This document shows, piece by piece, positions 1 to 64,000 of a stretch of DNA of 64,000 bases. The stretch is from positions 32,001 through 96,000 of the IMG/VR virus record IMGVR_UViG_3300031992_000005. One strand, given 5' to 3'. The notes under the pieces are model-generated. The model did no database searches and was not told the origin of the DNA. It saw only the letters and a program-made list of their open reading frames with translations. Position numbers and translations under genes: made by a program. The DNA is from a virus. Every line of letters begins with the position of its first letter. Positions within the stretch are counted from its first letter, which is position 1.

Positions 1-39
1 AAGATACACCAGTTTCTCTTAATAGCCCGTTCATATAAA

Positions 40-228
40 TTAATCAAGCTTTAATACATCCAAGTATCCGCTATTTTCATTAAGAGTGGCATCTGATGTC
101 TTACCCTCAATAGCTTTTTTATACATTTTTGCAGCAGAACCATCATCATAGATTTCTGTTCTTTGATATGGCTTAGATTTACGATTCTGCCTACTTGGAA
201 GTTTCATAGATTTAACTGATTTAACCAT
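40..228 (-). CDS. hypothetical small basic protein (62 aa)
   Basis: Intact ORF, co-oriented with the upstream ORF and overlapping it by 8 nt in a packed minus-strand operon. No motif recognised. Confidence 0.45.
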   Translation of the reverse strand: MVKSVKSMKLPSRQNRKSKPYQRTEIYDDGSAAKMYKKAIEGKTSDATLNENSGYLDVLKLD

Positions 229-505
229 TGCTCAGCTCAACAAATTCTAAATCTCTTAAAGTAAATGTCCTATTACAAATTTCTTCTAATTCAATAATAG
301 TATGACATTTGCCATCCACTGTTATCCTGAAGCCTATTTTTTTTATTGTAAAAAGCTCATTCTTTTTTCCATGCCAAAGATGATTATTCTGCATAGTCAA
401 GGATACTACTTTTACTTTGGCTCCAATGATATTTTCATAAGCAGCAACTCCGGATTGTTCATCCCTTGAAATAAGTCGCTGATCATCTATACAAAATCCT
501 TTCAT
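221..505 (-). CDS. hypothetical protein (94 aa, start refined)
   Basis: The ORF track starts at 547. The in-frame ATG at 505..503 forms an ATGA overlap with the RNase H stop (504..502), as at many junctions in this window. Confidence 0.5.
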   Translation of the reverse strand: MKGFCIDDQRLISRDEQSGVAAYENIIGAKVKVVSLTMQNNHLWHGKKNELFTIKKIGFRITVDGKCHTIIELEEICNRTFTLRDLEFVELSNG

Positions 506-981
506 TCTTTCTCTCCTTTTGCTAAAGAATCTACATAAGAATTCCAATAAGCATCTCTTTGGAGAACGCTTTTCTTTTGATGTCCCTTAACCCAAGCAAA
601 AGTAATATTTATTTTCTTAGTCTGAATTATTTTATCAATATCATCCTTTATAATCTTGATATAGCGCTCCTTTATTCTCCAAGAACCATTCATCCAATCT
701 CTAACACCCTGATAATCGGCATAAAGAGTAACATGTGCTCCCCCGGGTATATTGAATGATTGAAGAGCAACCAAGACTCCTAGCATTTCTGCTGTTGGAT
801 TACTTACTTCAGAAGTTCCTAGGTATCCTTTTAACCAATCCTGTGCTAATTCTTTGGAGAATTTATCCAAGATTGTACCAAATCCACTTCCAGAGGGATC
901 TACTAGGATACCGCCACAACCAAGTCTTTTACTTGTATGCTTTAAGTGAGATCCATCTGTATATATTTCAAGTTCTTTCAT
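502..981 (-). CDS. rnhA: ribonuclease HI (type 1 RNase H)
   Basis: Collinear RNase H1 catalytic pattern: IYTDGS (Asp), NPTAEMLGVLVAL (Glu), LYADYQ (Asp), WVKGH...NSYVDSLAK (His/Asp). Length of 159 aa is typical. Confidence 0.85.
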   Translation of the reverse strand: MKELEIYTDGSHLKHTSKRLGCGGILVDPSGSGFGTILDKFSKELAQDWLKGYLGTSEVSNPTAEMLGVLVALQSFNIPGGAHVTLYADYQGVRDWMNGSWRIKERYIKIIKDDIDKIIQTKKINITFAWVKGHQKKSVLQRDAYWNSYVDSLAKGEKE

Positions 982-1433
982 ATTGTTATTATTCCTTTCT
1001 CGGATTTAAATTCAAACGGCTCTAGGTTTAGGTTAAAATCTTTTTTACAAAAGTCCCTAAACTCGGTCGTGCCTATGTCACAGAGATCTCCTAAGTTAAG
1101 TAAAAATTCTTCTAGGTTCTTCTGCTTTAAGTTACTGTGAGTCTTTACAAAAAGATATGTAAATTTATCAAGATTATCAATTAAGGTATCGGGATCTTCT
1201 TCTAATATAAAGGCTCCACTATATACATATAATGAATCTATTAGGTCTATCCAGTCCCAAGATATAGAAAGAGAATTTCCTTTACTTAAGTAATATAAAA
1301 TACTTCTTGTTGGCTTTTCTCGTAGGATTATATATTCATTCCTAGATATAACAATATCTTTTAACCTGGTGGGACTTTTACCTTTACTGTAATCAAGAGA
1401 AAGAAAATTCTTTAAAATTTCTCTATTCGTCAT
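978..1433 (-). CDS. hypothetical protein (151 aa)
   Basis: Intact ORF whose stop forms an ATGA overlap with the RNase H start (978-981). No motif recognised. Confidence 0.6.
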   Translation of the reverse strand: MTNREILKNFLSLDYSKGKSPTRLKDIVISRNEYIILREKPTRSILYYLSKGNSLSISWDWIDLIDSLYVYSGAFILEEDPDTLIDNLDKFTYLFVKTHSNLKQKNLEEFLLNLGDLCDIGTTEFRDFCKKDFNLNLEPFEFKSEKGIITI

Positions 1434-1695
1434 CTTTCAAATTACTAATTAAAGTTTCCATTGGCCAACCACTTCTCACTAGAATGGTTTTTGTATCCCA
1501 AAATAATTGAAAACCTGCACTATCACATATATGTACAATACCTAGGCGGTCATATAGCTCTTGTAGGTCTTCTTCATTATAGAAAGTTATTCCAAGAACT
1601 CCTCCAAGCTGATACGTAAAAATCACACTCCTAGGAAATAATTCAGCTTCAACAAGAAGATCTTCAACTTGTTCTTGTATTTTTTCTTCTAACAT
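1423..1695 (-). CDS. hypothetical acidic protein (90 aa)
   Basis: Intact ORF overlapping the downstream gene by 11 nt. No motif recognised. Confidence 0.55.
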   Translation of the reverse strand: MLEEKIQEQVEDLLVEAELFPRSVIFTYQLGGVLGITFYNEEDLQELYDRLGIVHICDSAGFQLFWDTKTILVRSGWPMETLISNLKDDE

Positions 1696-1714
1696 AAATC
1701 ATATGTTTTTTATT

Positions 1715-2926
1715 TTATTCAATTGGATAAATATCCGATGCGTAAGTACTCCAACCTTCGGCTGCTTTATATACATCTAGACTTTCAGATGGGACGTAGA
1801 ATTTACGACCAGAGGCGTTACCTTCGAATACAGTAATACCCAATTCTGGTGGAGTTGTTGCTAGAATTGTTACGCTAGAAAGATTATTATTATTGTAAAA
1901 TGCATTTTTTTTAATGCTAGTAACTGAGCTTGGTATAGTAACTGCAGTCAAACTATTAGCTGCAAATGCACTTTCGTCAATAATTTTAATACTATCGGAA
2001 AAAGTGATATCTGTTAATGAACAAGCAGCAAAAGCCGAATTACCTATTGACTGTACCCCATATAAAAATTCAACATTTTTTAGATTACTGCAACTTACGA
2101 ATGCTTGTTCAGCTATATTAATGATTGAGCCCGGTATTGTAACCGAGGTTAAACTACTGCAAGTACCAAATGCCATATAGTCAATGCTGGTTACTGAGTC
2201 AGGTATCGTAATAGAAGTTAAGGCAGAACATCCTTGAAATGCCTGATTACCAATACTTGTAACTGAATCTGGAATTGTAATGGAAGTTAAAGAAGAGCAA
2301 CCACTAAATGCTCTACTACCTATACCAGTAACTCCGTCACCTAAAGTAATACATGTTACCTTTCTACAGCCTGAAACGAGGTCATTAGGAACATCAATCT
2401 TCGCATTAAATATTAATTTACTAAACACTTCACTATTATAAATTCCCTGAAGAATTGCAGTTCCTATATAAGTGACTGAACTAGGTATCGTTAGTTCAGT
2501 TAATTCAAAACATCCACCAAATGCGCTATCACCTATACTAGTAACTGAATCTGGAATATTTATGGTTACTATTCCACTACCACCAAAAGCACCCTGACCA
2601 ATACTAGTAACTGAATTTGGAATCATTACTTCGATATTTCCACAACCAACAAATGCACTGTTACCAATACTAGTAACGGAGTTCGGAATTATTACTTTTG
2701 TTAAATTATGGAGTCCACTAAACATGCTTGGAGGAACGATAGTACTGTCTACTAAACTATACTTCACTGTATGTTCCCCCAGTGAATCAAAGGTATATGT
2801 CTTAGTAATTTCAGTTAATTCGATCCCATCGACCTCAACGTTAATGAAATCACCTAGGGATACAGAATTGACACTACTAATTATCTGTGTTGCCTCTTCT
2901 GTACTAGTAACATTAAACTTAGCCAC
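1715..2926 (-). CDS. BspA-type leucine-rich-repeat protein (start codon doubtful; see G10 tract)
   Basis: About 12 tandem ~23-aa repeats of the form IP.SVTSIG..AF.GC..L (BspA-like LRR). The track 'M' is a GTG at 2926..2924 and the first in-frame ATG is 67 codons downstream. The frame stays open upstream to 2974. Confidence 0.8.
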   Translation of the reverse strand: MAKFNVTSTEEATQIISSVNSVSLGDFINVEVDGIELTEITKTYTFDSLGEHTVKYSLVDSTIVPPSMFSGLHNLTKVIIPNSVTSIGNSAFVGCGNIEVMIPNSVTSIGQGAFGGSGIVTINIPDSVTSIGDSAFGGCFELTELTIPSSVTYIGTAILQGIYNSEVFSKLIFNAKIDVPNDLVSGCRKVTCITLGDGVTGIGSRAFSGCSSLTSITIPDSVTSIGNQAFQGCSALTSITIPDSVTSIDYMAFGTCSSLTSVTIPGSIINIAEQAFVSCSNLKNVEFLYGVQSIGNSAFAACSLTDITFSDSIKIIDESAFAANSLTAVTIPSSVTSIKKNAFYNNNNLSSVTILATTPPELGITVFEGNASGRKFYVPSESLDVYKAAEGWSTYASDIYPIE

Positions 2927-2937
2927 GATTCGAGTTT

Positions 2938-3093
2938 CTACGGGTTCAGATTCTCCCCCCCCCCTATGAGGTCCTCACTATTGAGAGATGGAAAGTAATC
3001 GCTCTTAACCCTTTTCTTTACATTCGCATAAATATATTCGCTCAATGTATCTCCTCCTAATTCATGGGAGAAACAGTCATTTACGTTGCTCAT
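2938..3093 (-). CDS. 51-codon leader ORF, probably the displaced N-terminus of the LRR protein
   Basis: The ATG at 3093..3091 forms an ATGA overlap with the stop of the upstream gene. The ORF runs through the G10 tract and stops 5 codons later (TAG 2940..2938). One extra G would fuse it in frame to the LRR ORF, giving a 459-aa product. Confidence 0.4.
   Translation of the reverse strand: MSNVNDCFSHELGGDTLSEYIYANVKKRVKSDYFPSLNSEDLIGGGENLNP
2955..2964. repeat. homopolymer tract C10 (+) / G10 on the coding strand
   Basis: Counted directly: ttct-cccccccccc-tatg. It lies between the leader ORF frame and the LRR frame. Confidence 0.95.
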
Positions 3094-3515
3094 ATTATTA
3101 TCTCATTTATCCTATTAGTTAATAAGCCAGAATTATTTAGTATATCAGCTAGGACGTGTCTGTGACAATTTTCATAGCTGCTACCATATCCTAAGAGAAC
3201 AATTGCTTTTGCTCCACAGCATTCCACAAGTTGTTCAAAAGTCCTAATTACTTTTTCCAAATTGACCTGGCTTATTTCAATTGCGTATCTTTTCTCAAAT
3301 TCTTCCTGTGTAATTAGGTTATCTCTCTTTGCCCTGAATAATTCATTACTAGGGGCAAGATCTTTCATATGTATTGGAGTATCTGAATATCCTCCAATTA
3401 ACGTAGAATTCTTTATGTTTCTGATTATAAAAATTGGTAAGAATTCTTTTTCAATATAATCCTTTAGTGTTAATGGTGACACGAAGGATGTATAAATTTT
3501 CAAATCTGTTTTCAT
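3090..3515 (-). CDS. DUF488 (YeaO-like) family protein, tentative
   Basis: Motif string LAPSNELF..K...IT.EEFEKRY..E ... VLLGYG....CHRHVLADIL resembles the DUF488 pattern (LAPS.eL, eF..Y..E, C.E..CHR..la..l). Judged from memory of the family only. Confidence 0.5.
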   Translation of the reverse strand: MKTDLKIYTSFVSPLTLKDYIEKEFLPIFIIRNIKNSTLIGGYSDTPIHMKDLAPSNELFRAKRDNLITQEEFEKRYAIEISQVNLEKVIRTFEQLVECCGAKAIVLLGYGSSYENCHRHVLADILNNSGLLTNRINEIII

Positions 3516-3524
3516 TTACTCGTT

Positions 3525-3950
3525 CTAAAGTTTAGACCCACCAAACTTCCTATACGAGCTTCTAAATCCTGTTGCACTAGCAAATCCTCCTCCAGTTTTC
3601 TGTTTCCCTTTACTAGGGGTGGTGTTAGATTGCTGGTTACTATTGCTGTTATTATTCCCGCTTCCGAACTTTTGGCCGCTAAGCATAAAGCCTGAGGGAG
3701 CGGTATTTAATCTTTTTATTAGTTTCATATTTCCTTCAATAATAGCTCTCATCGTGGCAGAGTCTACGTGATAGGAAATGTCAGGACAATCTAGGAGATC
3801 TACCTTTGACATTCCCGATGTTTGAAGGAAATTATTTAACATAACTAATGCTTCCGTTAGATTAGAAGCTACCATAAGTGAGTCTGTAGTAGGTTCATAG
3901 ACTGCATAGTTGTTCTTTGTTTTATCAAATTTAATAACAACTTCAACCAT
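3525..3950 (-). CDS. hypothetical protein with G/N/S/Q-rich basic tail (141 aa)
   Basis: Intact ORF with a low-complexity C-terminus (GSGNNNSNSNQQSNTTPSKGKQKTGGG). Confidence 0.6.
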   Translation of the reverse strand: MVEVVIKFDKTKNNYAVYEPTTDSLMVASNLTEALVMLNNFLQTSGMSKVDLLDCPDISYHVDSATMRAIIEGNMKLIKRLNTAPSGFMLSGQKFGSGNNNSNSNQQSNTTPSKGKQKTGGGFASATGFRSSYRKFGGSKL

Positions 3951-3954
3951 TTAG

Positions 3955-4356
3955 TTAAATAATTATTGCTAATAAGATGCCCAATACAAATCCTCCTCCT
4001 GCACCTAAGACAGTTTTGAAGAAAGATTTTTTCTTAAGCTTTTCATTTTCTTGATATAATCTCTTAGACTGATCTAAGTAATATTCTTCTTTAATTCTCT
4101 CTCTTTCCTGGATCTCTACGATAATAGAGTCCTTTATTCCAAGCTGTTCATCTTTTATAGTTAAGAGGGAGTCCATTATAACACTTTCTCTCATTCTATA
4201 CTCCCAATCTGCAATAATACCATTAATTGTTTTTAATTCTTGTGGTGTTATTGTAATAAGAGTATCTATGCCGATGACAACTTTTTTCTGTGAATATAAA
4301 GAAGAAGGGATAAAAAGAAAAGCTAAGAGAATAGTAATCATCCTAATAGTTTTCAT
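3955..4356 (-). CDS. secreted/membrane coiled-coil protein (133 aa)
   Basis: N-terminal signal-like hydrophobic stretch (ITILLAFLFIPSSLYSQ), a charged heptad-like middle and a C-terminal TM segment (GAGGGFVLGILLAIII). Confidence 0.6.
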   Translation of the reverse strand: MKTIRMITILLAFLFIPSSLYSQKKVVIGIDTLITITPQELKTINGIIADWEYRMRESVIMDSLLTIKDEQLGIKDSIIVEIQERERIKEEYYLDQSKRLYQENEKLKKKSFFKTVLGAGGGFVLGILLAIII

Positions 4357-4666
4357 ACTCTCTTAGTTTTTTCCCGAGATATTTTACTGCATCATCGGTA
4401 GATAGGTTTTTCACTTGTTCTATTTCTACCCCTCTTTGGCTCTCGAGTATCCAAAGGGCTTCTTTCAATGCATTGTTCATTAATTCTAGGCTATCTCCTC
4501 TCCTACTGAGAGAATCAATTCTATCATTCTCCTTTTGTACCAGGGAGTCAGGTATAATTATATCCCCTGGCATTACTGGTTTAGGTTGGTAGATTCCTTT
4601 ACCAAGGAGGAATCCACCAATCATACCCAATATGAAGGAACTTATAATTTTAAGATACTTCTTCAT
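4343..4666 (-). CDS. N-terminally anchored membrane protein (107 aa)
   Basis: A single N-terminal TM segment (IISSFILGMIGGFLLG) followed by a charged helical region. Overlaps the downstream gene by 14 nt. Confidence 0.6.
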   Translation of the reverse strand: MKKYLKIISSFILGMIGGFLLGKGIYQPKPVMPGDIIIPDSLVQKENDRIDSLSRRGDSLELMNNALKEALWILESQRGVEIEQVKNLSTDDAVKYLGKKLREYENY

Positions 4667-5237
4667 TAGCTTCAGTCACATATATTCCTATTCTATATTC
4701 GATCCCATCTTTCTTGAGGTAATTTACATAGTTATGAAATATTCTATAGTCTTTTTCTCCATCTCTTTGGATCATATGTGAATCCCAGCCATTAGATTCT
4801 GTTAATCTGGTTGCCAGGTATTCCAACTTATGAACCTTAGGACCATACTCAGTGAGAAGTTCTAGGCTAGAATTAGGATTCATTTTATCCTTCATTTCTT
4901 CAAGTTCCTTATAAACTTCTTCCTTAGTCATAATATTAGATGGAAATTCCTCCAACTTATATTGTTTTGGATCCGTCTGATTAGTAACAGTATTAATAAA
5001 TTGATCTCCTACTTTCTTACTGCTAATCTCCGCCAGGACTGCATTATAGTTTTTATTACCATTAATGAAATCCTTTATGTCAGTTAGAGTTTTCAGACTA
5101 GTTGTCATTCCAAGGCTAACAAATACGCCTAGGGGTCTTGTTAAATCTTTTCCATCTTCACTATTAACGTAAAAAGTTTTATACGTGGGCTGGTAAAATA
5201 ACTTTACCAGCTCATGTACCTTATCTCTATTAATCAT
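4650..5237 (-). CDS. hypothetical protein (195 aa)
   Basis: Intact co-oriented ORF. No motif recognised. Confidence 0.6.
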   Translation of the reverse strand: MINRDKVHELVKLFYQPTYKTFYVNSEDGKDLTRPLGVFVSLGMTTSLKTLTDIKDFINGNKNYNAVLAEISSKKVGDQFINTVTNQTDPKQYKLEEFPSNIMTKEEVYKELEEMKDKMNPNSSLELLTEYGPKVHKLEYLATRLTESNGWDSHMIQRDGEKDYRIFHNYVNYLKKDGIEYRIGIYVTEANEEVS

Positions 5238-5249
5238 TTTTCTATAGTT

Positions 5250-7040
5250 TTAATCCGCATATGAGCGATTGAAATTCTTTACAATGAAATTCGGCGCCCA
5301 TGTAAAGTTGTTATTGTAGTTAGACCTTCCATAATTGAAGCCATACACTGTATACTTAGGCATGTTCTTCAATACGTCGTTCCATTCTTCCAGATAATCT
5401 TCAAAGTCACTAACTACGATCAGTATAGAATCGGGTCTGTAGTTTTCCTTGAAGTACTGAATACCACGAGCTAGTCTTGTTCCACCACCAGAATGAATCT
5501 TTTCTACTCTTTCACCAGCTTTGATATTTCTGATATGTTCACCCATCCTAGTATTCCAAGTGATGATATCATATAGAAGACCCCTATTGATTGATCGCAT
5601 CTTTCTTGAAATGGTAGCTAAGATTCTGTCAATCAGAACAGTATCCATAGAGCCTGAGATATCAATAAGATATACAATCTTTGGTTTCGTATTGATACTG
5701 AACTTTGGTGTAATGGATGGAACTATAGCCGATCGAATCTTTCCGAGGTTATAGTTTCTCATAACGCTTCTCTCGAAACTGATCTTAAGAACTCTTGATC
5801 GAGTCTTATTAATCACTTCCTCAATAGCATCGTCAACTGGATCTTGCTTAGTAGTTATTCTTACACCGTCAGATCCACCTGAGCTTCCACAACCTGCTCC
5901 TCCACCGGCAGTAATTTGACCTAGTTCACGTGATTTATCTGCAGCGTCACGTTCTGTAGTTCTATGATCCTTATGAGTTCCTCCAGAAAGTTCCATGAAG
6001 TTCGAATCTCTCTTTCCAATGTACTTACTTAGTGCGTCTTTTCCGTTTTCCTTAAAACCACCAGAATTGCTGGTATCATTACCACTAGCACCTCCATTAG
6101 AACCAGAGTTTTGATCTCCCTGTTGATCCTGACCAGATTGTCCTTGACCATCCTGACCATCTTCGATCATACCAAGCTGTCTCATCATATCAGTCAAGCT
6201 TGTCATGCCATTTCCAAGTGCTTGAGCCAATTCATCATCTGTAACGCTGCTAGTATCTCCATTACCGCCGGAGCTAATACTAACCAACATCTTCACAAAC
6301 TGACTTATGTTCTTGATAATCAGAATCAGGTATTCAGGATAAGTTAAGCCAATTGGGAATGGACTACCATCCGAAAGATGATAGAAACTAGGGTGCATAA
6401 ACTTGATCTTAGCTTCTTTGGCCATCTTATCCAGGAGTTCATCAATCTTTTTCTTAATATGATCTGGAACGTTTTCTTGATCTCTAATTCCCTTTAATAC
6501 CTCTTCCTCCACTTTTGGTAGGGTTGAAGTTACTCCATTCTGCATAGTTTCAATACAGTCTAAGTCAAGAATCACTGAGTTAACTTCAAAATCCATTGCA
6601 ATATTATGGAGGGAGTGATTGAGAACTGGATCATCTATGATTCGATTAATCAGATCTTCCGCAAAATCAATCTTACATTCATTATTAATTCGATCGATTA
6701 ATTCTCCTCTATAGATTTTCAGAACACTTGCTACTTTTCTATCAAGCTCTTCATAAATACCATCAAGATGTGCAAGATAGATGTGACCATACTCATGCAT
6801 CTTAATGAAGTATTCAGTAGTTTGAAGAAGCTTATCATTGCCATCTTTATCCAACTTGGCTACAACCACATTATACAATGTTTTTCCTCCACTTGCATCT
6901 GCAAATTTCCAGGAGTAACCAAGTTCTGGATTATAAGGATCAAACGGCTTATTTAAGTTTTCTATTAACCGATACTGACCCCTATTGTAAGCTCTTTTAA
7001 CCAGGTTTTCAATAGGTCTGAGCTCATTAACAGTTTTCAT
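5250..7040 (-). CDS. vWA-domain protein with N-terminal HExxH metallopeptidase-like domain (DUF2201-like)
   Basis: HEYGH (HExxH) near the N-terminus and a Gly/Gln/Ser-rich linker. The C-terminal vWA MIDAS motif is IVYLIDISGSMD, followed by SGGGT and VVSDFED. It sits next to an AAA+ ATPase, as in MoxR/vWA pairs. Confidence 0.8.
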   Translation of the reverse strand: MKTVNELRPIENLVKRAYNRGQYRLIENLNKPFDPYNPELGYSWKFADASGGKTLYNVVVAKLDKDGNDKLLQTTEYFIKMHEYGHIYLAHLDGIYEELDRKVASVLKIYRGELIDRINNECKIDFAEDLINRIIDDPVLNHSLHNIAMDFEVNSVILDLDCIETMQNGVTSTLPKVEEEVLKGIRDQENVPDHIKKKIDELLDKMAKEAKIKFMHPSFYHLSDGSPFPIGLTYPEYLILIIKNISQFVKMLVSISSGGNGDTSSVTDDELAQALGNGMTSLTDMMRQLGMIEDGQDGQGQSGQDQQGDQNSGSNGGASGNDTSNSGGFKENGKDALSKYIGKRDSNFMELSGGTHKDHRTTERDAADKSRELGQITAGGGAGCGSSGGSDGVRITTKQDPVDDAIEEVINKTRSRVLKISFERSVMRNYNLGKIRSAIVPSITPKFSINTKPKIVYLIDISGSMDTVLIDRILATISRKMRSINRGLLYDIITWNTRMGEHIRNIKAGERVEKIHSGGGTRLARGIQYFKENYRPDSILIVVSDFEDYLEEWNDVLKNMPKYTVYGFNYGRSNYNNNFTWAPNFIVKNFNRSYAD

Positions 7041-7102
7041 AATTTTTCTATGTATTTAAAGAATTAACCCCAAGAGTTAATACCCCTGGGGTTCAAATGT
7101 TT

Positions 7103-8881
7103 TTACATAATGTCAGGGAATGTTGCTACCAAGTCTGGGCAACTTCTCTGAAGGCCTTTTTTAGTCATCTTAAGATGAGTACTGCACTGTCTACAATCAG
7201 AACGAAGATCGTTCAATGTAGTCTTAACTGTTGCAGGATACTTCTTCGACGGATCTGTAATCAAAGCACCAATCTCAGTAACAAGAGCATTCAAGTTATT
7301 CCAAGCATGGATCTTGCCAATATAGTCCTCTGGATTTGCCTTGATTTCATCAATCAAGTTACCACCGTTAGAACTACTGATCTTATTGGAAATGGACTTC
7401 GTAATCGTGCTCTTGATACTGCTGCAGATCTTTGAAATGATATCTTCGTCGAGTGGACGATCAATCGTATCAATTTCCTTGTCTGCACGAAGCTCCTTAA
7501 TCTTATTGGTGAGAATATTCATATCACCAATCGAGAATACCGTTCTTGTCTCATTCCCGATGAATGAGCGGAAGAATTCCTGATATTCTGGAAGCTTATT
7601 GCTCGTCATCTTTTCGATATCGTTCGAAGTATCACAGATGTTCATAAAGAATCGATCTGTCAGGATATTTCTTACAACCTCCCTAGTCTTAGGATCTCTT
7701 GTCAATCCAAGACCAATAGTACCGTTGATAATATTCTTAAAATTATCAGACATCAAACCTTCCTTTCCGAAGCAAGCATAACATGCTACAGCTGCATCAA
7801 GGAGATAGTTGAGCGTACGATACGTTGTGAGATTGCTAAGTGGCTCATCCACCTCATTTGTATCGGAATAAATATCCTTCATACTTGTGACATTGAAGTC
7901 AAGCAAACCTTCCTTCTGGAGAGCTTTTGCTTCTGTATTCAGGTTATTCTCGATATATTCACCCGCCTTATGAAGGAAATCTTCATCCAATGGCTTTTCT
8001 TGTGCCATAAGAGCACTCATAGATTTCTTGATCTCTTCAAATAGATCAATTCTCTTACCTGCAAGTGATCCCTGATACTTGCACAGATAATGATCAAGAT
8101 CATTAGCCTTTGGCTGGATATTGAATATGATGAAGCGGTTCAACATTGGAGCCAGAACTGTCATTTCATCTGACAGGTTTTCCGCATAATTACCGGCAGC
8201 TACAATTAATGTATCATCTGGCAATAACTCATCATGACATTTTCTATCGAACACTAGGTTTAGGGCTGCACCTTGAGTCTGTGGATTTGCTGTAGTCAAC
8301 TCATCAAGGAAGAGGAGAGTTTTCTTACCCTGCTCTTTGTTCTTGAGAATCTTCTGAAACCAAGATGGTCTGATATGCTTAGCTGAAGCATGATCATCGT
8401 TGGTCAACGCCTGTACGTTCGCAGACCCCTTCTTCGTAAGATCTTCAACCATCTTGTGGAATTCAGCGGTTGCAAATTCATTGAACTTTGCCTTGAACTC
8501 CTCAGGAATATTGTAATCTGAGCAAGAATCATCGATAAACTTCAAAAAACTGCCTTTTAAGGATTTCAATGAATGGGCAAACTGTTCTGTTGTTTTACAA
8601 ACTGCCTTATTGATTTCCTCTCCGCTAGTTTCAGATTTTACAGTGTCATAACCCGTAATAGTGTCTGGAGTTTCATTACTGATTCGAAGCAATACTAGCT
8701 CGTAATCATTAATTTCGGCAAAGAGCTTGACAGCAGTACTTTTTCCTACACCAATATTGCTAATAAGCAGGATGTTAGGAATGTCTATTGATCGGTCCTT
8801 TGCTCTCATCTCCATACATTTACGTGTGATTTGTAACGCGTAAAAGATGTTCGTGTCGATTGAATTGTTAAAATTAACCAT
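7103..8881 (-). CDS. AAA+ ATPase, MoxR/CobS-like, with ~300-aa C-terminal extension
   Basis: Walker A SNIGVGKST, Walker B TLLFLDELT, sensor-1-like IVAAGNYA. Paired with the downstream vWA gene. Confidence 0.8.
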   Translation of the reverse strand: MVNFNNSIDTNIFYALQITRKCMEMRAKDRSIDIPNILLISNIGVGKSTAVKLFAEINDYELVLLRISNETPDTITGYDTVKSETSGEEINKAVCKTTEQFAHSLKSLKGSFLKFIDDSCSDYNIPEEFKAKFNEFATAEFHKMVEDLTKKGSANVQALTNDDHASAKHIRPSWFQKILKNKEQGKKTLLFLDELTTANPQTQGAALNLVFDRKCHDELLPDDTLIVAAGNYAENLSDEMTVLAPMLNRFIIFNIQPKANDLDHYLCKYQGSLAGKRIDLFEEIKKSMSALMAQEKPLDEDFLHKAGEYIENNLNTEAKALQKEGLLDFNVTSMKDIYSDTNEVDEPLSNLTTYRTLNYLLDAAVACYACFGKEGLMSDNFKNIINGTIGLGLTRDPKTREVVRNILTDRFFMNICDTSNDIEKMTSNKLPEYQEFFRSFIGNETRTVFSIGDMNILTNKIKELRADKEIDTIDRPLDEDIISKICSSIKSTITKSISNKISSSNGGNLIDEIKANPEDYIGKIHAWNNLNALVTEIGALITDPSKKYPATVKTTLNDLRSDCRQCSTHLKMTKKGLQRSCPDLVATFPDIM

Positions 8882-8923
8882 TTTTCTTACAACTTGAATT
8901 TTTTAATTTAAAATTAAACATGA

Positions 8924-8952
8924 GTTATCATATATAAGATTTTAACGGGGTT
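8924..8952 (-). promoter_or_regulatory. promoter-like motif (recurrent consensus)
   Basis: The minus strand reads AACCCCGTTAAAATCTTATATATGATAAC, about 45 nt upstream of the ATG at 8881. Near-identical boxes occur at 22511 and 35636. Confidence 0.45.
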
Positions 8953-8968
8953 ATATATGCAAAAATGC

Positions 8969-8993
8969 AAATAAAAAGGGGGAATATCCCCCT
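8969..8993 (-). terminator. intrinsic terminator
   Basis: GGGGG-ATATT-CCCCC hairpin immediately after the stop of the 8997..9890 gene, followed on the minus strand by TTTTTAT. Confidence 0.65.
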
Positions 8994-8996
8994 ATT

Positions 8997-9890
8997 TTAC
9001 TCTAATACGTACTTTCCGTCTCTGAGATTATATACATCGATATAATCCATTCCTGCTTCTCTGGCGGAACAGATATCTCGATTGCTTAATCCCCATCTAC
9101 CAGTACAGATACCTATGAAAATTGTATTTTGTTGTGGAATCTTTAAGTTATCCAATACTTTCATTAGGATATCTGCTCTTGGAGAAGTTTCATCTGTATA
9201 TCTTATGAAAAGTACATTTTCTTTCGGAATACGCAGATAAGAACTAAGACATAATGATACATAATTGAGTAGTACGGTAGAAGATGTACTATCTTCCACT
9301 AGTCTCTTTAAATCCTTGTCGCTGACTAATATACCAAGTGTCGTTAATCCAAAGCTTCCAATTCTACTCCAGATATCAAGCTTGGGAATTAGGTCATAGA
9401 TTCCTCTCGGGAATATTCTTGGTCTTCCTCTACTATCAGATGATTCATATAAGCAGTCCAAAAAATTTGTTACAACAAAGGATTTTATTGGTACTGTACC
9501 TTCTACTTTTACTGTAGTATTATCTGTAGTTGAACTAACATTACTACTACTACTGTAGTAGCCATTAGGAGAGGCGTTCTTCCAATTTTTATAGGAATTT
9601 GTAGATCCTTCCATCTCCCAAGGGCCAGGATCATTAGGATTATTCCCGCCGGGAGATCCTACTCCAAAATTAGGTCCTCTTCCTTTATTACCTTCTACAA
9701 AAATATTATTTGTCATTGACGAATCTTTTTTCGTTTCCTCATATTCCAGACGATCTAGTTCTCGTTCAATAGCGATTTCGTCTTCGTCCATCAACTCCTC
9801 TAGACCATCACTTCCATCTTCCGTTGGATGTAAGCTTTCTGCCATTATCCCTGTATAATCTGGAGGTAAATACTTTAGAGGCTCGCTCAT
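8997..9890 (-). CDS. hypothetical protein (297 aa), acidic N-terminus, G/N/S-rich middle
   Basis: Intact ORF. No confident motif. Confidence 0.6.
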   Translation of the reverse strand: MSEPLKYLPPDYTGIMAESLHPTEDGSDGLEELMDEDEIAIERELDRLEYEETKKDSSMTNNIFVEGNKGRGPNFGVGSPGGNNPNDPGPWEMEGSTNSYKNWKNASPNGYYSSSSNVSSTTDNTTVKVEGTVPIKSFVVTNFLDCLYESSDSRGRPRIFPRGIYDLIPKLDIWSRIGSFGLTTLGILVSDKDLKRLVEDSTSSTVLLNYVSLCLSSYLRIPKENVLFIRYTDETSPRADILMKVLDNLKIPQQNTIFIGICTGRWGLSNRDICSAREAGMDYIDVYNLRDGKYVLE

Positions 9891-9892
9891 TC

Positions 9893-10474
9893 TTAGTTAG
9901 AATTAGATTCGACTTTAAGCTGCTCTTCACTACTTGGTGAATCTGCCATTGGATTTTTATCCTTCTTGATCAGCTTATTAGCCAGTTCAATATCATAGTC
10001 TTCATTTTCAAAGACTTGAGCTAACCAGCAGAATTCATTAGTGGATTTACACTCCGATTTATCTTCCCTATAAGATGCGCATGTACCCGGACATAATTTA
10101 TCAATTATCTCAGGGATACTAACGAGCATTTTCTCTTTAATGGCCTTCTGATAAAGGTCTGGAATAATATCGGGGTAAGCCTTTTCAATGGACATTGGTG
10201 CAGGTACAAAGTGATTTAATTCCACATCCCTTTCCGATACGTTGTCCACATTTCCCAGATCGCTACATAAATCCATATAACTTCTTTCTGGGTCGCTTGG
10301 ATCTCTTGGATCTGGGTAAGTCCTGCACTTCTTTTCTCCGTAAGGGCAAACGGCTGTACAAGCTGCACATTTCATTTCGTTTAGCTTGTCAGTATCAACT
10401 CCAATAAATTCTTGATAACGATCTCCAAACGGAGTACTAACCTTAACCATTCTAGGTTTCATCAACTTCGACAT
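9893..10474 (-). CDS. Cys-rich hypothetical protein (193 aa)
   Basis: Intact ORF with clustered cysteines (CAACTAVCPYGEKKC ... CPGTC ... C..C). Confidence 0.6.
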   Translation of the reverse strand: MSKLMKPRMVKVSTPFGDRYQEFIGVDTDKLNEMKCAACTAVCPYGEKKCRTYPDPRDPSDPERSYMDLCSDLGNVDNVSERDVELNHFVPAPMSIEKAYPDIIPDLYQKAIKEKMLVSIPEIIDKLCPGTCASYREDKSECKSTNEFCWLAQVFENEDYDIELANKLIKKDKNPMADSPSSEEQLKVESNSN

Positions 10475-10514
10475 ATATTTTAAATTTTAAAAGTACATTT
10501 ATAAGGATTTCGGC

Positions 10515-12047
10515 TTATTGAATATTTACTTCTCTAAGCTTCCACTTAACTGTAGCCATGTAAGAGGAATCTCCGAGGATAGGGACTTTACATTCGATAT
10601 CTTCAATGTAAGGCGAATGGTGATCCTTCTTGAAATTCACTGTTTTGGAGATGATCATTCTGAGAGTTAGGTACTTCAGAGAATCACTGCATGCGCGAAG
10701 CTTCTTTGACCAAAATTCCAAATCCTTACCTTGTTCATTAACCTTATCAAGAATCCACTTGAGTTGACTTGACTTATTCTTTGACAAGAAATTGCCTACT
10801 TCCCCAGTCTTGATATAACTTACTATGGCCTCCTGGATTTTTGCTGTATCCGAAGGAACGTTGTTAATATAAGTTATCAATGCCGTGGAGAATTTCTTTG
10901 GTAATTCTGCATCAACTGAAACTGCGTTTGATGGATAGAACTTCTTGCCATAGATACCAAGGCTTTCTAGGAACTGTATCTGAGGATCAATCTTCTTTTC
11001 GCCTTTATTCATATCCTCAATAGTCTCGTAGTATTGTACAGCAATCTTAGAGACATATTCGCTTACCTTAGCCATAGCTAACTGATTAGCATAAAGCTTT
11101 CCAATCTTAGTCTTTTCTATGATAGGAAGCTTTGTCAGATCAACTGTATCTCCTACAAGAACCTTCATACTATGAAGTTTTTTCTTGAGAGAAGGATCAC
11201 TGAGTCTTACTTTCAGCTTATTGATGTTCAATACACCATCGCTGACAACGTTGATTGTTCTGATACAAGTCAAACCCTTTCCAGCTTCTTTACTGATGCC
11301 AAGGTTGTTGTCTGGAACATCAACGTCGACAAATGTTCTGTAGGAAAGCGAGAGATTAGCCCTTTGCTTATTGCCCATGACACTTATTACAGTTTTCCAA
11401 GGACAATTGTCAAACTTTACATTATCTGGAAGTTTAACTTTGCTATCCGTAACACGCACAAATCCTTCAATAGAAACTTCTGCATGATCCTTTGCCAGGT
11501 CTTGGAGAAGTGAGAATACACTATACTTACTATTACAACTTCCGTAAGTCACTGGGTACTTTACTTTCTCAGCCAAGATGTTCAGTTTAAGATTCTCTTG
11601 ATTATTTTGAATATAGAGAGCCAACCCTTCCTTTAGCAACTGGAATTGTTTTTCTCCATACGCTCTATTGAAAGATGTAATAAGGTCATCGTCTTTCGTA
11701 GACAAGAACAGTGATTCCATCAAGCTCAAGTACTTAATAGGTAATCCTATGATTGTTCGCAGAATAACCAATAATTCTGCATTGTTGTGGAGATTCTGTC
11801 TTTTAGGTTCTCCTGCTTTTATCTCTGTGATAAGATAAAAAACAGATACATTAGCTAAAGGCAGCATCTCCCCTTTCAGGGGAACAAATCGAATATTATT
11901 ACCCCCTTCGCCAACAGTAATGGCGAATTTGTACATAAGACTACCTCTATTTTCCACTCGATAGAGGCCATTCTCGTTAACTACATGGTAAACTGATAGC
12001 TTAATTTTACTATCTCTTACCTTAAATTCATTCGTTTTTGTTACCAT
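10515..12047 (-). CDS. hypothetical protein (510 aa)
   Basis: Long intact ORF. Its first 8 codons (MVTKTNEF) and its upstream leader are duplicated in front of gltX. Confidence 0.7.
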   Translation of the reverse strand: MVTKTNEFKVRDSKIKLSVYHVVNENGLYRVENRGSLMYKFAITVGEGGNNIRFVPLKGEMLPLANVSVFYLITEIKAGEPKRQNLHNNAELLVILRTIIGLPIKYLSLMESLFLSTKDDDLITSFNRAYGEKQFQLLKEGLALYIQNNQENLKLNILAEKVKYPVTYGSCNSKYSVFSLLQDLAKDHAEVSIEGFVRVTDSKVKLPDNVKFDNCPWKTVISVMGNKQRANLSLSYRTFVDVDVPDNNLGISKEAGKGLTCIRTINVVSDGVLNINKLKVRLSDPSLKKKLHSMKVLVGDTVDLTKLPIIEKTKIGKLYANQLAMAKVSEYVSKIAVQYYETIEDMNKGEKKIDPQIQFLESLGIYGKKFYPSNAVSVDAELPKKFSTALITYINNVPSDTAKIQEAIVSYIKTGEVGNFLSKNKSSQLKWILDKVNEQGKDLEFWSKKLRACSDSLKYLTLRMIISKTVNFKKDHHSPYIEDIECKVPILGDSSYMATVKWKLREVNIQ

Positions 12048-12108
12048 TTTTCTAGTAATTATTATGAATTAAACAATATAACATTCAAATATAAAGAGTT
12101 TAAGGCTT
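12014..12108 (-). repeat. promoter/leader/first-codons module, copy A
   Basis: About 90 nt matching 13691..13779 at roughly 90% identity by eye, with two short indels. It includes the ATG and codons for MVTKTNEF. Confidence 0.85.
12082..12108 (-). promoter_or_regulatory. promoter-like motif with exact TAnnTTTG box
   Basis: The minus strand reads AAGCCTTAAACTCTTTATATTTGAATG. TATATTTG fits the Bacteroidota -7 consensus TAnnTTTG. Confidence 0.5.
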
Positions 12109-12146
12109 AGATACTGCAGCTCTTTCTATCGTATTTTCATTGCAAC

Positions 12147-13727
12147 TTATCTCAGTTGCGCAATAGCATTTTTCATGCGCTTAATGGTTTCTTCCTTGCC
12201 AAGAAAAGCTGCCAACTCATACATATCAGGTCCCTGTCCTGTTCCCACCAAGCAAACACGCCAAGCGTTCCAAGGCTTGAATCCATGTGCCTCCGTCCAT
12301 GCTTCAATCATTTTCTTCAGACTTTCAACAGAGAAGTCATCAAGTGATTCGAGCACACCAATAAGCTCATCCATCTCCATAGCAGTTGTTTCTTTCCAGT
12401 TCTTGCGGACAAACTTATCTTCCTTGTTGTATATTTCAGGAGTTACAAAGAAGAACTTAGTCAGCGGCCAAAGGTCACTGATGAAGCTTACATTCCTCTT
12501 CTTCTTGTTGCCGTCGTTGTCAACATATTCAATCACTTTCTGTTTCATCATCTCCACGACTTGCGCTTCCTGCTGAGGCGTGGATTCAATGCCATTAGCA
12601 CGAAGAATCTTATTAAATTCAGGAACCCACTCCTCCGCTGGCTTTTTGAGTATATACTGGTGATTGAACCAAATGCTCTTCATGTAGTCAAAATGCGCAC
12701 CACACTTTGAGCACTTACTGAGATCGAACCTCTCAATAAGTTCATCCATCGACATTAATTCCTGGTCGTTACCTGGATTCCAACCAAAGAGAGCCAAGAA
12801 ATTGACTAATGCCTCTGGCAGGTAGCCTTTTTCACGATAGCCTGGACTAACCTCTCCCGACTTAGGGTCGTGCCATTCAAGAGGGAACACAGGAAATCCC
12901 AGTTTATCGCCATCGCGCTTTGAGAGTTTTCCATTACCCATACCCACTGGCTTGAGAATCAATGGTAAATGAGCAAAGCGTGGCATTGTGTTCTGCCAAC
13001 CAAATGCTTCATAGAGCAGCACGTGAAGTGGAGCCGAAGGCAACCATTCCTCACCACGAATAACGTGGGAAATCTTCATTAAGTGGTCATCCACAATGTT
13101 TGCCAAGTGATAAGTAGGCAATTCATCAGCACTCTTGTAGAGTACCTTGTCGTCGAGGATACTGCTGTTAATGCTTACATCGCCACGAATCAAGTCATCC
13201 ACATGCACATCACGTCCTGGCTCAATCTTAAAACGAACCACATACTGTTTGCCGTCAGCAATCAGTGCATCCACTTCTTCCTTACTGAGAGTGAGAGAAT
13301 TACGCATCATCATGCGGGTTTTGGCATCGTATTGGAAGTTCTCTATTTCCTGACGCTTAGCATCAAGTTCCTCGGGTGTGTCGAAAGCAAGATAAGCTTT
13401 GCCATCGTCAAGCAACTGCTGTACATATTTCTTATAGATGTCACGGCGTTCACTTTGGCGATATGGGCCATAGTTGCCACCAAAGGAAACACCTTCATCG
13501 AATTTGATTCCTAACCAATTGAACGACTCAATGATATACTCTTCAGCTCCTGGAACAAAACGATTGGAATCGGTGTCTTCGATACGGAAAATCAAGTCAC
13601 CACCATGTTGTTTTGCGAACAAGTAATTGTAGAGAGCTGTGCGAACCCCACCAATGTGCAGAGGTCCTGTTGGGCTGGGTGCAAAACGCACTCTTACCTT
13701 ATTAAATTCATTTGTTTTTGTTACCAT
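12147..13727 (-). CDS. gltX: glutamyl-tRNA synthetase (class I)
   Basis: [17 protein letters not shown] (HIGH motif), [21 protein letters not shown] and GKLSKRDG (KMSKS motif). Full length at 526 aa. Visibly higher GC than its neighbours. Confidence 0.95.
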
Positions 13728-13779
13728 TTTTATTATTAATTAAACAATATAACATTCAAGTATAAAGAGTTTAAAGCTT
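13691..13779 (-). repeat. promoter/leader/first-codons module, copy B
   Basis: Matches 12014..12108. It supplies the ATG and MVTKTNEF in front of the native GluRS N-terminus ([12 protein letters not shown]). Confidence 0.85.
13753..13779 (-). promoter_or_regulatory. promoter-like motif
   Basis: The minus strand reads AAGCTTTAAACTCTTTATACTTGAATG, the duplicate of the 12082 box. Confidence 0.45.
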
Positions 13780-13832
13780 CAGGACCTCAAGCCCTTACAG
13801 GTGTATATAATTAATATTAAAAAGATTAGACT

Positions 13833-14423
13833 ATGAAATGGGAATGGTATGAAGTAACAACTGAAGTCTTAAAAGAAGCTTTGGAGTTTTATAGCAAGCC
13901 TGAAGAAGACTGGATCAAAGATGTAGTTATTGAAGTCCAAAATCCAGCTAGCTTAATAAATTCAAGAGTATATCTTACTGCAGTGCCACCAGATAAGATG
14001 GATAAAAAATTGGCAGAAGTAGCAAAAATGATTTCAGTTATTGTTGTTAACCCAGGAGAAAAGTTTGCCAGAGTTACATTAACGCCAATGAATCAATTTT
14101 TTGGTAGTAGTTGCTTAGAGAAACTTTTCGGAAATGTGTATAAGCCACATGAACGTAGCTATCTAAATTTTCTCAAACAGAAAAAGATAGAAGGTGAATC
14201 TTTTGAGAAATATCTCAATAGGATGTGGTATATATTCTGTAACGATGAACGAGTACGGGTCGGAATCGGAGAAGAGGATATTTATAACCCTAATGAGAAA
14301 TTCGTTAGAATTAGGCCTATATACTACGACACTTGGTTAGACTTGATGAAATTATATACAGAAACAGGAAACATTAAATACCTTATACCTGAACAAGATA
14401 TTAAAATTTTTAAAGTTAAATGA
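13833..14423 (+). CDS. hypothetical protein (196 aa)
   Basis: Intact ORF, first gene of a short plus-strand block. No motif recognised. Confidence 0.6.
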   Translation: MKWEWYEVTTEVLKEALEFYSKPEEDWIKDVVIEVQNPASLINSRVYLTAVPPDKMDKKLAEVAKMISVIVVNPGEKFARVTLTPMNQFFGSSCLEKLFGNVYKPHERSYLNFLKQKKIEGESFEKYLNRMWYIFCNDERVRVGIGEEDIYNPNEKFVRIRPIYYDTWLDLMKLYTETGNIKYLIPEQDIKIFKVK

Positions 14424-14887
14424 GTAAACATTTCAGAGGTATATTTTTAAATGTATACTTACTAGAAGCAGATATAGTCCGATATTTAGAGGGTAAAGGC
14501 TATAAAATTATTACATTAAATACCGCGATAAAGACTTTTTGCAACTTAAAGGATACCATTGATGTAAGACCTTTCTTAAGTTCTTCTACTAGGTATATGA
14601 AACTCTGTTATAAAACAGAAGAGGATTATCTTCACTTAAGAGATATGGTAGAACTACTCTTTAGTGGAGTAATAGGAGAGGTTAAAACGTGGTTAGATAT
14701 TAAAGAACCTAAACCAAATTTAACTATTAATATCAACTATATCAGTACTGGATTTCTATTTACTGAAGAAAATGGCAGTTTCTATGACCACGTTGCCCTT
14801 AAGGTAGGTAAAAAGTTATTGAAAGAAAATTTAAAAAAGATATTAACATATGAAAAAGGCGAAAACGGCAATAATATTTTTTCATAG
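14420..14887 (+). CDS. hypothetical protein (155 aa)
   Basis: ATGA overlap with the upstream stop. No motif recognised. Confidence 0.55.
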   Translation: MSKHFRGIFLNVYLLEADIVRYLEGKGYKIITLNTAIKTFCNLKDTIDVRPFLSSSTRYMKLCYKTEEDYLHLRDMVELLFSGVIGEVKTWLDIKEPKPNLTININYISTGFLFTEENGSFYDHVALKVGKKLLKENLKKILTYEKGENGNNIFS

Positions 14888-15782
14888 ATCAGACTACGAT
14901 GGCCTATTTTCAGGCTTTATCGCAAAGTCTAAGTTACAAGAAGACGGATACCTAGTTACATCAATAGGCTGGACTTATGGAATGCCTATTCCAAAAGAAT
15001 TAAAACAACGGACATGGGATGTTGTAGTAGTAGTTGACTTGAGTTTTCCACCAGAAATAATGGATAGTATTGAAAACCTGGTTTGGATAGATCACCATGA
15101 TACTTCCATTAAAGATAGTAAACCTTTCAAATACTTCTTCTCTCCCGGAAAAAGAGTATTAGGTAAAGGTGCTTGTGAATTAGCTTGGGAATATTTCTAC
15201 CCAGAGATTGAAGTGCCATTATCTATACAATATCTGAGTGCATATGATGTACATGATATGAAAAGATTTGACTGGCAAGAAAAATCTCTACCACTACAGT
15301 ATGCATTGAAGGCGATGTACGGTAACTCTAAGGATCCGTTGTTTGAAGAATTTGTAAATCTAACCAACCCAGGTAATCTTAATAGGGTGGATGAGTTAAT
15401 AGAAACCGGAAAAATAGTTTTGCAATATGCAAGACGAATGGCTGAGATAGCTGTAAAGAATTACGGTTTCGTAGTAACTGTAAATGAAAAATATAGCGGA
15501 TTATGTATAATCACTACTGATTTCAAGGCGTCTTTGTATACTGAGCTAATGATTGATAAATATGATATCTTAGTTCTAGTTAACAGAAAAAGATCCTCAC
15601 CAGAAGATATATTTATAGTGGGCTTTTATTCTGAGGAAGGAAAACTTGACTTCTCTTTAGGTGATTATGCAAAAGAAATTGTTAAAGGAACTGGAAGAAA
15701 CGGAGGTGGTCATAAGTGTGCCTCTGGTTGTGAAATAGATAAGGAACAGTTCCTAAAACTAATTAGTAGTAAAAAAATATAA
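14850..15782 (+). CDS. DHH/DHHA1-family phosphoesterase (NrnA/RecJ-like core)
   Basis: Collinear DHH motifs: FFHRSDYDG (I), VVVVDLS (II), WIDHHDT (III), and DHHA1 GGGHKCASG near the C-terminus. Confidence 0.8.
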   Translation: MKKAKTAIIFFHRSDYDGLFSGFIAKSKLQEDGYLVTSIGWTYGMPIPKELKQRTWDVVVVVDLSFPPEIMDSIENLVWIDHHDTSIKDSKPFKYFFSPGKRVLGKGACELAWEYFYPEIEVPLSIQYLSAYDVHDMKRFDWQEKSLPLQYALKAMYGNSKDPLFEEFVNLTNPGNLNRVDELIETGKIVLQYARRMAEIAVKNYGFVVTVNEKYSGLCIITTDFKASLYTELMIDKYDILVLVNRKRSSPEDIFIVGFYSEEGKLDFSLGDYAKEIVKGTGRNGGGHKCASGCEIDKEQFLKLISSKKI

Positions 15783-15789
15783 AAAAATT

Positions 15790-15816
15790 CAGTGGGATTC
15801 GTCCCACTGTTTTTAT
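15790..15816. terminator. bidirectional intrinsic terminator between convergent genes
   Basis: CAGTGGGA-TTCG-TCCCACTG hairpin flanked by an A-run upstream and TTTTTATTTT downstream. Confidence 0.7.
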
Positions 15817-15817
15817 T

Positions 15818-16237
15818 TTAAAATAATTTTTCTAAAAATCTAACAAGTTCACTTAATAATTCTTCGTGTGGTTTAATACAAATCCACTCCCAAATCATAA
15901 AGTAATAGATAACACACGTTAATATGCAATCTATTACAATAAAAATATACTTATCAGGTCTTTTTATAATAGATAAAACTAGGATCAGTAAGAATCCAAA
16001 CTTAAAACTACTAAAAAATAATCCCCCAATAAGAAAAACCCAGTATATAATATCAATAAGAATAAAACAAATATACCTAGACTTTAATTTTTCTTCATCG
16101 TGGTCTAGGTTTTCTTCTTTCAATATTACATCTCTTCCTTTATCAAGCCCCTCCTTGAAAAAAGTAATGTTTGATAATTTCCATAATTCCCATACGAAAA
16201 ATATCAAAGCTCCAAAAATAATAATCGAATCAAACAT
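15818..16237 (-). CDS. multi-pass membrane protein (139 aa)
   Basis: At least three long hydrophobic segments. Confidence 0.6.
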   Translation of the reverse strand: MFDSIIIFGALIFFVWELWKLSNITFFKEGLDKGRDVILKEENLDHDEEKLKSRYICFILIDIIYWVFLIGGLFFSSFKFGFLLILVLSIIKRPDKYIFIVIDCILTCVIYYFMIWEWICIKPHEELLSELVRFLEKLF

Positions 16238-16250
16238 AGCATAAATAGTA

Positions 16251-16277
16251 TATTATATCTAATATAAGGCTTTTAAA
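16251..16277 (-). promoter_or_regulatory. promoter-like motif (divergent pair, minus)
   Basis: The minus strand reads TTTAAAAGCCTTATATTAGATATAATA, upstream of the ATG at 16237. Confidence 0.35.
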
Positions 16278-16294
16278 CTCTTACTTATGTAAAA
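16268..16294 (+). promoter_or_regulatory. promoter-like motif (divergent pair, plus)
   Basis: GGCTTTTAAACTCTTACTTATGTAAAA, about 40 nt upstream of the ATG at 16332. Confidence 0.4.
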
Positions 16295-16331
16295 ACTTTA
16301 TTTAGTATTAATTTTTAAATAAAAAAAAAGC

Positions 16332-17501
16332 ATGGAACAAGAAAAAGAAAAATTAGTTGGTTTATCAAAAACGAGTTGGCATTATAAGCTCGTTAGATTT
16401 TGCTGGAATATTGAGCCAGACAAAGTCTTTAAGAACCTATGTCCTTATTTCTGGCTATCTATTGCTTCAATCCTAGTAGTTATTCCGATAGGAATCTATC
16501 GAGGAATTATCAGCCTAGCCAAGGAGTGGGGTAAGTATATCTCAAAAACCCTTGACAAGGTTAACTTATCTAGGGTTGATTCAATTCTCGATTCGTTCGA
16601 TAAGATGGATTTGTTCTTCTTTTTGATGAACGAAGCACCTTCTAAGCTTGGAATAGAATTTGATGAGCCTGATTATGACGATTATCGTTTCTTAAGAGAT
16701 TCCGGATCAAGGGAATATAAAGCCCTAGATCGAAAAGTAGAAATAATCAGAGATGCTTCAGAAGATTACTATGTAACCTATAGCGACTTGCTTGAGAAGA
16801 TTAAGACTAGAAGAAATCTCAGCAATGAGGATATTTACTCTTATAAGAAGATCTTTCATAATAGAGTGGAAGAGATTAGGAAAAGAGTAGAGAAAGAAAG
16901 AGCTGAGCGGGCTGAGGAAATGATGAAAAAAGATATCCGAGAGAAAAAGATGAAGGAAAGACTGTATGTCATTGGAAACTATACAAAGAGCTTCTTGACC
17001 GGTGTTTTCATCGCCATTCTGATAGCTTTTGGATTCATAATACAACACCCATTTATTCAGTTGGTTCTGACAGCCGACGGAGAAGATGTGCTTGGATTCC
17101 TAAAATTCGTGCTCATTGTTTGTGCAGCCTTAGCTTTTCTTCTGTGTTGCGTATTTCTTGGAATTCAGTCAGCAGAACTCCTGAATTCTTATAAGGACGT
17201 AGGTAAAGACGCATTGAAAGGATTAAATAAGTTTGAAAAAGTATCTGTTATTATATTACTTGGTCTGGCAAAAACAGCCGTAGTAATTAAGGACGTACTT
17301 GTATTCTTGTACAAATATCTCATATACTATCCATTGTATAAATTCCTATACTGTACAATTCTAGGAGGAATTGGAAGAGGATTTGTAGAAGGAATTCAGG
17401 AGTTTGGAGGTATATTTTCAGACTACTTCAATGCCTCTTATTCAGATTATTGCCCAAGTATTGATTGGGACAACGAAGAAAAAGAAAAAGAAAATAATTA
17501 A
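16332..17501 (+). CDS. membrane protein with central charged coiled-coil (389 aa)
   Basis: Several TM segments flank an E/K/R-rich helix (RVEEIRKRVEKERAERAEEMMKKD). Confidence 0.65.
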   Translation: MEQEKEKLVGLSKTSWHYKLVRFCWNIEPDKVFKNLCPYFWLSIASILVVIPIGIYRGIISLAKEWGKYISKTLDKVNLSRVDSILDSFDKMDLFFFLMNEAPSKLGIEFDEPDYDDYRFLRDSGSREYKALDRKVEIIRDASEDYYVTYSDLLEKIKTRRNLSNEDIYSYKKIFHNRVEEIRKRVEKERAERAEEMMKKDIREKKMKERLYVIGNYTKSFLTGVFIAILIAFGFIIQHPFIQLVLTADGEDVLGFLKFVLIVCAALAFLLCCVFLGIQSAELLNSYKDVGKDALKGLNKFEKVSVIILLGLAKTAVVIKDVLVFLYKYLIYYPLYKFLYCTILGGIGRGFVEGIQEFGGIFSDYFNASYSDYCPSIDWDNEEKEKENN

Positions 17502-17516
17502 AATTAGAAAAATATT

Positions 17517-18053
17517 ATGTACTACTTTATTATATTAGCAATTATTGTATTAATTTCAATAACTTGCTTGAAAAACAGCGTAGCAAAAAAAGGTATCTTG
17601 GTTGTAGTATTTATTGCTGCAATTATAGGAGGCATACTTGGTGGTATTATCGAAGGTGCTATTATTCGAACCTCTGGAATTAAGGCAGAGAATATCACAA
17701 CTACCTCAAAATTTGAACCTTATGTAACAGACTCAGTTATGACAGAGGATTGTATCATTCGTGAGGGCAAGGGTGGAATATTTGAAGACAAGTATTCACT
17801 GAGTGATATTAGAGGTGGAGAAGGTCTAGAACATAAGATTATTATTGTGAATGATTCTCTTCAGCCCGGTATCTTGACAGTTAAGAAAACTCTAGCTCAT
17901 AGAGTACTTCCGGGGATACCAAGTTTCAAAATGACACTTGAGAGTAAAAATTATGTAGTATTACCAAAGAAGCAGTATGAAGTATTCAAGACTATTGAAA
18001 ATCATGCTAGAGAAAGAGAAGATTCATTGGCGAAGGCTAAAGAATCTGTTTAA
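17517..18053 (+). CDS. membrane-anchored protein (178 aa)
   Basis: Two N-terminal TM segments followed by a soluble domain. Confidence 0.6.
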   Translation: MYYFIILAIIVLISITCLKNSVAKKGILVVVFIAAIIGGILGGIIEGAIIRTSGIKAENITTTSKFEPYVTDSVMTEDCIIREGKGGIFEDKYSLSDIRGGEGLEHKIIIVNDSLQPGILTVKKTLAHRVLPGIPSFKMTLESKNYVVLPKKQYEVFKTIENHAREREDSLAKAKESV

Positions 18054-18228
18054 AGCAATTGACTCTATCTCTGGAAAATTGGTATCTTGGCCGATAATAG
18101 TAGTGCTAGTATCTATTGCGCACTATTGTTTTGCGGCAATGCATTTCCTATTTGAAACTTATCTTTATCTCTTCAATAGAGATCAGTTTGAATTAAATAT
18201 GGTATCCTTAAGCAAGAGGTTAGCATGA
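17977..18228 (+). CDS. small membrane protein (start uncertain)
   Basis: Hydrophobic core SWPIIVVLVSIAHYCFAAMHFLF and an ATGA overlap with the next ORF. It overlaps the upstream gene by 50-77 nt depending on the start chosen. Confidence 0.4.
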   Translation: MKYSRLLKIMLEKEKIHWRRLKNLFKAIDSISGKLVSWPIIVVLVSIAHYCFAAMHFLFETYLYLFNRDQFELNMVSLSKRLA

Positions 18229-18380
18229 AAAAGACTAGTTTCTGGCATAACCTTCTTAGGGGAATGATATACCTCCTGGTATGCAAAGGCATATTTTGGT
18301 TAATGCCTTTTCAAGATGCCATAGTACTTATCTCTGCGATAGTAATATGTAATTTGGATCTCATAAATGAGAAAAAATAA
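18225..18380 (+). CDS. small membrane protein (51 aa, below ORF-track cutoff)
   Basis: Translated by hand as MKKTSFWHNLLRGMIYLLVCKGIFWLMPFQDAIVLISAIVICNLDLINEKK. Starts in an ATGA overlap and is followed by a terminator. Confidence 0.5.
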   Translation: MKKTSFWHNLLRGMIYLLVCKGIFWLMPFQDAIVLISAIVICNLDLINEKK

Positions 18381-18390
18381 AAAAGAAAGA

Positions 18391-18421
18391 ATAGAGCCCG
18401 AAAGGACTCTATTTTTTTTTG
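18391..18421. terminator. intrinsic terminator (GAAA-looped hairpin plus T9)
   Basis: ATAGAGCCC-GAAA-GGACTCTAT followed by TTTTTTTTT. An A/T-rich run upstream allows action on the minus strand too. Confidence 0.7.
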
Positions 18422-18591
18422 TCTCCAAAGATTAAACGTTTATTTTAAAAGCTTTAGTTCTAATTCACCGTTTCCGCCTGAGGTTCTATACATACATATG
18501 TATAGATTACCTGGCATCTTCAGTACGAGCTTCACCCGTATACGATTTATCAGACCTAAAGTGTTAAAATTGTTTCTATAAAGGTTACAAA

Positions 18592-18640
18592 TAAGAAAAG
18601 AGAACCTTAACTGAAATTGTTGTGTGTGTTAAAGTTCTCT
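18592..18640 (-). terminator. candidate terminator for the 58-aa minus-strand ORF
   Basis: Imperfect ~11-bp hairpin (18600-18611 pairs with 18628-18639), followed on the minus strand by TTTTCTTATTT. Confidence 0.4.
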
Positions 18641-18648
18641 TCTCTCCA

Positions 18649-18825
18649 TTAGAGTTTGTCTGTCACCGTTTTCAGGTGAAACAAACAGTACGTTGTCATC
18701 AAGAACCAGATACCAATTGAAATCTGGTTCTCACAGAATGGCCGGTAATCGGCCAAAAGAAGTGCTAATCCAAAAAACATTCCTATGAAGGAAATAATTC
18801 GGATTATTTTAACTAATTTTTTCAT
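18649..18825 (-). CDS. small two-TM membrane protein (58 aa, below ORF-track cutoff)
   Basis: Translated codon by codon as MKKLVKIIRIISFIGMFFGLALLLADYRPFCENQISIGIWFLMTTYCLFHLKTVTDKL, with two clear hydrophobic helices. Confidence 0.5.
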   Translation of the reverse strand: MKKLVKIIRIISFIGMFFGLALLLADYRPFCENQISIGIWFLMTTYCLFHLKTVTDKL

Positions 18826-18829
18826 GTCG

Positions 18830-19480
18830 CTAATTTTTTTTTGTTATAATTTCTATAAATAGGTTACCTATATCTTCTCTATATAGGATTTATGATCTCC
18901 GATTATAGTTCACTGTGAGTATTTTTCTATTTATACTCTGACCTCTTCGGTCTTTAGATTCCTATAATAGTCAGGCTGTAACCTAACCACCGGATATCAC
19001 GCTCTATTACTTCAATGATTTGGATTTACAGATCCTCCTCATCTTTTCATAGTTCCTCAGGACGTCCTGAGTACTGCGCTTTGATCGAGACCCTGCCAAA
19101 GATTCTTCATCTTCAGGTTTCTCGTCCCGTAGATAATCTCTTCGATTATCCAAAATTTTGTATAAAAATTATTTTAAAATACCCCAAACGTACCTCAATA
19201 TTTGTGGGTACTGCGGGGTATGTGTCTATAAATAATAGTGTTATTGTCTTCTTTAACACTTTAACCTTTTATACGCTCTGAGCCAATACATCAATCGGGT
19301 ATAACAACTTCCCTTTTTCCCAATCTCCTGGTAAGATTGATGCGCTATGCTATTTTCTGTTCGCTCAGACGAACCCAAGTACTATCTATCTTGGCTGTCC
19401 TTATATAGGTCCCCCATAGCCACCTTCAGTATGCCTATATAAGTTAGTAGTATACGTTTCAACTACATAGTATCGGTATA
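18830..19480. ncRNA. ORF-free, hairpin-dense island; candidate large structured RNA or long leader (strand unresolved)
   Basis: About 650 nt with no convincing ORF and locally raised GC. Perfect hairpins include 18867-18887, 18940-18952, 19056-19071, 19132-19150 and a two-tier one at 19182-19218. Bounded by a palindromic promoter-like box at 19498. Confidence 0.3.
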
Positions 19481-19497
19481 TATTTATTCATATATAA

Positions 19498-19511
19498 CCT
19501 TATATATAAGG
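19498..19511. promoter_or_regulatory. perfect 14-nt palindrome CCTTATATATAAGG (promoter-core-like on both strands)
   Basis: Read directly. It contains the CCTTATATA core of the recurrent promoter motif in both orientations. Confidence 0.4.
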
Positions 19512-19686
19512 CTTTCACCAGATAACAAAAAGGAAAAAAATTTCGGTCTATTTCCTTAAGAATGTACTAAAATTATGAATATTATGAGAAAATTAGTGAA
19601 TTTTAACATGGGAACGCTATTATTAATAAATTTTTTAGTAATGGCAGTTATTACATTAGTGAGACTTGGTTATCGGATCGCTGAAA

Positions 19687-20271
19687 ATGGATATTAAAAT
19701 TTGGGATGGAGGCTATTTTTATAGTTTTGTGGGGAAATACTATCCCCAACTAGACTATAAAACTGAGTTTGAACAATCTACAGATCCTATTGGTACGGAT
19801 CCAAATCTCCCTATTCTTGATTTCAAAGAACGTATCCTATTAGTTGCGCCTGATGTTAAAACGGGTGACATAATGAAGTTTAGTTCTACTAGAATTCTAC
19901 TTAGTAAATGTAGGAAGAAGTATAATGTGGTCGAGCAGGTGCATATTGTACATGAGTATTTTTACCCTTTTAATAAGATAATAGCTAAACTTCCACTCTA
20001 CATGAGGTATTGCTATATCTTCGGAGATAAGAATCAAGTCCTGGAAGAATATAAAGATATTCTAAAAAGAAGCTACCAAAAAACCTTATCACAACAAGTA
20101 GTGAAAACTACGGTACTAGAAGCGATTAAAAGTACCATCGAAGAGTATTCTAAAGTGGGTACGAGAATTGTTATAATAAGTGCAGAAAGAGATCAAGAGC
20201 ATTCTTTTAAGAGTGTTCTAGTGAATTCTTTGAGAGAGAATGGAATAATTGTGGAAAAATTATGGGATTAG
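19687..20271 (+). CDS. hypothetical protein (194 aa; first ATG used)
   Basis: The ORF track starts at a non-ATG codon (19666). The first ATG is at 19687 (MDIKIWDGG...). Confidence 0.55.
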   Translation: MDIKIWDGGYFYSFVGKYYPQLDYKTEFEQSTDPIGTDPNLPILDFKERILLVAPDVKTGDIMKFSSTRILLSKCRKKYNVVEQVHIVHEYFYPFNKIIAKLPLYMRYCYIFGDKNQVLEEYKDILKRSYQKTLSQQVVKTTVLEAIKSTIEEYSKVGTRIVIISAERDQEHSFKSVLVNSLRENGIIVEKLWD

Positions 20272-20756
20272 TATTAGCATGTAGCAGGTTTAGCTTTCCT
20301 AAGTATGTTGAAGAATTTGGCGGACCTAATTCAAAGGATTCCGCTTACATATCTATATCAGCAACCAAGGAATGCGCAGAATATTATCTACAATATAATC
20401 TAAGTAGAGATTGGGAAAGTGAATGTTCTCATTATCTCTTAGATTCTGATAATGTTTGTAATGTAAATTTCGATGACCTAGAGAAAGATATTGTTTTTAC
20501 GGATAACATAGTATTCAGAACAATATCAGAAGAACAGGCGAAGAAAATTGTTCTTTTTATTGAGAAGAACTTAGGAAAAAATTTCCTAATTCATTGTAGA
20601 GCTGGCATGAGTAGAAGTCAAGGAGTAGTTAGGTTTATCTTAGATACCTACCCCGATTATAAGGAACACCCTGATAATCATTGCATTACTCCTAACATGG
20701 AAGTTGTAAGAAAGCTTAAGAATGAATATTGCAAAATAAAAAAAGAAAGGGATTAA
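20262..20756 (+). CDS. Cys-based protein tyrosine/dual-specificity phosphatase-like protein
   Basis: Signature HCRAGMSRS matches the HC(X5)R(S/T) P-loop of PTP/DSP enzymes, in the C-terminal half of a 164-aa protein. Confidence 0.7.
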   Translation: MGLVLACSRFSFPKYVEEFGGPNSKDSAYISISATKECAEYYLQYNLSRDWESECSHYLLDSDNVCNVNFDDLEKDIVFTDNIVFRTISEEQAKKIVLFIEKNLGKNFLIHCRAGMSRSQGVVRFILDTYPDYKEHPDNHCITPNMEVVRKLKNEYCKIKKERD

Positions 20757-20775
20757 TTTCCCTCTCTTTTTTTTT
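20748..20775 (+). terminator. intrinsic terminator
   Basis: AGGGA-TTAATT-TCCCT hairpin followed by CTCTTTTTTTTT, overlapping the stop of the phosphatase gene. Confidence 0.55.
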
Positions 20776-20781
20776 CATTCC

Positions 20782-20991
20782 TTACGTATCTCTTGTAAGT
20801 ATTGTCCAGAATATGGCTACTATTAATACGATCATTACTATAGGCCATAGCCATAGCATGAAAAACTTCAAGATACGCTCTAAGAGTTTATTCTTGAAAG
20901 TAATTCTCCTAGTAAGATTATATTCCTGTAGGGTCATAAATCCTACTATCAAGTAGCAAATTACTATAAATGTAATTTCAATGTAACCCAT
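20782..20991 (-). CDS. small two-TM membrane protein (69 aa)
   Basis: Two hydrophobic helices. Overlaps the upstream gene by 14 nt. Confidence 0.55.
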   Translation of the reverse strand: MGYIEITFIVICYLIVGFMTLQEYNLTRRITFKNKLLERILKFFMLWLWPIVMIVLIVAIFWTILTRDT

Positions 20992-22471
20992 AAAACGCCT
21001 TTCTAATTTTTATTAATATATCATCTACTACAGATTTGTCAATTTCATCAGGGAGAGATGAATTAGCCATAGCCTGTTTCATCTCCTCGTCTTTACTTTC
21101 TAAGAATTTCATAAGATCATCATATACGACATTACCTTCTCGAATATTCATCAAGAATTCTCTATCGATATTTCTTCGATCTAATTTCATGCCTTCTCCT
21201 TTGGCGATCTCAATTCCCATTGTTAAGAGTCTAGCACTATGACAAGCATTTTTCAGGTCATAATGTCCTTTCTTTGCGAGATTAAATCTCTCTTCATTAT
21301 GATGCTTATTCCAGTCATTGTATTCATGATACTGCTTACAATAGTTCGAGTAGCCATCTTTATTATAAGATACATCAATGAGAGGCAACTCACCTTTCGG
21401 AATGGAGCTTAGTCTTACTTGATTACTAGTATCAGCCAAGTTAACTAATCCCTTATAGCCAAAAGGCTTTTTATATCTCTCCCAAGTGAGATGAATGAAA
21501 TCTCCTTCATCATATGCCCCGAATAATGTAAAAGCATTTACGAATAGTAATTTCCAGAATGGATCAATATCTTGGAAATTCTCCGTGAACGTATTGGAGA
21601 ATTTTGGCAAATGTTCTGCAAATTCTTCTTCTGTTGTAATACCAATATCCTTAAGATGTGCTCCCCAGTCATAGTACATGCTATACATGCAGTTCATTCC
21701 GTCCAGGTTAACTAATCCACAGAATTCCTGCTTCAATTTATTGAAACCTAGGTAATCGACAACCTTCTTAACATCACCGTCAACTGCATATAAGATATAC
21801 TCTAGACAGCTCTTAAGTGGACCTGTCATAGGTTGAGTAATTTTCTTCTTTAGATCCCTAGCTCTTTCAATCTGAGTCTTAGCATATCCTAAGAATGAAT
21901 GGAAGCATTTCTTAGTGATAAACCTATCTCTTTCCTGTAAGATAATATCCATTAATGGATGTTTATAAAGAATTTTATCTTCAGGAACAAATAAAGACTC
22001 TAAGACATTTGGATTTGATTTAAGCAAGAGGAGAAGAAATTTTTTGAGACTAAACCAAGACTCATTATTATCCCGAGTATTAATATCCTCTGGAAAATCC
22101 AGTCCTGTTCCAAAACAGATTTCCATAGGTTCAATGAATACTCCGCCATGATCTTCATCGCTTTCTGGCCTATCTAAGCCATATAAACGACTACCACGTA
22201 TATATTCATATAACAAGAACCCATTTTTTCTAATGTAATCAAATTCAAAATGATCTAATGAATAGTCATCCTGAATAGCTACATTAGTAGTACAGAATTC
22301 ACTATTAATTTCTATTGTATAAACTTTACCAACTTCTACTATGAAAGTTTTTTCAAGTAAGTCGATAACAGTTCCTACCATTCTCCAACACCATCTATGC
22401 TGAAGAATTATTAAGGTTGACCCTTTTTCAATAGTCTTTCCATAAAAGTCTACAAATTTCATTTTTTCCAT
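20978..22471 (-). CDS. pol-beta-superfamily nucleotidyltransferase-like protein (497 aa)
   Basis: IRGSRLYGLDRPESDEDHGGVFI fits the GS-x(9-10)-[DE]xD minimal nucleotidyltransferase motif (the 'predicted nucleotidyltransferase' type seen in phages). Confidence 0.55.
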   Translation of the reverse strand: MEKMKFVDFYGKTIEKGSTLIILQHRWCWRMVGTVIDLLEKTFIVEVGKVYTIEINSEFCTTNVAIQDDYSLDHFEFDYIRKNGFLLYEYIRGSRLYGLDRPESDEDHGGVFIEPMEICFGTGLDFPEDINTRDNNESWFSLKKFLLLLLKSNPNVLESLFVPEDKILYKHPLMDIILQERDRFITKKCFHSFLGYAKTQIERARDLKKKITQPMTGPLKSCLEYILYAVDGDVKKVVDYLGFNKLKQEFCGLVNLDGMNCMYSMYYDWGAHLKDIGITTEEEFAEHLPKFSNTFTENFQDIDPFWKLLFVNAFTLFGAYDEGDFIHLTWERYKKPFGYKGLVNLADTSNQVRLSSIPKGELPLIDVSYNKDGYSNYCKQYHEYNDWNKHHNEERFNLAKKGHYDLKNACHSARLLTMGIEIAKGEGMKLDRRNIDREFLMNIREGNVVYDDLMKFLESKDEEMKQAMANSSLPDEIDKSVVDDILIKIRKAFYGLH

Positions 22472-22510
22472 AAAAATATATTTATTAAATACATATTTAA
22501 GGGAATAATG

Positions 22511-22541
22511 TCCCCTTAAATTCTTATTTATATATGATAAC
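22511..22541 (+). promoter_or_regulatory. promoter-like motif on the strand opposite to both flanking genes
   Basis: TCCCCTTAAATTCTTATTTATATATGATAAC closely matches the boxes at 8924(-) and 35636(+). Confidence 0.45.
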
Positions 22542-22617
22542 GAATTTAATTGTCAGTTTCAGTTTCGTTTGCTTAATTTTAGTGGTGGCTTATTATCTAT
22601 CCAAGAATGGAAGGTAA
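22534..22617 (+). CDS. possible 27-aa hydrophobic micropeptide (or non-coding sRNA body)
   Basis: Hand translation gives MITNLIVSFSFVCLILVVAYYLSKNGR. The ATG lies inside the promoter-like box, so coding status is doubtful. Confidence 0.2.
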   Translation: MITNLIVSFSFVCLILVVAYYLSKNGR

Positions 22618-22634
22618 TAAGCCTTTCTTTTTTG
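22587..22634 (+). terminator. intrinsic terminator of the orphan plus-strand unit
   Basis: Perfect 9-bp stem GGCTTATTA/TAATAAGCC (22587-22595 with 22615-22623) followed by TTTCTTTTTT. Confidence 0.6.
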
Positions 22635-22698
22635 TTCAAAAAAAAAATAAGAAGGGAACAACCTAATCTCTAGGTCCCTCCCCTCCTTACTATAAACT

Positions 22699-23964
22699 TT
22701 AGGAAAATATCTTATTTTCTAACTGGATGCTTGATCCGATATTGTCTCCATTCCTACTCTGAATGAAAGTCAATAGGCCGAGCTTCTTTAATCCAAGCAA
22801 AACTACTGCTGCAAAATCCTTTGGATATACACTTTGAATTACTGAAGCAAGTCCCCCAGACAGTTCTGCATCTAAAACTCTCAGAGACAAATTGGCTGTC
22901 TTTTCTGCAAATAACAGTATTGCATTCATTATACCTAACCAAGCCACAATCTTATTGAAGTTAAAGGTTGGACTCAAGAATCTAAATTCTACAGTCTTAT
23001 TAATCCTATAACACAATAAGTTGACTAAGTTCATCCAGTAATATCTGGTAGGTATTCTCCATTTTGCCTCACGAGTAATATCACGTGGATGTGGTTGTGT
23101 GAAACTACCCATGTAATTCTTACCCACCAGGTATGCATATAGTGCATTGAAATTTGGCAGAGAATCTATACTAGGCAATTTCTTACAGTAATCCTTGCCA
23201 GTAGCCTTATACTCTGAACTTCTAAATGCCAGAGGTGGAAGAATAGTCGATAATTCGCATTCTAGCTTCTTACAAACTCGATAGAGATTATAGACTACTT
23301 CTGGTACCATAGGGTAACCCCCCAGGTGAACATGCAGAGAACATTCCTTATTAAAGATGGTATATTCATTCAGGGTATCTACTTGTTGACGAAGGAGATT
23401 AATTCCCTCATTTCCAGAAAGAACCACGGTTGAATATTCCAATCCACCGATAGATCCATCTCTTAGTGGAATAAGACCGTCTCTGAAACAGAGGTGTTCT
23501 GGAATATATCCACCACTTGTCTCAAACTCAAGACCAAAGGTATACTTGAGATATTTAGACAGTTCATAGAAGTCTATCTTTAATAGCTTCTGCTTATCCT
23601 TGAAAATGTCAAAGCTTTCTACAGCCTCATATTTTCTGACGAATCTCTGATAAGGATATCTACCATTTCCATAAGTGAATCTCTCACGAAGATAACCTTC
23701 CTGCGAAAAATCTACAAATTTACTGAAATAAACACCTTGTAAGTTACTGTAGAAAATCTTATCCTTCACCAGCTCATAGCAAGCATTTACTGTTCTGAGA
23801 GAATGTGGGTCTTTGTCGTAATCAATCAACATTAATTGAATGATAGATGCTCTATCCGCTACATATCCGTATATTATGTGGCCATCTTTTAAGAGATCAA
23901 CCACCACTGACATACATCTTCCTTTATTCTCTAGATTTCCAGTATAACTATCTACTACTTTCAT
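22699..23964 (-). CDS. glutamine-synthetase-fold amidoligase (Amidoligase_2-like)
   Basis: GLEFETSGG ... LRDGSIGGLEYSTVVLSG ... CSLHVHLGG ... EFRF follows the E.E / DGS..E / HVH pattern of predicted COOH-NH2 amidoligases. Sits in an operon with two GATases. Confidence 0.6.
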   Translation of the reverse strand: MKVVDSYTGNLENKGRCMSVVVDLLKDGHIIYGYVADRASIIQLMLIDYDKDPHSLRTVNACYELVKDKIFYSNLQGVYFSKFVDFSQEGYLRERFTYGNGRYPYQRFVRKYEAVESFDIFKDKQKLLKIDFYELSKYLKYTFGLEFETSGGYIPEHLCFRDGLIPLRDGSIGGLEYSTVVLSGNEGINLLRQQVDTLNEYTIFNKECSLHVHLGGYPMVPEVVYNLYRVCKKLECELSTILPPLAFRSSEYKATGKDYCKKLPSIDSLPNFNALYAYLVGKNYMGSFTQPHPRDITREAKWRIPTRYYWMNLVNLLCYRINKTVEFRFLSPTFNFNKIVAWLGIMNAILLFAEKTANLSLRVLDAELSGGLASVIQSVYPKDFAAVVLLGLKKLGLLTFIQSRNGDNIGSSIQLENKIFS

Positions 23965-23970
23965 GTTACT

Positions 23971-25392
23971 TTAACCTTTAAATAAGCGAGCAACAAGCGT
24001 TGCTATCTCTGATTTCGTAAATTGTTGATTTGCTTCAACGGCTTTAAATGGTTTACTATACTGTTGACCATAACAAGTCGTTACCAAAGAGCCGTCCCTA
24101 TAGGACTTGGAAAATCCTTCACCCAATCTCTGAATGTGCCCTGTAAAAGGTACCGTCTTAGATCCTTCAACAACTTGGTGAACAATATTCTTGTCATCTA
24201 TGTAGAAAGGCTCTAAGCTGAGATATCTAATCAAGTAGCAATTCTTGATTAAGAAATCCTTGACAGAGGCACAGGTCTTTTTTCTTTGCACGGAAACTTC
24301 TTCCTCGTGTGTTATATATTTCCAGCACCTCTTATTTAAGAGTGGAATTCCGTTATAAAACCAAACTGAATGGGTTGTACAGTTTTTATCTTTTCCAAGA
24401 TCTGCCTCAGGAATTACTCTACCATAAATTGTGAGGTTATACTTACCATTCATAGGTACACCCCTCAATTGATAGGTGAAGTTCTCCATTGCTCTTATGT
24501 AATTAGACTGATGATATACACCATCACTATCATAATAGCCATTATAGACATGAGTATTTCCAAAGGCAGTGGTACCAACACCATTAAAACCAACGGTAGG
24601 TACTCCTCCCCCACTATAATATGTGGCTTTATATGGTTTCGTTTGGATAGCTTTATCTCTACTATAAACTCCAAGATCCACTAATCCATCCTCAGCTGTA
24701 TAAGACATTAAGTGATTTCCGTCAATGGTATATACCTTTTGTCCTCTTCTAAGGGCATCGAGATATTTACCTATTGATGAGAATACAATCTCATCTTCCG
24801 AATCATCAAAAGTCATATACAAAGGTCTTTCTTCCTCAGGCTTTACCGAATATTCTGTTCTCTTAGATATTCCCTTGAAGAACAGACACTTAGGGCTATC
24901 TACTCGATAGTCAATGATTACAAATACACTACCGCCATTATATTCTGACAGTACGTCATATCCCTTGTAATAGAAGATCCTGGCCATGACTTGTGAATCA
25001 GTCATGTCATCTATCTTAATGTTTGGGATATACTTTTGAGCAAGTTCTTTGTAATTATAGATTGTACCGTTATGAAGAACTACAAATCTGATTCTTCCAG
25101 ACTTATCCTTCAAAACAACAGGCTGAGCAGTTCTTTCATTGATGGCACCAACAGATGCTTTTCTACAATGTCCAACTGCTATCGTAGACTCTTTTTTATT
25201 TTTCAGAATCTTACTTTCAGTGAAGAAGTCTTGAAACAGCTTATTATCTCTAACGCCGTATTCATATTCTCCATCGATGAAGATTCCACACGAATCTCCG
25301 CCTCGGGAATCATTGTTGACCCCGAGTACAGAGAATGTAGAATAGTCGAATGCCCGTTTTTTCCTATTTATTATTCCGAAAAGTCCGCACAT
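23971..25392 (-). CDS. class II (Ntn) glutamine amidotransferase domain protein with large C-terminal extension
   Basis: The N-terminus MCGLFGI has the Cys2 nucleophile, followed by NNDSRGGDSCGI, GHCRKAS and LHNGTIYN, typical of PurF/GlmS/AsnB-type GATase domains. Confidence 0.8.
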   Translation of the reverse strand: MCGLFGIINRKKRAFDYSTFSVLGVNNDSRGGDSCGIFIDGEYEYGVRDNKLFQDFFTESKILKNKKESTIAVGHCRKASVGAINERTAQPVVLKDKSGRIRFVVLHNGTIYNYKELAQKYIPNIKIDDMTDSQVMARIFYYKGYDVLSEYNGGSVFVIIDYRVDSPKCLFFKGISKRTEYSVKPEEERPLYMTFDDSEDEIVFSSIGKYLDALRRGQKVYTIDGNHLMSYTAEDGLVDLGVYSRDKAIQTKPYKATYYSGGGVPTVGFNGVGTTAFGNTHVYNGYYDSDGVYHQSNYIRAMENFTYQLRGVPMNGKYNLTIYGRVIPEADLGKDKNCTTHSVWFYNGIPLLNKRCWKYITHEEEVSVQRKKTCASVKDFLIKNCYLIRYLSLEPFYIDDKNIVHQVVEGSKTVPFTGHIQRLGEGFSKSYRDGSLVTTCYGQQYSKPFKAVEANQQFTKSEIATLVARLFKG

Positions 25393-26198
25393 GTTATTTC
25401 TTCTTCTAAGATATAGAACTTTCTAATTAATTCTTTTGCTTTTTCTGCATCACTATTATTAATAGCGACGATAGTATCCTCATACAAAGGAATATTCGAG
25501 CAACTATTATAAGCATTGATTGCTCTCATAACCTGATGGAACACAAACTTAATTGTTTTACTGTTCTTCATCATAGCGCTGGATAATACTCGATACTCAA
25601 CGCCATAATCGGTTAATCTGAAAGCTCCTGCCTTACCATACAGCGATCTTCTCCGAGTATCGGTATCAATAATCACTGATGGTAGTCCTACGAATGCATC
25701 CAGGTACTTTACAAGACACACTGAATCCTCGATATTAGGATTTTCATATCCAATATGCACATGGAATCCTGCTGATCTTAAGCAGGTATTCGTTCCCTTT
25801 GGCTTTGGATTTTCATTCTCAGTGTATGCATTGTAGTCAGGAGAGCACCCAAATAGTTTTGCCAATGGGTGTCTCAGCTGCGTCTTTGGTACCATTTCAC
25901 TTGCAGAACATTTGATTTCCAAATTTGGATCAATGTTCTTGATGTAAGTTGTAATATACTTTTTCATGTAATTGATGTTGTTAAGGAAAGCCAGTTCGCT
26001 AGTAACTGGTGGGATATTGAATTCGGCTAAGATATTATCTATCTCCAATCCAAATCCTTTTGGCATGTCCTCACCAACCCAAGGATTTCCTTTTTCTCCT
26101 GGAATAATACCGATAGCTGATACTACTGGCTTATCGGTTTTTGCACCGTTTACCAGGAACAACTCGGGATCTGCCCCAATTGTAACTTGACTAATCAT
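25371..26198 (-). CDS. phiEco32-like COOH-NH2 ligase type 2 (second amidoligase)
   Basis: IGADPELFLV at the N-terminus, GLEIDNILAEFNIPP and GFHVHIGY resemble the phage COOH-NH2 ligase family. Adjacent to both GATases. Confidence 0.55.
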   Translation of the reverse strand: MISQVTIGADPELFLVNGAKTDKPVVSAIGIIPGEKGNPWVGEDMPKGFGLEIDNILAEFNIPPVTSELAFLNNINYMKKYITTYIKNIDPNLEIKCSASEMVPKTQLRHPLAKLFGCSPDYNAYTENENPKPKGTNTCLRSAGFHVHIGYENPNIEDSVCLVKYLDAFVGLPSVIIDTDTRRRSLYGKAGAFRLTDYGVEYRVLSSAMMKNSKTIKFVFHQVMRAINAYNSCSNIPLYEDTIVAINNSDAEKAKELIRKFYILEEEITCADFSE

Positions 26199-26850
26199 TG
26201 TTCTTTTCCTCCTTTAATTTGATTTGTACAAGCTGACTTTCGATCAATTCGTTCAACATCTTCACCACTGGCTCAGTATCTCTCATAATCTCTGGATGAC
26301 CTTGAATTGCAAGGCATCTTGGATTTCCAGGCTTGGTATAAAGCACTACTTCAGGCTCCACCTTGATTGAATGAACATCAATCTTATCGCCTGCATAATA
26401 ACTGCTAATAGCATTTGCCCAATAGAGGATCTTGTATTCGTTACCAGGTAGATCAAATGGATACTGCATCTGATGATGAGTCGATGTGATCTGATAAGCA
26501 ACACTGCCATTTGTGATCTCATGTGTTCCGTATCTTGCATGACGATCACAATCCTGAATCAACTTACCTCCGTTCATAACGCAGAGGAACTGAGATCCAC
26601 GGCAAATACCAACTGCCAACTGACTTGGTTTGATCGAATCGAACACCTTCTTTTCTGCAGAGTCTCTACCCGCACTGTAATGCGTAGTCGAATGTGCCTG
26701 ACAGCCATAGAGAGATGGATTTACGTCTTCTCCACCAGTGAAAAGCACTACATCTGCATTCTTGATGTCCTTCACCAATTCATGATTGTTAATGAAATTC
26801 GCATAATAGGTTGAACCACCTACTACAAAAACTTTAATCTTCTTTTCCAT
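26191..26850 (-). CDS. class I glutamine amidotransferase / gamma-glutamyl hydrolase-like (peptidase C26-like)
   Basis: Nucleophile elbow GICRGSQFL and catalytic IQGHPE, on a Rossmann-like N-terminus (KVFVVGGS). Confidence 0.75.
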   Translation of the reverse strand: MEKKIKVFVVGGSTYYANFINNHELVKDIKNADVVLFTGGEDVNPSLYGCQAHSTTHYSAGRDSAEKKVFDSIKPSQLAVGICRGSQFLCVMNGGKLIQDCDRHARYGTHEITNGSVAYQITSTHHQMQYPFDLPGNEYKILYWANAISSYYAGDKIDVHSIKVEPEVVLYTKPGNPRCLAIQGHPEIMRDTEPVVKMLNELIESQLVQIKLKEEKNND

Positions 26851-26855
26851 AAAGT

Positions 26856-27695
26856 TTACTTTGATTTAAGAAATTTTTTTGAAATTTTATCTAATATTTC
26901 TCTGTAAACAGAGAATCGTACTTCTCTTTCTTCGCGATTTTCCAGGAATTCTTGTAAATCTCCAGGAAACGCGACAGATGATTTTTTTATTTCACTCAAC
27001 ATTACAAAATCACTTTTTGATAAAGCATGATTTGATGTATATGTTGTAAAAACATTGTTTAATCTACAATTGTCGTATTCGTTTATAAGGTATTCAAGGC
27101 TTGTCTTAATACACCTATTGTTACGATAAATTGGACTATTCGATGAGGGATCAATAAGACTATGTAATTCAAATTCACAAGTACGTCTCGATCCAACATC
27201 AGACACTGTTCTATTCAACAGTGATATCATATTGATTAAACTGACAAACGAATACTTGGGATTATTCTTATGAGCTTTTATAAACTCATGAGCCTCAAAT
27301 AGTAAGAGGTTGTATGGGAATTCATACAGTAGCCTAGTCCAGGCTAGTATGAACTTGTGGTATAATTTTCTACCACCTACATGAAATGCAATTCTAACAT
27401 ATTTATGATTTTGCCATGTATAATCCCCTACCAGTACTTTTGACTCTTTACCTATCAGCTTGAGCCCAAGTTTTACATAGTTCCTAATGAAAGTCTTATC
27501 AAATGGGGCAAAATTGCTATAATGATTTTTCTTTATAGATTCATTTGTCGTATCGACAAGAATTCTATATGTAGAATCAAGCTCACTCTCCGGACTATTA
27601 AAGATGGTTCCGAAGCATGCATGACTATGAAAATTCTTATCTTCTTCTCCTATACAATAAATTGTACGATAACTAATGCATCTCCAATAACTCAT
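26856..27695 (-). CDS. hypothetical protein, paralogue of 27702..28610
   Basis: Shares YHKFILAWTRLLYEFPYNLLLFEAHEF..HKNNPKY with AHKYALFYLRRAYEFPFNMILMDVYRIRRNNPKL in its neighbour. Confidence 0.6.
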   Translation of the reverse strand: MSYWRCISYRTIYCIGEEDKNFHSHACFGTIFNSPESELDSTYRILVDTTNESIKKNHYSNFAPFDKTFIRNYVKLGLKLIGKESKVLVGDYTWQNHKYVRIAFHVGGRKLYHKFILAWTRLLYEFPYNLLLFEAHEFIKAHKNNPKYSFVSLINMISLLNRTVSDVGSRRTCEFELHSLIDPSSNSPIYRNNRCIKTSLEYLINEYDNCRLNNVFTTYTSNHALSKSDFVMLSEIKKSSVAFPGDLQEFLENREEREVRFSVYREILDKISKKFLKSK

Positions 27696-27701
27696 ATAGC
27701 A

Positions 27702-28610
27702 TTATTTTCTAAAATGTTGTCTAACTATATCGTAAATTTCTAGGTATCGATTATTTTTTGCCTCAATTATTTGAGGCTTTAACCAATTTTCTAGGTTACC
27801 TTCTATATCTGTCCCTAAAAGACTTTCTTTTACTAACCTTGTCGAATTATTTGAGAAATATTTCCTAGCAGTTTCCTCTGTAGAAATTGATTTCAAAAAG
27901 TCCTTTGATTTTTGATAACTAACCCAAGACTTTATTTCATCTGTTCCCGTCAGATAATCTAGCCTGTTAGATCTTCCTCCAAAATCAAAATTATCCAATA
28001 AGTTACGAATTTCTTTGTTACTGAACATAAAGCTTCTTGGACCAAAGTTTATATCATGTCCAGAAACAGGAGTAGCAAAAGCTAGTTGATATATTGAATA
28101 TAAGGTCTGCAAAGGTATTCTCCATAACTTAGGATTATTTCGTCTAATCCGATATACATCCATTAATATCATATTAAATGGAAATTCATAAGCTCTTCTT
28201 AAATAGAAGAGAGCATACTTGTGAGCTATAGGTCTACTGTTTATCGTAAAAGATACCTCAAACGCTGGATAACGCTGTATAAAAATATCTTCTATTCTAA
28301 TATCAGATATATCTACTATCTTCACTAACGTCTTGATATACTGTAATAACTGTCTCTTATTAAAGAAACACTTATTATTTATTGAAGAACTGAGTAATTC
28401 TTCTTTATGAGCATCAAGAAATACAAGACTATATCTCAATTCAACTCTCTGATAGCTAGTTATCTTATTTTCTGCTATCTTAGCATCGAAAGCTGAGAAT
28501 ATGGTATTGAAACAAGCACTGTTAGCTACATACCCAACTCCTGTGCTATGAAGGAGCTTTCCTTTATACTTATATAAAGTCTTGAAATTCAAAAACCTAA
28601 ATTCGTTCAT
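27702..28610 (-). CDS. hypothetical protein, paralogue of 26856..27695 (start refined)
   Basis: The 18-codon N-terminal extension in the track (to 28664) is the upstream terminator hairpin read as protein. ATG at 28610 (MNEFRFLNF...). Confidence 0.6.
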   Translation of the reverse strand: MNEFRFLNFKTLYKYKGKLLHSTGVGYVANSACFNTIFSAFDAKIAENKITSYQRVELRYSLVFLDAHKEELLSSSINNKCFFNKRQLLQYIKTLVKIVDISDIRIEDIFIQRYPAFEVSFTINSRPIAHKYALFYLRRAYEFPFNMILMDVYRIRRNNPKLWRIPLQTLYSIYQLAFATPVSGHDINFGPRSFMFSNKEIRNLLDNFDFGGRSNRLDYLTGTDEIKSWVSYQKSKDFLKSISTEETARKYFSNNSTRLVKESLLGTDIEGNLENWLKPQIIEAKNNRYLEIYDIVRQHFRK

Positions 28611-28620
28611 ATTGAATTTA

Positions 28621-28658
28621 AATAAAAAAGTAGAGTACCCCCACAGAAGGTACTCTAC
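28621..28658 (-). terminator. strong intrinsic terminator
   Basis: Perfect 10-bp stem GTAGAGTACC/GGTACTCTAC (28630-28639 with 28649-28658), followed on the minus strand by TTTTTTATT, about 20 nt after the stop at 28679. Confidence 0.75.
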
Positions 28659-28678
28659 ATACAAACGGTTACTTAATC

Positions 28679-29806
28679 TTAGTCTTCGTCGTCTTCAGCT
28701 TCCTTTTCCTTTTCTGGCTGCTTTGCCTCTTCTGGAGCTGGCTGTGGTTGAGGCTGAGCCTGACCACCGAACAGACCACCAAAGAGTCCGCCACCGTTAC
28801 CATTTCCACCGAAAGCGCCGAACGCCTGCATCATCAACAAATCCTTGAAGCTAGACTCGTCACCGTCCTTGTCACCCAAGAAGGCCAACATTGCCAAGTT
28901 ATTTGGAGCCACCTGACCATTGTTCTGGCTGAGGAGCATGAGTGGAAGGAGCTTTGAGAACTTTCCTTCACCTTCACCTTCATCGTCGTTGAGCGCCAAA
29001 AGCATCATAGGGTTGATACCACCACCGAAATTACCTGCGAGCGGAGAAACTACTACACGAACGTAGCTCTCGTTGAACAGGAAGTCCTTAATGGTGTGGA
29101 TAGTCTTGCCCGAACCGGTATAGCTGATCGCCTTGATCTTACCGAATTCGCCGATCTTAATGATCTTAGCAAAACTTCTGTCAAGAGCGATAACGTCACC
29201 CACCTGCAGCTGAGCCTTAGGCTTGCTGATTGTGTAAACTGGAACTGGAAGCGTAAACTCTTTTGGATAAGAGATAAGCTCGTTGTTCTGATTGATTGTG
29301 ACGTAACCTTCGTCGGTTTCTACACAGATGTTACCATCCTGTGCTACTCGTACACCCTTCACCTCTCTTGGCATCAATGTGTCCTTGAGGCGAGCCATGC
29401 AACCTGAAATAGAAGAATTTTTCTTCATGCTGTTTTCCTCCTTGCTTGAATTGTTTGTTTTATTGAATACTGGGATTGCTTCCTTACACCAGGTCTCGTA
29501 ACGAACTCTGTTAGCTACACTGGTGATATTTACTTTCTTAAGACCATAAGATCTCTGGAGTTCGTCAATGTACTCCTGATCTTCCGCAGAGAGCTCATCA
29601 ATAGACTTATCGAAAGTCTTAATGATGTAGAGCGAGTTACCTTTCTTCGTAATGATATTGTCGCCGGCATTTACACCTGTAAGGTGAGCATTGAGTTCTA
29701 CGTTTGCAATGTAAAACTTGCTGTTCTGCTGAGCGAACTTGATTACATCCTTGATGTTCTTAGGAACGAATCCTAGATTAGATGTATAGACAACAAATTT
29801 GTTCAT
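28679..29806 (-). CDS. hypothetical protein with G/L/M-rich C-terminal half and acidic tail (375 aa); GC-rich gene
   Basis: Intact ORF. The 3' two-thirds is conspicuously GC-rich with G/C-ending codons, unlike its neighbours. It has its own terminator. Confidence 0.7.
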   Translation of the reverse strand: MNKFVVYTSNLGFVPKNIKDVIKFAQQNSKFYIANVELNAHLTGVNAGDNIITKKGNSLYIIKTFDKSIDELSAEDQEYIDELQRSYGLKKVNITSVANRVRYETWCKEAIPVFNKTNNSSKEENSMKKNSSISGCMARLKDTLMPREVKGVRVAQDGNICVETDEGYVTINQNNELISYPKEFTLPVPVYTISKPKAQLQVGDVIALDRSFAKIIKIGEFGKIKAISYTGSGKTIHTIKDFLFNESYVRVVVSPLAGNFGGGINPMMLLALNDDEGEGEGKFSKLLPLMLLSQNNGQVAPNNLAMLAFLGDKDGDESSFKDLLMMQAFGAFGGNGNGGGLFGGLFGGQAQPQPQPAPEEAKQPEKEKEAEDDED

Positions 29807-29941
29807 TTTTTCTAAGATTTAAAATTTCGAAATTTATCTTGCTGTGGTCAAGAACCGTTTTAGCTATGCCTAATACATCTAATCTCAAAACTAATCGAAT
29901 AATATCTTTCATATTCAATTTTGTTTTAAAACTAATCTTAA

Positions 29942-29970
29942 TCATACATATGTAAGATTTTAACGGCTTC
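29942..29970 (-). promoter_or_regulatory. promoter-like motif
   Basis: The minus strand reads GAAGCCGTTAAAATCTTACATATGTATGA, about 135 nt upstream of the ATG at 29806, in a divergent intergenic region. Confidence 0.4.
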
Positions 29971-30010
29971 TCATTTTCCTCTTATTTTCACCTTACTTCT
30001 TTAATAATGT

Positions 30011-30832
30011 ATGATTGACTTTAAACTTAGAGAATGTGTATTTAAAAAAAGCACTAGAAAAAGAAAAAAGTTTTCAAAAAGAAGAAACTTTCTAGAGAAG
30101 TATGAAGGTTCACACATCGGTCATAAGAAGCTTCAAAAGCTTGCTGGATACTGGGGTAAAGGTAGAAAAATGATTCCGTACCTGACAACGATGGATGAAT
30201 TCTTTGCTTCTTATGAGGGGAAGGATTTCCAAGAGGCTTGTGAAGAATTTATTAGGAGATATAAGAAAAGTAGAACTAAGTATAAACTAAGATATCCATT
30301 ATCTGCTATATATACTCAATACCTATACGGTCATACATCTTACAGGTTTAAATTCTTTAAAGATAATTTTGGAATAATGCTCTTGAGTGCATCAGGTAGA
30401 ATAGGTATATTAAAGGACGGTACAATTAAGAGCTTTGATTTATACGATGCAAAAGAAACTTCAGACCAATATTACTCCTTTGTTAAGCTAAGAAGACAAA
30501 AAGAAGATTATGTATCTTATAATAAAAGATTCTTAAATACTTACTTGAATAGAATCAATCCAGACTCTAATTGGATTCAACCGCTCGGTAAATTATTTGT
30601 AGTAGATCTTGTGACAAAGAAAGTCATTCCTGAACCTAGGATGACCTATGTCATTAGAGTCCGTATGTATTCAGGGCGTTATATCGAATCCCTACCAAAA
30701 CTGAGTGTAGTTTTATCAACGTACACTAGGGTTGGTATAGCAGGAGAAAAAACAATCGGTATAATGGCAAGAGAAAGAAAAAATAATTATTATGTTTATT
30801 ATACATTAATAAAAAAGCCATATGTTAGGTAA
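30011..30832 (+). CDS. hypothetical basic protein (273 aa)
   Basis: Intact ORF with a K/R-rich N-terminus. Confidence 0.6.
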   Translation: MIDFKLRECVFKKSTRKRKKFSKRRNFLEKYEGSHIGHKKLQKLAGYWGKGRKMIPYLTTMDEFFASYEGKDFQEACEEFIRRYKKSRTKYKLRYPLSAIYTQYLYGHTSYRFKFFKDNFGIMLLSASGRIGILKDGTIKSFDLYDAKETSDQYYSFVKLRRQKEDYVSYNKRFLNTYLNRINPDSNWIQPLGKLFVVDLVTKKVIPEPRMTYVIRVRMYSGRYIESLPKLSVVLSTYTRVGIAGEKTIGIMARERKNNYYVYYTLIKKPYVR

Positions 30833-31361
30833 AATATATTTCTTAGTTAAGTCTAAGTTCGAAGAAATGGAAATATACCATAAAAAGATGACTGCACTTA
30901 GAGCAAAGATGGCTGTAGTTTATAAAAATTGTGGTAAATATAAACTACTGGTTATCTGGTCAGCAGTACCAATAAAAGAATTCTTCAGAAATTATGACGA
31001 TTATATAATAAAACCCATTGTAACTATTACATTTGCTTGTAGTATGTTACGTACTCCTGATAAAGTCTACGTAGAAGAATTCGATAGCGAGGAAGAATCG
31101 TTAGAAGCTTTGAATAAACTTTACACAAAAGAACAAGACGGCTGGAGAAGAATCGGATTTAAAGCGAGAAATGAGGAGGGTACACTCTACAGAGGACAAG
31201 ATATTCTTAGTCGTTCTGAATTTCTTACTAATATATTACTTGGTAGTGTGAGGGGAGATAGAATTAGGTTTGGGCGCTTTAACCTAATAGAAAAATGCCT
31301 GAATAGCTTAGCAGTTTTTTATAAGAAACAAGCCATTTTAAGAAAAAAGGAAGGGAATTAA
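30822..31361 (+). CDS. hypothetical protein (179 aa)
   Basis: Intact ORF overlapping the upstream gene by 11 nt. Confidence 0.55.
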   Translation: MLGKIYFLVKSKFEEMEIYHKKMTALRAKMAVVYKNCGKYKLLVIWSAVPIKEFFRNYDDYIIKPIVTITFACSMLRTPDKVYVEEFDSEEESLEALNKLYTKEQDGWRRIGFKARNEEGTLYRGQDILSRSEFLTNILLGSVRGDRIRFGRFNLIEKCLNSLAVFYKKQAILRKKEGN

Positions 31362-31376
31362 TCCCTTCTTTTTTTA
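31350..31376. terminator. bidirectional terminator embedded in convergent gene ends
   Basis: GAAGGGA-ATTAA-TCCCTTC hairpin with an A-run before it and a T-run after it. Confidence 0.6.
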
Positions 31377-32011
31377 TCGAAATCATTTTCTATTTCTTCA
31401 TATAATAAGTCTTCTTCAATTTCAACAGGATCTTCTACTGAAGGTTGAGGAAATTTTTTATTCTTTTTCTCTATGGCATTTTTTCCATTTCCCCACCTAA
31501 AGTTGAGCCAACCGTAGTATTCACCTTCATCCCACTTATAATTTTCAGGAACTTCTCCAGGTTTTCTGAATACACTGTCCATGAATAAAAGATTTCCTGT
31601 CTTATGAGGATAAGAGTAATTTTCTAAACCAACTCCTCCCACTTCAACCGGTTTATTTAGCTTAAAGTCTAGGACTAAATATCCCCACCAGTAATGATCC
31701 TTGTCATAAATATAGTTTTTATTGTATATATTATCACATATACAGTACAATCCAGTATTAGAAGACCTTGCCGTTTTCTCCCGATACCCATCTTTATTAA
31801 CTTTGTTAAGAACAGATATATTCTCATCAGGGCGTCTTACATCTTGATAAATTTCTTTTATCATTTCAATATCAGGCTTAAGCTCTTCTAGGGTATCTGC
31901 CTCAAACCTAGATTCCTTGATCCAACGAGAAGGCATCTTAAATATGTCTACTCCCCATTCTTGGGCTATTAAGACATATCTTTTAGTGTGTTCAAATGCT
32001 TTCCAATTCAT
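31358..32011 (-). CDS. hypothetical protein (217 aa)
   Basis: Intact ORF, W/Y-rich, with an acidic C-terminus. Confidence 0.6.
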   Translation of the reverse strand: MNWKAFEHTKRYVLIAQEWGVDIFKMPSRWIKESRFEADTLEELKPDIEMIKEIYQDVRRPDENISVLNKVNKDGYREKTARSSNTGLYCICDNIYNKNYIYDKDHYWWGYLVLDFKLNKPVEVGGVGLENYSYPHKTGNLLFMDSVFRKPGEVPENYKWDEGEYYGWLNFRWGNGKNAIEKKNKKFPQPSVEDPVEIEEDLLYEEIENDFDKKRRD

Positions 32012-32577
32012 TTTTCTTTTGGTTTTCTAAAACTTTCTTTAAGATCAAATCCATGAGCCTCTATTTTCTGATCATTAGACTGTATCATTACAGGACCTTT
32101 AGGATTTCCATACAAATCTTTAAGTAAACAAGCTTTACGTTCACTCAAGTTTTCGATCTTATAAGGGATAGCATCATCGAAAATTCTATTAACAACCTCG
32201 AATAAGTCGTTTATAAAATGGTCTTCAAAACCAATTTTATCAACTATCTCCCAAGGTCTCAGGTCAACTCCGATACTAACTCCATTACTGCTACTTATAT
32301 AAGTAATAGTGTACCTACAATTTCCTAGTAGGTTAATATACCAGTTAGTATAAACCCTAGATTGACCTGAAGCTGAACGATTCAGCTGATTCTCATAACC
32401 TATATAATAAAAGCCTAAGGGAGATTTTTTCTTAACCTTTTTATAATTGCTAGGATTGTAACGAATTTGATAATATCTATCTGAATGTTCAAACTCAATG
32501 CTGGATTTGTTACTAATACTTCCAACAAGTTTTTTTATCACTATGTGATTTTTATTGAATAATGTGATTTCTTTCAT
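32008..32577 (-). CDS. hypothetical protein (189 aa)
   Basis: Intact ORF with an ATGA overlap to the downstream gene. Confidence 0.6.
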   Translation of the reverse strand: MKEITLFNKNHIVIKKLVGSISNKSSIEFEHSDRYYQIRYNPSNYKKVKKKSPLGFYYIGYENQLNRSASGQSRVYTNWYINLLGNCRYTITYISSSNGVSIGVDLRPWEIVDKIGFEDHFINDLFEVVNRIFDDAIPYKIENLSERKACLLKDLYGNPKGPVMIQSNDQKIEAHGFDLKESFRKPKEK

Positions 32578-32603
32578 AACATTTATAAAGCTTTTAACGG
32601 AAC
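32578..32603 (-). promoter_or_regulatory. promoter-like motif abutting the start codon
   Basis: The minus strand reads GTTCCGTTAAAAGCTTTATAAATGTT and is followed directly by the ATG at 32577, so the mRNA may be leaderless or short-leader. Confidence 0.35.
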
Positions 32604-32651
32604 TGGACTCTGTATTACTTTAATTCCTTAATCTTGTTAAGGGTTAAAATT

Positions 32652-33017
32652 ATGTTTTCAACTTTATTAGAAATTCAATTTGATGAGGAATTAGAAAATA
32701 TCTACGTACGGAAATATTTTCCAAAAATTCCCTCTAAATACTCCTGGGATCTCACAAATCTATGGGCTAATAATGTATTCTCAGTGAGAGAAGGTCGAGT
32801 AACAGTTTGGTGGTTTAAAGATTGTTATAAAATAAAACCTAGGTTGAGTTTTTATCTTTGTCATAACGTCTTAGGTACACATGTTTGTCTTTCAAGAGAT
32901 ACACTAGATAAAGAATTTTATCATATAAGTACAATATACGAAGCAAATACTAGGTTCGTATTTTATGAATACACAAGAAACTGTTGCTTGTATACTGGCA
33001 AATTAATTGAATTATAA
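32652..33017 (+). CDS. hypothetical protein (121 aa; first ATG used)
   Basis: The track start at 32634 is TTG. The first ATG is at 32652 (MFSTLLEIQ...). Confidence 0.5.
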   Translation: MFSTLLEIQFDEELENIYVRKYFPKIPSKYSWDLTNLWANNVFSVREGRVTVWWFKDCYKIKPRLSFYLCHNVLGTHVCLSRDTLDKEFYHISTIYEANTRFVFYEYTRNCCLYTGKLIEL

Positions 33018-33042
33018 TCCCCATAAAACCTTATAAGTGTAC
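33018..33042 (+). promoter_or_regulatory. promoter-like motif
   Basis: TCCCCATAAAACCTTATAAGTGTAC, about 15 nt upstream of the ATG at 33058. Confidence 0.4.
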
Positions 33043-33057
33043 AAAAACTTAAACTTT

Positions 33058-33516
33058 ATGAAAACTAAAGAGAAATCAGGATTAGTGTTGGTAAGACCAC
33101 TTCCAAAAAAGAAAAAAACTTGCGAAGTTGTTAAGTTCAACGAAAAGGGACAGCAACCTACTACAACGAAAAAGAGTAAGATTGACGACCTGAAGCTAGA
33201 AGACTATAAGAGTTTTCCGGAATGTCTTAAGGCTCTTTATCCGGAGCATAAGTTTAGCTATCGTAACGGAGAAGACGGAAACTACTATACGATAATAGTT
33301 GATGGAGAAGAATCTGATATTACTCTATTTGGCTTCGAATTTATGCCTTCGGAACTAACCCCTGAGGTTGATCAGAGTAATTGGAGAGATTATCTCTTCC
33401 AGATCAACTGCTTCATTGTCGATCTTTACCTAATGGGAGAGAAAACCGATCTTAATGAGGAGGATGTTTACTTCGATGACCCTATGATCGATCCAATCGC
33501 CTTTTTTGATGTATAA
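33058..33516 (+). CDS. hypothetical protein (152 aa; first ATG used)
   Basis: The track start at 33037 is GTG. ATG at 33058 (MKTKEKSG...). Confidence 0.55.
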   Translation: MKTKEKSGLVLVRPLPKKKKTCEVVKFNEKGQQPTTTKKSKIDDLKLEDYKSFPECLKALYPEHKFSYRNGEDGNYYTIIVDGEESDITLFGFEFMPSELTPEVDQSNWRDYLFQINCFIVDLYLMGEKTDLNEEDVYFDDPMIDPIAFFDV

Positions 33517-33564
33517 AACTCTGTTACAGTCCTTAGAAGACCTTACTAAAAAGAAACCACAGTT

Positions 33565-34353
33565 ATGAATAAGGACGCAGTATATGTAATGAAATCACAG
33601 GATAAGACAGCAATCACTATTATCCTGATGAATACTAAATTACCAGTATCAGAAAAAGTACATAAGGCAATCGACAGTCTTAAGACAGTTTCAGATTTAA
33701 TATTCGTATTCTCTGATAGGTTTAGTGAATTTAATAAAGGGATCGATATTCCTAAATTTACTAACTTATATGAGGGATCATTTATTGTAGGTTCCGGACA
33801 AAATGTCATTTTCCCAGTCTTAGAGGCTATCAGTTATTCAGTGAATATCTTTAAGTGTAGAACAATAGTTATCACGGATATTGATAAGCTAGATAAGGGA
33901 AGTGATGTGACTAACCCAGAATGCTTACAAAAATTTACGAATCTGAATGCATCTTCCGTCATAAACCCGATCTTATCTATAGATAGACAGACTTCTAAAG
34001 ACCTATTTGAAATCTATCATACTATGGATACTATTTCGGGAAAAGAGAGGAAAAAGTTCTGGAAATTTTGGGAAGAAGAAAAGAAGCTGGATGAAGTTCC
34101 AACTTCACCTGATAGAAAAAATAGTTTATACCAATCAAGTAGTCAATTCATATTTCTACGAGGATATACTGCAAGGATATTATTCCCTGAAGTAGTATCT
34201 TCAAGAGAAGAAGGTAAAGAGGAGTTTGATGAATATGTTAAAACTTTCAGCGAACCAAATCTAAATTACTTCTTTGCGTCAATAATAAAGACTAGAGGTA
34301 TGGAGTACATTGATGGTGACTTCTTAAATATAAATTTCAATGGAAATTCATAA
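33565..34353 (+). CDS. hypothetical protein (262 aa)
   Basis: Intact ORF. No motif recognised. Confidence 0.6.
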   Translation: MNKDAVYVMKSQDKTAITIILMNTKLPVSEKVHKAIDSLKTVSDLIFVFSDRFSEFNKGIDIPKFTNLYEGSFIVGSGQNVIFPVLEAISYSVNIFKCRTIVITDIDKLDKGSDVTNPECLQKFTNLNASSVINPILSIDRQTSKDLFEIYHTMDTISGKERKKFWKFWEEEKKLDEVPTSPDRKNSLYQSSSQFIFLRGYTARILFPEVVSSREEGKEEFDEYVKTFSEPNLNYFFASIIKTRGMEYIDGDFLNINFNGNS

Positions 34354-34657
34354 ACAGAAGGGACACAATAGTGCATTCCCAGAAAAAATATTAACTTGGA
34401 AAAAGGGACAAAAAGTACCTGAATGGCTAAGCGATAAAGCGAAAGTTGTGGCTATCAACGGAATAGATGGGTCAGCCATACTTGGTACTAGAAATACTAG
34501 CTCTGGGGGAATCGAAATACTCGATTCCTCTGGGACTAGGGTCCTCGTAAGAACCTCAGGAGTGGATGATCTTGTTTGTATTAATGCAGATAACTTGATA
34601 TCAACTCCTTTTGTTCTTACTCCCATACAATTAAGTTTACTATATGAACGAAATTAA
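34340..34657 (+). CDS. hypothetical protein (105 aa)
   Basis: Intact ORF overlapping its neighbours by 14 nt each. Confidence 0.5.
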   Translation: MEIHKQKGHNSAFPEKILTWKKGQKVPEWLSDKAKVVAINGIDGSAILGTRNTSSGGIEILDSSGTRVLVRTSGVDDLVCINADNLISTPFVLTPIQLSLLYERN

Positions 34658-34946
34658 TGACATTTTCTCATTCTTAGATCATTCGATGGAGTGGTTAAAG
34701 AAAAGAGAAGTAACTAAAACTTCTGTTATAATAGAAGAATTGAAGAAGGCAAAAGAAATCCTACAAAAGGATTCTATAGATGACGATCTTAAGCTCTCCT
34801 ATTATAATAATATCAAAGAGAAATTCTTAGAGGTATCGAATAAGATGATTGAATTAAGTCAATTAGAAGACTCCCTATTAACAGCCTTTAGAATACTAGA
34901 AGAGAATGAGATCGATGATAGTGATAGTGAAGAGACTATCGAATAA
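34644..34946 (+). CDS. acidic coiled-coil protein (100 aa)
   Basis: Intact ORF with E/D/K/L-rich heptad-like sequence. Confidence 0.5.
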   Translation: MNEINDIFSFLDHSMEWLKKREVTKTSVIIEELKKAKEILQKDSIDDDLKLSYYNNIKEKFLEVSNKMIELSQLEDSLLTAFRILEENEIDDSDSEETIE

Positions 34947-35298
34947 TACATTTCGATTTTATTGTAAAAATGCAGATCGTGAGAGTTATAGAGAGTTATC
35001 AAATTACCGTTTTGACAAAGAGGAGGATAATAATATCATCACGATAATGGAGTCCGAAAATAATTTCCCAGATTATAAAATATCTCCAAATATATATTTT
35101 ATAATAATTCGGGAAAATGACTTTCTTTGGAAATTTGGAAAACTATCTGGTTACAATAACTATAACTTGGAAGAACAACTTCAGCTTCTCACAAGTAACA
35201 ATAAAGTCGCAAAAATAAAAAAAGCAAAATTAGTTGAAGTAAACAAAAACAATATAGTATATGAATTTAATTATAAAGTGTCCGATTTGTGGACATGA
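34906..35298 (+). CDS. hypothetical protein (130 aa)
   Basis: Intact ORF. The 41-nt overlap with the upstream gene makes the start uncertain. Confidence 0.45.
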   Translation: MRSMIVIVKRLSNNTFRFYCKNADRESYRELSNYRFDKEEDNNIITIMESENNFPDYKISPNIYFIIIRENDFLWKFGKLSGYNNYNLEEQLQLLTSNNKVAKIKKAKLVEVNKNNIVYEFNYKVSDLWT

Positions 35299-35626
35299 AA
35301 TGAAATTAGAAATAAAAGAATTACCAGAAGAGTCTATGTTCTTTGAGATTCTTCCAGCCGTTAGATACGCAGAAGCTAGTTGCCCAGAGTGTAATACTTG
35401 TTATAAGGGAAAACTACACGAAGAGGGTTCAAAGGAATATGAAGATCAAGAGTTCATGGCAAAAGAGGTACTAGAACGCATAGCTGAATTTGAAAAAGTT
35501 TCTAAAAAGATTAACCTACGAAAACTTGGTGCATTAATCCTTCAGCGTTATATGGCAGAAAAAACAGATGAATCCGAAATAACAGAAAAGGGTCTAATGG
35601 ACATTTTCGGATTTGAAAAATTCTAA
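35261..35626 (+). CDS. zinc-ribbon protein (121 aa)
   Basis: CPICGHEM ... CPECNTC forms a four-Cys ribbon. Confidence 0.55.
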   Translation: MNLIIKCPICGHEMKLEIKELPEESMFFEILPAVRYAEASCPECNTCYKGKLHEEGSKEYEDQEFMAKEVLERIAEFEKVSKKINLRKLGALILQRYMAEKTDESEITEKGLMDIFGFEKF

Positions 35627-35635
35627 GAATCTCAG

Positions 35636-35661
35636 AACCCCTTAAAATCTTATATATGTGG
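35636..35661 (+). promoter_or_regulatory. promoter-like motif preceding an ORF-free region
   Basis: AACCCCTTAAAATCTTATATATGTGG is almost identical to the 8924(-) box. Confidence 0.45.
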
Positions 35662-36190
35662 ATAAGGATAAGATATAGTTAAGGAAACTTAACAAGAGGA
35701 AAAATAATTAACCTGCATAGGATAATTATCTATTACTCATATCTTCTCCTTAGAAGCATAATCTAATTAAACATAAAACCTGAAATTTATATTATGACAC
35801 AAAACAACAGTATACTATAATCCGAAATCGGACGAACCGGGGTCTTACTACGGAGTGCTTCTTCAAGGGGAGTGTAGTAAGTGAAGAGTCCCAGGATAAA
35901 ACCGCTTGGGTGGAGTGATAAAAAATGGCTCTTATAGTATACGATGACACAATAACATCGCACAACAAAACTTAGTTCAAGTGGGCCAGAACAGCTTGAT
36001 ATTAACTATCAAGGAGAAACCTGTTGGAATCAGGTAGAGGAGTTGTGCTTTTAGTTGGTTGGATTATCACAAAATTAAAAAAAAAATAGGACGAAACAAT
36101 AATCTGTAAAATAGCTAGTGGTACTTTAGGTAACGCTACCTATAACCAACACCATGAAGATCAAGCTGCATAGTTTGATCATTTTTTTTA
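35662..36190 (+). ncRNA. candidate ~0.5 kb structured non-coding RNA (class unknown)
   Basis: No ORF longer than about 10 codons, with a promoter-like box upstream and a terminator at the 3' end. GC is raised in the core. Nested and long-range perfect helices: 35810-35820/35932-35942 (11 bp), 35844-35851/35874-35881 (8 bp), 35915-35921/36064-36070 (7 bp). Local hairpins at 35678-35693 (GAAA loop), 35995-36013 and 36127-36142. Confidence 0.45.
36159..36190 (+). terminator. intrinsic terminator
   Basis: GATCAAG ... TTTGATC hairpin followed by ATTTTTTTT. Confidence 0.6.
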
Positions 36191-36203
36191 TTCTCTTTTT
36201 TCA

Positions 36204-36230
36204 TCCACTTAAGTCCTTATTTTTGTATTA
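36204..36230 (+). promoter_or_regulatory. promoter-like motif with TAnnTTTG box
   Basis: TCCACTTAAGTCCTTATTTTTGTATTA, where TATTTTTG fits TAnnTTTG, about 20 nt upstream of the ATG at 36248. Confidence 0.45.
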
Positions 36231-36247
36231 TAAAATAAAAAAATATT

Positions 36248-36727
36248 ATGAACAATAGAAATTATTTAGGATTCTTAAAAGAAAAACAGCAATTGTTTAA
36301 TAGAATTGGAATCAAGTGTAAAAGTTTAGATGAACAAGTTTACAAGCTTGAACAAAATGAAAAAGATCTAAGTATTCTTGTAGAAGATCTCAGCGAAAGA
36401 GTTCCATTCAGGCCATTAGTGAAATGTGGAGTAGTAGGTTACCCATTCATCTTAGTGGGAATTGATGTAACTCATGAGAATGTTGCAGTACAGTTGATAA
36501 ATACTTTCAACCATATAAAATTTGAAACAACAATCGATAAGGTAAGACTGTACTTGAGATCTCTAGAGAATATGACAGAGGAAGAAAAACTGGAGGAAGA
36601 AAGACTCCATGATCCTCGAATCTGTATCTCTGAATTAATAACATTCTATAAGAAGAATAACCTCGATTATAGAGGCCTTATCCCAAGAGGTCTTGCAATC
36701 GAACAAATCCCAGAAAACCATGAATAA
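36248..36727 (+). CDS. family A small protein, diverged outlying copy
   Basis: Central LYLRSLENMTEEEK and C-terminal LDYRGLIPRGLAIE match the anchors of the 45-55 kb array. Confidence 0.7.
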   Translation: MNNRNYLGFLKEKQQLFNRIGIKCKSLDEQVYKLEQNEKDLSILVEDLSERVPFRPLVKCGVVGYPFILVGIDVTHENVAVQLINTFNHIKFETTIDKVRLYLRSLENMTEEEKLEEERLHDPRICISELITFYKKNNLDYRGLIPRGLAIEQIPENHE

Positions 36728-36845
36728 GTTATTACAACAACTTTGCGAGGAATTACCTAATTATTCTACAGGTAAAGACGGTAAGCCTTACTTAAGGCCA
36801 TTAACTAACATGACCGAAGAAGAATTAAGGACATTTCGAATTTAA
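36720..36845 (+). pseudogene. truncated family A copy (41 codons: N-terminal and central anchors only)
   Basis: Hand translation gives MNKLLQQLCEELPNYSTGKDGKPYLRPLTNMTEEELRTFRI-stop. It lacks the whole C-terminal anchor. Confidence 0.6.
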
Positions 36846-36848
36846 GTG

Positions 36849-37082
36849 ATGACTCTTGTAAAAAAATTAGGAGAAAAGTTATATAACTGGACAAATAAAA
36901 ACCTACACTTCCTAATTGGTATTGCAATAATAGGAATTGTCTGTTCTATTATTGGACACTATGGAACAATGGGATTTGATCTCAGGTGGTTTTTTGGATT
37001 TGAATTACCATTATACCTATTTCTCCTTTGGGCTATTTTTAAAATAATGAAAATTTTTAAAAATAATGGATCAAAAAGATAA
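36849..37082 (+). CDS. small two-TM membrane protein (77 aa)
   Basis: Hydrophobic helices FLIGIAIIGIVCSIIG and LPLYLFLLWAIFKIM. ATG at 36849. Confidence 0.55.
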   Translation: MTLVKKLGEKLYNWTNKNLHFLIGIAIIGIVCSIIGHYGTMGFDLRWFFGFELPLYLFLLWAIFKIMKIFKNNGSKR

Positions 37083-37527
37083 GGAAAAATTAATTCAGAT
37101 TATTTGTGCAATGTTTCCCTACGGTTTAAACTGCTACTACACAATAGATGAAAAGTGGCATAGTATTACCGGAGTAGAAAATGATGCGGTGAGGTTATTG
37201 GGATCTAACGGTCGTCATGAATTTGTTGAAAAGTGGGAAGGAGATCTAGATACAATCAAGATCGGACTTCGACCACTATCTACAATGACCGAAAAAGAGA
37301 AGGAAGAACTATATACAGATCCAGATACTGATTATCTTTGTCGTGCAACAGTAATTGTTCCAGAAAATGAAGAAATTTATTTTAGGTTTGTTGATACCAA
37401 AATCGAATTTCTTTATAAAAACGTTACATTCTTCTTTAAGAAGAAATTTGATATATTGGGTCTAATAGAACAAGGTTTAGCAAAAGAGTATAACTATGAT
37501 AATGATAAATCCTTGGGCAGGATATGA
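37066..37527 (+). CDS. family A small protein, diverged outlying copy
   Basis: KLIQIICAMFPYGLNC, IGLRPLSTMTEKEKEEL and FDILGLIEQGLAKE are collinear with the array anchors. Confidence 0.7.
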   Translation: MDQKDKEKLIQIICAMFPYGLNCYYTIDEKWHSITGVENDAVRLLGSNGRHEFVEKWEGDLDTIKIGLRPLSTMTEKEKEELYTDPDTDYLCRATVIVPENEEIYFRFVDTKIEFLYKNVTFFFKKKFDILGLIEQGLAKEYNYDNDKSLGRI

Positions 37528-37804
37528 TCCAGATGATATACCTGACCTAAATCCTCATAGTAAAGAGGAGGAATATGGATGTATTGCAGGAATTATAGCA
37601 TTCTGTTTATCTTCTGCTATATTCATTGCACTTCAGGCAGTGATATTGAAGCTTAAATTAAGCGACACCATAGATACAAACATGCATATGGCCCTCATCT
37701 TAGTAAATATAATCATTTTTGTGATTATAACAATATGTTTTATGAAGCTGTCTTTTAAGATAGCTGATTATCTCTATGATAGAAATAAAAAGAAAAAATT
37801 ATGA
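37496..37804 (+). CDS. small membrane protein (102 aa)
   Basis: Two TM helices and a basic C-terminus, with an ATGA overlap to the next gene. Confidence 0.5.
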   Translation: MIMINPWAGYDPDDIPDLNPHSKEEEYGCIAGIIAFCLSSAIFIALQAVILKLKLSDTIDTNMHMALILVNIIIFVIITICFMKLSFKIADYLYDRNKKKKL

Positions 37805-39840
37805 AAACAATAGAAGAAAAAGCAAAAGCTTATGATGAGTTCTTAAAAAGAGCAAAAGAACTATACAACAAAGACCACTATAAATCCGAAGACCTCAAAT
37901 ATATCTTTGGAGATGACCTGAAAGAAGAAAATGATGGGAAAAATTTAATAGAAACCCTCATTAACTTCTTCACTTCTTATAAGATCGAAAAAGTTGGAGA
38001 ATTTACAAGTGATCAGATAGTGGGCTGGCTGAAAAAGCAGCTTGAGAGACCAAAATATGAGTGGAGTGGGAAAATCACGTCCCGTAAAGCAAAAGGAAAG
38101 TTAAGTGCATTACTGAAAGATCTTGAGTCTCGGAAAAAGATCGACAATAGACCAATCTTTAGAATTGGCGATACACTCAAGAAAAAAGGAAAAGACTATA
38201 CTTTCACCGTTGATAGAATACAGGGCGGATATTATCACTGTGATCGCAATAATGGTGCCTTCTTTCCTATAGAGGAACAGTATGATTGGGAACTTATTGA
38301 TGATGGGAAAATATCCCCAAAATTTAAGGCCGGGGATTGGATCGTTTCACCAAATAATTTAGTTTTCAAAATTACTCATGCAAGTTCGCATAGCTACACA
38401 CTACATCTATATAACGATGATTATAGGATATTTGAAACTGAAAGTTGGCATATAGATAAAGAATATCACCTCTGGACTATTGCTGATGCAAAGCCCGGCG
38501 ATGTCCTTTACCATTCAGACAGTGCAAGCCACGGGATTTTCATCTTCAAGGGAATCCTCCAAATGGGGTTTAGTGAGAAGGTCACGTGCTATTGCGACTA
38601 TGATTCGGAAGATGGCTTCTGTATTGGTGAAAACCACACCTGTTGCTGGACAGACAGCAAGATTCTACATCCAGCAACCAAAGAACAGCAAAAAATTTTA
38701 TTCCAAAAAATGAAAGAAGCTGGGTGGACTTGGGATGATGAGAAGAAAGAGCTTGAACAGAAGTCTATAGATGAGGCTGAGTCGGAATTTAAGATTGGCG
38801 ACTGGATTACATTCTATGGATATAAGCCACTTAAAATACTTAAAATTGAACCAGAACAAAGTGGTATTTTGGATTATCTTTTATTAAACTTAAGTGGTCA
38901 TGACACTTATTATAATAAAAGACAAGTTGATAAAAAAGCAAGACTGTGGACAATAGAAGATGCCAAGGATGGTGATGTCCTTGCATCACACGAATGTTAC
39001 GTGAGATTCAAAGAAATTGATGGACCCAACATTAGGTGTTACTGCACGTATCATTATATGAATGATCCGAGTTTTAGTATAAATACCCTGCACAACAAGA
39101 GTGCCTTTCATCCAGCCACTAAAGAGGAATGTGAACTTTTATTCCAAAAAGCGAAAGAGGAAGGATATGAATGGGATAAAGAGCATAAGAATAGTGAAAC
39201 AGAAAATGAGACTGTTGAAAAGTTCATAGTTGGAAAATGGTATTTATGCATAAAGGATTTCTTTGGCAAGGGTGTTCGTTTCGATAAAGGGATTGCATAT
39301 TATTGCGCAAAAGAAGGATGTCTGCAATGTGAATATGGATGTCATATAGCGATCGTCAAAGATCTGTATGATTATTTCAAATTGTGGACAATCCAAGATG
39401 CCAAGGATGGAGATGTCCTTGTATCTACATGGAAAGGGAATCAATACATCTATATATTTAAAAATATAGAACATGATGCCATTATATCATACATCTATTA
39501 TTGTCCTAAATTTGACGAAGTGGATATAGATGCTGCTATCAATATGGATAACATCCCAACAGTTCCTGCAACAAAAGAACAACAGGAGTTGCTTTTCTCA
39601 AAAATAAAGGAAGAAGGTTACAAGTGGGATGATACTAAAAAATTAGAGGTAGATACGAACCAAAATAGTTCGTCCATTACTGAACAGAATCTTACTTGGA
39701 GTGAGGAAGATGAAGTTATGTGCCAGGAAACTATAGATTGGTTTGAACAGAAGTGTTTTCCTTATGCTTCAGAAGAAGAAAATCCTGCAAAGAAAAGTAT
39801 TCAGTGGCTCAAATCACTAAAACAAAAAATGGGAAAGTGA
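37801..39840 (+). CDS. family B large repeat protein (679 aa; three ~130-aa modules)
   Basis: The internal module occurs three times: F.IGDW... then [HRK]LWTI.DAK.GDVL... then [HV]PATKE[QE]...LF.K.KE.G[YW].WD. There is one WLKKQ element near the N-terminus. Confidence 0.75.
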   Translation: MKTIEEKAKAYDEFLKRAKELYNKDHYKSEDLKYIFGDDLKEENDGKNLIETLINFFTSYKIEKVGEFTSDQIVGWLKKQLERPKYEWSGKITSRKAKGKLSALLKDLESRKKIDNRPIFRIGDTLKKKGKDYTFTVDRIQGGYYHCDRNNGAFFPIEEQYDWELIDDGKISPKFKAGDWIVSPNNLVFKITHASSHSYTLHLYNDDYRIFETESWHIDKEYHLWTIADAKPGDVLYHSDSASHGIFIFKGILQMGFSEKVTCYCDYDSEDGFCIGENHTCCWTDSKILHPATKEQQKILFQKMKEAGWTWDDEKKELEQKSIDEAESEFKIGDWITFYGYKPLKILKIEPEQSGILDYLLLNLSGHDTYYNKRQVDKKARLWTIEDAKDGDVLASHECYVRFKEIDGPNIRCYCTYHYMNDPSFSINTLHNKSAFHPATKEECELLFQKAKEEGYEWDKEHKNSETENETVEKFIVGKWYLCIKDFFGKGVRFDKGIAYYCAKEGCLQCEYGCHIAIVKDLYDYFKLWTIQDAKDGDVLVSTWKGNQYIYIFKNIEHDAIISYIYYCPKFDEVDIDAAINMDNIPTVPATKEQQELLFSKIKEEGYKWDDTKKLEVDTNQNSSSITEQNLTWSEEDEVMCQETIDWFEQKCFPYASEEENPAKKSIQWLKSLKQKMGK

Positions 39841-39844
39841 AATT

Positions 39845-40072
39845 ATGGAAACACCAGAGAAGATCTATATTCGTGTCAAAAACGGTAAAGTACTTAACAC
39901 ATGGAATAGTATGTGGAAAGGCGTTAATGACGTTGAGTACTTACGCAAGGATGCTTTTATGGAAAAAGTTTATAAATGTATTAAAGAGAACTTTCCGGAA
40001 ACAGACTCCCGTTTTGATGAAGATTTTACCGAAAAGTTAATCAGTTCTTTCCGTAAAGTAGTAGAAGAATAA
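39845..40072 (+). CDS. hypothetical protein (75 aa)
   Basis: Intact ORF packed between its neighbours. Confidence 0.5.
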   Translation: METPEKIYIRVKNGKVLNTWNSMWKGVNDVEYLRKDAFMEKVYKCIKENFPETDSRFDEDFTEKLISSFRKVVEE

Positions 40073-40074
40073 TT

Positions 40075-40242
40075 ATGAAAGTAATTAAACAAAGGAATGA
40101 AAAAGAAGTTTCCTGTCCAAAATGTAAAACTACTTTTCTTTATGCACCACAAGACATATACCATACATCAGATTTAGACAATGAATGGTTTTATGCAGTG
40201 AAATGCCCGGAGTGTGGAAAGGAAATACAAATCAGAATATAA
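40075..40242 (+). CDS. zinc-ribbon miniprotein (55 aa, below ORF-track cutoff)
   Basis: Hand translation gives MKVIKQRNEKEVSCPKCKTTFLYAPQDIYHTSDLDNEWFYAVKCPECGKEIQIRI, with CPKC...CPEC. Confidence 0.5.
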   Translation: MKVIKQRNEKEVSCPKCKTTFLYAPQDIYHTSDLDNEWFYAVKCPECGKEIQIRI

Positions 40243-40250
40243 ATTATAAA

Positions 40251-40418
40251 ATGGATATAGAGAATTTTAAATTAGTTATATGCGCTATTGCTCTTATAGC
40301 ATACGCCGCTTTAGTAGAATGTGGTGTCAAAAAAGCTAAAAGCAAAAAACTCAGAATATACCATATTGTTGAGTTAATTGGTATTTTGATAATATACTAT
40401 TTTCGTAGTAAAAATTAA
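40251..40418 (+). CDS. small membrane protein (55 aa; start refined)
   Basis: The track ORF from 40185 overlaps the zinc-ribbon ORF. The in-frame ATG at 40251 gives MDIENFKLVICAIALIAYAALVE..., with two hydrophobic helices. Confidence 0.45.
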   Translation: MDIENFKLVICAIALIAYAALVECGVKKAKSKKLRIYHIVELIGILIIYYFRSKN

Positions 40419-40431
40419 ATAATTAATAGTT

Positions 40432-40557
40432 ATGGAACCAAAAGAAAAAATCACATTGCCTCAATGGTTCTACGAAAAGTCAACCGAATTGAGGATAGAG
40501 TTTGACAGAAAGATGGACTATCTTATGGCAAAATTATATAACCTTGATAACAATTAA
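40432..40557 (+). CDS. hypothetical miniprotein (41 aa)
   Basis: Hand-translated intact ORF that fills an otherwise empty gap. Weak evidence. Confidence 0.3.
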   Translation: MEPKEKITLPQWFYEKSTELRIEFDRKMDYLMAKLYNLDNN

Positions 40558-40561
40558 AAAT

Positions 40562-40735
40562 ATGATGCCTATGTTTCCACACCAACGACAACTAGTTAGA
40601 GCTCTTAGAACACTTATACCTCCTAATTGTGGGGATGGTAAGAAAATCGAAATAGTCAGTGTTTATGACCAAAGACCAGATGACTGGAATAGACCTGATT
40701 ATTTAAATTATGAGCACCTAAAACAATCAAAATAA
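40562..40735 (+). CDS. hypothetical miniprotein (57 aa; start refined)
   Basis: The in-frame ATG at 40562 (MMPMFPHQRQ...) avoids overlap with the 40432 ORF. Confidence 0.4.
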   Translation: MMPMFPHQRQLVRALRTLIPPNCGDGKKIEIVSVYDQRPDDWNRPDYLNYEHLKQSK

Positions 40736-40746
40736 AAAGTATAGTT

Positions 40747-41085
40747 ATGGAAAAGAACTGTGAAATTAAAATTGAGAATGATGGTTTTGTGTATAACAAC
40801 GTACAATATAAATGTGCGCGTGCAATTAAAAGGGATAAAAAGATAATCCTTCAGCAAGCGGTATCGCACAAGAAAGAATTTGACGAGCTATATGATAGAA
40901 ATACACTGCGAGCAGATTCTGTACGTCTCACCTTCAATGAGAAGAACGAACCTATATTCGGGATGGTATTATATATCATCAACTATAAAGAAGGGCGACA
41001 TGGGCGATATGCTTGTGGAGAGTATTATCCAATCTCCTCGAAAACATTGGAACCTCACATTTATCAGGGAAGTATTTGTTGGTAA
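40747..41085 (+). CDS. hypothetical protein (112 aa)
   Basis: Intact ORF. No motif recognised. Confidence 0.55.
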   Translation: MEKNCEIKIENDGFVYNNVQYKCARAIKRDKKIILQQAVSHKKEFDELYDRNTLRADSVRLTFNEKNEPIFGMVLYIINYKEGRHGRYACGEYYPISSKTLEPHIYQGSICW

Positions 41086-41105
41086 TAATAAATAAAAAGA
41101 CAGTT

Positions 41106-41993
41106 ATGAAGAAGAAAACAGATTTTTCTCTTGGAACACTCAACAGTGAGCTCCAAGAACAAGAGATCCAGGTACCGGACGGATATGAAGCGAGTATTGA
41201 AGGTGGAAAAATCATCTTTCGCAAGTCGGAAAGTGAAGACGAGAAGATAAGGAAGATATTAGTTGGATTTTTCAAAGGTTATAAAGAGGAAGGCACTATA
41301 GGGGCTGAAACATTTAACGGAATACCAACTGATAATATTCTTGCTTGGCTTGAGAAGCAAAGTAAGTGCAATCCTTGTAGTGGAACATCATTTGAATATA
41401 ATGGTCATACCTGGGGAATGTGCGCAAGAGATAATGGAGTTGAAATTATCCTTGATGGTGAACTTAAGGCATTTCTTTCACCAAAGAGATCCTTTATTTA
41501 TCCTATTCACCTTCAGCCATCTATCGAATCTATACCTACACAAAAACCCACCAATGAAACAAAGATTAAATCAAGGTTTCATGAAGGCGATTGGATTGTT
41601 TTCAATGGATTTACTCTACTTATTGAAGAGGTTGTCCAAGGATATTATAGAACAGTCTCTATTAATGGTATTCATAATAGTTACGATTGGGATATAGATA
41701 ATTTAGCAAGATTATGGACCATCCAAGATGCTAAGGATGGTGACATACTTACGTGTTATAGTACCAAAAAAGGTGAACCAATCATGCAAACCGGTATATT
41801 TAAGCAATATATGGCAAATAACTGCTTTTTGGCATATATAGGCATTGATTGGGATGGTAATCTCAAAACAGACTTTTATATGGGCAATACTTTGATGGGT
41901 AGTACTATAGGCAATACTGATATATTTCCTTCCACTAAAGAACAACGCGACTATTTTCTCGCTGAGACAAGTAAGGCAGGGTTTAAAGTGTGA
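41106..41993 (+). CDS. family B repeat protein (295 aa; one module)
   Basis: EDEKIRKILVGFF plus ILAWLEKQ, then FHEGDWIVF ... RLWTIQDAKDGDIL ... PSTKEQRDYF. ATG at 41106 (MKKKTDF). Confidence 0.7.
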   Translation: MKKKTDFSLGTLNSELQEQEIQVPDGYEASIEGGKIIFRKSESEDEKIRKILVGFFKGYKEEGTIGAETFNGIPTDNILAWLEKQSKCNPCSGTSFEYNGHTWGMCARDNGVEIILDGELKAFLSPKRSFIYPIHLQPSIESIPTQKPTNETKIKSRFHEGDWIVFNGFTLLIEEVVQGYYRTVSINGIHNSYDWDIDNLARLWTIQDAKDGDILTCYSTKKGEPIMQTGIFKQYMANNCFLAYIGIDWDGNLKTDFYMGNTLMGSTIGNTDIFPSTKEQRDYFLAETSKAGFKV

Positions 41994-42030
41994 GATAAAA
42001 TTTTTGTTATAATTCTTAAATAAAAAAGTT

Positions 42031-44142
42031 ATGATCAACTCTGAAATTATACTAGAGAACATAGTAAAAATCGTAAAAGATGAGAAAAACAGTGATATTG
42101 GTTTTTCTAAAATCTATTCTTACTTATGTGAAAATTTCCCCGAACTCAAAGAGAACGAGGATAAGAAAATAAGAAAGGAATTGATTGATTTCTTGCAAGA
42201 AACCATTGACAATGTTGGTGAATATTCTCCCAATAATTGGGAAAACAAAGCTAAAAAATGGATTGCTTGGCTAGAAAAGCAGAGCAGACAGAAGGCTGTT
42301 GATTGTGAAAATACCCAACAGAAGGATATTGTTCAAGAACCAGAACCAGAGGATGAGAGAATAAGAAATTGGTGTATTTCACATTTTAAGGAATGTATTA
42401 GAGTCTCGAAAATTAACGTGGAATACCAAAAATATCTTAGTAACAAAGTAATCCCTTGGCTTGAGAAGCAAGGTGAACAAAAGAATCTTGCACAAAAACC
42501 AATAACAGGGGATGAGAGAATAAGAAAAGGTCTCATCCATGCGGTATCTGGAACATTGAAAGGTAACACTTTGTTCGGCACTGACGTAACAAGAGAAGAG
42601 GCGTTATCTTGGCTTGAAAAGCAAGGTAAAAATTCACAATGCAGATCAATCATAGAAGCGTGGAAAGATATGCGTTTAGAAGTGTATCAACAAGCGAGTG
42701 GTAATAGGCATGAGCCTAATTATTCTGATGACAGTACTAAGATGTTTTCGCTCAATGACATTGACGAAATAATTGAAAAGATAAACGAGCAAACAGAAAA
42801 GCAAGACTACGAATCTCAGGACATCACAGAATCAAAACCAGCAGTAGGAACTTTGGCTGATGAAATTAAGTTTCCCTTTAAAGCCAAGGTGAAAAAGAGC
42901 AATAAAATTATCGTAATTACAGGTGGACAATTAGACGATGCTCAACCAATAGAATCTCGCTCATACCTAGCATATACATCTGACATAACTGATGGATATA
43001 AGGTATATAAGCCAGAGGAATTAGAATTTATAAAACAACCTGGGTTCAAAGTAGGGGACTGGGTGGTAAATAAATTAGGTGATGCCTGGCATATAGATAG
43101 TTTCTATGGGGAAAACTATCAAGTTTCTAATGGAAAAGGAAACTTTAGTTACTTCCCAATATCCAAGCAAGATGAAATGCACCTCTGGACGATTCGAGAT
43201 GCAAAAGAAGGTGATGTGCTTGTAGATGCGTATGGAAACATAGGTATATATGAGAAATGTGATTATTCTGATTGGAGGTCTTATTGTTCTTTAGGGCATA
43301 ACGGAGGTTTTCAACATTTTAAAACAGAACACGAAAATGAAAAAACGTATCCAGCCACCAAAGAACAGCGTGATGCTCTTGAAAAGGCTATAACTAATGC
43401 AGGTTATTCATGGGATGGAGAGTTAAAGAAAAATACGAAGTTTAGTAAAGGGGATTGGATTTACCGAGGAACAGGAGATCCTTATTTTGTAGAATCAGTC
43501 TTTAACGAGCAATATGAATTGTGCTCGGGATTTGGGTATCATTTCAACAAGGGAACTGATGAAGTTGATAGCGATTACAGGCTCTGGAATATAAATGACG
43601 CCAAGCTTGGTGATATTCTTGCGGATGATGATAAAACAATCGCCCTTTATGAAGAACAATCCACAAAGACATTCTTTCACGTCCTTTGCTATTACTGTAA
43701 TAAGACATTTGTACCGAAAAAGGGTACACTTGCTGTCCTAGGTTTTCACCCAGCAACCAAAGAGCAAAGAGAATTTTTCAGTAATGAACTAAAAAAGTCA
43801 GGATATAACTTGGATTTAGAGAAAAAACAACTGGCTGATCAGCCTAAACTCACTAAGTTTGAGCAGTCCTTAAAGCACATTATTGAAGAAGCCTTAGATG
43901 ATGGAGATACACATAATCTTAAGGCTGATGCAGAACTACTTCTATCGGTAGCAAATCAGGATAGAGCTAAGATTGAGTTAACCATAGAAGAAGAAGATGC
44001 CCTCGACCAGGCTATTATATCACTTAATGATATGTTTGATGATAGTCAACCTGAAACTTGTTATGCAGGTCATCACGTACCCTTTGATGTAGCAGCTAAA
44101 TGTCTTAGTAGCTTAAAAGATAAGATTCTAAACAGTAAGTAA
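42031..44142 (+). CDS. family B large repeat protein (703 aa; three [DE]E[KR]IR-WLEKQ units plus two ~130-aa modules)
   Basis: ENEDKKIRKEL..WIAWLEKQ, EDERIRNW..VIPWLEKQ and GDERIRKGL..LSWLEKQ are followed by two modules carrying LWTIRDAKEGDVL/YPATKEQRDAL and LWNINDAKLGDIL/HPATKEQREFF. Confidence 0.75.
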   Translation: MINSEIILENIVKIVKDEKNSDIGFSKIYSYLCENFPELKENEDKKIRKELIDFLQETIDNVGEYSPNNWENKAKKWIAWLEKQSRQKAVDCENTQQKDIVQEPEPEDERIRNWCISHFKECIRVSKINVEYQKYLSNKVIPWLEKQGEQKNLAQKPITGDERIRKGLIHAVSGTLKGNTLFGTDVTREEALSWLEKQGKNSQCRSIIEAWKDMRLEVYQQASGNRHEPNYSDDSTKMFSLNDIDEIIEKINEQTEKQDYESQDITESKPAVGTLADEIKFPFKAKVKKSNKIIVITGGQLDDAQPIESRSYLAYTSDITDGYKVYKPEELEFIKQPGFKVGDWVVNKLGDAWHIDSFYGENYQVSNGKGNFSYFPISKQDEMHLWTIRDAKEGDVLVDAYGNIGIYEKCDYSDWRSYCSLGHNGGFQHFKTEHENEKTYPATKEQRDALEKAITNAGYSWDGELKKNTKFSKGDWIYRGTGDPYFVESVFNEQYELCSGFGYHFNKGTDEVDSDYRLWNINDAKLGDILADDDKTIALYEEQSTKTFFHVLCYYCNKTFVPKKGTLAVLGFHPATKEQREFFSNELKKSGYNLDLEKKQLADQPKLTKFEQSLKHIIEEALDDGDTHNLKADAELLLSVANQDRAKIELTIEEEDALDQAIISLNDMFDDSQPETCYAGHHVPFDVAAKCLSSLKDKILNSK

Positions 44143-44148
44143 ATTTAC

Positions 44149-44178
44149 TCCTCCCTTAACGGGGAGGGATTCTTTTTT
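44149..44178 (+). terminator. intrinsic terminator
   Basis: TCCTCCC-TTAACG-GGGAGGG hairpin followed by ATTCTTTTTT, just after the stop at 44142. Confidence 0.65.
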
Positions 44179-44187
44179 ATTACTCCA

Positions 44188-44215
44188 GGGCTTTCATTTC
44201 TTTATCTATGTAATG
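44188..44215 (+). promoter_or_regulatory. promoter-like motif heading the array operon
   Basis: GGGCTTTCATTTCTTTATCTATGTAATG, about 35 nt upstream of the ATG at 44251. Confidence 0.4.
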
Positions 44216-44250
44216 AAATTTATAGATACAAATTCTAAAAATATTATAAT

Positions 44251-44631
44251 ATGGATAAGATCGTTCAAGAAAGGTATTGCTCGCCTAAAGTAGCAAGATT
44301 ATTAGCAAGTAAAGGATTTGATGAACCTATTTGGACTCGTTATGAAGATAACAATGAGGTTATATTTGGTGATAAATATAATTGGAATAGTAGTCCAGTG
44401 GGACAAACATCTGCGCCAACTCAACAAATGGCTATAGACTGGTTAATAGTAAATCACGATATATACATAGAAGTATTTCCTTATTCCAAGGATGAGTATG
44501 CTTTTAGTATTAGTAAACTATTACCTAAAGACGTCGAAGGCTATCCATTACCTAATGAGGAAGAAAGTTATAAAGATATAAGAGTAGCTACAGATACTGC
44601 TCTTGAATATGTACTTGAAAACTTAATCTAA
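44251..44631 (+). CDS. hypothetical protein (126 aa)
   Basis: Intact ORF, first gene after the terminator/promoter pair. Confidence 0.55.
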   Translation: MDKIVQERYCSPKVARLLASKGFDEPIWTRYEDNNEVIFGDKYNWNSSPVGQTSAPTQQMAIDWLIVNHDIYIEVFPYSKDEYAFSISKLLPKDVEGYPLPNEEESYKDIRVATDTALEYVLENLI

Positions 44632-44846
44632 TGGATATGAATCAGATAACTGAGATTCCAATTGAAGGATATGCTAATTTGTACAAATATAGTTACAGAG
44701 ATATAAACAGTAATGAACACGTTGAATACTGTTTAGGTAAGATTTGTACTGAAAAAAGCCAATTACCTCAACACTATGAGTATGATTGTGAAGCACATAA
44801 ACACCTGGGTGTAGTAAAAGTTACTATTTCAGATATAATCAAATGA
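44631..44846 (+). CDS. hypothetical protein (71 aa)
   Basis: Intact ORF whose start abuts the upstream stop. Confidence 0.5.
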   Translation: MDMNQITEIPIEGYANLYKYSYRDINSNEHVEYCLGKICTEKSQLPQHYEYDCEAHKHLGVVKVTISDIIK

Positions 44847-45082
44847 TCAGTAGAGAAGAAGCTAAGAGACAATGCCTTGAATGGGTAGATAAAGAAATTT
44901 CAGAAAAAGGCGAGGATTCTATATATTGCTTATCTCCTTGTATTGGAAAAAATAGCTGGACTCTAAAAGAATATAGAGATGCAGTTATTAACGATGTACC
45001 AATGGAAGGTTGCATAGACAATCCAATAGACGATTATCTTAACTATATAAAATGGAAGGATGAACATGGACGAGGAAAATAA
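44843..45082 (+). CDS. hypothetical protein (79 aa)
   Basis: ATGA overlap with the upstream gene. Confidence 0.5.
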   Translation: MISREEAKRQCLEWVDKEISEKGEDSIYCLSPCIGKNSWTLKEYRDAVINDVPMEGCIDNPIDDYLNYIKWKDEHGRGK

Positions 45083-45476
45083 GTTATTGAGATTTCTCAG
45101 TATGGCTTTACCTTATGGAGTTTTTTGTATAAACTCCGAAGATGAGAATAGTAAAGCCTATAAGCTAAAATCAATTAATAAGCATAAAGGATTATGGTAT
45201 TATGGGTTTGATGGATTTAGCTGTCTTAAACCATTACCGTATCTCCGCCCATTATCTTCTATGACCGAAGAAGAGCATAGTAACTTATTCAATGCTTATC
45301 ATTACTTAGAGGTGAAAGTAGCAAAGTCAACAGGAGATTACTTAAAAGCGGCTTATATAGGTGATGATGCTAAGTATAAGTGGCTTCTTGAAAATAAGTT
45401 TGACTTTCTAGACTTAATTTCAGATGGATTAGCTATTGAAATTACTGAGGAAAACAATCCGTATAAGAAGTTATGA
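45060..45476 (+). CDS. family A small protein, array copy 1
   Basis: KLLRFLSMALPYGVFC; LPYLRPLSSMTEEE; KWLLENKFDFLDLISDGLAIEITEENNPYKKL. Confidence 0.8.
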   Translation: MNMDEENKLLRFLSMALPYGVFCINSEDENSKAYKLKSINKHKGLWYYGFDGFSCLKPLPYLRPLSSMTEEEHSNLFNAYHYLEVKVAKSTGDYLKAAYIGDDAKYKWLLENKFDFLDLISDGLAIEITEENNPYKKL

Positions 45477-45685
45477 AAACATTTCACTTATTTGGAAAAT
45501 GGCAAGTAACCTTTCTTCATAATATTTACATTAATGAAGATACAAAGAGACTGTCAGAGCTAATAGTTACCCTTATTCCAACTATTCAAATCCTAATAGG
45601 CGGAAAAGGGATAGATGATGAGATATTGATTTCTTGGTTAATATTTACAATACAAGTAGATAATGGCTATTCAAACAGTAAATAA
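45473..45685 (+). CDS. hypothetical protein (70 aa)
   Basis: ATGA overlap with copy 1. No family A motif. Confidence 0.45.
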   Translation: MKTFHLFGKWQVTFLHNIYINEDTKRLSELIVTLIPTIQILIGGKGIDDEILISWLIFTIQVDNGYSNSK

Positions 45686-46064
45686 ATTATGCACCTCAAT
45701 TGGACAATCTAACAACCTGAGATCATTAGGACTTGATATCCATACCGCCGACACTTATTGGTGGTTTTCAGGCGATAAGTTCTATATGGGGACGATGGAT
45801 GATGGTGATTTCGACGAAAAAGCTGATCAACCTTCTTGGAGCTTAGCTGCACTGGAAAAGTTAATTCCGCCAACTATAACTGATGATGAAGGTGAAACTT
45901 ATAAAATTTCTATAACAAAAAATGAACAAAGTAAAAAGTGGACTGCTTGCTATGTAAACAAAGAGCACGATCAGGTCTGCTGTATCTTCTGTGAAGAATC
46001 TCCGGACCTAATAGATGTTTTTTATAACACGGTATGTATGTTACTACTTGCGAAAAAAATATGA
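45663..46064 (+). CDS. family E protein (paralogue of 54153..54575)
   Basis: Shares S.GQSNNLRSLGLDIHTADTY and QPSWSLAALEKLIP with SAEQSKRLVELGIDVNTADM and EPAWSLSALLDLLP. Confidence 0.6.
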   Translation: MAIQTVNKLCTSIGQSNNLRSLGLDIHTADTYWWFSGDKFYMGTMDDGDFDEKADQPSWSLAALEKLIPPTITDDEGETYKISITKNEQSKKWTACYVNKEHDQVCCIFCEESPDLIDVFYNTVCMLLLAKKI

Positions 46065-46432
46065 ATACTGCAGAAGAATTTATAAAAAAGTATCCTGTAG
46101 GTACATTAATTTCATACATAGAAGGAGTACAGTATGTACGATCTGGTGCAAGAACTATCTTCAAAATAGGTAGATATGAACGGCGCACGAATGATCCTTG
46201 GGGATATTATATGTATGGGACCTACTGCGGATTTAACTTTCAAACAACAAGTTATAAGAAAGAATATTCTACATCAGACTTACCAAAGTGGCGATGTATC
46301 ATTTGCGAGACTGACCCCTTCGGTACTTCTTTAGGAATACTATCACATAAATTTAACGACGTTAGACTTGCAAACGACCTTGAAACTAGTATATTCAATG
46401 ACTGCATAACTAACGGAAGAGTAATCTCATGA
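46061..46432 (+). CDS. hypothetical protein (123 aa; start refined)
   Basis: The ATG at 46061 forms an ATGA overlap with the upstream stop (MNTAEEFIKKYPVG...). Confidence 0.55.
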   Translation: MNTAEEFIKKYPVGTLISYIEGVQYVRSGARTIFKIGRYERRTNDPWGYYMYGTYCGFNFQTTSYKKEYSTSDLPKWRCIICETDPFGTSLGILSHKFNDVRLANDLETSIFNDCITNGRVIS

Positions 46433-46863
46433 CTAAACTAGAAAAGCAGTTAATACTTCAGGATCTCTGTTCGAGATTATTATGCGGTGTAGTTTGTAGA
46501 ATCACTTTTACTTACAGTAATGAAACTACATTTGGCGAAGAAGTTGAGAATGAGGTTGATGATACAATTAGTATGATCAACATTAAACGAGAAACAGTTT
46601 TCGCGGACTACTTAGGCCGTGAATTTGATATTGAAAATGTTAAGCCTTATCTTCGTTCAATGGATGATATGACAGAGGAAGAATATAAAGAATATTGGAA
46701 TATTGATAATCGGTCATATTCTTGTCCAATGGTCTGTGCACATATCCCCGCTTCAGAAAGAATAGATTGGCTTAATAAACGTCACTTTGATTACCGTGGA
46801 CTTATTGGAAAATGCCTGGCCATTAAAGTTGATGAAATTAATAATCCTTATGATAAACTATAG
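46429..46863 (+). CDS. family A small protein, array copy 2
   Basis: KQLILQDLCSRLLCGVVC; VKPYLRSMDDMTEEE; IDWLNKRHFDYRGLIGKCLAIKVDEINNPYDKL. Confidence 0.8.
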   Translation: MTKLEKQLILQDLCSRLLCGVVCRITFTYSNETTFGEEVENEVDDTISMINIKRETVFADYLGREFDIENVKPYLRSMDDMTEEEYKEYWNIDNRSYSCPMVCAHIPASERIDWLNKRHFDYRGLIGKCLAIKVDEINNPYDKL

Positions 46864-46879
46864 ACATTCCAAACCTAAG

Positions 46880-47392
46880 ATGACTGAACAGTGTAAGCAG
46901 CTATTACTTCAAGATCTCTGCTCTAGACTACCATATGGTGTAAAAGTGTATAACACAAGCTTCGCAGAGCCGTATCAGGTACAAACATTATTCGGTAGAA
47001 AGTCAGAGGACGAGTTTATTATGAAAGAAACTTATAAATCTTTTGACTTAAATAACCGTCCAACTCGTATAAAAAATTATACTGGATACTTAGATCGTTT
47101 AAAGCCATATCTTCGACCTATGTCAAGTATGACTAAGGAGGAGAAATTGGAATATATATCCATTATAGATGGAACGCGATGGACTACCACCGTAGGTTTA
47201 GAGGAGAAAATAATTCTATCCATTGACTTAGTAGAGTGTAAAGCCGAAGATGGGACACCTGATAATATATACGATATCATTCAAATGACTCCCATTGATT
47301 GGCTACTAGAGAGACATTTTGATATTAGGGGTCTTATCTATAAAGACCTTGCTATTAAAGTGACAGAAGAAAATAATCCTTATAAAATATGA
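46880..47392 (+). CDS. family A small protein, array copy 3 (start refined)
   Basis: ATG at 46880 (MTEQCKQLLLQDLCSRLPYGVKV); LKPYLRPMSSMTKEE; IDWLLERHFDIRGLIYKDLAIKVTEENNPYKI. The track's upstream extension is an out-of-frame read of copy 2. Confidence 0.8.
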   Translation: MTEQCKQLLLQDLCSRLPYGVKVYNTSFAEPYQVQTLFGRKSEDEFIMKETYKSFDLNNRPTRIKNYTGYLDRLKPYLRPMSSMTKEEKLEYISIIDGTRWTTTVGLEEKIILSIDLVECKAEDGTPDNIYDIIQMTPIDWLLERHFDIRGLIYKDLAIKVTEENNPYKI

Positions 47393-47796
47393 CACAGGAA
47401 GAAAAATTGCTTTTATTAAAAAGTCTTTGTGAAATGTTGCCTTATAAGGTGAAAGTAGAAATCATTTCATATGGACAAGAGACTTTGAAACCTTGGTTTG
47501 GGGAGTTATCTTGTAAAGACTTAGATTGTTTTATAGTTGATGTAGCATACAAAAGTGTTAAGCCATACCTCCGTCCGATGTCAAGCATGACTGAGGAAGA
47601 AGAAAAAGAGTATAGGAAGACTCAAATTACAAAATGGATTAAAAGTGTTGATTGTGCAGGTGGAGGATACTATGACCATAGAGACACCTTAAAAACATTT
47701 GATTGGCTAAAAGCTAATCATTTTGATTATAGAGGTTTAATCAAGAGAGGTTTAGCCATTAAGGTAACTGATGAAAATAATCCTTATAAATCATGA
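47389..47796 (+). CDS. family A small protein, array copy 4
   Basis: MTQEEKLLLLKSLCEMLPYKVKV; VKPYLRPMSSMTEEE; FDWLKANHFDYRGLIKRGLAIKVTDENNPYKS. ATGA junction. Confidence 0.85.
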   Translation: MTQEEKLLLLKSLCEMLPYKVKVEIISYGQETLKPWFGELSCKDLDCFIVDVAYKSVKPYLRPMSSMTEEEEKEYRKTQITKWIKSVDCAGGGYYDHRDTLKTFDWLKANHFDYRGLIKRGLAIKVTDENNPYKS

Positions 47797-48134
47797 CTCA
47801 GGAGGAGAAAAAAATTTTGCTCAAAGATCTTTGTGGTAGATTACCTTATGGAACAATTTATGATATTACAATTGGTGGGGTAACCTATGTAAAAGTATCA
47901 TTAAATTCATTTTATTATGGTTTAATTGAAAAAAATTTTAATAATGGGCAATTACAATCAATAGTTCCATATCTTAAAAAAAATGATATGTCATTTGAAC
48001 ATAAAGGTTTTTATTTAGAAAATCTTGATTATGTAATTGATTATTATAACTCTAATCATATTGATTATAGAGGATTTATTGAGAAAGGACTAGCTATTGA
48101 AGTGACTAATGAAAATAATCCATATAAGTTATGA
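47793..48134 (+). CDS. family A small protein, array copy 5 (central anchor degenerate)
   Basis: MTQEEKKILLKDLCGRLPYGTI. The central anchor has decayed to VPYLKKNDMSFEHKG. C-terminal NHIDYRGFIEKGLAIEVTNENNPYKL. ATGA junction. Confidence 0.8.
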   Translation: MTQEEKKILLKDLCGRLPYGTIYDITIGGVTYVKVSLNSFYYGLIEKNFNNGQLQSIVPYLKKNDMSFEHKGFYLENLDYVIDYYNSNHIDYRGFIEKGLAIEVTNENNPYKL

Positions 48135-48532
48135 CACAAGAAAGTAAAGAACTGATTTTAAAGGATATATGCGGGAGACTCCCTTATGGAACAATTGTTC
48201 AAATATCTCTTTATAGAAATGATGAAAAAAGAAGTGATATTGAATTAGATCCTCATGTAACGGAGAATATTTGGGAAATAATTGATAAATATCATGCGCT
48301 TCCCTATCTACGTCCAATGTCAAGCATGACGGAGGAAGAAAAGATAATACAAAAAACATATATTTATCATTTTTCAGGAAATAATCTTCCTAATTATGAA
48401 GGTGATTTTGTATTTGAAGATGAAGTACATGAATACATTGATTGGCTAAACGCTAATCACTTCGACTATAGAGGCCTTATCGGAAAAGGACTTGCAATCG
48501 AAGTAACGGAAAGTAATAATCCTTATGAATAA
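48131..48532 (+). CDS. family A small protein, array copy 6
   Basis: MTQESKELILKDICGRLPYGTIV; LPYLRPMSSMTEEE; IDWLNANHFDYRGLIGKGLAIEVTESNNPYE. ATGA junction. Confidence 0.85.
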   Translation: MTQESKELILKDICGRLPYGTIVQISLYRNDEKRSDIELDPHVTENIWEIIDKYHALPYLRPMSSMTEEEKIIQKTYIYHFSGNNLPNYEGDFVFEDEVHEYIDWLNANHFDYRGLIGKGLAIEVTESNNPYE

Positions 48533-48953
48533 TATAATGCAGGAAGATAAAAAAATACTTCTCCAGGATCTTTGTGCAAGATTACCGTATGGAGTAAAAA
48601 TAACAGATGGTTTGAATGTAATCAAAGCAGACCCATTTATCAGTATTGGTGTATTTGTTTATGATGGTAAGTGGAAACCCTATCTCCGTCCAATGTCAAG
48701 TATGACGGAGGAAGAGTATGAAACACTGAAGTCTTTAAGTACTATCTATATTCCCACTGATAGTAGAAATATAGGATTTGAAGATTACGGTATACTAGTA
48801 TTTACGCACCATCTCACCAATAATACTTATAGTTTCAAATTAAACATAAAAGTAATTGATTGGCTTCTTGAAAATCATTTTGATTACAGAGGTCTTATTG
48901 AGAAAGGCCTTGCTATAAAAGTGACAGAAGAAAATAATCCATATAAGTTATGA
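48525..48953 (+). CDS. family A small protein, array copy 7
   Basis: KKILLQDLCARLPYGVKI; WKPYLRPMSSMTEEE; IDWLLENHFDYRGLIEKGLAIKVTEENNPYKL. Confidence 0.85.
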   Translation: MNNIMQEDKKILLQDLCARLPYGVKITDGLNVIKADPFISIGVFVYDGKWKPYLRPMSSMTEEEYETLKSLSTIYIPTDSRNIGFEDYGILVFTHHLTNNTYSFKLNIKVIDWLLENHFDYRGLIEKGLAIKVTEENNPYKL

Positions 48954-49417
48954 CAGAACAGGATAAAAAATTACTCTTAATAGATCTCAGTGCAAGGTTT
49001 CCATATGGAGTCATTGTTAGGCATGCAGATCATTTAGTTGACTCCGATGGTAATTATACTGGACAATTTTGGTATAAACGAGGTTATCTATATGATATTT
49101 GTAGGATAGATAATATAACAACTACAATTATCGAAAGTGAAGGTAGCGATGAAGAAGGTAATGAGCATATTTGTGACCTAGAAAGATCTCTGCCTTATCT
49201 CCGCCCAATGTCAAGTATGACGGAGGAAGAGATAAAAGAATTTTATAAAATTGAAAATATAATACCAAAGATGGGATATATTTGCCCGTCAAAAGATTGG
49301 CATTTTACTACCAATGGTTTTGATTGGCTTAATGCTAATCACTTCGACTACAGGGGTCTTATTGAGAAAGGACTTGCTATTGAGGTAACTGATAAAGATA
49401 ATCCATACATATTATGA
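48950..49417 (+). CDS. family A small protein, array copy 8
   Basis: MTEQDKKLLLIDLSARFPYGVIV; LPYLRPMSSMTEEE; FDWLNANHFDYRGLIEKGLAIEVTDKDNPYIL. ATGA junction. Confidence 0.85.
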   Translation: MTEQDKKLLLIDLSARFPYGVIVRHADHLVDSDGNYTGQFWYKRGYLYDICRIDNITTTIIESEGSDEEGNEHICDLERSLPYLRPMSSMTEEEIKEFYKIENIIPKMGYICPSKDWHFTTNGFDWLNANHFDYRGLIEKGLAIEVTDKDNPYIL

Positions 49418-49557
49418 CAAAATATTTAATTATTTTAAATCCAGTAGATGGAATATATCAAGTTGATATTGATTTATATGATTCAGAAGAAGCTGCTCGA
49501 CTTAATTCCTTAATTGATGAAGAAGATATTTATAAAATAATTCCAATAGAATTTTAA
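49414..49557 (+). CDS. hypothetical acidic miniprotein (47 aa)
   Basis: Hand translation gives MTKYLIILNPVDGIYQVDIDLYDSEEAARLNSLIDEEDIYKIIPIEF. ATGA overlap with copy 8. Confidence 0.4.
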   Translation: MTKYLIILNPVDGIYQVDIDLYDSEEAARLNSLIDEEDIYKIIPIEF

Positions 49558-49560
49558 AAC

Positions 49561-50040
49561 ATGACAAAAGTCAGGATAGAACAAGATAAAAATTTACTAT
49601 ATCAAGACATTTGTGCAAGATTGCCTTACGGTGTGATAGGGCAAATTAGCATAGAAGTACTTGACGGAACCTATGATATAAATAGCGGACACCTTGAATA
49701 TAAAGATGTTGATGTAGATGTTGAATTACTTGGTATACAAGAGGAAGAGATAATCTTTTCGACGATTAATGAAACATATGACGTAAATACATGTACATAT
49801 TTAGACTTTACTCCATATCTCCGTTCGATGTCTAGTATGACTGAGAAAGAGAAGGAAGAGTATTGTAATCTACAATGTATGTTTCTTTATAGCAGCCAGT
49901 ATCCAGTAACAGAAGCTCATAAACTGTTTGATTGGCTTCTTGAGAATCATTTTGATTATCGTGGCCTTATTGAAAAAGGTCTTGCCATTGAAGTTAATGA
50001 AAGTAATAATCCGTATAAAGAGTATGATACAAGAAAGTAA
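49561..50040 (+). CDS. family A small protein, array copy 9
   Basis: KNLLYQDICARLPYGVIG; FTPYLRSMSSMTEKE; FDWLLENHFDYRGLIEKGLAIEVNESNNPYKEYDTRK. Confidence 0.85.
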   Translation: MTKVRIEQDKNLLYQDICARLPYGVIGQISIEVLDGTYDINSGHLEYKDVDVDVELLGIQEEEIIFSTINETYDVNTCTYLDFTPYLRSMSSMTEKEKEEYCNLQCMFLYSSQYPVTEAHKLFDWLLENHFDYRGLIEKGLAIEVNESNNPYKEYDTRK

Positions 50041-50413
50041 AAAATTACTAATTCAAAACCTTTGTGCAATGTTACCTTATGGAGTAATGTGCCAAGTAGA
50101 CGTTGGATGCGCGGGTTTAGATGATGGAAAATTAGAAGAGATTGATATTCCAGAGGAGCGTGTGAGATTTGCTGATGATGGTTATTGGGATGCAGATATA
50201 GAAGATGTTAAACCTTATCTTCGTCCAATGTCTAGTATGACAGAGGAAGAGAAGAAAGAGTACCATAAGTTATGCGATAATTACTATGACGTATACTTTG
50301 ATAGTGTTGCTAGCCTGGACTGGCTCAATGCTCATCATTTTGACTACAGGGGCCTTATTGAAAAAGGTCTCGCTATTGAAGTTAATGAAAGTAACAATCC
50401 TTATAAATTATGA
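50024..50413 (+). CDS. family A small protein, array copy 10 (start refined)
   Basis: ATG at 50024 (MIQESKKLLIQNLCAMLPYGVMC); VKPYLRPMSSMTEEE; LDWLNAHHFDYRGLIEKGLAIEVNESNNPYKL. Confidence 0.85.
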   Translation: MIQESKKLLIQNLCAMLPYGVMCQVDVGCAGLDDGKLEEIDIPEERVRFADDGYWDADIEDVKPYLRPMSSMTEEEKKEYHKLCDNYYDVYFDSVASLDWLNAHHFDYRGLIEKGLAIEVNESNNPYKL

Positions 50414-50505
50414 AAGACAAAGAAAAAAAATGTTATTGTTATCCCTTCATCTTATATGAGAGATTATGATAATAACAGAGAGGAAATCTTCAAATTAGGG
50501 AAGAA

Positions 50506-50856
50506 ATGGCTACAAAACAAGCCATTGCCGAAGATTATGACCTAGACAATATCATCACTAATGACATGGGTGAGATATGGCATGAGGTTGGTGGTCAGGA
50601 TGGCATGTACGATAATTTCCCAATCAAGAGGGTGTATCGTGACAATGGAACTGTCAGAGTATATGCTATTGATAGTGGAGGTGGAGTTGCCATTATTGCA
50701 GGGAAAAATCAGTTTCAGATTCTTACACTTGGAGAAGATGACGGCTGGCACTTTCTTAATTCACGTAGAATATATGAAACATTCTATGGTAGTAAAACGG
50801 ACTTTGTTTATCTGATTTCAGAAGCATTGTCTTTATTTAATAATATCGAATTATAA
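50506..50856 (+). CDS. hypothetical protein (116 aa), not family A
   Basis: Intact ORF with no family A anchors. Confidence 0.55.
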   Translation: MATKQAIAEDYDLDNIITNDMGEIWHEVGGQDGMYDNFPIKRVYRDNGTVRVYAIDSGGGVAIIAGKNQFQILTLGEDDGWHFLNSRRIYETFYGSKTDFVYLISEALSLFNNIEL

Positions 50857-50879
50857 AAAATACGAATTAGAAAATCAAT

Positions 50880-51038
50880 ATGAAAAAAGTATTAATCAGT
50901 ATTTATCATTTTTTCTTCAAGAGGAAAAGATGCAAACATTGTGGGTGTGAATTACATAAATATAACACTTACAAGAATGGTTGGAAAGACTATTGCTGTG
51001 ATTGTGAAGACTTTTGTAGATATACTGGTAATTTATAA
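50880..51038 (+). CDS. Cys-rich miniprotein (52 aa)
   Basis: Hand translation gives MKKVLISIYHFFFKRKRCKHCGCELHKYNTYKNGWKDYCCDCEDFCRYTGNL, with 7 Cys and CxxC-type spacing. Confidence 0.4.
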   Translation: MKKVLISIYHFFFKRKRCKHCGCELHKYNTYKNGWKDYCCDCEDFCRYTGNL

Positions 51039-51043
51039 TAACA

Positions 51044-51337
51044 ATGAAAACAATTAAAACTCCTAAATACAAGCATTCTAATAATGGAACACCTTATGAA
51101 CATTTAGGGAATAAGGATGAAAGAAAAGAAGCAAGAAAATTTGTTAAATCATTGAGGCACAAATTATTGCTTAATATTCCATTGTCTGACGCTGAAAAAA
51201 GTATTGTAGAAGAGTTTGAAATCACAAAAGATTATAAACTCGATACAAATCACGACGTAATTATCTACAGAGAATTTAAAAATTACGATAATGAAAGGTG
51301 GGTTAATGAAGATGAAATTTATAATTCTAAGAATTAA
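51044..51337 (+). CDS. hypothetical protein (97 aa)
   Basis: Intact ORF. No motif recognised. Confidence 0.5.
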   Translation: MKTIKTPKYKHSNNGTPYEHLGNKDERKEARKFVKSLRHKLLLNIPLSDAEKSIVEEFEITKDYKLDTNHDVIIYREFKNYDNERWVNEDEIYNSKN

Positions 51338-51345
51338 TAAAGGTT

Positions 51346-51786
51346 ATGTACGACGAAAAATTTATAGATGTTTTTAACGAACATTATCCATTTGAAAGAT
51401 ATATCGTTAAGACTCCAAAAGCAGTGGGATTGCTATTTGACGACGCATTATTAACTGAAATATTTATTCCAGATGCTGAGGAAAAAGCTAATCGTCCTTA
51501 CCTAAATAAAGACAAAATTAGCATAAAAATACAAGGTCCTGCTGGGGAAATGAGATTCTGGTTCTATGACTTCGAAGAACATATTCGCCTAAATATTATT
51601 AGAATTATAATAGAGGATATTGGAGATTATCAATATGAGTGTTTATATATTGATAACGAAGATATGGAACCGTTAATAGATGAACTCAAAACTCAAAAGT
51701 CATTAATAGAAAAGAAATATAATATTTGTAAAATAAAACAAAACCTAGTAGACAAAAGTTTTGCAGACGAATCAATCTATAAATAA
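51346..51786 (+). CDS. hypothetical protein (146 aa)
   Basis: Intact ORF. No motif recognised. Confidence 0.55.
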   Translation: MYDEKFIDVFNEHYPFERYIVKTPKAVGLLFDDALLTEIFIPDAEEKANRPYLNKDKISIKIQGPAGEMRFWFYDFEEHIRLNIIRIIIEDIGDYQYECLYIDNEDMEPLIDELKTQKSLIEKKYNICKIKQNLVDKSFADESIYK

Positions 51787-51788
51787 CT

Positions 51789-52250
51789 ATGACTCAAACC
51801 AAATTAACCGAACAAGGTAAGCAGTTACTCTTAATGGATCTCTGTGCGAGGTTGCCTTATGGAGTAATGTGCGATATGGGATTAAAACATCCATTGCAAT
51901 TACAAAGAATTCTTGTGGATAAACTTGATGGTAATTTACTGGATTTTTATGAAGATGGTAATGATTATCAAGTATATTTAAGTGAAGTTAAGCCATATCT
52001 CCGTTCAATGTCAAGTATGACAAAGGAAGAAAGTATAGAATTACAAACGATTCTAAATGATTGGTGGAATAAAGAGCTTTTTACATTAACAGAAGAACCA
52101 ATGATAGAATATGCATTGTCTTCTATTAATTATACTCTTAATCCTACATTGTTTGATTGGCTTAATAAGAAACATTTTGATTATCGTGGGCTTATTAAAA
52201 AAGGCCTTGCTATAAAAGTAACGGAAGAGAATAATCCTTATAAACTATGA
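51789..52250 (+). CDS. family A small protein, array copy 11
   Basis: GKQLLLMDLCARLPYGVMC; VKPYLRSMSSMTKEE; FDWLNKKHFDYRGLIKKGLAIKVTEENNPYKL. Confidence 0.85.
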   Translation: MTQTKLTEQGKQLLLMDLCARLPYGVMCDMGLKHPLQLQRILVDKLDGNLLDFYEDGNDYQVYLSEVKPYLRSMSSMTKEESIELQTILNDWWNKELFTLTEEPMIEYALSSINYTLNPTLFDWLNKKHFDYRGLIKKGLAIKVTEENNPYKL

Positions 52251-52675
52251 CAGAACAAGGTAAGCAGTTACTCTTGATAGATCTTTGTGCAAGATTACCT
52301 TATGGAGTAAAAGTATGGTATAAATATGGTGCATGGTTTTCTGAAAAGTTTGCAACATCAATAAGATTGGCTGATGAAAAAATTGCCCTTTCCTCTAAAT
52401 TCAATAAAGAAGGCGATTGGTTTCCCATCGAAGAAGCAGGGAAAATTCTAATTAAACCTTATCTCCGTCCGATGTCAAGTATGACTGAGGAAGAAAAAGT
52501 TCAATTATCTCAATATGCTTGCATTGGAGAAGATTTAAATGGAGAATTTATAGACGAAGTACAAAGAAAGGATTGTGCGCCATATATTGATTGGCTCAAT
52601 AAACACCACTTTGACTATCATGGGTTGATTGAGAAGGGTTTAGCGTTAGAAGCACCAAAAGGAATGTATAACTAA
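52247..52675 (+). CDS. family A small protein, array copy 12
   Basis: MTEQGKQLLLIDLCARLPYGVKV; IKPYLRPMSSMTEEE; IDWLNKHHFDYHGLIEKGLALEAPKGMYN. ATGA junction. Confidence 0.85.
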   Translation: MTEQGKQLLLIDLCARLPYGVKVWYKYGAWFSEKFATSIRLADEKIALSSKFNKEGDWFPIEEAGKILIKPYLRPMSSMTEEEKVQLSQYACIGEDLNGEFIDEVQRKDCAPYIDWLNKHHFDYHGLIEKGLALEAPKGMYN

Positions 52676-52688
52676 AACTTACAAAAAG

Positions 52689-52805
52689 ATGCCTTATATA
52701 TATTTTCCTATTGAATTTTCTTCTTATGTAGATTATGTTAAATACCTAAAAGAAAAAAGTTTCGCTATTGACGTAACAGATGTAATTAACTCATATAAGT
52801 TATGA
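52689..52805 (+). pseudogene. relic of a family A C-terminus (38 codons)
   Basis: Hand translation ends ...KSFAIDVTDVINSYKL-stop, a decayed GLAIEVTEENNPYKL anchor that still keeps the ATGA junction to copy 13. Confidence 0.5.
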
Positions 52806-53248
52806 CAGAAGAAGAAAAAGAAATATTGTTAAAAGACCTTTGTGGTAGATTACATTATAGAGTCCTTGTTAGTTACAAAGGCTTAATATACCCACTATTC
52901 AGTGTTGTCCCTACACAACATTTTCAAATCACGCTTGATAGTAGTAAATATTGTGGATTAGTGCATATCAGTCTTGATGATGATGGTGAAAAGCCAAAAC
53001 CTTATCTTCGTCCGATGTCAAGTATGACTGAGGAAGAGAAGAGGGAATATTTCTCATTTATTGGTGGTGTGAGACCATTTGACTGTGATTTTTCTGCATA
53101 TCCGATAGAGTACAAATTCGTTTATGAACATGATATAAATAGTTATATTGATTGGCTCAACAAACACCACTTTGACTATCGTGGATTAATTGAAAAAGGC
53201 CTCGCCATTGAAGCACTAGAAGGAATGTATAATTTAAAAATGGAATAA
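52802..53248 (+). CDS. family A small protein, array copy 13
   Basis: MTEEEKEILLKDLCGRLHYRVLV; PKPYLRPMSSMTEEE; IDWLNKHHFDYRGLIEKGLAIEALEGMYN. Confidence 0.85.
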   Translation: MTEEEKEILLKDLCGRLHYRVLVSYKGLIYPLFSVVPTQHFQITLDSSKYCGLVHISLDDDGEKPKPYLRPMSSMTEEEKREYFSFIGGVRPFDCDFSAYPIEYKFVYEHDINSYIDWLNKHHFDYRGLIEKGLAIEALEGMYNLKME

Positions 53249-53252
53249 AATT

Positions 53253-53405
53253 ATGACTGTTCAAATAAATAAACCAAGATGGAAAAATAAAGAGTGGACG
53301 TTTAATTTAATTCCATATTTGTCAATAACAAAAATCTCTAACTTAGTTATTGCAATTAACATTGGATGGCTATTTTGGGGAATAACAATTAGTAATAATT
53401 TCTAA
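53253..53405 (+). CDS. small membrane miniprotein (50 aa)
   Basis: Hand translation gives MTVQINKPRWKNKEWTFNLIPYLSITKISNLVIAINIGWLFWGITISNNF. Confidence 0.35.
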   Translation: MTVQINKPRWKNKEWTFNLIPYLSITKISNLVIAINIGWLFWGITISNNF

Positions 53406-53411
53406 ATAATC

Positions 53412-53567
53412 ATGGAACAGAAAAGCAAAGAATTACTATTAAACCTTCTTTCAGAATTAAATGAGAAAGGTTTATTATATATCTATGACAAGGATGAATC
53501 AAATTACTCAATGGATTGGGTATTTTTCGACGGAGAAAAATTATGCATAAAAATTGAGAAAATCTAG
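53412..53567 (+). CDS. hypothetical miniprotein (51 aa)
   Basis: Hand translation gives MEQKSKELLLNLLSELNEKGLLYIYDKDESNYSMDWVFFDGEKLCIKIEKI. Confidence 0.35.
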   Translation: MEQKSKELLLNLLSELNEKGLLYIYDKDESNYSMDWVFFDGEKLCIKIEKI

Positions 53568-53569
53568 TC

Positions 53570-53785
53570 ATGGAAGAATTATTATTCGATAACGTAATGG
53601 ACGGTGAATCATTGGTTAAAGATATATTAAATACTGATGGCGTAAGCTCTATCACGGACGATAATGGAAAATCGTATTGGTGGAATACCATTGATAAGAC
53701 AAGAAATTATCAAGTTAGGAAATATAAATATGATAGAGCACTCCAAGACTATTCAGTTATTTCATATAAAATAAAGGAATTGTAA
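53570..53785 (+). CDS. hypothetical protein (71 aa)
   Basis: Intact ORF. Confidence 0.45.
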   Translation: MEELLFDNVMDGESLVKDILNTDGVSSITDDNGKSYWWNTIDKTRNYQVRKYKYDRALQDYSVISYKIKEL

Positions 53786-53795
53786 TAATTATATT

Positions 53796-54140
53796 ATGAT
53801 ACCGGAAAGTAAAAGGCTATTAATCACAGACCTCTGTGCAAGACTACCTTATGATACTATAGTTAGTGTTGCAGAAGGAGGGATTGATGGGGTTCAATGG
53901 AATAAGTCAACATTAAATTTCTATCTACTTCATCAGATCGAAGAGGAAGATGGTTGGGAATTCATTAAACCCTATCTACGTCCAATGGATGATATGACAG
54001 AGGAAGAATCTGAAGAATTTTCCAATATGGAAATCGTAGGTTACTCTAACTATGATTGGCTAAATGCCCATCACTTTGACTATAGAGGCCTTATCGAAAA
54101 AGGACTTGCAATAGATTGTACTGGTTTAAATATTTACTAA
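53796..54140 (+). CDS. family A small protein, array copy 14
   Basis: SKRLLITDLCARLPYDTIV; IKPYLRPMDDMTEEE; YDWLNAHHFDYRGLIEKGLAIDCTGLNIY. Confidence 0.85.
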   Translation: MIPESKRLLITDLCARLPYDTIVSVAEGGIDGVQWNKSTLNFYLLHQIEEEDGWEFIKPYLRPMDDMTEEESEEFSNMEIVGYSNYDWLNAHHFDYRGLIEKGLAIDCTGLNIY

Positions 54141-54152
54141 AATTAAAAAACT

Positions 54153-54575
54153 ATGTCTAAAATTGGTACTTCAGCAGAACAATCTAAGAGACTCGTAGAA
54201 TTAGGAATTGATGTAAATACTGCTGATATGGCATTATGTGGTACACAATTATTAACAACAAGTTACGTATTAGCAAAAAAGAAATTTAGTAATGCTGGTG
54301 AAATCCCTATTGAACCTGCATGGAGTCTTTCTGCTTTGTTGGATTTGTTACCATGTAGCTTGTCTTTATATCCAGAAGCCACGGAAGAAGGAGTAAAAGA
54401 AGGTAAATATAGAAGCTCTGATTTAATTGCTTCAAAAGAAGGTTTTCTTAGAAAAAGATATGATGGCGATTATCAATACAGATACGATGGAATTAAAGTG
54501 GTAGGAGATTTTCAAAATCCTACTGATGCAGTATTTGAAATTATTTGTTGGTTAAAAGAAAATAATAAAATATGA
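54153..54575 (+). CDS. family E protein (paralogue of 45663..46064)
   Basis: See 45663..46064. Forms an ATGA junction to copy 15. Confidence 0.6.
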   Translation: MSKIGTSAEQSKRLVELGIDVNTADMALCGTQLLTTSYVLAKKKFSNAGEIPIEPAWSLSALLDLLPCSLSLYPEATEEGVKEGKYRSSDLIASKEGFLRKRYDGDYQYRYDGIKVVGDFQNPTDAVFEIICWLKENNKI

Positions 54576-54976
54576 CACAAGAAGGAAAATTTCTTTTATT
54601 GAAAGACCTAAATGCAAGGTTGCCTTATGGAGTTTATGTAGAGCATACAACCACAAAAATAAGAGGCAAATTAAAGGGTATGATGTTTGAACATATCTAC
54701 AATGACACAGATTCTATTCAAGATATAAATGCTTGGGCAATGTTTTTCGGGGATGAATATGTGGATGCTACATATTTTAGGCCAATCTTACGTCCAATGT
54801 CAAGTATGACAGAGGAAGAAAGAAAGGAGTATAAGCATCTTGTAGCATTTAGTGGTAGTCCTGATGGAGCAACAAATTTTACAGACTGGCTAAATGCTAA
54901 TCACTTCGACTATAGAGGTCTTATTGAAAAGGGTTTAGCTATTGAAGTAACAGAAAAGAATAATCCATATAAATAG
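54572..54976 (+). CDS. family A small protein, array copy 15
   Basis: MTQEGKFLLLKDLNARLPYGVYV; FRPILRPMSSMTEEE; TDWLNANHFDYRGLIEKGLAIEVTEKNNPYK. Confidence 0.85.
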   Translation: MTQEGKFLLLKDLNARLPYGVYVEHTTTKIRGKLKGMMFEHIYNDTDSIQDINAWAMFFGDEYVDATYFRPILRPMSSMTEEERKEYKHLVAFSGSPDGATNFTDWLNANHFDYRGLIEKGLAIEVTEKNNPYK

Positions 54977-55021
54977 AAGGTTGTAAATTCCTTTTAGAAG
55001 CTATAAAACACTAATTTATAT

Positions 55022-55219
55022 ATGAAAAGAATATTACATTTTATTAGTTTTCCGTTTAGGATAATAGCGGAATATATAATAGCTTTTATACTATTTATGG
55101 TATACTTGTTACTTATCCTATCAAGTATTATTTACGAAATGGTTTATAATTGTTATGACGACATTAAAAGATATTATTCAATACTTAAAGAAAAAATCTG
55201 CAGTAAAATGCCAACCTAG
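55022..55219 (+). CDS. small membrane protein (65 aa)
   Basis: Long hydrophobic helix (IIAEYIIAFILFMVYLLLILSSIIY). Confidence 0.45.
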   Translation: MKRILHFISFPFRIIAEYIIAFILFMVYLLLILSSIIYEMVYNCYDDIKRYYSILKEKICSKMPT

Positions 55220-55321
55220 TATGGATGGCAGTAGAGAACAGTACTACGAAGGTAAAAAAGATGCTTACCTAGACTGTGCGGAAATTCTTGAAAAGTATTT
55301 ATCTCAATCATCAGATAAACT

Positions 55322-55669
55322 ATGAATACTATAAAAATATTCGTCAAGAATTTATTTGGGTTACCGGTCACTAGAGTTGATGTCTTGAAACGGGCTAGAG
55401 ACTATAAATGGACTAGTGGTCTATGTATTGCCATCAAATGTGCTTTATGGGACTTTAATATTCCTACCGAACCTAAAAATGTTGTCTCGAAGTTGTATTT
55501 CCCAGAGTTCAATCGAAAAAGTGCACTAGTATTTGGCGCAGATCCTTACAGTGTATTTTGGTGGGAAGTACACAATTGGTCTACAGGTAGGGAAAGATAT
55601 TTAAATTACCTGATAAACTGTTATAAAGATGATAAAATTAATTTAAGAAAATTAGCATATGATGAATGA
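55322..55669 (+). CDS. family C protein, copy 1
   Basis: LPVTRVDVLKRA ... GLCIAI ... FPEF ... FGAD ... FWWE..NWSTGRERYLNYLINCYKDDKINLRKL. Confidence 0.7.
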   Translation: MNTIKIFVKNLFGLPVTRVDVLKRARDYKWTSGLCIAIKCALWDFNIPTEPKNVVSKLYFPEFNRKSALVFGADPYSVFWWEVHNWSTGRERYLNYLINCYKDDKINLRKLAYDE

Positions 55670-56063
55670 TTGGAAATTAAAAATAAAGGGAGCTATAAAG
55701 AAGTTTATTTTGAAGATTATTCAAGTATATTTCTTTTATATACCCAAACCCGTAACGAGAGTTGAAGTTTTAAGGCGTGTAAAATCACTTAAAACTGGCA
55801 AAGGACTATGTGGAGGTTTACTCTATGTAATGGGGCAGGAATTTGATTTAGATATTTCTATATCTACTGCATTTCCACTATTCACTAATGAAAATGCACG
55901 AAAATTTGGAGCAAAACCAGTAGAAGAATTCATGTCGCGCTATGAATACTGGTGGAAAATGGGAAAATGGAATACTGGTAGAGAAGATTTTCTAGATTGG
56001 CTGATAGAACAGTATAAAGATGATACGACAAATCTAAGAAAATTAAAATACCATGAAGATTAA
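55659..56063 (+). CDS. family C protein, copy 2
   Basis: PVTRVEVLRRV ... GLCGGL ... FGAKP ... YWWK.GKWNTGREDFLDWLIEQYKDDTTNLRKL. Confidence 0.7.
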   Translation: MMNDWKLKIKGAIKKFILKIIQVYFFYIPKPVTRVEVLRRVKSLKTGKGLCGGLLYVMGQEFDLDISISTAFPLFTNENARKFGAKPVEEFMSRYEYWWKMGKWNTGREDFLDWLIEQYKDDTTNLRKLKYHED

Positions 56064-56433
56064 AGATTACCTAATAGTAGCACTAATACTGGCACTTTCT
56101 ACTCTAGCACTATTAATTATAGGATTTTTTATAGGAATTCCCGTATATCTTTTTCTAACTTGGAATATTTTTATAGGATGTGTCTTATCCTCTATTTACC
56201 TAATAGTCTTTTTTGAATTATTCTTTGGTTCTAAGGAAGAATATGTTGAATTTGAAGTAGGAGATGTATTGAAATACTTGGAAGAAGATGCTAGAACATG
56301 GCAAGGAAAAAACTATGTAATAGTAAAAAATATTGGTGAATTAGATGGGAAAAAGATCCTAGAATTTGAAGATGGTACTTGGGAATATGCACATAAAGCT
56401 AATCACAATTATTATAAAATAGGAAGAAAATGA
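56053..56433 (+). CDS. membrane-anchored protein (126 aa)
   Basis: Two N-terminal TM helices followed by a soluble domain. Confidence 0.55.
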   Translation: MKIKDYLIVALILALSTLALLIIGFFIGIPVYLFLTWNIFIGCVLSSIYLIVFFELFFGSKEEYVEFEVGDVLKYLEEDARTWQGKNYVIVKNIGELDGKKILEFEDGTWEYAHKANHNYYKIGRK

Positions 56434-56936
56434 ATAAGAAAAAAGTACTATTTGCCGACTTAGATGGAACATTAATCGAGACGGCAACAGGAAAAACATT
56501 TCCTCTTGGTATCTGGGATATGAAATTTAAGTTTGATGTCCTAGATGCTATAAAAAAGTATAACTTCGAAGGTTTAATAATCGTCACTAATCAAGGTGGC
56601 ATTGAAAAAGGATTAGTTAATGAGAAACACTTTGTAAAAGCAAAGATGGCTTATGTAACTAAATCTTTGGAAGAATATTTACATATTCCAGTCAAATTTG
56701 TTTACTGTGCGTCCAATGACAAGGATTGTGGGCATAGAAAACCTAATACCGGTATGTTAGAAAACGCTTATTGGAAGTTCATTATTAATCAATGGAAAAT
56801 GAATATCAATAAAAGTGATATGCTTATGATAGGTGATGCTAGTGGTAAACCTGGCCAATTCTCTGATTCAGATAAAAAGACCGCAGAGAATTATGGCATT
56901 GACTATATGGATATCGAAGATTTTAAGGCTCTCTAG
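56430..56936 (+). CDS. HAD-IIIA phosphatase, polynucleotide 3'-phosphatase (PNKP/GmhB)-like
   Basis: Motif I FADLDGTLIET, then ATGKTFP..IWD (as in PNKP-type 3'-phosphatases), motif II IIVTNQGGI, K in HRKPNTGM, motif IV MIGDASG...SDSD. Confidence 0.7.
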   Translation: MNKKKVLFADLDGTLIETATGKTFPLGIWDMKFKFDVLDAIKKYNFEGLIIVTNQGGIEKGLVNEKHFVKAKMAYVTKSLEEYLHIPVKFVYCASNDKDCGHRKPNTGMLENAYWKFIINQWKMNINKSDMLMIGDASGKPGQFSDSDKKTAENYGIDYMDIEDFKAL

Positions 56937-56960
56937 AAATAGAGAGCTTTTTATTTTTTC
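56928..56960 (+). terminator. intrinsic terminator
   Basis: Perfect GCTCTCTA-GAAA-TAGAGAGC hairpin followed by TTTTTATTTTTT. It overlaps the stop codon. Confidence 0.75.
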
Positions 56961-57018
56961 AAAGGCCTAATTCTTTAATTATATAAAGATTTATTAATTA
57001 ATTTAAAACAGAAAATTT

Positions 57019-57402
57019 ATGTTAGAAATGTATTTACTTAGCAGAATTGGAGCAATTCATACTGCATTATGTTGGTTAACAATTGGATTATTCCTTGCCT
57101 GGATAATCTGTTGGTTCATGATCGCTCTTCGGGAAGACTTCTCCGATGAACATGTCTTTGATGAAGATCAGAGAGCTAGATTAAAGAAAAACGCAAAAAA
57201 GTTACTGTACTCACTTGTGGTTTCTTTTTTGATACTAGTGGTAACACCAACAGAGAAAGATGCATACTTGATTTATGGTCTTGGTGGTACCATAGATTAC
57301 ATACAATCAAACGATAAGGCAAAACAGATTCCAGACAAATGTATAGAAGCATTAAATACTTGGCTAGATAAAATACAACCAGAAGAAACGTCAGATAAAT
57401 AA
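57019..57402 (+). CDS. membrane protein (127 aa)
   Basis: Two TM helices. Confidence 0.55.
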   Translation: MLEMYLLSRIGAIHTALCWLTIGLFLAWIICWFMIALREDFSDEHVFDEDQRARLKKNAKKLLYSLVVSFLILVVTPTEKDAYLIYGLGGTIDYIQSNDKAKQIPDKCIEALNTWLDKIQPEETSDK

Positions 57403-57406
57403 AGCT

Positions 57407-57670
57407 ATGGACAGGAAGAAAAGATTTGAAGAAAAATACGGAAGCAGTGAAGTGAAATTACATCACAGCGTTCTAACTATTCATGACTGCCGCTCAGACC
57501 CATTTAGTTCCGGAGAAAATGGATACCTAGAGAAAGTCCGGGTTAGAAACGGTAAGTTTGAATTCTACCACGATTGGTGGAGTTATGGCTGGATCACTGA
57601 AGATGAGGTCCTGGATAAATATCCGAACGCTTATTGCCAAGTGAATCTAGAAGTCAATAGCTTATTATGA
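57407..57670 (+). CDS. hypothetical protein (87 aa)
   Basis: Intact ORF. Confidence 0.5.
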   Translation: MDRKKRFEEKYGSSEVKLHHSVLTIHDCRSDPFSSGENGYLEKVRVRNGKFEFYHDWWSYGWITEDEVLDKYPNAYCQVNLEVNSLL

Positions 57671-57939
57671 GACGAATAATGCTTATAACACTCTTAATTA
57701 TACTCTTCCTAATACTGTTTCACTATGCAGTTAGAAAAGAGTATAATAATATTGAAGATTATAGAGGTTATACAGTATTAGATAAGTTAGCTACAGACGA
57801 CGCCTATATGTTAGCTATAAAAGTAGACACACCAATCCACCGTGAGTTTATCGGATACGAATATGAAATTATTATGCCTTGTGCAATAGTTTCAAAAACG
57901 GATTTCGATAAGTACAATATAGGAGATACTATCAGATGA
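57667..57939 (+). CDS. N-terminally anchored small protein (90 aa)
   Basis: ATGA junction and an N-terminal TM helix (MLITLLIILFLILF). Confidence 0.5.
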   Translation: MRRIMLITLLIILFLILFHYAVRKEYNNIEDYRGYTVLDKLATDDAYMLAIKVDTPIHREFIGYEYEIIMPCAIVSKTDFDKYNIGDTIR

Positions 57940-58331
57940 AAATAAAAATAGAAACAGAAGGAGTAGTGATAGGTTCAAGGACTTTGCCAGAATTTAAGTT
58001 TCAAGTTCTGAACTTTATGAGTATGTTATGGGACAATATTACTAACCCTGATTGGGGAAAATCTAGTGATCCCGATCCCCATTATATTCGTAGCTATACT
58101 TATGCAAATTTTCACGTCGCAATTAATAATCTAAAATTTGAATTAGGGCGATTGGAAAAAGAAACCGGTATCCCTGCCTGTGAAGAACAGGAAATGATAA
58201 CTAGGATGAAATGTTTAGGTGGCGGTAACGGTAGAACTGAAGAGATTTGGACTAAACTCCTAAAAGATCTTACAAAAAAGTACAACTTAAAATACAAATT
58301 AAATGGTAACCGAAGTACAAATAGTAGATAA
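57936..58331 (+). CDS. hypothetical protein (131 aa)
   Basis: ATGA junction. No motif recognised. Confidence 0.5.
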   Translation: MKIKIETEGVVIGSRTLPEFKFQVLNFMSMLWDNITNPDWGKSSDPDPHYIRSYTYANFHVAINNLKFELGRLEKETGIPACEEQEMITRMKCLGGGNGRTEEIWTKLLKDLTKKYNLKYKLNGNRSTNSR

Positions 58332-59064
58332 CACTAAATCGCCAATTGGTTATTTATCCACCTTGGAGAACTTCAAAAATGGTACGGTATATAAGTTCAA
58401 TAAAGGGGTAAACATTATAGTTGGTGAAAATGGAAGTGGTAAATCTACACTACTAAATCTTATTAGATACTACCTCTTAGTAGGAGAAAAAGAGTGTGAT
58501 AAAGGATTATATAACTCCAATATCAATCGATTGTACGGTTTAGATAGTTTATTCTCTGATGGAGTTAGTGTATTCGCTGACTATAAGAAAAATGTATTCA
58601 GACTTTGTCATGAAGATGAGACATCAATAGATAACACTCCCGATTTTGATTCTTTCGGAACTTATTTCGCACAGAAACAATCATCTACTGGTGAAAGCGT
58701 TAATATAGCACTGAGATCTCTTATTCGGAGAATGTACAGTAAAGATGCTAAGCTGTATTATGATTTTTCATTAAAAGAGATGTATCCTAAGTACACCGAA
58801 TATATTGAGAAACATAGGATTGACGATGACGAGGAGTGGACAATCTTAATGGATGAACCTGACAGAAACCTTGATATCAATAATATCAAAGAAGTTCAGG
58901 GGATTCTTTCCTTTCACAAGGAACAGACTCAGGTCATCGCTGTTATACACAATCCATTAATGATCTATTCGTTATCCAAGTGCAAGGACATTAACTTCAT
59001 AGAGTTAACGGATGGATATATTAATAATGTATGTAGAATCATTAACGAGATTGTAAGGGAATGA
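58303..59064 (+). CDS. minimal ABC-type (AAA_21-like) ATPase
   Basis: Walker A GENGSGKSTLLN, signature-like QSSTGES, Walker B TILMDEPDRNLD, H-loop-like AVIHNP. At 253 aa it has no fused effector domain. Confidence 0.65.
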   Translation: MVTEVQIVDNTKSPIGYLSTLENFKNGTVYKFNKGVNIIVGENGSGKSTLLNLIRYYLLVGEKECDKGLYNSNINRLYGLDSLFSDGVSVFADYKKNVFRLCHEDETSIDNTPDFDSFGTYFAQKQSSTGESVNIALRSLIRRMYSKDAKLYYDFSLKEMYPKYTEYIEKHRIDDDEEWTILMDEPDRNLDINNIKEVQGILSFHKEQTQVIAVIHNPLMIYSLSKCKDINFIELTDGYINNVCRIINEIVRE

Positions 59065-59435
59065 ATACAGATACAGAGGCTTATCATCAATCTGAGCAAT
59101 ATGATGGTATTGAAGGAAGTTATTATGCACATACCACTCTCTACTCTAGAGTAAGAAGGAGAAAATTTATTGCCGAGAAAGAAAAGCGTTTTTCAAAAAA
59201 AGATAAGGAGAAATTTGTTATTACGCAAACTCCTAGAAAAAATACTGCGGTGGTAAAAACTCTCTACTTAGTTGATAGGAGTAAGACAAGAAGATTTTGG
59301 TGGTCACACGATGCCTATTTTGCAAAGAAATTTGATAGTGAAAGTGAGGCAATGAATAAAGCATTGAAATATAAATATAATAATTGTAGGGTAATTAAAA
59401 TAGAAAATATCATCAATGGGAAAAATAGCAGATAG
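59061..59435 (+). CDS. hypothetical basic protein (124 aa)
   Basis: ATGA junction. No motif recognised. Confidence 0.5.
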   Translation: MNTDTEAYHQSEQYDGIEGSYYAHTTLYSRVRRRKFIAEKEKRFSKKDKEKFVITQTPRKNTAVVKTLYLVDRSKTRRFWWSHDAYFAKKFDSESEAMNKALKYKYNNCRVIKIENIINGKNSR

Positions 59436-59601
59436 CCTAGAAAAATATTTCAAAGAAACTCCCCCGGAACAGCTTGACAAGGACTGGGAAGAGATAAAGG
59501 ATCTTAATAATATTGGTCCAGACGCAATAGAATATATAAACAAATATAAGAATCATGTGGGTAAAAGTAGACTATTCGGAAGAGGCCAAGAAAAATCCTA
59601 A
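59416..59601 (+). CDS. hypothetical protein (61 aa)
   Basis: Intact ORF overlapping both neighbours. Confidence 0.4.
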   Translation: MGKIADSLEKYFKETPPEQLDKDWEEIKDLNNIGPDAIEYINKYKNHVGKSRLFGRGQEKS

Positions 59602-59755
59602 GCCAAATATGGCAGGAGAATGGGCTATTTACACTAAAAGGCATTGGTGGAATCATTGGGTAGAACGCCAGACCTATGCTAGCTTAGATCTGTGTGAAAA
59701 AGAAGCTGAAAAGATAGTCAAATTTCCAAAATACTATTTCAAATGGGGCAAATAG
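59555..59755 (+). CDS. hypothetical W-rich protein (66 aa)
   Basis: Intact ORF. Confidence 0.4.
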   Translation: MWVKVDYSEEAKKNPKPNMAGEWAIYTKRHWWNHWVERQTYASLDLCEKEAEKIVKFPKYYFKWGK

Positions 59756-60093
59756 ATTATACTACAGTAGAACATATTATGATAGGTCCATTAATTAGCG
59801 ATCTTCTTAAACTTCCAGTAACAAGGGTGGACTTATTAAGGAGAGCAAGAAAGAAAGTCAAAGCTCGCCTTGGATTATATACAATAATACAAGGCACAAT
59901 AAACGAGTATGGCTTACAGGTATCCGCGAAAAAATGTTTTCCAAAGCTTACTATTGAAAATGCCAAGGAATTCGGTGCAGATAAAACATTTACCTGGTGG
60001 ACTGAAGAAGATTGGAATACTGGTAGAAAAGAATTCCTAGACTGGCTGATAGAACAATATAAGAACGATAAAGAAAACTTAAGAGATGGATAA
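59743..60093 (+). CDS. family C protein, copy 3
   Basis: LPVTRVDLLRRA ... FPKL ... FGADK.FTWWTEEDWNTGRKEFLDWLIEQYKNDKENLR. Confidence 0.7.
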   Translation: MGQIDYTTVEHIMIGPLISDLLKLPVTRVDLLRRARKKVKARLGLYTIIQGTINEYGLQVSAKKCFPKLTIENAKEFGADKTFTWWTEEDWNTGRKEFLDWLIEQYKNDKENLRDG

Positions 60094-60235
60094 TATTACG
60101 CATACTGAAGATTATTTTTGGGAATATACATGTACCAGACCCTCCGATTATTATAATGAGAGGTGCTCAACCTGTTCTGCAAGAAATCCCAATCATAATT
60201 GTGAATATCTAAGAATAAAATATACAATAAAATGA
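60086..60235 (+). CDS. Cys-containing miniprotein (49 aa)
   Basis: Hand translation gives MDNITHTEDYFWEYTCTRPSDYYNERCSTCSARNPNHNCEYLRIKYTIK. Overlapping start and stop (ATGA) with both neighbours. Confidence 0.4.
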   Translation: MDNITHTEDYFWEYTCTRPSDYYNERCSTCSARNPNHNCEYLRIKYTIK

Positions 60236-60570
60236 ATATAGTAAAACTACTTTTTATCAGGTTATTCAGGTTACCTGTAAGAAGAGAAAGTGTATTGACA
60301 CTTACAAAGAAGATTCGAACAGAACAATCCAATATAGGGTTATGTTCTGCAATAAGTTCAGCACTAGCTAGTTATGGTATATGGAGAGATCGTACACTTG
60401 AAGAATATTTTCCAGAATTCACTTTTGAAAATGCAAGAGAAAAATTCAAAGCTGATGGAACTAAAGAATTCTTTTGGTGGATAAATTACGACGATCCTAA
60501 TAGGATGGAATTCTTAGATTGGCTTATCAAACAGTACAAAAACGATAATACGAACTTAAGAAAACTTTAA
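60232..60570 (+). CDS. family C protein, copy 4
   Basis: LPVRRESVLTLT ... GLCSAI ... FPEF ... FFWWINYDDPNRMEFLDWLIKQYKNDNTNLRKL. Confidence 0.7.
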   Translation: MNIVKLLFIRLFRLPVRRESVLTLTKKIRTEQSNIGLCSAISSALASYGIWRDRTLEEYFPEFTFENAREKFKADGTKEFFWWINYDDPNRMEFLDWLIKQYKNDNTNLRKL

Positions 60571-60575
60571 AACGA

Positions 60576-60611
60576 AAAGGGTATCTTTTATAGATACCCT
60601 TTCCTTTTTTG
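60576..60611 (+). terminator. intrinsic terminator
   Basis: AAGGGTATCT ... AGATACCCTT hairpin (at least 9 bp) followed by TCCTTTTTT. Confidence 0.7.
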
Positions 60612-60668
60612 GTGTAATAAACTCCTATTAATTAACTTAAATCCCTTATAACTAAATATATAAATCAC

Positions 60669-60869
60669 ATGGATTATAAAAAAGAATACTTAGCTGCTCG
60701 TAAAAGAGCAAAAGAAATTTTTACATATTATTGTGATGATAGAGAGCAGTTGGGAAAAATATTATATATATTTCCTGACATAGAAGGTGAAACGGAAGAA
60801 GAGGAGAAAGATGCAGAATCTTATCCATCCTTTGATGATTCACAAGGAACACCAATTATAAAAACATGA
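60669..60869 (+). CDS. hypothetical acidic protein (66 aa)
   Basis: Intact ORF after a terminator. Confidence 0.45.
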   Translation: MDYKKEYLAARKRAKEIFTYYCDDREQLGKILYIFPDIEGETEEEEKDAESYPSFDDSQGTPIIKT

Positions 60870-60873
60870 TATT

Positions 60874-61194
60874 ATGAAACTAAAGACTACAGAAATCATT
60901 ATTTATTATGATGGACCGCAGGTAGTAGTAGCAGAGGATGAAAACAAACAGCTTTACATAAACACATTGTATGAAATTAATAGCCTGGGAGATTTTCTCT
61001 ACTTAACTGCGAAAACAACAGAAGAAAACCTAGAAGAATTTAAAACAGGAAAAATTGATCTTAGATCACTTTACAAGGCTCCTTATTATGTAAGCACTGA
61101 TGAATTCGGCGACGTATTTAATGCAAGAGAAATTAAGGAATCTGAAGTGAAAAGCTCAATGCTTCCAGACAAAAACTTTTATTTAGACAGATGA
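60874..61194 (+). CDS. hypothetical protein (106 aa)
   Basis: Intact ORF. Confidence 0.5.
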   Translation: MKLKTTEIIIYYDGPQVVVAEDENKQLYINTLYEINSLGDFLYLTAKTTEENLEEFKTGKIDLRSLYKAPYYVSTDEFGDVFNAREIKESEVKSSMLPDKNFYLDR

Positions 61195-62111
61195 AAAGAT
61201 TCTTTTATAGACTTTGGACAAAGTTTATCTTAACACTCAAAACACTCTTTGTTGATGGAGGTTTTGTAGAAGTTTATCATCCAACACAAGACACCCCAAA
61301 AATGAAATTAAGACAATTACCTCATGAAGAAATTATGAAGTATGACAAAAATGGGGATGGAATAGTTGATGAAAAAGACGTAACTGCACTAGTAAACGAT
61401 ATTCTTCTGGGGAATTATGACCCTGGATTAGATCTTAACGGAGATGGAGAAACCGACATATCCGATGTAGTGGAATTTGTAAATATAATCCTAGAAACGG
61501 AAAAAGAAAGAGCATTCTCTTTTGAGTTACTTGGTTATGATTTTACACATCAGCCTGAGAATTGTATTTACTATACAACCTACAATAAAAAGCCGTGTGA
61601 TATTTTTATCATAGAAAACTTCGGCGCAATAGATCTAGTAGAAAATCGTTATTATGAAGGACATGATTTTGGAAAATTGATCTTTAGCGGACCTATTACC
61701 AGAATCCCTGATTATGCATTCTATTTTTGTACAGAGCTCACTAGTATTTCCATACCTAGAAAGGTGATCGATATAGGAGCTCATGCATTTGCAAACTGTA
61801 CAAGACTAGACGCAATCGTTCTCGGAGAAGATGTTAAAAGAATTAATATCGCCGTAAATACTTCAGAAGGAGGAAGCTTTGCTTTTGATGACTGTATTAA
61901 TCTAAATCACATAATTTCATTAGCACAAGAAGCTCCTGCAATAGACTGGAGTACCTTCAGGGATATGGGAAAACCTGGAGAAAGAACATTATATGTAAGA
62001 AAAAAGAGTACAGGATATCAGGAAAACTGGCTTAAAGTAGGAACTGGTATGGCTGTATACCTAGGTAATTATAAATTTAATCTAGCATATCTAGGGGACT
62101 ACGAATACTAA
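61191..62111 (+). CDS. dockerin-repeat plus BspA-type LRR protein
   Basis: Two EF-hand-like dockerin segments (DKNGDGIVDEKDVTALVNDILLG and DLNGDGETDISDVVEFVNIILE), then LRR units (FYFCTELTSISIPRKVIDIGAHAFANCTRLDAIVLG). Confidence 0.7.
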   Translation: MKRFFYRLWTKFILTLKTLFVDGGFVEVYHPTQDTPKMKLRQLPHEEIMKYDKNGDGIVDEKDVTALVNDILLGNYDPGLDLNGDGETDISDVVEFVNIILETEKERAFSFELLGYDFTHQPENCIYYTTYNKKPCDIFIIENFGAIDLVENRYYEGHDFGKLIFSGPITRIPDYAFYFCTELTSISIPRKVIDIGAHAFANCTRLDAIVLGEDVKRINIAVNTSEGGSFAFDDCINLNHIISLAQEAPAIDWSTFRDMGKPGERTLYVRKKSTGYQENWLKVGTGMAVYLGNYKFNLAYLGDYEY

Positions 62112-62115
62112 CTCT

Positions 62116-62152
62116 GGGATGCCTATCTTAATGGTAGGCACCCTTCTTTTTT
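62116..62152 (+). terminator. intrinsic terminator
   Basis: GGGATGCCTA ... TAGGCACCC hairpin (one bulge) followed by TTCTTTTTT. Confidence 0.6.
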
Positions 62153-62178
62153 CCCAAATATGGTTTTTTCTTTTTTCT

Positions 62179-62205
62179 TCCACCTATTACCTTATACTTG
62201 TAATA
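62179..62205 (+). promoter_or_regulatory. promoter-like motif
   Basis: TCCACCTATTACCTTATACTTGTAATA, about 15 nt upstream of the ATG at 62221. Confidence 0.4.
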
Positions 62206-62220
62206 TAAATTTTTATTTTT

Positions 62221-63828
62221 ATGGCTAAAAAGATAAAAGAAGAAGTTATTGAATTTCTAAAACCAAGAGATGCTGTAAGAAAAAGATACGGCATGTATAT
62301 TTCAACAAACGAAAATGCCAATGTGATCTTTCGAGAGATCATTGACAATTCATGCGATGAAATATCAGCTGGATATGGAGATACAGTATTAATTAGCAAT
62401 AACTTAAATGGTTTTTGTTTTGTAGCTGATAATGGTAGAGGTATACCTATCAGCATGTCTAAAGATAAACCAGGAGTAACTCAAGCTTATCTTAGTATAA
62501 GTGAATTACACAGTGGATCTAAATTTGATTCAACTGATGTAAGTAGAGTTGGTATGAATGGCGTAGGCTCAGCATGTTGTAATTTCTTATCTGATCAATA
62601 TTGGCTACTGTCTAGGATCACTGAGGATAATTATTATAAATCTATTCCCGCAGTTAAAGAACTATGGGAAAACAGTGGACCTAGAAGTAAAAGAGATTTG
62701 TTCTATGTGGCATTCTGTCACAAAGGTGAATTAGTTACAGAAGGAGCTGGTAGATTAAAGGACATAGAAAAAGCTATCTTCAAGGATATTAGAGGCTATA
62801 CTTCTATACCTGAGGGACAAAGTACTATTGTTCTTTTTAAACCGGACCCAGAGATCTTTGAATCTACTAATGCAGAAGTTCCTATCAGAAACTTACAGTA
62901 TTTTCTTATGATACAAGAGAAGTTTTATAAGAGAAAAATTAATATTGTAGTTGATGGACAGCTAGTGAATAATACGTTCAAGCCATTTAAATTTGAATTA
63001 ATTAGAATGGTTGAGCCAAAGGATACTAGTTTCAATAAACAAGTTGGTATCTATATGACATTTGAAGCTGACCCTGGATTAGGACAGAAAACTGAAATAG
63101 GTAGTGTTAATGGCCTTGATGTAAATCAGGGACAACATATACAAATTGCAGAATCTGTATATAAAGCTGCATTGAAGGATTATTATAAAATAAAGCATGA
63201 CTGCCTCTTAAATGGTCTTCAACTTTGTGTTATAATATTAGCTGGTGAGGTTGTATTCGATAGCCAAACTAAAACTAGATTAAAAAGTATTAGTAAGGTA
63301 AAATCATCGGACTTCGTTGACGTTGTTAAGGATATCGAAAAAATATTCAGACAAAACCCTGAATATTGGGATCTTCATGTGGAGAAACTGGATAAACTTG
63401 CTGAATCAATGAAGAGCATTGGTGCAGCAGATAAGGCACAGAAATTTATTGATGCTAATAGCGGAATAAATCAATATAGAAGTAGAGCTGATCTACCAAA
63501 AGGATTTGCTGATGCTACTAGCAGAGATAGAAGTGAATGTGAAATTCTAATTTGTGAAGGCTTATCAGCTGGTGGGTCCTTGATTGCAGGAAGAAAAGAT
63601 ACAAGGTATCAGGCGATACTCTCGCTTCGCGGAAAAATATTAAATGTAACTGATAAGGGTGTTGATCGGGCCCTTGAATCTAAAGTTATTAATGATATCT
63701 TCAAGGTTATCGGACTTGGACTCGATGTGAATTGGGTAGGAGCTGGATTAAACTACGAAGAGGCACACGAGGTTATCAAACGTAAGTCTAGGTACAACAA
63801 AATTATTATAGCAAGTGATGCGGATTAG
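62221..63828 (+). CDS. type II DNA topoisomerase ATPase/Toprim subunit (GyrB/T4 gp39-like), 5' exon or N-terminal fragment
   Basis: GHKL motifs EIIDNSCDE, DNGRGIP and GMNGVGSACCN. Toprim motifs ICEGLSAGGS and LSLRGKILNV. The ORF stops at IIIASDAD-TAG, inside the conserved DxDxDG acidic motif. Confidence 0.85.
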   Translation: MAKKIKEEVIEFLKPRDAVRKRYGMYISTNENANVIFREIIDNSCDEISAGYGDTVLISNNLNGFCFVADNGRGIPISMSKDKPGVTQAYLSISELHSGSKFDSTDVSRVGMNGVGSACCNFLSDQYWLLSRITEDNYYKSIPAVKELWENSGPRSKRDLFYVAFCHKGELVTEGAGRLKDIEKAIFKDIRGYTSIPEGQSTIVLFKPDPEIFESTNAEVPIRNLQYFLMIQEKFYKRKINIVVDGQLVNNTFKPFKFELIRMVEPKDTSFNKQVGIYMTFEADPGLGQKTEIGSVNGLDVNQGQHIQIAESVYKAALKDYYKIKHDCLLNGLQLCVIILAGEVVFDSQTKTRLKSISKVKSSDFVDVVKDIEKIFRQNPEYWDLHVEKLDKLAESMKSIGAADKAQKFIDANSGINQYRSRADLPKGFADATSRDRSECEILICEGLSAGGSLIAGRKDTRYQAILSLRGKILNVTDKGVDRALESKVINDIFKVIGLGLDVNWVGAGLNYEEAHEVIKRKSRYNKIIIASDAD

Positions 63829-64000
63829 AATTTATCTGAGTCCGTGAGATTTAGAAATAATTCTCAAAAGAATCGTATTGCTGCGGGGAACTCCTGTTAG
63901 GCTAATAGTACTAGGGATAGTAACAATCTATTAGATAGGGACAATCCGCTCGTTATAAAGATTAGTTAAAAAACAATAAAAAATATGAATAATATAAAAC
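63826..64000 (+). mobile_element. probable group I intron (5' part) with internal ORF starting at 63985; runs off the window
   Basis: There is an in-frame stop right at the break. Exon end GCGGAU (63820-63825) can pair with GUCCGU (63840-63845), giving a P1-like helix with a U:G pair at the putative splice site. A GC-richer structured stretch follows, then ATGAATAAT at 63985. Confidence 0.5.

Follow-up and report, generated by a model that had tools for sequence, protein, structure and literature searches.

The main new result of this work is that the two variable segments (V1 and V2) of a family of small, tandemly arrayed phage proteins reassort independently of each other, through recombination in the conserved anchors that border them. 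The diversity of the family comes from homologous recombination in three such anchors, and not from point hypermutation. Moreover, the family itself is a genuine, unannotated and very large one, restricted to phages.

Seventeen copies and their layout

The window, i.e., the whole stretch of DNA that was analysed, comprises 64,000 nt (positions 32,001-96,000 of the IMG/VR record IMGVR_UViG_3300031992_000005), and the source of the array that it contains is a giant rumen phage. A profile HMM of the family, run against all six reading frames of the entire window, recovered 17 copies (E 4e-27 to 1e-52) and, besides these, one truncated mini-copy; no further family copies were found anywhere else in the window. 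An earlier note on this DNA had grouped the 15 open reading frames (ORFs) of the array with two upstream copies, and the profile matches all 17 as a single family. The array ORFs, of 113-170 aa, open at all 15 of the starts listed in that note and lie on the + strand:

36248..36727, + strand, diverged copy of 159 aa with a 35-aa N-terminal extension (HMM E 4e-27; alignment)
36720..36845, + strand, truncated mini-copy of 41 aa, MNKLLQQLCEELPNYSTGKDGKPYLRPLTNMTEEELRTFRI (HMM E 1e-6, in two stretches; translation)
37066..37527, + strand, diverged copy of 153 aa (HMM E 2e-32; phrog_10841 E 1e-6)
45060..45476, + strand, copy 1, 138 aa, N and C anchors degraded (HMM E 2e-34)
46429..46863, + strand, copy 2, 144 aa, with the commonest V2 type (HMM E 4e-52)
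46880..47392, + strand, copy 3, 170 aa, the longest; second AlphaFold model (HMM E 7e-45)
47389..47796, + strand, copy 4, 135 aa, ATGA overlap with copy 3 (HMM E 5e-48)
47793..48134, + strand, copy 5, 113 aa, central anchor degraded, V2 very short (HMM E 5e-34)
48131..48532, + strand, copy 6, 133 aa (HMM E 3e-46)
48525..48953, + strand, copy 7, 142 aa, with the shortest V1 (27 aa) and a long V2 (46 aa) (HMM E 3e-44)
48950..49417, + strand, copy 8, 155 aa (HMM E 6e-47)
49561..50040, + strand, copy 9, 159 aa (HMM E 4e-47)
50024..50413, + strand, copy 10, 129 aa; first AlphaFold model (HMM E 6e-52)
51789..52250, + strand, copy 11, 153 aa, identical to database protein P0008 (HMM E 1e-52)
52247..52675, + strand, copy 12, 142 aa, alternative tail ..LEAPKGMYN (HMM E 2e-43)
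52676..52801, + strand, decayed remnant of a C anchor, ..DYVKYLKEKSFAIDVTDVINSYKL and a stop (by eye, translation)
52802..53248, + strand, copy 13, 148 aa (HMM E 5e-43)
53796..54140, + strand, copy 14, 114 aa (HMM E 1e-36)
54572..54976, + strand, copy 15, 134 aa (HMM E 1e-46)

Altogether, the family coding sequence totals 7,314 nt, which amounts to 11.4% of the window and to 64% of the interval 45060..54976. The share of one sixth of the window that had been noted before holds for the span of the array, but not for the coding sequence of the family.

All proteins follow the order anchor, V1, anchor, V2, anchor, and the alignment confirms the three collinear anchors that had been described: an N-terminal helix with ..LPYG., the central KPYLRP(M/L)S..T.E and the C-terminal ..FD..GLI..GLA.. 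(17/17 copies, E <= 4e-27). Some copies depart from this scheme, with the MSSMTEEE part missing from copy 5, the tail ..LEAPKGMYN of copy 12 also present in copy 13, and copy 14 terminating in ..GLNIY. In the mini-copy, the N anchor is fused straight onto the central anchor, the barrel and the C anchor being absent, while the C-anchor remnant upstream of copy 13 overlaps the ATG of this copy even now. Earlier figures for the lengths of the two gaps (20-65 and 15-65 aa) came close, the measured ranges being 27-60 aa for V1 and 10-50 aa for V2. In both gaps, identity among the window copies stays at the level of shuffled controls (for V1, a median of 0.17 versus 0.16), and a profile-to-profile comparison of three V1 types, with shallow profiles (Neff 1.3-2), gave no match, so that the gaps are indeed unalignable, as first noticed.

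The predicted fold

Two copies with unrelated V1 segments were modelled with AlphaFold. The model of copy 10 (pLDDT 94.3, pTM 0.86) shows a helix at residues 3-19, five strands within 22-67, a second helix at 74-83, a hairpin, a third helix at 95-103 and a confident extended tail. That of copy 3 (pLDDT 78.9) follows the same plan with seven strands, and residues 102-133, in its long V2, fall below a pLDDT of 50. Each protein is thus predicted to be a single compact domain, where the N terminus is a conserved helix and V1 forms the body of an SH3-like small beta-barrel, with its first four or more strands. In the same models, KPYLRP is the conserved last strand of the barrel and MSSMTEEE then opens a helix, V2 corresponds to a helix plus a hairpin, or to something longer, and the C-terminal part consists of a conserved helix (DWL..HF) followed by an extended segment, which is conserved as well. 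The anchors are therefore modelled as joints between sub-structures and V1 as the core of the barrel, so that the variable parts are not loops and the previous picture of inserts on a fixed scaffold is not supported.

The barrel resembles those of L24/KOW and Tudor proteins (SMN, PHF1) in Foldseek searches, with probabilities of 0.97-0.99 and E-values of 0.04-0.1 over 47-70 residues, TM-scores of 0.4-0.69 on the target and of about 0.3 on the query, and 10-23% identity. The model of copy 3 gave barrel-class matches as well, all of them weak, and no fold in the PDB was matched at E <= 0.001, the matches being generic. The predicted five-strand topology (V1 plus KPYLRP) resembles that of the L24/KOW and Tudor barrels, which lack any equivalent of the conserved helices on either side and of the C-terminal segment. 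None of 134 family members has a KOW or Tudor match in Pfam, and the barrel sequence is not conserved between copies. The SH3-like resemblance would be one of fold class and not of family membership. Neither HMM nor structure searches (Pfam, AlphaFold, Foldseek) assigned the family to a well-characterised domain, the best fold match having an E-value of 0.04.

Independent reassortment of V1 and V2

Almost all of the sequences used for comparison come from short-read metagenome assemblies. Among 220 unique proteins, about 155 V1 types and 134 V2 types occur in 205 combinations, and a single V2 type was found together with 30 V1 types. There are hundreds of protein pairs in which one variable part is 50-100% identical and the other one unrelated. 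Within the 220 proteins, V1 is at least 50% identical while V2 is below 25% in 144 pairs, the reverse applies to 771 pairs, and only 18 pairs are similar in both segments. At the level of DNA, the shared cassettes are 97-100% identical, and this identity drops to background inside the anchors.

The V1 of copy 8 is seen again in protein P0039, where it is coupled to the V2 of copy 12, and the V1 of copy 11 reappears in P0012 and P0091, each time with a different V2. The V2 type of copy 2 (..NIDNRSYSCP..AHIPAS.R) has relatives in 50 other proteins. In a strain that is 98% identical overall (L003), the V2 of copy 15 has been exchanged for an unrelated one, whereas in a contig with 99.86% identity (L001) homology to the window ends inside the C anchor of copy 13, at about 53230. 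Recombination in the anchors re-pairs V1 and V2 both within arrays and between phages, and it also removes, truncates and fuses copies; natural two-copy fusions, which have arisen independently, were found.

Since nearly all comparison sequences are short-read assemblies and the anchors are repeated many times per genome, the shuffling of cassettes could be suspected to be an artefact of metagenome assembly, with paralogues or strains joined at the anchors. Such chimeras are, nevertheless, very unlikely, because the exact matches between window paralogues reach 29 nt at most (median 14), below the final k-mers of the assemblers (contig labels k141, NODE_), and because the amino-acid sequences of shared cassettes diverge by 5-30% from one context to another; furthermore, the same V1/V2 chimeras are present in several independent samples and sources, with frames always intact.

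Age and selection

Among the paralogues of the window, the synonymous sites of the anchors are saturated (pS 0.74, minimum 0.53; pN/pS 0.30), and the copies must therefore be old, which does not agree with the recent event suggested by the term “amplified” in the earlier note. Between strains 98% identical, V1, the anchors and unrelated neighbouring genes all have a pN/pS of 0.17. This is ordinary purifying selection, so the variable parts are not hypermutating, and the cassette types of the window copies reappear in other phages at 70-100% identity. In the mutational sense, the word “hypervariable” is thus not supported. The independent reassortment of V1 and V2 by recombination in the anchors was absent from that note.

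Family identity and distribution

The family had been regarded as unrecognised, and our searches agree: no score exceeded the curated cut-offs of Pfam-A, NCBIfam or PADLOC, and there was no sequence match in the PDB. The best consistent weak match in Pfam, below threshold, is that of Ribosomal_L9_N in the C anchor (18 of 134 members, E of at least 0.015). Regarding anti-CRISPR proteins, the sole match was AcrF31 in one copy, at E 0.21 and with 12 bits versus a cut-off of 27. The only family matched was PHROG 10841, of unknown function, in seven of the eight copies tested (E 1e-10, for copy 7, to 4e-06), the exception being the diverged copy at 36248.

PHROG 10841, which includes gp046 of the Cellulophaga phage phi10:1 and gp097/gp098 of phi13:1, is the same family as the array copies. 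It has the same three-anchor layout (..LPY.., KPILRPLSDLT, WHFD.FGLIEKGLAI), and nine positions are invariant in both branches (P18, L66, R67, D107, L111, I112, G115, L116 and A117). These distant homologues, about 33% identical to the array family, lie amid small hypothetical genes. The Cellulophaga phages, with genomes of 54-77 kb, carry one or two copies, in contrast to the 17 described here and to the relatives of 300-413 kb, IMG/VR contigs of rumen phages in which the co-oriented arrays attain 27 or more copies within 20 kb.

As a whole, the family consists of acidic proteins, roughly 115-170 aa long, and numbers 10,489 clusters of 50% identity at E<=1e-3, and 851 at E<=1e-30, with members confined to phage-like contigs. 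The matches in GTDB are metagenome-derived assemblies, labelled in nearly every case as rumen or gut, and one of them, a 410-kb “genome” in a single scaffold, is listed in IMG/VR as a virus too.

Genomic setting

The genes of the array are co-oriented, often with ATGA overlaps, in an operon-like setting. They sit within one 12.7-kb unit of the + strand that has a terminator-like hairpin at each edge:

44149..44178, + strand, intrinsic-terminator-like hairpin and T run at the upstream edge of the unit
56925..56960, + strand, intrinsic-terminator-like hairpin and T run at the downstream edge of the unit, right after the PNK3P gene

The neighbours of the array are genes for nucleotide metabolism and RNA repair, with no head or tail genes alongside.

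Comparison with known systems

The closest parallel for such an organisation may be found in HsdS, the specificity subunit of Type I restriction-modification systems, where crossing-over in a conserved stretch creates hybrids whose variable parts retain their respective specificities (PMC3874165). Like the genes of the array, HsdS alternates variable, conserved, variable and conserved parts, and its two variable parts reassort independently. Purely as an analogy, HsdS is the best model of diversification in the family, and possibly also of its mode of action. Membership in HsdS was rejected, as there is no match to Methylase_S or any other Pfam family and the predicted fold, a helix plus a beta-barrel, is not that of HsdS. 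Whereas HsdS binds DNA and holds HsdM through coiled-coil conserved regions, the array proteins are acidic, of about 130 aa, with a predicted small beta-barrel, and encoded in tandem phage arrays.

Very large genomes in which one small domain has multiplied into tens of copies are known from jumbo phages and large DNA viruses. In Bacillus phage G, a zinc ribbon of about 35 copies, proposed to act as transcription factors, is a lineage-specific expansion (PMC7824862). The zinc ribbon has another fold and no two-cassette reassortment is described there; moreover, an expansion of this type concerns one lineage, whereas the array family spans thousands of phages. Poly-immunity loci and the cassette arrays of polymorphic toxin systems are tandem sets of small divergent paralogues diversified by cassette recombination (PMC3482391). 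The array differs in being phage-encoded, in lacking a toxin gene and any SUKH or Imm-type Pfam domain, and in exchanging internal sub-domain cassettes instead of the C-terminal toxin tips.

Diversity-generating retroelements likewise occur in phages and diversify a binding protein, as the array would do. This candidate was discarded, given that no reverse transcriptase was detected among the scanned ORFs of 200 aa or more and that a template/variable repeat pair is absent. The targets of retroelements vary at adenine-templated positions, in contrast to the variable parts of the array, which differ completely and are stable between strains. A shufflon, or another set of invertible cassettes, was likewise rejected, as the copies are all co-oriented in the window, and in nearly all of the other loci (over 100 loci with a single copy on the minus strand), and no recombinase was detected in the window.

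Possible functions

On balance, we lean towards the explanation that these are old, phage-restricted paralogues whose V1 and V2, recombined at the anchors, make up a combinatorial repertoire of intracellular binders. The resemblance to a diversified repertoire had been pointed out before and is borne out by the pattern, and the binding, decoy or counter-defence role proposed in that note is a candidate one. Such a function, which we infer from the pattern, would probably be directed at the host. The core built from the anchors would provide the same fold nucleus in every member, and probably also a surface for self-association or for a partner common to all, while specificity would come from V1 and from V2, in the manner of the two target-recognition domains of HsdS. 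The most likely targets would be host components that vary, for example those that serve defence or are subject to takeover in rumen Bacteroidota. Purifying selection on the V segments and old paralogy would also suit fixed, specialised housekeeping adaptors in place of an arms-race repertoire.

Binding of RNA or DNA is frequent among small beta-barrels such as those of Hfq, KOW and Tudor proteins, and the array proteins could instead be nucleic-acid-binding regulators or chaperones, each copy handling a different transcript or promoter of the phage or the host. The best PDB matches of the barrel (ribosomal L24, Tudor, PAZ and Hfq-like), the weak matches of the C anchor to Ribosomal_L9_N, below threshold, and the precedent of an expanded small domain in jumbo phages (PMC7824862) all point in this direction. 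However, the proteins are acidic (median pI 4.8, net charge as low as -16), which is unusual for nucleic-acid binders, the best fold match is non-significant and no nucleic-acid-binding domain of Pfam was found, and we consider this role unlikely.

Somewhat less probable still are proteins packaged in the virion and ejected, with the anchors as a signal for packaging or processing that all copies share, and the variable parts as payload. They would then resemble the internal proteins of T-even phages, packaged anti-restriction proteins that have in common a short N-terminal capsid-targeting sequence, removed by the prohead protease, and are otherwise variable between phages. Jumbo phages package many proteins, and short conserved segments with variable bodies, in a phage-restricted family, would agree with this role. 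Nevertheless, the conserved parts are predicted as three internal elements of one fold instead of a terminal tag, the homologue gp046 is unmarked in the phi10:1 record, where virion proteins are annotated as “part of structural virion”, and the array does not adjoin head or tail genes.

Drifting or selfish paralogues, individually functionless and made and lost by unequal crossing-over at the conserved junctions, would account for the remnants and the truncated copy, for a copy number between 1 and at least 27 per 20-kb locus and for a slight trend towards greater similarity between neighbouring copies (rho -0.25, p 0.02), but they are highly improbable in view of 17/17 reading frames kept intact despite saturated synonymous divergence, of pN/pS values of 0.17-0.30 and of thousands of intact homologues in separate phages, some of them single-copy.

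Returning to the repertoire of binders, a more specific version, which we put forward only tentatively, is that huge phages of the rumen keep a germline-encoded combinatorial repertoire of 10-30 two-part binders each against variable host defence or surface-independent targets. More than 100 barrel cassettes and more than 100 second cassettes would be continually re-paired through the three conserved recombination joints. If the repertoire reading is true, phages would possess an equivalent of the specificity-domain reassortment seen in restriction enzymes, and the family would form a large, previously unrecognised class of counter-defence proteins.

A tandem family of small proteins

Between positions 45060 and 54976 the window encodes fifteen related proteins of 113-170 aa, which share three conserved segments, or anchors (N, central and C), separated by two variable parts, the cassettes V1 and V2. 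These co-oriented ORFs were located through an ORF list and direct translation (starts at 45060, 46429, 46880, 47389, 47793, 48131, 48525, 48950, 49561, 50024, 51789, 52247, 52802, 53796 and 54572), together with two diverged copies upstream at 36248 and 37066. A family profile HMM run against the six frames of the window recovered the same 17 ORFs, at E-values from 4e-27 to 1e-52, with one truncated copy as the sole further match. The fifteen-copy array and two upstream copies of an earlier note are thus confirmed, as are its three collinear anchors, which were seen in a MAFFT alignment, and its claim that the segments between them are unrelated among copies: the gaps (27-60 aa for V1, 10-50 aa for V2) are no more identical to each other than shuffled sequences. 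The family coding sequence sums to 7,314 nt, or 11.4% of the window. Two incomplete forms were found as well:

36720..36845, truncated copy of 41 aa, with the N anchor fused directly to the central anchor
126-nt gap after copy 52247, decayed C anchor, joined to the next copy by the usual ATGA overlap

Genomic setting of the array

The array lies within a 12.7-kb stretch of the + strand, bracketed by two strong terminator-like hairpins; besides the 15 copies, this stretch carries a PNK3P gene and some 18 further small ORFs. ATGA overlaps at 12 junctions of this stretch suggest that its genes would be co-transcribed and their translation coupled. The features in and around it are the following:

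35627-36247, ORF-free stretch of 621 nt, adjoining the first diverged copy on its upstream side, partly relatively G+C-rich
37801-39840, 41106-41993 and 42031-44142, + strand, LWTIxDAKxGDVL/PATKEQ proteins of 679, 295 and 703 aa
44149-44178, + strand, strong terminator-like hairpin
44223-44250, sigma-70-like match TAGATA-16-TATAAT
44251-44631, + strand, ORF matching phrog_12005, with homologues within 10 kb of the family in 33 loci
45663-46064 and 54153-54575, + strand, paralogous ORFs (31% identity, E 6e-8), within 10 kb of the family in 12-16 loci
55322-55669 and 55659-56063, + strand, adjacent paralogous ORFs (40% identity, E 7e-24)
56430-56936, PNK3P polynucleotide 3'-phosphatase gene, at the end of the 12.7-kb unit
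56925-56960, + strand, strong terminator-like hairpin

The small-protein families of ORFs 44251, 45663/54153 and 55322/55659 are interleaved with the array. The LWTIxDAKxGDVL/PATKEQ proteins, made of one to three repeats of a roughly 150-aa module without any Pfam or NCBIfam match, have homologues at 10 kb or less from family members in 33-37 other phage loci, indicating that both groups of proteins travel together. The 621-nt ORF-free stretch shows a predicted fold no better than its shuffles (z -1.1), and an Rfam search of the whole window gave no match.

A huge phage of probable rumen origin

The window, with a G+C content of about 33% and no tRNA genes found, contains a number of recognisable genes, among them a DHH phosphoesterase and the following:

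12147-13727, - strand, class I aminoacyl-tRNA synthetase (Glu/Gln type; Pfam tRNA-synt_1c, E 1e-92) with an anticodon-binding domain
20978-22471, nucleotidyltransferase, adjoining the amidoligase cluster
22699-26850, - strand, cluster of amidoligase, glutamine-fructose-6-phosphate-aminotransferase-like, COOH-NH2 ligase and glutamine amidotransferase genes
58303-59064, SMC/RecF-like ATPase
61191-62111, + strand, BspA-type leucine-rich-repeat protein, in one stretch weakly dockerin-like (sub-threshold)
62221-63828, GyrB-like protein, after the BspA-type gene

Such a phage-encoded synthetase is characteristic of very large phages. One database protein, from a contig of 353,905 bp, has the same sequence as copy 51789. 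JGI and ENA contigs from several samples are 98-100% identical to the array, and relatives occur in IMG/VR contigs of 300-413 kb and in rumen metagenome scaffolds. Within the GTDB genome collection, the family is found in metagenome-derived assemblies only, nearly all of them labelled as ruminant rumen or gut, and one of these "genomes" is a 410-kb single scaffold that IMG/VR also lists as a virus. The contig relatives and the GTDB occurrences together assign the window to a huge phage, for which the rumen is the most likely origin, and the bins suggest that its hosts may be Bacteroidota.

Family size and spread

Sequence profile searches in Pfam, NCBIfam, PADLOC and the PDB yielded no assignment, in line with the earlier note, which had not recognised the family, and the sole library match was PHROG 10841, of unknown function. 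A match of ..LSSMTEEE.. to the S5a ubiquitin-interacting motif (E 0.4) was dismissed as a chance word match. A DNA search of GenBank phages gave no match, and the only protein homologues there are distant ones (33% identity) from the Cellulophaga phages phi10:1 and phi13:1, which sit amid small hypothetical genes, as two adjacent copies in the case of phi13:1. When 1.84 billion cluster representatives (clusters at 50% identity) were searched with a profile, 10,489 clusters matched at E<=1e-3 and 851 at the stricter E<=1e-30. The Cellulophaga branch alone accounts for 2,150 relatives, marine ones included, and nine positions (P18, L66, R67, D107, L111, I112, G115, L116 and A117) are invariant across both branches. 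The family is huge, and it is restricted to phages.

Copy number ranges from 1 to 27 per 20-kb locus, with an almost always shared orientation. The IMG/VR contig L042 (413,021 bp) carries at least 27 co-oriented copies in the 20 kb of its range 240057-260398, past which the array may extend, and contig L083 (387,654 bp) carries 15 within 20 kb. The proteins are acidic, with a median pI of 4.8. Two family copies are naturally fused in frame in the database proteins P0001, P0121, P0122, P0124, P0125, P0128 and P0167 (242-388 aa), which are independent fusions whose halves each carry a separate V1 and V2. They hint that neighbouring copies may work side by side.

A compact domain with two exchangeable parts

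An AlphaFold2 model of copy 50024, built with a 134-sequence alignment, reached a pLDDT of 94.3 and a pTM of 0.86. It consists of a helix at 3-19 that corresponds to the N anchor; five strands at 22-67, with KPYLRP as the last one; a helix at 74-83 that begins at MSSMTEEE; a hairpin at 85-92; a helix at 95-103 (DWL..HF); and a C-terminal segment, extended but confident. Foldseek matched the strand region to SH3-like barrels such as bacterial L24/KOW and the SMN/PHF1 Tudor domains, with probabilities of 0.97-0.99 but E-values of only 0.04-0.1, while the whole protein matched uncharacterised viral models only. Copy 46880, with a V1 unrelated in sequence, is predicted to follow the same plan with seven strands and a long V2 at low confidence, and its PDB matches are weak members of the barrel class. 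Hidden homology among V1 types was sought by profile-profile comparison, with probabilities of at most 7% from shallow profiles.

Both models make V1 the body of a small beta-barrel and not a loop, contrary to the earlier picture of variable inserts displayed on a fixed scaffold, and the anchors are, in these predictions, the joints between sub-structures. Each protein is one compact domain, composed of three conserved joints and two exchangeable parts.

Likenesses to ribosomal proteins recur in the family, all of them sub-threshold and none significant. The best PDB fold matches of the barrel are bacterial L24 proteins, those of Bacteroidota ribosomes first, and the C anchor RGLIEKGLAIE resembles Pfam Ribosomal_L9_N (18 of the 134 members, sub-threshold at E >= 0.015) and the mitoribosomal protein mL87 (E 0.49).

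Recombination of cassettes at the joints

In a set of 220 unique proteins, about 155 types of V1 and 134 of V2 are joined in 205 different combinations; one single V2 type is paired with 30 different V1 types. In 144 pairs V1 is at least 50% identical and V2 unrelated, in 771 pairs the reverse holds, and only 18 pairs are alike in both. Some database proteins combine cassettes of different window copies: P0039 has the V1 of copy 48950 and the V2 of copy 52247, whereas the V1 of copy 51789 is joined to the V2 of copy 46429 in P0012 and to that of copy 52247 in P0091. DNA identity is 97-100% along a common cassette and falls to background inside the flanking anchors, and homology with a contig 99.86% identical to the window ends inside the C anchor of copy 52802. 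Diversity in the family thus arises through recombination in the joints. As direct evidence of unequal crossing-over, parental copies were sought beside the chimeric genes of two other phages, but these genes were found alone or with other types; chimeras that are solitary in otherwise different huge phages indicate that exchange is not confined to one array.

Chimeric assemblies could mimic such shuffling, an unlikely explanation because exact matches between window paralogues reach at most 29 nt (median 14) and common cassettes are 5-30% diverged in differing settings. Inversion of the shufflon type was ruled out by the shared orientation of the copies.

Age and selection

Synonymous differences in the anchors of the window paralogues are saturated (pS 0.74, minimum 0.53), with a pN/pS of 0.30. 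The copies are consequently old, and their anchors are held alike by selection on the protein; the saturated sites rule out a recent amplification or an homogenising gene conversion. Between the window and the 98%-identical strain L003, pN/pS is 0.17 in V1, in the anchors and in unrelated neighbouring genes alike, so the variable parts are not hypermutating, and the term "hypervariable" of the earlier note does not hold in its mutational sense. Hypermutation and diversity-generating retroelements (DGR) were ruled out by these between-strain values and by the shuffled-level identity of the gaps. V2 shows a pN/pS of 0.36 between strains, with nonsynonymous changes confined to copy 54572, whose V2 was recently replaced outright (KEYKHLVAFSGSPDGATNFT to QEYGLVLCDELSINQY). 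Synonymous sites have diverged more between strains in the anchors (0.055) than they have in V1 (0.028), which would fit short conversion tracts from paralogues. The paralogues are, in sum, old and under purifying selection.

Possible roles of the family

We infer that the proteins would be binders. Their anchor-built core would give all members the same fold nucleus and might also provide them with a shared partner or self-association surface, and V1 and V2 would each contribute specificity. A modular binder repertoire, in this broad sense, seems to us slightly on the probable side. As a specific role, interference directed at the host, either counter-defence or takeover, is the most likely one, although at clearly less than even odds, because of the acidity, small size and phage restriction of the proteins, their operon-like setting amid non-structural genes and their combinatorial turnover. 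The closest working model is the specificity subunit of Type I restriction systems, with a variable-conserved-variable-conserved gene that yields hybrid specificities when crossing-over takes place in its conserved stretch (PMC3874165); the likeness is one of logic only, since there is no sequence or fold relationship.

Nucleic-acid binding would agree with the barrel class and the faint ribosomal-protein similarities, although it clashes with the acidic nature of the proteins. If they were packaged internal proteins, one has to consider that their conserved parts are internal structural elements and that the Cellulophaga homologue carries no virion note. Functionless, drifting paralogues are at odds with the selection data.

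Significance

Lineage-specific expansions in large viruses, with recombination at conserved joints as the source of diversity, are already known in kind, and this family was catalogued as an unnamed PHROG only. Literature searches on its motifs, on its PHROG number and on families present in many copies in rumen jumbo phages brought up no account of it. It seems that neither the array nor the fold plan has been described before, nor, most importantly, the independent reassortment of the two sub-domain cassettes. The family is among the larger phage protein families that are wholly uncharacterised, with over 10,000 clusters at the 50% identity level. Certain 400-kb phages devote the greater part of a 20-kb stretch to it, although it has neither name nor domain entry. 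With three near-invariant joints and two freely exchanged cassettes, it is a clean natural experiment on how modular proteins evolve, and the anchors offer a handle on repertoire turnover in microbiomes, through degenerate primers or a profile that retrieve whole repertoires from metagenomes. If the cassettes specify targets, the family would provide a ready collection of binders for components of rumen Bacteroidota, through which new defence or takeover targets could be found in hosts difficult to grow in culture.

Follow-up and report, generated by a model that had tools for sequence, protein, structure and literature searches.

Probable shuffling of variable cassettes by short-patch gene conversion in a multigene family of an uncultured rumen jumbo phage

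The stretch of viral DNA analyzed here (64,000 nucleotides; the window) contains 15 copies of one protein family at 45.0-55.0 kb, two distant members at 36-37.5 kb and one relic. Nine of these copies, c1-c9, are tandem paralogous genes on the + strand at 46429-50413, the interval to which an earlier note on this DNA had assigned the array. The array is real, but those coordinates are incomplete, with c0, c10-c14, the relic and the distant members lying outside them. The features of the region are as follows.

36248-36727, + strand: distant family member, 159 aa (HMM E = 3e-15)
37066-37527, + strand: distant family member, 153 aa (HMM E = 5e-19), matching phrog_10841
44149-44168, + strand: terminator-like hairpin upstream of the gene block
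45060-45476, + strand: c0, 138 aa, outlying, about 950 nt upstream of the main array (family HMM E = 8e-43)
46034-46432, + strand: non-family ORF, 132 aa; its TGA overlaps the c1 ATG (ATGA); no match in Pfam or PHROG searches
46429-46863, + strand: c1, 144 aa; stop TAG, then a 16-nt gap to c2
46880-47392, + strand: c2, 170 aa; ATGA overlap with c3
47389-47796, + strand: c3, 135 aa; ATGA overlap with c4
47793-48134, + strand: c4, 113 aa, degenerate, with a decayed central anchor (PYLKKNDMSFEHK) and V2 nearly missing; ATGA overlap with c5
48131-48532, + strand: c5, 133 aa; stop TAA
48537-48953, + strand: c6, 138 aa from ATG 48537 or 142 aa from start 48525; ATGA overlap with c7
48950-49417, + strand: c7, 155 aa; ATGA overlap with the 47-aa ORF
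49414-49557, + strand: 47-aa ORF inside the array, unrelated to the family and kept in all related strains
49561-50040, + strand: c8, 159 aa; 17-nt overlap with c9, because the c8 C-terminal end is frame-shifted (…NNPYKEYDTRK, then stop)
50024-50413, + strand: c9, 129 aa; the copy chosen for the structure model
51789-52250, + strand: c10, 153 aa; ATGA overlap with c11; micro-conversion tract in the N-anchor at 51815-51824
52247-52675, + strand: c11, 142 aa; alternative C-terminal tail (…LEAPKGMYN, then stop)
52688-52805, + strand: relic, 38-aa ORF (MPYIYFP…SFAIDVTDVINSYKL, then stop) with a decayed central anchor and a retained C-terminal anchor (HMM positions 122-145, E = 0.1); ATGA overlap with c12
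52802-53248, + strand: c12, 148 aa; alternative tail (…EALEGMYNLKME, then stop)
53796-54140, + strand: c13, 114 aa
54572-54976, + strand: c14, 134 aa; V2 and the start of the C-terminal anchor (54824-54910) replaced in strain L001
56925-56950, + strand: terminator-like hairpin downstream of the gene block

The family proteins, about 115-170 aa long, are built in the order N-anchor, V1, central anchor, V2 and C-terminal anchor. The N-anchor is a helix (LLLKDLCARLPYGV), the central anchor has the consensus KPYLRPMSSMTEEE and the C-terminal anchor reads DWLNxxHFDYRGLIEKGLAIEVTEENNPYK. As modeled with AlphaFold2 (pLDDT 91.4), c9 has an N-terminal helix, a five-stranded barrel formed by V1, and C-terminal helices. 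V1 is predicted to be a small five-stranded SH3/Tudor-like barrel, and the fold matches obtained were weak. All five window copies tested matched phrog_10841 (PHROGs v4, unknown function; E values from 4.5e-10 to 4.4e-6), with each match spanning one anchor region (e.g. profile positions 3-71 or 129-160 of 163). Searches of the family against Pfam, NCBIfam, PADLOC and PDB sequences gave no match, and literature searches gave no account of arrays or cassette shuffling for phrog_10841. The family is large, its more than 10,000 clusters coming without exception from contigs of uncultured rumen or gut jumbo phages; a contig of 353,905 bp bears the same proteins as the window.

Stereotyped ATGA junctions had been described for the array, and stop and start codons were found to overlap in this way at six of the ten junctions in or bordering 46429-50413 (132-aa ORF/c1, c2/c3, c3/c4, c4/c5, c6/c7 and c7/47-aa ORF). 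A 28-nt junction motif proposed at the same time recurs five times at no more than two mismatches (47372, 47776, 48114, 48933 and 52230), where shuffled sequences are expected to give none, and the MTQE or MTEQ starts were confirmed in five of the nine copies. The four remaining junctions are exceptions: c1/c2 has its 16-nt gap after TAG, the TAA of c5 is followed 4 nt on by the ATG of c6, the 47-aa ORF and c8 are separated by 3 nt, and c8 and c9 overlap by 17 nt. ATGA overlap is not a family-wide trait: of 48 adjacent family pairs, those of the window among them, only 11 show a 4-nt overlap. It is also the commonest junction type in the rest of the window (17 of 87 same-strand junctions, 20%).

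The genes run rightward, head to tail, in a single long block with frequent ATGA overlaps and are probably co-transcribed. Between the two flanking hairpins the sole terminator-like site on the + strand is a weak one with three G-C pairs, inside c3 (47700-47720). Translational coupling of the array is possible as judged from sequence, and it would fit the ATGA overlaps and, that one weak site excepted, the lack of internal terminator-like sites. The evidence for coupling is weakened by the genome-wide frequency of ATGA and by a Shine-Dalgarno signal that is not above random sequence at the start sites of the region.

The anchors had been described as about 85-95% identical DNA, which overstates their similarity. 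The 39-nt central anchor varies from 36 to 95% in pairwise identity (median 80%) and is at 85% or above in only 17% of c1-c9 pairs; a 35-nt version occurs seven times at no more than three mismatches, with none expected. In the 90-nt C-terminal anchor identity lies between 63 and 83% (median 73%), below 85% in every pair, and the median for the N-terminal anchor is 60%. An independent repeat finder agreed with these low identities. At identical amino acids, third positions of the anchors agree with a frequency of 0.55, compared with 0.46 expected from window codon usage; anchor synonymous sites are near saturation. The similarity of the anchor DNA therefore reflects mostly protein constraint and AT-rich codon bias.

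These values are what would be expected of a static array of ancient paralogs, in which scaffold constraint alone keeps the anchors alike without recent recombination. The same reading draws support from the protein comparisons, in which window paralogs are 30-46% identical to one another and the closest homologues of each copy lie on other contigs (53-66% aa identity, a figure that sets aside matches of 85% or more as probably the same phage or close strains). With closer homologues elsewhere than in their own array, the copies show no array-wide homogenization. What a static array does not account for is the number of copy pairs that share an exact tract of 20 nt or more: there are 12, and the longest tract has 29 nt (c11 and c12). 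When synonymous codons were redrawn, 2.4-4.3 such pairs were expected and none of 60 replicates reached 12. The excess is modest but real.

A static array is also at odds with how the cassettes are combined across phages. The HMM register was used to split 572 non-redundant homologues, all from metagenome assemblies, which gave 420 clusters for V1 and 350 for V2. More than one V2 partner cluster was found for 71 of 81 multi-member V1 clusters and more than one V1 partner cluster for 85 of 91 V2 clusters, mosaic shares that are inflated by the removal of identical proteins before counting. Within the fetched loci only, 6 of 112 pairs with a common V1 also have a common V2. V1 and V2 assort almost independently across the family. 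The V2 type of c1 (KEYWNIDNRSYSCPM...), for example, occurs in 48 homologues with 40 different V1 clusters. Cassettes are shared by one of 795 pairs within a locus, as against 0.47% of pairs between loci, and each genome's cassette set is non-redundant.

Individual homologues are mosaics of window copies. P0067 (locus L244) carries the V1 of c5, at 76-100% nucleotide identity per 10-codon block and mostly at least 87%, joined to the V2 of c3 at 80-87%. Besides this partner in P0067 and its relatives, the c3 V2 is found with at least two further V1 types. In P0245 (L247) the V1 of c9 is combined with the V2 of c6 and a tail of the c11/c12 type; across P0245, P0003 and P0116 the V1 partners of the c6 V2 are c9-like, c10-like or of other types.

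Within shared cassettes nucleotide identity is 90-100%, against 55-90% in the adjoining anchors. The cassettes form islands of about 190-250 nt in phage loci that otherwise cannot be aligned, and in 8 of 12 locus pairs checked they were the sole DNA that megablast could align (0.9-2% of the locus). Near-identity continues for a median of 15-20 nt into the flanking anchors and breaks off there at variable positions; the corresponding extension is 0-5 nt when unrelated pairs are compared (Mann-Whitney p from 1.6e-3 to 2e-12). V2 and the C-terminal anchor are not inherited together, which indicates that the events are patches rather than single crossovers.

Comparison with close strains located such events directly. 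L001 is 97.8% identical to the window over 16.9 kb. In c14 the two strains differ at two sites over the N-anchor, V1 and central anchor, and V2 is replaced (KEYKHLVAFSGSPDGATNFT against QEYGLVLCDELSINQY). The swap ends just after …GAGGAAGAAAGA and within the DWLN codons. Both c14 alleles were found in other phages beside unrelated V1 cassettes, and each was assembled on several independent contigs.

With c0 and c14 set aside, strain differences are concentrated in the anchors (35 of 2583 nt, compared with 13 of 2823 nt in cassettes; p = 3.6e-4); c0 has 25 differences from L001, spread across the whole gene. Six differences in the c3 C-terminal anchor are packed into 19 nt (47757-47775). In the c10 N-anchor the window allele is c11-like over 23 identical nt and the L001 allele c7-like over 26 nt; the c7 N-anchor is the likely donor of the latter. 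A patch in the c5 C-terminal anchor (48469-48483) equals c6/c7 at all four sites in L001-type strains, and strains carry three different alleles of the c5 central anchor (48310-48345). The L001-type alleles were seen again in four other samples.

The c14 swap and the clustered anchor switches that match paralogs largely refute the static-array reading, which we regard as very unlikely even though nine related contigs have the same array structure. The earlier note had named an identical array, together with saturated synonymous sites, as evidence against shuffling. Array order is indeed the same in close relatives and the synonymous sites come near to saturation, which goes halfway toward such evidence, but it is overridden by the direct evidence of recombination. 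Its proposal that homology in the anchors lets gene conversion shuffle the cassettes is supported by free assortment, anchor breakpoints, the c14 swap and the allele switches; it stands because of this comparative evidence and not because of near-identity of the anchors.

Mosaics could also be produced during metagenome assembly, by assemblers jumping between paralogs or strains at the anchors. The comparison sequences are all short-read assemblies, and the anchors recur as often as 27 times in 20 kb. Nevertheless, the same mosaic proteins were present on 7-8 contigs from different samples and assemblers, and both c14 alleles as well as the L001-type anchor alleles occur in independent JGI, ENA and Logan samples. 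A mis-join would leave one lasting switch, whereas each patch observed has two switches some 200 nt apart. Stretches of exact identity in the anchors are about 50 nt long at most, shorter than the final k-mers of 119-141 that several contig names (k141_…, k119_…) suggest. Assembly chimeras are thus an extremely unlikely source of the mosaics.

The very small exchanged unit with sharp edges (about 200 nt) might instead point to a dedicated diversification machine, i.e. shufflon- or integron-like site-specific exchange, a diversity-generating retroelement or co-conversion by a homing endonuclease. An HNH endonuclease-like gene is present elsewhere in the window (5250-7040), and the more than 10,000 clusters hint at an efficient process. 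Breakpoints, however, share no single site but scatter across 0-50 nt in the central anchor and 15-104 nt in the C-terminal one, and the copies are all on one strand with no meaningful inverted repeats. The window holds no near-identical template for any cassette, and cassette changes are whole-segment replacements rather than adenine-targeted substitutions. No recombinase or reverse transcriptase was found beside the arrays among the few window ORFs scanned, from a genome of about 354 kb. A dedicated machine is considered unlikely.

The favored explanation, to which we assign a probability of roughly 0.78, is cassette shuffling by homologous recombination, in the form of short-patch gene conversion, in the anchors of this multigene family. 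Protein constraint and AT-rich codon usage would keep the anchors alike and, as a by-product, leave stretches of some 15-29 nt that are identical in DNA. On these, homologous recombination would give short-patch conversions that begin and end in anchors, partly among the paralogs of an array but chiefly from one phage to another. The outcomes, documented by the mosaics, the breakpoints in anchors, the strain-level swap and the micro-conversions, are small conversion tracts in anchors, replacement of a whole V1 or V2 and near-free combination of the two. We infer the action of recombination enzymes, co-infection as the setting of exchange and selection for repertoire diversity. Shuffled cassettes would supply a large mix-and-match protein repertoire, whose role may be variable binding or anti-host activity.

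Exchange of hypervariable segments through recombination at conserved motifs has known precedents. The gp38 adhesins of T2/T6-type phages carry conserved glycine-rich motifs between hypervariable segments, according to the account in PMC3157838 (citing Tetart et al. 1998, J Mol Biol 282:543). As described there, the short motifs form a structural core, and recombination between them swaps variable segments between phages, as proposed for the array. gp38 has no sequence or fold relationship to the array family and is, by that account, a single virion gene with four segments; the array has 15-27 tandem copies per locus of small, non-structural-looking genes, with two cassettes and anchors that are not glycine-rich. 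In PeSL-mediated modular shuffling of T4-type phages (PMC2839356, PMC4122927), short repeats amid small variable genes are likewise recombination points that reshuffle related large phages. PeSLs, however, are intergenic promoter/stem-loop motifs that move whole genes, whereas the array has anchors in coding sequence and exchanges cassettes of about 200 nt, smaller than a gene; its junctions showed no stem-loop or terminator-like motif.

Segmental gene conversion in the antigenic-variation families Neisseria pilE/pilS and Borrelia vlsE (reviewed in PMC4534519) and cassette replacement in polymorphic toxin systems (PMC3482391) also involve many paralogs with a conserved framework around variable segments. 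There, too, short-patch conversion at the framework yields mosaic genes and a combinatorial repertoire. Those systems move silent or orphan cassettes into one expressed locus, whereas the array copies are complete ORFs with their own starts. Unlike them, the array family exchanges cassettes mainly between different phage genomes, and no toxin, immunity or surface-antigen domain was detected in it.

Unequal crossing-over that alters copy number, also put forward in the earlier note, is not borne out at strain level, since array order and copy number are unchanged in all strains at 98-100% identity. The only traces of copy-number change are indirect, in the relic copy, in two-copy fusion proteins of the family held in databases, and in the range of 1-27 family copies per 20 kb in other phages.

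The plus strand at 46429-50413 carries nine paralogous genes (c1-c9) arranged head-to-tail, and an HMM made from the window copies identified further members (window copies are numbered c0-c14). Every copy follows a common plan: N-anchor, V1, central anchor, V2 and C-terminal anchor, with V1 and V2 as variable cassettes. The N-anchor reads M-T-x-E-x-K-x-LLL-x-DLCARLPYGV, the central anchor KPYLRPMSSMTEEE and the C-terminal anchor DWLNxxHFDYRGLIEKGLAIEVTEENNPYK. Apart from one relic, each copy is a complete reading frame running from an ATG to a stop codon.

Members of the family and interrupting or bordering features in the window
36248-36727 and 37066-37527: two distant members, found with the family HMM
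45060-45476: c0, found with the family HMM
46429-50413, plus strand: c1-c9
47793-48134: c4, with a decayed central anchor (PYLKKNDMSFEHK), V2 nearly absent, and N-anchor and C-terminal anchor intact
49414-49557: unrelated 47-aa ORF inside the array
Between 51789 and 54976: c10-c14, found with the family HMM
52688-52805: relic copy of 38 aa in the c11/c12 spacer, with decayed central and C-terminal anchors; its ATGA overlap with c12 is kept
56430-56936: PNK3P-like gene at the end of the gene block

The relic marks past decay or contraction of the array, and c4 may be a copy that has dropped from the exchange pool. The Cys of the N-anchor (DLCARL) and the His of the C-terminal anchor (NxHHFDY) are conserved in the family alignment, and many V2 cassettes also possess Cys or His (e.g. 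CPMVCAH, VDCAGGGYYDH). Such residues could conceivably form a metal site that bridges the scaffold and the cassette. The likeness of MTQEE at the N-terminus to MTEEE in the central anchor, together with a GGAGG-like string in the anchor, could have pointed to an internal start or duplication; this reading was dropped, as no consistent downstream start was found.

All five family copies tested matched the phrog_10841 profile (E = 4.5e-10 to 4.4e-6), which carries no known function; two non-family ORFs tested did not match it. The copies had no significant match among Pfam, NCBIfam, PADLOC or PDB sequence profiles, and full-text literature searching found no published description of the family or its shuffling. 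When 1.84 billion representative proteins were searched with a profile, 10,103 clusters (defined at 50% identity) passed E ≤ 1e-3, and 4,098 passed the stricter E ≤ 1e-10. In IMG/VR loci there are 1 to 27 copies per 20 kb, on one strand throughout, with rumen contigs reaching 413 kb. The AlphaFold2 model of c9 (pLDDT 91.4) has an N-terminal helix, a five-stranded barrel and then helices. The barrel corresponds to V1, and the conserved KPYLRP forms its last strand. Foldseek gave weak partial matches of this barrel to KOW/Tudor domains (E ~0.05 or weaker), the other matches of the model being uncharacterised viral proteins.

For each window copy, identity to the best paralog in the window is 30-46%, and homologues in other contigs reach 53-66% when hits of at least 85%, which probably belong to the same phage or close strains, are set aside. 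Homologues elsewhere are thus closer than paralogs of the same array, pointing to an array that is not being homogenised and lacks concerted evolution. To describe the assortment of cassettes, 572 non-redundant members were split by HMM register, and V1 and V2 were clustered at 60% identity. More than one V2 cluster was paired with 71 of the 81 multi-member V1 clusters, and more than one V1 cluster with 85 of the 91 V2 clusters; the V2 type of c1 was joined to 40 different V1 clusters. In a set drawn from fetched loci alone, 6/112 pairs sharing V1 also shared V2. V1 and V2 therefore assort almost freely, with the mosaic share somewhat inflated by the removal of identical proteins before counting. 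Cassette sharing within a locus was found in 1/795 pairs versus 0.47% between loci. This rarity suggests that each genome keeps a non-redundant cassette repertoire.

At the DNA level, the pattern assumed by the earlier note, with near-identical anchors around unalignable cassettes, is reversed between phages: shared cassettes are 90-100% identical, while the adjoining anchors are only 55-90% identical. Shared patches measure ~190-250 nt, and in 8 of 12 locus pairs checked they are the sole megablast-alignable DNA, amounting to 0.9-2% of the locus. Into the anchors on either side, near-identity continues for a median of 15-20 nt, as opposed to 0-5 nt in unrelated pairs (p 1.6e-3 to 2e-12), and it ends at variable positions. 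The C-terminal anchor is not co-inherited with V2, so the exchange events are read as double-ended patches, i.e. gene conversion. Copies of the window are involved in such mosaics, as two database homologues show. P0067, present in 7 contigs, joins the V1 of c5 (76-100% nucleotide identity per 10-codon block, mostly at least 87%) to the V2 of c3 (80-87%), and its neighbourhood in locus L244 is arranged differently from the window. P0245 combines the V1 of c9, the V2 of c6 and a c11/c12-type tail, and the phage carrying it also differs from the window in neighbour gene arrangement.

Within the window, the anchors proved less uniform than the 85-95% identity estimated by eye in the earlier note, a figure that holds only for a subset of the central anchors.

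Pairwise nucleotide identity of the anchors among c1-c9
Central anchor, 39 nt: median 80%, range 36-95%
C-terminal anchor, 90 nt: median 73%, range 63-83%
N-terminal anchor, 54 nt: median 60%, range 43-76%

These identities agree with an independent repeat finder, and a 35-nt central motif occurs 7 times at ≤3 mismatches, with none expected by chance. Recombination was assessed by a codon-resampling tract test, a breakpoint extension test and strain comparison. Codon identity at identical amino acids was 0.48-0.55 versus 0.39-0.44 expected, and third-position identity within a codon box 0.55 versus 0.46. The closeness of these values to expectation argues that most of the anchor similarity reflects protein constraint and codon bias. 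A small real excess of exact DNA tracts over protein constraint remains: 12 copy pairs share exact tracts of ≥20 nt, the longest being 29 nt, compared with 2.4-4.3 expected when synonymous codons were redrawn from genome or family usage, and 0/60 replicates reached 12.

Array order is unchanged in nine related contigs that are 97.8-100% identical to the window. In c14, the window and the strain contig L001 differ at just 2 sites across the N-anchor, V1 and central anchor, and V2 has been replaced. The replaced tract (54824-54910) begins directly past the central anchor and also takes in the opening codons of the C-terminal anchor. Both V2 alleles were found in other phages beside unrelated V1 cassettes. 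That such mosaics are assembly chimeras is unlikely; independent contigs carrying the c14 alleles number 4 and 3+1, a third haplotype is present, and the L001-type anchor alleles were found again in 4 other samples. When c0 and c14 are left aside, strain differences are clustered and three times denser in anchors (35/2583 nt) than in cassettes (13/2823 nt; p = 3.6e-4). The N-anchor of c10 is identical over 23 nt to that of c11 in the window strain and over 26 nt to that of c7 in the L001 strain. A C-terminal patch of c5 equals c6/c7 at 4/4 variable sites, and strains carry three different alleles of the c5 central anchor.

The proposal that the anchors act as homology tracts for gene conversion that shuffles cassettes is supported by the free assortment, the breakpoints within anchors, the V2 swap in c14 and the paralog-like anchor alleles. 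A static array of old paralogs, for which the unchanged order of the copies would speak, is unlikely beside these observations. The best explanation is that homologous short-patch recombination uses the coding anchors, with paralogs and co-infecting phages as exchange partners, and that the outcome is a two-cassette combinatorial family. Unequal crossing-over in the array is only indirectly supported, its possible traces being the relic copy, two-copy fusion proteins and large differences in copy number among phages. The fusions are database proteins of ~240-390 aa with two family-profile matches each (P0001, P0002, P0121-P0125, P0131 and P0132). They look like read-through products of adjacent copies, as loss of an overlapping stop would be expected to give.

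Cassette exchange by a dedicated mechanism, either site-specific or retroelement-based, is likewise unlikely. The window contains no second, similar copy of any cassette that could serve as the template repeat of a diversity-generating retroelement, and the c14 alleles represent whole-segment replacement with an indel, not adenine-position differences. A shufflon or other site-specific inversion does not fit either: all 429 detected members lie on the query strand, the inverted repeats in the window are chance-level ones alone, and breakpoints are spread through the anchors, not fixed.

Among known systems, the closest behaviour is segment swapping in the gp38 adhesins, in which recombination in conserved glycine-rich motifs exchanges hypervariable segments (PMC3157838). 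The likeness, anchors alternating with variable segments that are swapped by anchor recombination, lies in the mode of working and is not homology. Unlike gp38, the array proteins have no Pfam match and just weak KOW/Tudor-like fold matches, their anchors are not glycine-rich, and the array is not in a tail-fibre module, its neighbours being small ORFs of unknown function. Two further close parallels are the shuffling mediated by PeSLs in T4-type phages (PMC2839356, PMC4122927) and the segmental gene conversion known from families of antigenic variation and polymorphic toxins (PMC4534519, PMC3482391). Silent-cassette antigenic variation of the pilE/pilS or vlsE type relies on one expression locus and promoterless partial donors, unlike the complete ORFs here. 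Polymorphic toxins have a toxin C-terminal domain behind a conserved pre-toxin motif, with an immunity gene after each, whereas the array has no toxin or immunity match (Pfam, NCBIfam, PADLOC) and its copies follow one another directly. The array thus resembles the gp38, PeSL and gene-conversion systems in its working but belongs to none of them.

We consider it possible, with a probability of a little over one in three, that the arrays form a community-wide phage repertoire in which a fixed scaffold carries two independently exchangeable recognition modules, V1 and V2, traded as ~200-nt patches between rumen jumbo phages that are unrelated in other respects, with selection keeping the set in each genome non-redundant. 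As modelled, the V1 module may be an SH3/Tudor-like barrel, and recombination machinery of the phages themselves, able to use very short homology, might assist the exchange. If true, this would be a phage counterpart of variable-receptor or anti-defence arsenals. As the source of selection, the obvious candidates are host defence and the targeting of host factors, though this is a guess. Unexplained small genes abound in jumbo phages, and this family is among the larger ones, with >10,000 clusters and as many as 27 copies in 20 kb. Sub-gene cassette exchange at coding anchors provides a clear, testable generator of its diversity and can be seen even between strains of one phage. The array offers a concrete system for measuring very-short-homology recombination in natural phage populations and for asking what selects for a non-redundant two-module repertoire. 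In addition, the anchors could be used as universal primers in surveys of cassette diversity in rumen and gut viromes.

The ATGA junctions, described in the earlier note as stereotyped, account for 6 of the 10 junctions within or bordering 46429-50413, and its 28-nt junction motif occurs 5 times at ≤2 mismatches, with none expected by chance. The other four differ: a 16-nt gap, a TAA with ATG 4 nt on, a 3-nt gap and a 17-nt overlap at the end of c8, which arises because that end is frame-shifted. ATGA is also the commonest junction elsewhere in the window (17/87 same-strand junctions, ~20%), and a 4-nt overlap is found in 11/48 adjacent family pairs over all loci, the window's own included. 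About 91% of family members start with ATGA because residue 2 is mostly Thr.

With six ATGA overlaps and the remaining junctions within 17 nt, the copies overlap or abut as in a coupled operon. Terminator-like hairpins lie at 44149-44168 and 56925-56950, and the sole plus-strand terminator-like site between them is a weak one inside c3. Sigma-70-like promoter matches were no more frequent than in shuffles. Coupling based on Shine-Dalgarno sequences was unsupported, as pairing of the window's start sites with the anti-SD did not exceed that of random 20-mers. Lack of a Shine-Dalgarno signal is, in general, typical for phages of Bacteroidota. From the gene arrangement, co-transcription of the array and termination-reinitiation coupling are plausible.

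The window is AT-rich and phage-like (GC 32-41%), and its proteins match PHROG families of a DNA topoisomerase II large subunit, a nucleotidyltransferase, an ATPase and an HNH endonuclease. Among 50,697 GenBank phage records there was no match by megablast (array and a structural-looking region) or tblastn (c7), and hence no cultured relative. Rumen metagenome contigs up to 353,905 bp carry proteins identical to window copies, which identifies the source as an uncultured jumbo phage of the rumen. In species-representative genomes, screened in a search for the host, the family occurs solely on MAG contigs, most labelled rumen-derived and with conflicting taxonomic labels; those of 286-410 kb are most likely mis-binned phage.

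The search for moderately diverged syntenic relatives was largely unsuccessful. A 146-aa neighbour gene gave no matches, and the contig of the homologue P0088 has no synteny to the window. Among the matches listed for c9 in metagenomes, most were paralog-level and one, the 204-kb contig L234, was partly syntenic but differed in gene order. The PNK3P-like gene, tried as a marker, returned just unrelated phages of ~100 kb. Its homologues, 59-63% identical, lie in ~80 human-gut phage contigs of ~50-107 kb, so this is a single gene common to a quite different phage group.

Some further strain differences were observed. Compared with L001, c0 has 25 differing sites across the whole gene (6%; other copies ~0-2%), and divergence between strains is generally higher across 43.0-45.5 kb. 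In window-type strains the gene after c9 encodes 116 aa, in L001-type strains 133 aa (window 50413-50510, L001 10433-10834); a small indel near the A-rich stretch at ~50420-50495 seems to be the cause, rather than replacement of the gene. Strains diverge most in a 703-aa ORF (42031-44142; 88-96% identity, many gaps). It contains internal repeats (WLEKQ… three times and …PATKEQR… twice), and its weak homologues adjoin family copies in other phages.

Follow-up and report, generated by a model that had tools for sequence, protein, structure and literature searches.

A putative self-splicing phage-type (IA2) group I intron in the Toprim DxD motif of a topoisomerase II gene from a large gut or rumen phage

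How does a phage make do with a topoisomerase gene that stops in the middle of its own metal-binding motif? The question arises at the end of the window, by which we mean the whole 64,000-nt stretch of viral DNA analysed here, where an ORF of 535 aa (62221-63828, + strand) matches the HATPase_c, DNA_gyraseB and Toprim profiles of Pfam, with the Toprim match covering profile positions 1-66 of 96. The ORF is the N-terminal 535 aa of the large subunit of a GyrB/gp39-like topoisomerase II; the features on which an initial annotation had based its reading of the gene, the motifs ICEGLSAGGS and LRGKILNV and the ending IIIASDAD-TAG, are all present, and the alignment with uninterrupted homologues of 670 aa starts at residue 1. 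That annotation left the choice between a homing-endonuclease-bearing intron and a split gene. Exact boundaries, an intron-less allele and a covarying IA2 core speak for the intron, while the homing-endonuclease domain did not materialize in the intron ORF. Judging from these features, what begins at 63826 and continues to the window end at 64000 is very probably the 5' portion of a group I intron, mobile and self-splicing, that belongs to the IA2 type of phages (T4 td/nrdB).

62221-63825, + strand: exon 1 of the topoisomerase II large-subunit gene (GyrB/gp39+gp60-like), 535 codons, from the ORF list and Pfam
63826-64000, + strand: first 175 nt of the putative group I (IA2) intron 1, delimited by the intron-less allele L003 and the in-frame 671-aa product

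The 3' half of intron 1 lies beyond the window and was read from the metagenome contig L001, which matches the final 10.9 kb of the window (53132-64000) without a single difference but may come from another isolate. Extending the sequence downstream in this way, the check that the initial annotation had proposed, supplies the remainder of Toprim and the C-terminal portion (ADGDAIFNEIIYLF...KGLGSLSPETGEVYD...NFTD). The gene order on L001 is exon 1, intron 1, exon 2, intron 2, exon 3 and a gp52-like subunit gene, and the three exons (10001-11605, 12474-12696 and 14236-14420), joined in silico, encode a 671-aa product whose alignment with uninterrupted homologues (667-682 aa) spans its entire length. 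Exon 2, of 223 nt (ADGDAIF...KG), follows directly after intron 1. Gene callers fragment this essential gene into ORFs of 535 and 82 and some uncalled pieces. No intein (Hint domain) was found in the window's topoisomerase gene with Pfam. The host is a large gut or rumen phage, and homologues of the gene are carried on contigs of 300-420 kb; a search of GenBank phages for close relatives gave nothing above 32% protein identity and one short DNA match only.

The whole of intron 1 measures 868 nt (L001 11606-12473), 693 nt of which lie past the window end, and it sits in phase 0 between Asp-Ala-Asp and Ala-Asp-Gly of the Toprim DxD metal-binding motif. Its junction is fixed by the reading frame and by the 97%-identical allele L003, from which the intron is absent exactly at GAT^GCA (^ marks the junction); the intron-less site of L003 (7560-7660) reads GATGCCGAT^CCGGAC. 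Both L003 and L006 are without intron 1 at 97-98% protein identity, and the intron-1-less alleles run GAT GCC GAT CCG GAC GGA uninterrupted across the site. The intron ends in the expected terminal G (...AACAACAUG^GCAGAUGGA), both boundaries fit the U^...G^ rule, and the predicted ligation would join ...GATGCGGAT to GCAGATGGAG. As an alternative, both splice sites may be shifted by one base (GAUU^...AUGG^CAGAU), which would keep the frame, place Ser instead of Ala at residue 536 and give P1 a U-A pair.

With the boundaries set out above, the elements of the 5' part that lie within the window are as follows.

63820-63825, + strand: 5' strand of P1, GCGGAU, pairing with 63840-63845; U63825 is the 5' splice-site U of the U.G pair
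63826-63828, + strand: in-frame UAG, the first intron triplet, a predicted translation stop on unspliced RNA, from the sequence
63834-63838, + strand: candidate P10 guide AUCUG, complementary to exon 2 bases 2-6 (CAGAU), proposed from the sequence alone
63840-63845, + strand: internal guide sequence GUCCGU, the 3' strand of P1, from its pairing with 63820-63825
63846-63865, + strand: P2 hairpin GAGAUUU-AGAAAU-AAUUCUC, from related sequences
63873-63879, + strand: 5' strand of P3, UCGUAUU, with its partner GAUACGA past the window at L001 12359-12365
63883-63949, + strand: P4-P5-P5a-P5b domain, GCGGG...UCCGC around UCCU/GGGA, CUAAUAG/CUAUUAG and UACUA/UAGUA
63952-63967, + strand: GUUAUAAAGAUUAGUU, 5' strand of P6, a long stem with the intron ORF in its loop; the partner AACUAAUCUUUAUAAC follows the ORF stop, past the window
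63985-64000, + strand: first 16 nt (five codons and one base) of the intron ORF, ORF161, continued in L001

The P1-like helix that the initial annotation had drawn between GCGGAU and GUCCGU does pair, with a terminal U.G, and it covaries with the exon in related introns (CGGAU/GUCCG, CAGAU/GUCUG, AGGAU/GUCCU, GGGAU/GUCCC and UGGAU/GUCCA). In most related introns, too, the triplet matching 63826-63828 is TAG or TAA. The P2 loop AGAAAU is common to most of 25 related copies and variation in the stem is compensated, as in GUAUGU/ACAUAC of L001 against GUAUAU/AUAUAC of L003. The P4-P5-P5a-P5b domain was recovered by MFE folding (z = -2.15), and the P6 stem has a compensated counterpart in intron 2 (GUUGAUGAGAUUAGUU/AACUAAUCUCAUCAAC). 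The stretch after the stop codon had also been described as GC-richer; this holds for the core part, 63873-63951, at 44.3%, but not for the whole of 63826-63984, which at 32.7% lies below the window's 34.5%.

The complete intron RNA has P1 with its U.G pair, P2 to P9, P7.1/P7.2 and a terminal G, and covariation across about 30 intron copies is strong. In the 3' core, 99.6% of the alignment cells are paired and 19 of the 24 pairs have changed on both sides, a level reached by 0 of 500 shuffles and far from the 30-46% of slid controls. For the 5' domain in the window (P4-P5b), 25 copies aligned plainly with MAFFT have 95.6% of cells paired and 9 pairs altered on both sides; none of 500 shuffles does as well, and slid controls give 37-48%. 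The P3/P7 pseudoknot of the catalytic core is borne out by covariation and by four compensated P3 variants in the family (TCGTATT/GATACGA, TTCTATT/GATAGAA, TTGCAC/GTGCAA and ATCCTATT/GATAGGAT). Assignment to IA2 rests on the P7.1 and P7.2 helices, which are 100% and 99.5% paired with 3 and 6 doubly changed pairs respectively, and on a core homologous to td and nrdB, with which it has AACGACUAU...GUAGGGU...ACUCGAAA...AUAGUCU in common in the alignment. A covariance model built from four local 3' cores only (P7, P7.1, P7.2, P8), with td and nrdB left out, scored 41.4 bits on the T4 td core (E 1.6e-7) and 18.9 bits on that of nrdB (E 0.014), and it also picked up 28 further copies in the same gene of related jumbo phages. 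By blastn, the 3' core matched 657 phage records, T4-like, Staphylococcus and AR9/PBS1 phages among them, with 12 places in each of the AR9/PBS1 genomes; no further intron copies were found within the window, filters on or off.

The Rfam scan that had been suggested came out negative, since RF00028 gave no match at E<=10, whether the scan covered the end of the window, all of it, or the complete intron and locus. The positive control, the T4 td intron, scored 40.3 bits, below the gathering score of 50, so that for phage IA2 introns with an ORF the test carries no information and the result would be a false negative. The fact that the Rfam group I model misses such introns matters for annotating huge gut phages.

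The ORF predicted to open at 63985 does start there with an ATG and leaves the window, and in L001 (11765-12250) it encodes the 161 aa of ORF161. Its expected membership of the GIY-YIG, HNH or LAGLIDADG families failed to appear: the protein is an orphan with no nuclease fold or domain recognisable from its sequence. It matched no profile in Pfam, PHROGs, NCBIfam or PDB, a word search of 5.8 billion proteins returned only 6 homologues, and HMMER, run in full against 1.84 billion representatives, found 2 relatives. Its AlphaFold2 model is of low confidence (pLDDT 59.8); with it, Foldseek found nothing in the PDB (best E 2.4), and hhalign judged it unrelated to the HNH proteins of the intron family (probability 0.7%). 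Because ORF161 lacks a recognisable endonuclease domain, homing of this copy of intron 1 driven by a homing endonuclease gene is without sequence support; ORF161 may nevertheless have a role in intron mobility, and it is a candidate for a new type of homing endonuclease.

Intron 2, 1539 nt long and of the same family, lies 223 nt further on, beyond the window, in the Leu codon of KGLG, and its ORF encodes a double HNH_3 protein (2.2e-18). Its boundaries have a single U^...G^ solution, GGAU^UAGG...ACUG^UAGGAAGU, with a predicted ligation of ...GGAAAGGAT to TAGGAAGTC. Two other junctions, KGLGN^PETGEVY and ...SPSM-C-EVY (the latter with GUAUGU/ACAUAC as P1), were rejected: the homologue alignment reads KGLGSLSPETGEVY, and the hairpin is P2.

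Comparison with relatives places these introns in a much-invaded gene. Five places have been hit within one phage clade, namely the intein site at CEGLSA and the intron sites D^AD, DAD^A, DxDxD^G and KG^LG; related jumbo phages carry introns at the three DxDxDG positions, the KGLG intron and the CEGLSA intein in all combinations. The P0002 and L006 alleles, and many other relatives, have the intein, before CEGLSAGGS at residue 445. The three alternative intron positions of the motif fall within 12 nt, and L011 has tandem introns around a micro-exon of 5-6 nt; such close spacing and the tandem arrangement are, to our knowledge, unusual. ORF-less introns of 316-325 nt occur at the same sites in relatives, and an ORF-less intron in L014 is 89-93% identical to the intron 1 ribozyme in a host gene whose exon 1 is only 65% identical. 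The presence/absence polymorphism of intron 1 comes with co-converted flanks: of the 110 mismatches between alleles with and without the intron, 73 fall in the 400 nt around the insertion site, clustering within ~200 nt of it.

From these observations a pathway can be proposed in which the folding pre-mRNA would pair the exon GCGGAU with the guide GUCCGU, forming P1 with the U.G at the splice site, and intron 1 would presumably catalyze the rest. Exogenous guanosine would attack after U63825, and the freed exon 1 would then attack just past the intron's terminal G (L001 12473), joining GAU to GCAGAUGGA. Removal of the same-family intron 2 from the KGLG Leu codon would proceed likewise, and the spliced product would encode a continuous subunit of 671 aa, while the in-frame UAG at the start of intron 1 would halt ribosomes on unspliced RNA. 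Intron 1 itself may have been acquired from a diverged phage, by homing or recombination, together with ~200 nt of flanking exon on each side.

Three other explanations have to be weighed against removal of intron 1 by splicing, which we consider the probable fate of the insert. It is very improbable that the gene is split without RNA splicing, as are T4 genes 39/60, with separate fragments of 535, ~80 and ~60 aa assembling non-covalently and the inserts acting as free-standing endonuclease cassettes. In its favour, Topo II is indeed split in phages of the T4 type, where the HNH element MobA is inserted into this part of Toprim (bioRxiv 10.1101/2022.08.31.505936), and a called ORF starts at an ATG exactly at the 3' end of intron 1 (M-ADGDAIF, L001 12471); however, no Shine-Dalgarno-like sequence precedes this ATG, there are no C- or N-terminal extension peptides, and the breaks are codon-exact against uninterrupted homologues. 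The insert has, moreover, a conserved covarying ribozyme core homologous to that of T4 td, and since the same sites are filled elsewhere by versions of 316-325 nt that lack an ORF, it is not an endonuclease cassette.

Only slightly less remote is a decayed, non-splicing intron in a topoisomerase pseudogene. Such a reading would suit an ORF161 devoid of known nuclease domains, as well as the relatives L018, L025 and L032, which have A and not G before exon 2 if the canonical 5' site is assumed. The window copy, however, keeps all core helices, the U.G pair and the terminal G intact, its exon frame is open with a protein 97% identical to that of the intron-less allele, the changes cluster at the site and are not spread as decay would spread them, and the adjacent gp52-like subunit gene is intact. 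Hardly credible at all is that an assembly chimera, or a TAG recoded as an amino acid, fakes the interruption. TAG is recoded in some gut phages, and the frame here is open through TAG codons up to a TAA near 63966, but gene calls with the standard code tile the locus normally, and the true continuation lies 868 nt downstream; read-through as the continuation of the gene was rejected, as the extended peptide has no similarity to Toprim. As for a chimera, the same 535-aa product is present in four contigs, two of which (read from ENA and Logan) are identical across the junction, so that the junction is not an assembly artefact.

A more speculative proposal, which we regard as rather doubtful, is that ORF161 founds a new and very narrow family of site-specific nucleases carried by introns (or of mobility proteins or maturases) for the Toprim DxD site and that, beyond homing, the introns have spread to new sites by reverse splicing into any ...GGAU or ...AGAU. 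Were reverse splicing to hold, it would explain one ribozyme lineage at sites 6 nt apart in L001 and L014, the intron-2 lineage at KG^LG in L001 and at DxDxD^G in L015, and the two introns of L011 around their micro-exon.

Intron 1 is an ordinary kind of mobile element, and intron-rich gut jumbo phages have already been published. Its closest models, the T4 td and nrdB introns, belong to subgroup IA2 and self-splice experimentally, td carrying I-TevI and nrdB I-TevIII. The likeness extends to the U.G of P1, P2, the P3/P7 pseudoknot, P4-P6 with an ORF looped out of P6, the P7.1/P7.2 insertions, P9 with a GNRA-type loop and the terminal G, to the core strings AACGACUAUCCC, GUAGGGU, ACUCGAAA and AUAUAGUCU, and to a stop codon just after the 5' splice site in a host gene that is conserved, serves DNA metabolism and belongs to a large virulent phage. 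The differences are that the site is the topoisomerase II Toprim DxD motif and not thymidylate synthase or RNR, that P5 is extended (P5a/P5b) and P7.2 longer, that a 161-aa orphan ORF takes the place of a GIY-YIG or HNH protein, and that two introns of one family stand 223 nt apart in one gene. Multi-intron genes are found in Staphylococcus phage Twort (orf142) and in the Bacillus phages SPO1 and AR9, which likewise have several related group I introns per gene and endonuclease ORFs in some of them only, although the genes are different.

The host resembles the Jug (jumbo gut) and crAss-like phages, uncultivated gut phages of several hundred kb with group I introns in many genes, inteins and stand-alone HNH, PD-(D/E)xK and GIY-YIG endonucleases. 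In the accessible portions of the Jug phage paper (Sci Adv 2026, PMC12880540), group I introns in many genes, as well as inteins, are reported, metatranscriptome reads confirm splicing for 37 of the 76 introns predicted, the split genes named are terL, nrdD and DNA polymerase, and DNA topoisomerase IV is listed only as a conserved core gene; within those portions the text does not describe topoisomerase-gene introns, and the supplements of the paper and of its preprint do not mention topoisomerase. Our literature search found no report of the topoisomerase DxD site as an intron insertion site. With the present finding, the Toprim DxD motif of topoisomerase II joins the active-site motifs colonised by phage group I introns.

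The same enzyme and the same Toprim metal-binding region are affected by the MobA element and the gene 60 translational bypass in T4-type phages, and the disruption that the initial annotation had cited for T4 is confirmed by the T4 record, in which gp60 reads ...MTDADHDG, then an annotated 50-nt bypass, then LGSIYPSLL. The T4 gap, directly after DADHDG, is three codons from the intron 1 site and one from the L015 site. In both cases there is HNH endonuclease-driven mobility and presence/absence among near-identical phages. The MobA cassette, however, has a free-standing HNH gene between two ORFs; the protein is made in two pieces with element-encoded C- and N-terminal tails, and ribosomes must bypass 50 nt between matched GGA take-off and landing codons, whereas here the exon ends abut exactly on the homologue alignment, some inserts have no ORF, and the interruption is probably removed at the RNA level, which would restore the protein intact and without tails. 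The fact that in T4 an insertion in the same few codons was solved otherwise, by the MobA split and bypass, points to convergent targeting of this motif by unrelated selfish elements.

The open reading frame at 62221-63828 (+) encodes 535 residues with Pfam matches to HATPase_c, DNA_gyraseB and positions 1-66 of the 96 in Toprim, and its C-terminal part reads ICEGLSAGGS...LRGKILNV...IIIASDAD before a TAG stop, just as the initial annotation had described. The P1-like pairing it proposed was also found, GCGGAU (63820-63825) being complementary to GUCCGU (63840-63845) with a U.G pair at the end, and the ATG at 63985 does open a frame running out of the window. The intervening spacer had been called GC-richer, which is true of 63873-63951 (44% vs 34.5%) but not of the spacer as a whole. 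Four contigs on record carry the 535-aa product. An assembly artefact at the interruption can be ruled out, since two contigs are identical to the window: L001 (ENA ERZ27257202, 107.7 kb) at every base of window 53132-64000, and L002 (Logan SRR9006730), which lies inside the window, at all of its 3,076 bases. L001 (window = L001 + 52220) also provides the downstream extension that had been called for, supplying the remaining Toprim and C-terminal portion of the gene.

Anatomy of the topoisomerase gene in L001
10001-11605: exon 1
11606-12473: intron 1, 868 nt
11765-12250: intron-1 ORF (ORF161), 161 aa
12474-12696: exon 2
12697-14235: intron 2, 1539 nt, beyond the window's end, 223 nt after intron 1
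12851-14038: intron-2 ORF in the P6 loop, 395 aa, two HNH_3 domains (2.2e-18)
14236-14420: exon 3, followed by the stop codon
14423: start of the gp52-like DNA_topoisoIV subunit gene

Joined in silico, the exons encode 671 aa, ...IIIASDAD/ADGDAIFNEIIYLF...RWKG/LGSLSPETGEVYDSFYNP...NFTD (a slash marks each junction), which align over their full length with homologues that have no interruption (667-682 aa; the protein P0003, for example, at ~75% identity). Intron 2 interrupts the same gene within the Leu codon of KG-L-G and belongs to the same family as intron 1, with ribozyme parts that are 76-83% identical.

The junctions were placed by comparison with two alleles lacking intron 1, one 97% identical (P0001, on L003) and one 98% identical (P0002, on L006) with a mini-intein immediately ahead of CEGLSAGGS. 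Where L003 reads GAT GCC GAT CCG GAC GGA, the window allele reads GAT GCG GAT / GCA GAT GGA with the intron at the slash; the boundaries are therefore U/...G/, and intron 1, as delimited by this alignment, starts after the G-paired U and has G as its last base, matching the group I intron rule. Alternatively, both sites may be moved by one base with the frame kept, in which case residue 536 would be Ser rather than Ala and P1 would end in U-A. For intron 2, whose site in homologues reads KGLGSLSPETGEVY, the sole U/...G/ solution is GGAU/UAGGAAAU...AACUG/UAGGAAGU, with AGGAU and GUCCU forming P1.

Judged from its sequence, the intron RNA with these U/...G/ boundaries belongs to the T4 (IA2) type of group I intron, so that the element proposed in the initial annotation is well supported in place and form, as one of two in the gene. 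The cores of introns 1 and 2 are nearly identical, and the 3' core can be aligned with those of td and nrdB from the T4 record, sharing AACGACUAU (P7), a small P7.1 hairpin, GUAGGGU...ACUCGAAA (P7.2), P3', P8 and AUAUAGUCU (P7'). A covariance model built solely from four local copies hit the T4 td core (41.4 bits, E 1.6e-7), the nrdB core with filters off (18.9 bits, E 0.014) and 28 further copies, every one of them within the gene for the topoisomerase on IMG/VR contigs of related jumbo phages. Over 30 distinct 3' cores, 99.6% of cells were paired and 19 of 24 pairs changed on both sides, figures biased somewhat towards structure by the model-fitted alignment; none of 500 shuffles reached the observed covariation, and slid controls were 30-46% paired. 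In the 5' domain contained in the window (P4, P5, P5a, P5b), where 25 copies were aligned with plain MAFFT, 95.6% of cells were paired and nine pairs double-changed (0/500 shuffles equal), and the minimum free energy fold of 63816-63952 gives the same helices (z = -2.15). Covariation with the exon is seen in P1, compensated variants occur in P2, P3 and P6, and the P6 loop houses the ORF, as it does in T4 td. The 3' core matched 657 phage records by blastn. The suggested Rfam scan (RF00028) gave no match in the window or the complete locus, a negative of little weight since authentic T4 td itself, at 40.3 bits, falls short of the gathering score of 50.

The expectation of a GIY-YIG, HNH or LAGLIDADG endonuclease in intron 1 was not borne out: ORF161 has no match in Pfam, PHROGs, NCBIfam or PDB sequences, is unrelated to the HNH proteins of the intron family, and gives a low-confidence AlphaFold2 model (pLDDT 59.8) with no Foldseek match. 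Its relatives number six among 5.8 billion proteins and two among 1.84 billion representatives. One of them, P0124, is encoded within the P6 loop of an intron of this family at the D/AD site of another phage's topoisomerase gene, and ORF161 is thus tied to this intron and the Toprim DxD site. Between the window allele and intron-less L003, 73 of 110 mismatches fall within 400 nt around the intron-1 site (~20% divergence vs 1-2% elsewhere), a clustering as would be expected from homing co-conversion. In L014 the intron has no ORF and matches the intron-1 ribozyme at 89-93% identity, and its host gene is less similar (exon 1 65%, 3' exon 83%).

Insertion sites across 24 IMG/VR loci and four others
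Residue 445: intein
Residues 533/534, D/AD: intron
Residues 535/536, DAD/A: intron, the window's site
Residues 537/538, DxDxD/G: intron, in L015
Residue 610, KG/LG: intron

Insertions occur in every combination, with none in L007, L010, L024 and L028, and the introns carry no ORF (about 316-325 nt), a ~390-aa double-HNH protein, a 320-aa PD-(D/E)xK-like protein or ORF161. The intein, absent from the window's allele, lies at L006 7336-7770 and also in L016-L023 and L029-L032, either as a mini form (~139-145 aa) or, in L021, L023, L029 and L030, as a large one (~460 aa). L011 (IMG/VR 3300007186_000001, 326 kb) has two complete tandem introns at D/AD and DAD/A (7603-9255), separated by a micro-exon of just 5-6 nt, (G)CAGAT (7929-7934), the frame being compatible with GAU/...A/GCAGAU or GAUU/...G/CAGAU. 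In the D/AD lineage of L018 (~9551), L025 (~9150) and L032 (~8340), A rather than G precedes exon 2 under a canonical U.G 5' site; shifting both sites one base regains the terminal G and forfeits the U.G pair. One ribozyme lineage occupies sites 6 nt apart in different phages (L014 7609-7931 vs window 63826 onward), and the KG/LG lineage of L001 (12697 onward) is also found at DxDxD/G in L015 (7618-7938). GGAU stands at the end of all these sites, a possible sign of guide-directed, reverse-splicing-like transposition, or of slipped recombination in the GAT-GCN-GAT repeat.

Elsewhere in the window, 12147-13727 (-) encodes a class I Glu/Gln-tRNA synthetase, which has an anticodon-binding domain besides its tRNA-synt_1c match (1.1e-92), and no tRNA genes were found in the whole 64 kb. 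Immediately upstream of the topoisomerase, 61191-62111 (+) encodes a BspA-type leucine-rich-repeat protein with a weak, sub-threshold N-terminal Dockerin_1 match (E 0.00097, 19.7 bits vs cut-off 22.9) in a region with a DxNGDG-type repeat (DKNGDGIVDEKD...DLNGDGETDISD). Adjacent paralogous small ORFs at 59743-60093 and 60232-60570 (+), of 116 and 112 aa, have in common the C-terminal motif ...EFLDWLI(E/K)QYKND..NLR. A cluster at 20978-25392 (-) comprises a RlaP-like nucleotidyltransferase, an amidoligase_2 protein and a class II glutamine amidotransferase, and 5250-8881 holds a VWA (CoxE-like)/AAA_5 pair.

The topoisomerase gene has no close relatives among GenBank phages (best identity 32%), and the literature examined, including the study of gut jumbo (Jug) phages, does not mention an interrupted topoisomerase. 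According to that study, Jug phage genomes carry ~18 group I introns each, and of 76 that were predicted, 37 had their splicing verified by metatranscriptomes; the intron targets named are terL, nrdD and DNA polymerase, topoisomerase appearing as a core gene only (PMC12880540). The type IIA topoisomerase large-subunit match of Vibrio phage 150E35-1 (GenBank OX241562.1, 144288-146633) is in two pieces, and the annotation places hypothetical proteins and a 'toprim domain-containing protein, partial' between the two, which makes this a possible further case of an interrupted Topo II gene, from a cultured phage. The remark that the site is a known hot spot was right, since T4 carries its MobA split of the Topo II large subunit (bioRxiv 10.1101/2022.08.31.505936) and 50-nt bypass in the same Toprim region, directly after DADHDG. 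IA2 introns make up over half of viral group I introns, and on the comparisons made here the element is of a known kind, a T4-type group I intron in a phage topoisomerase gene.
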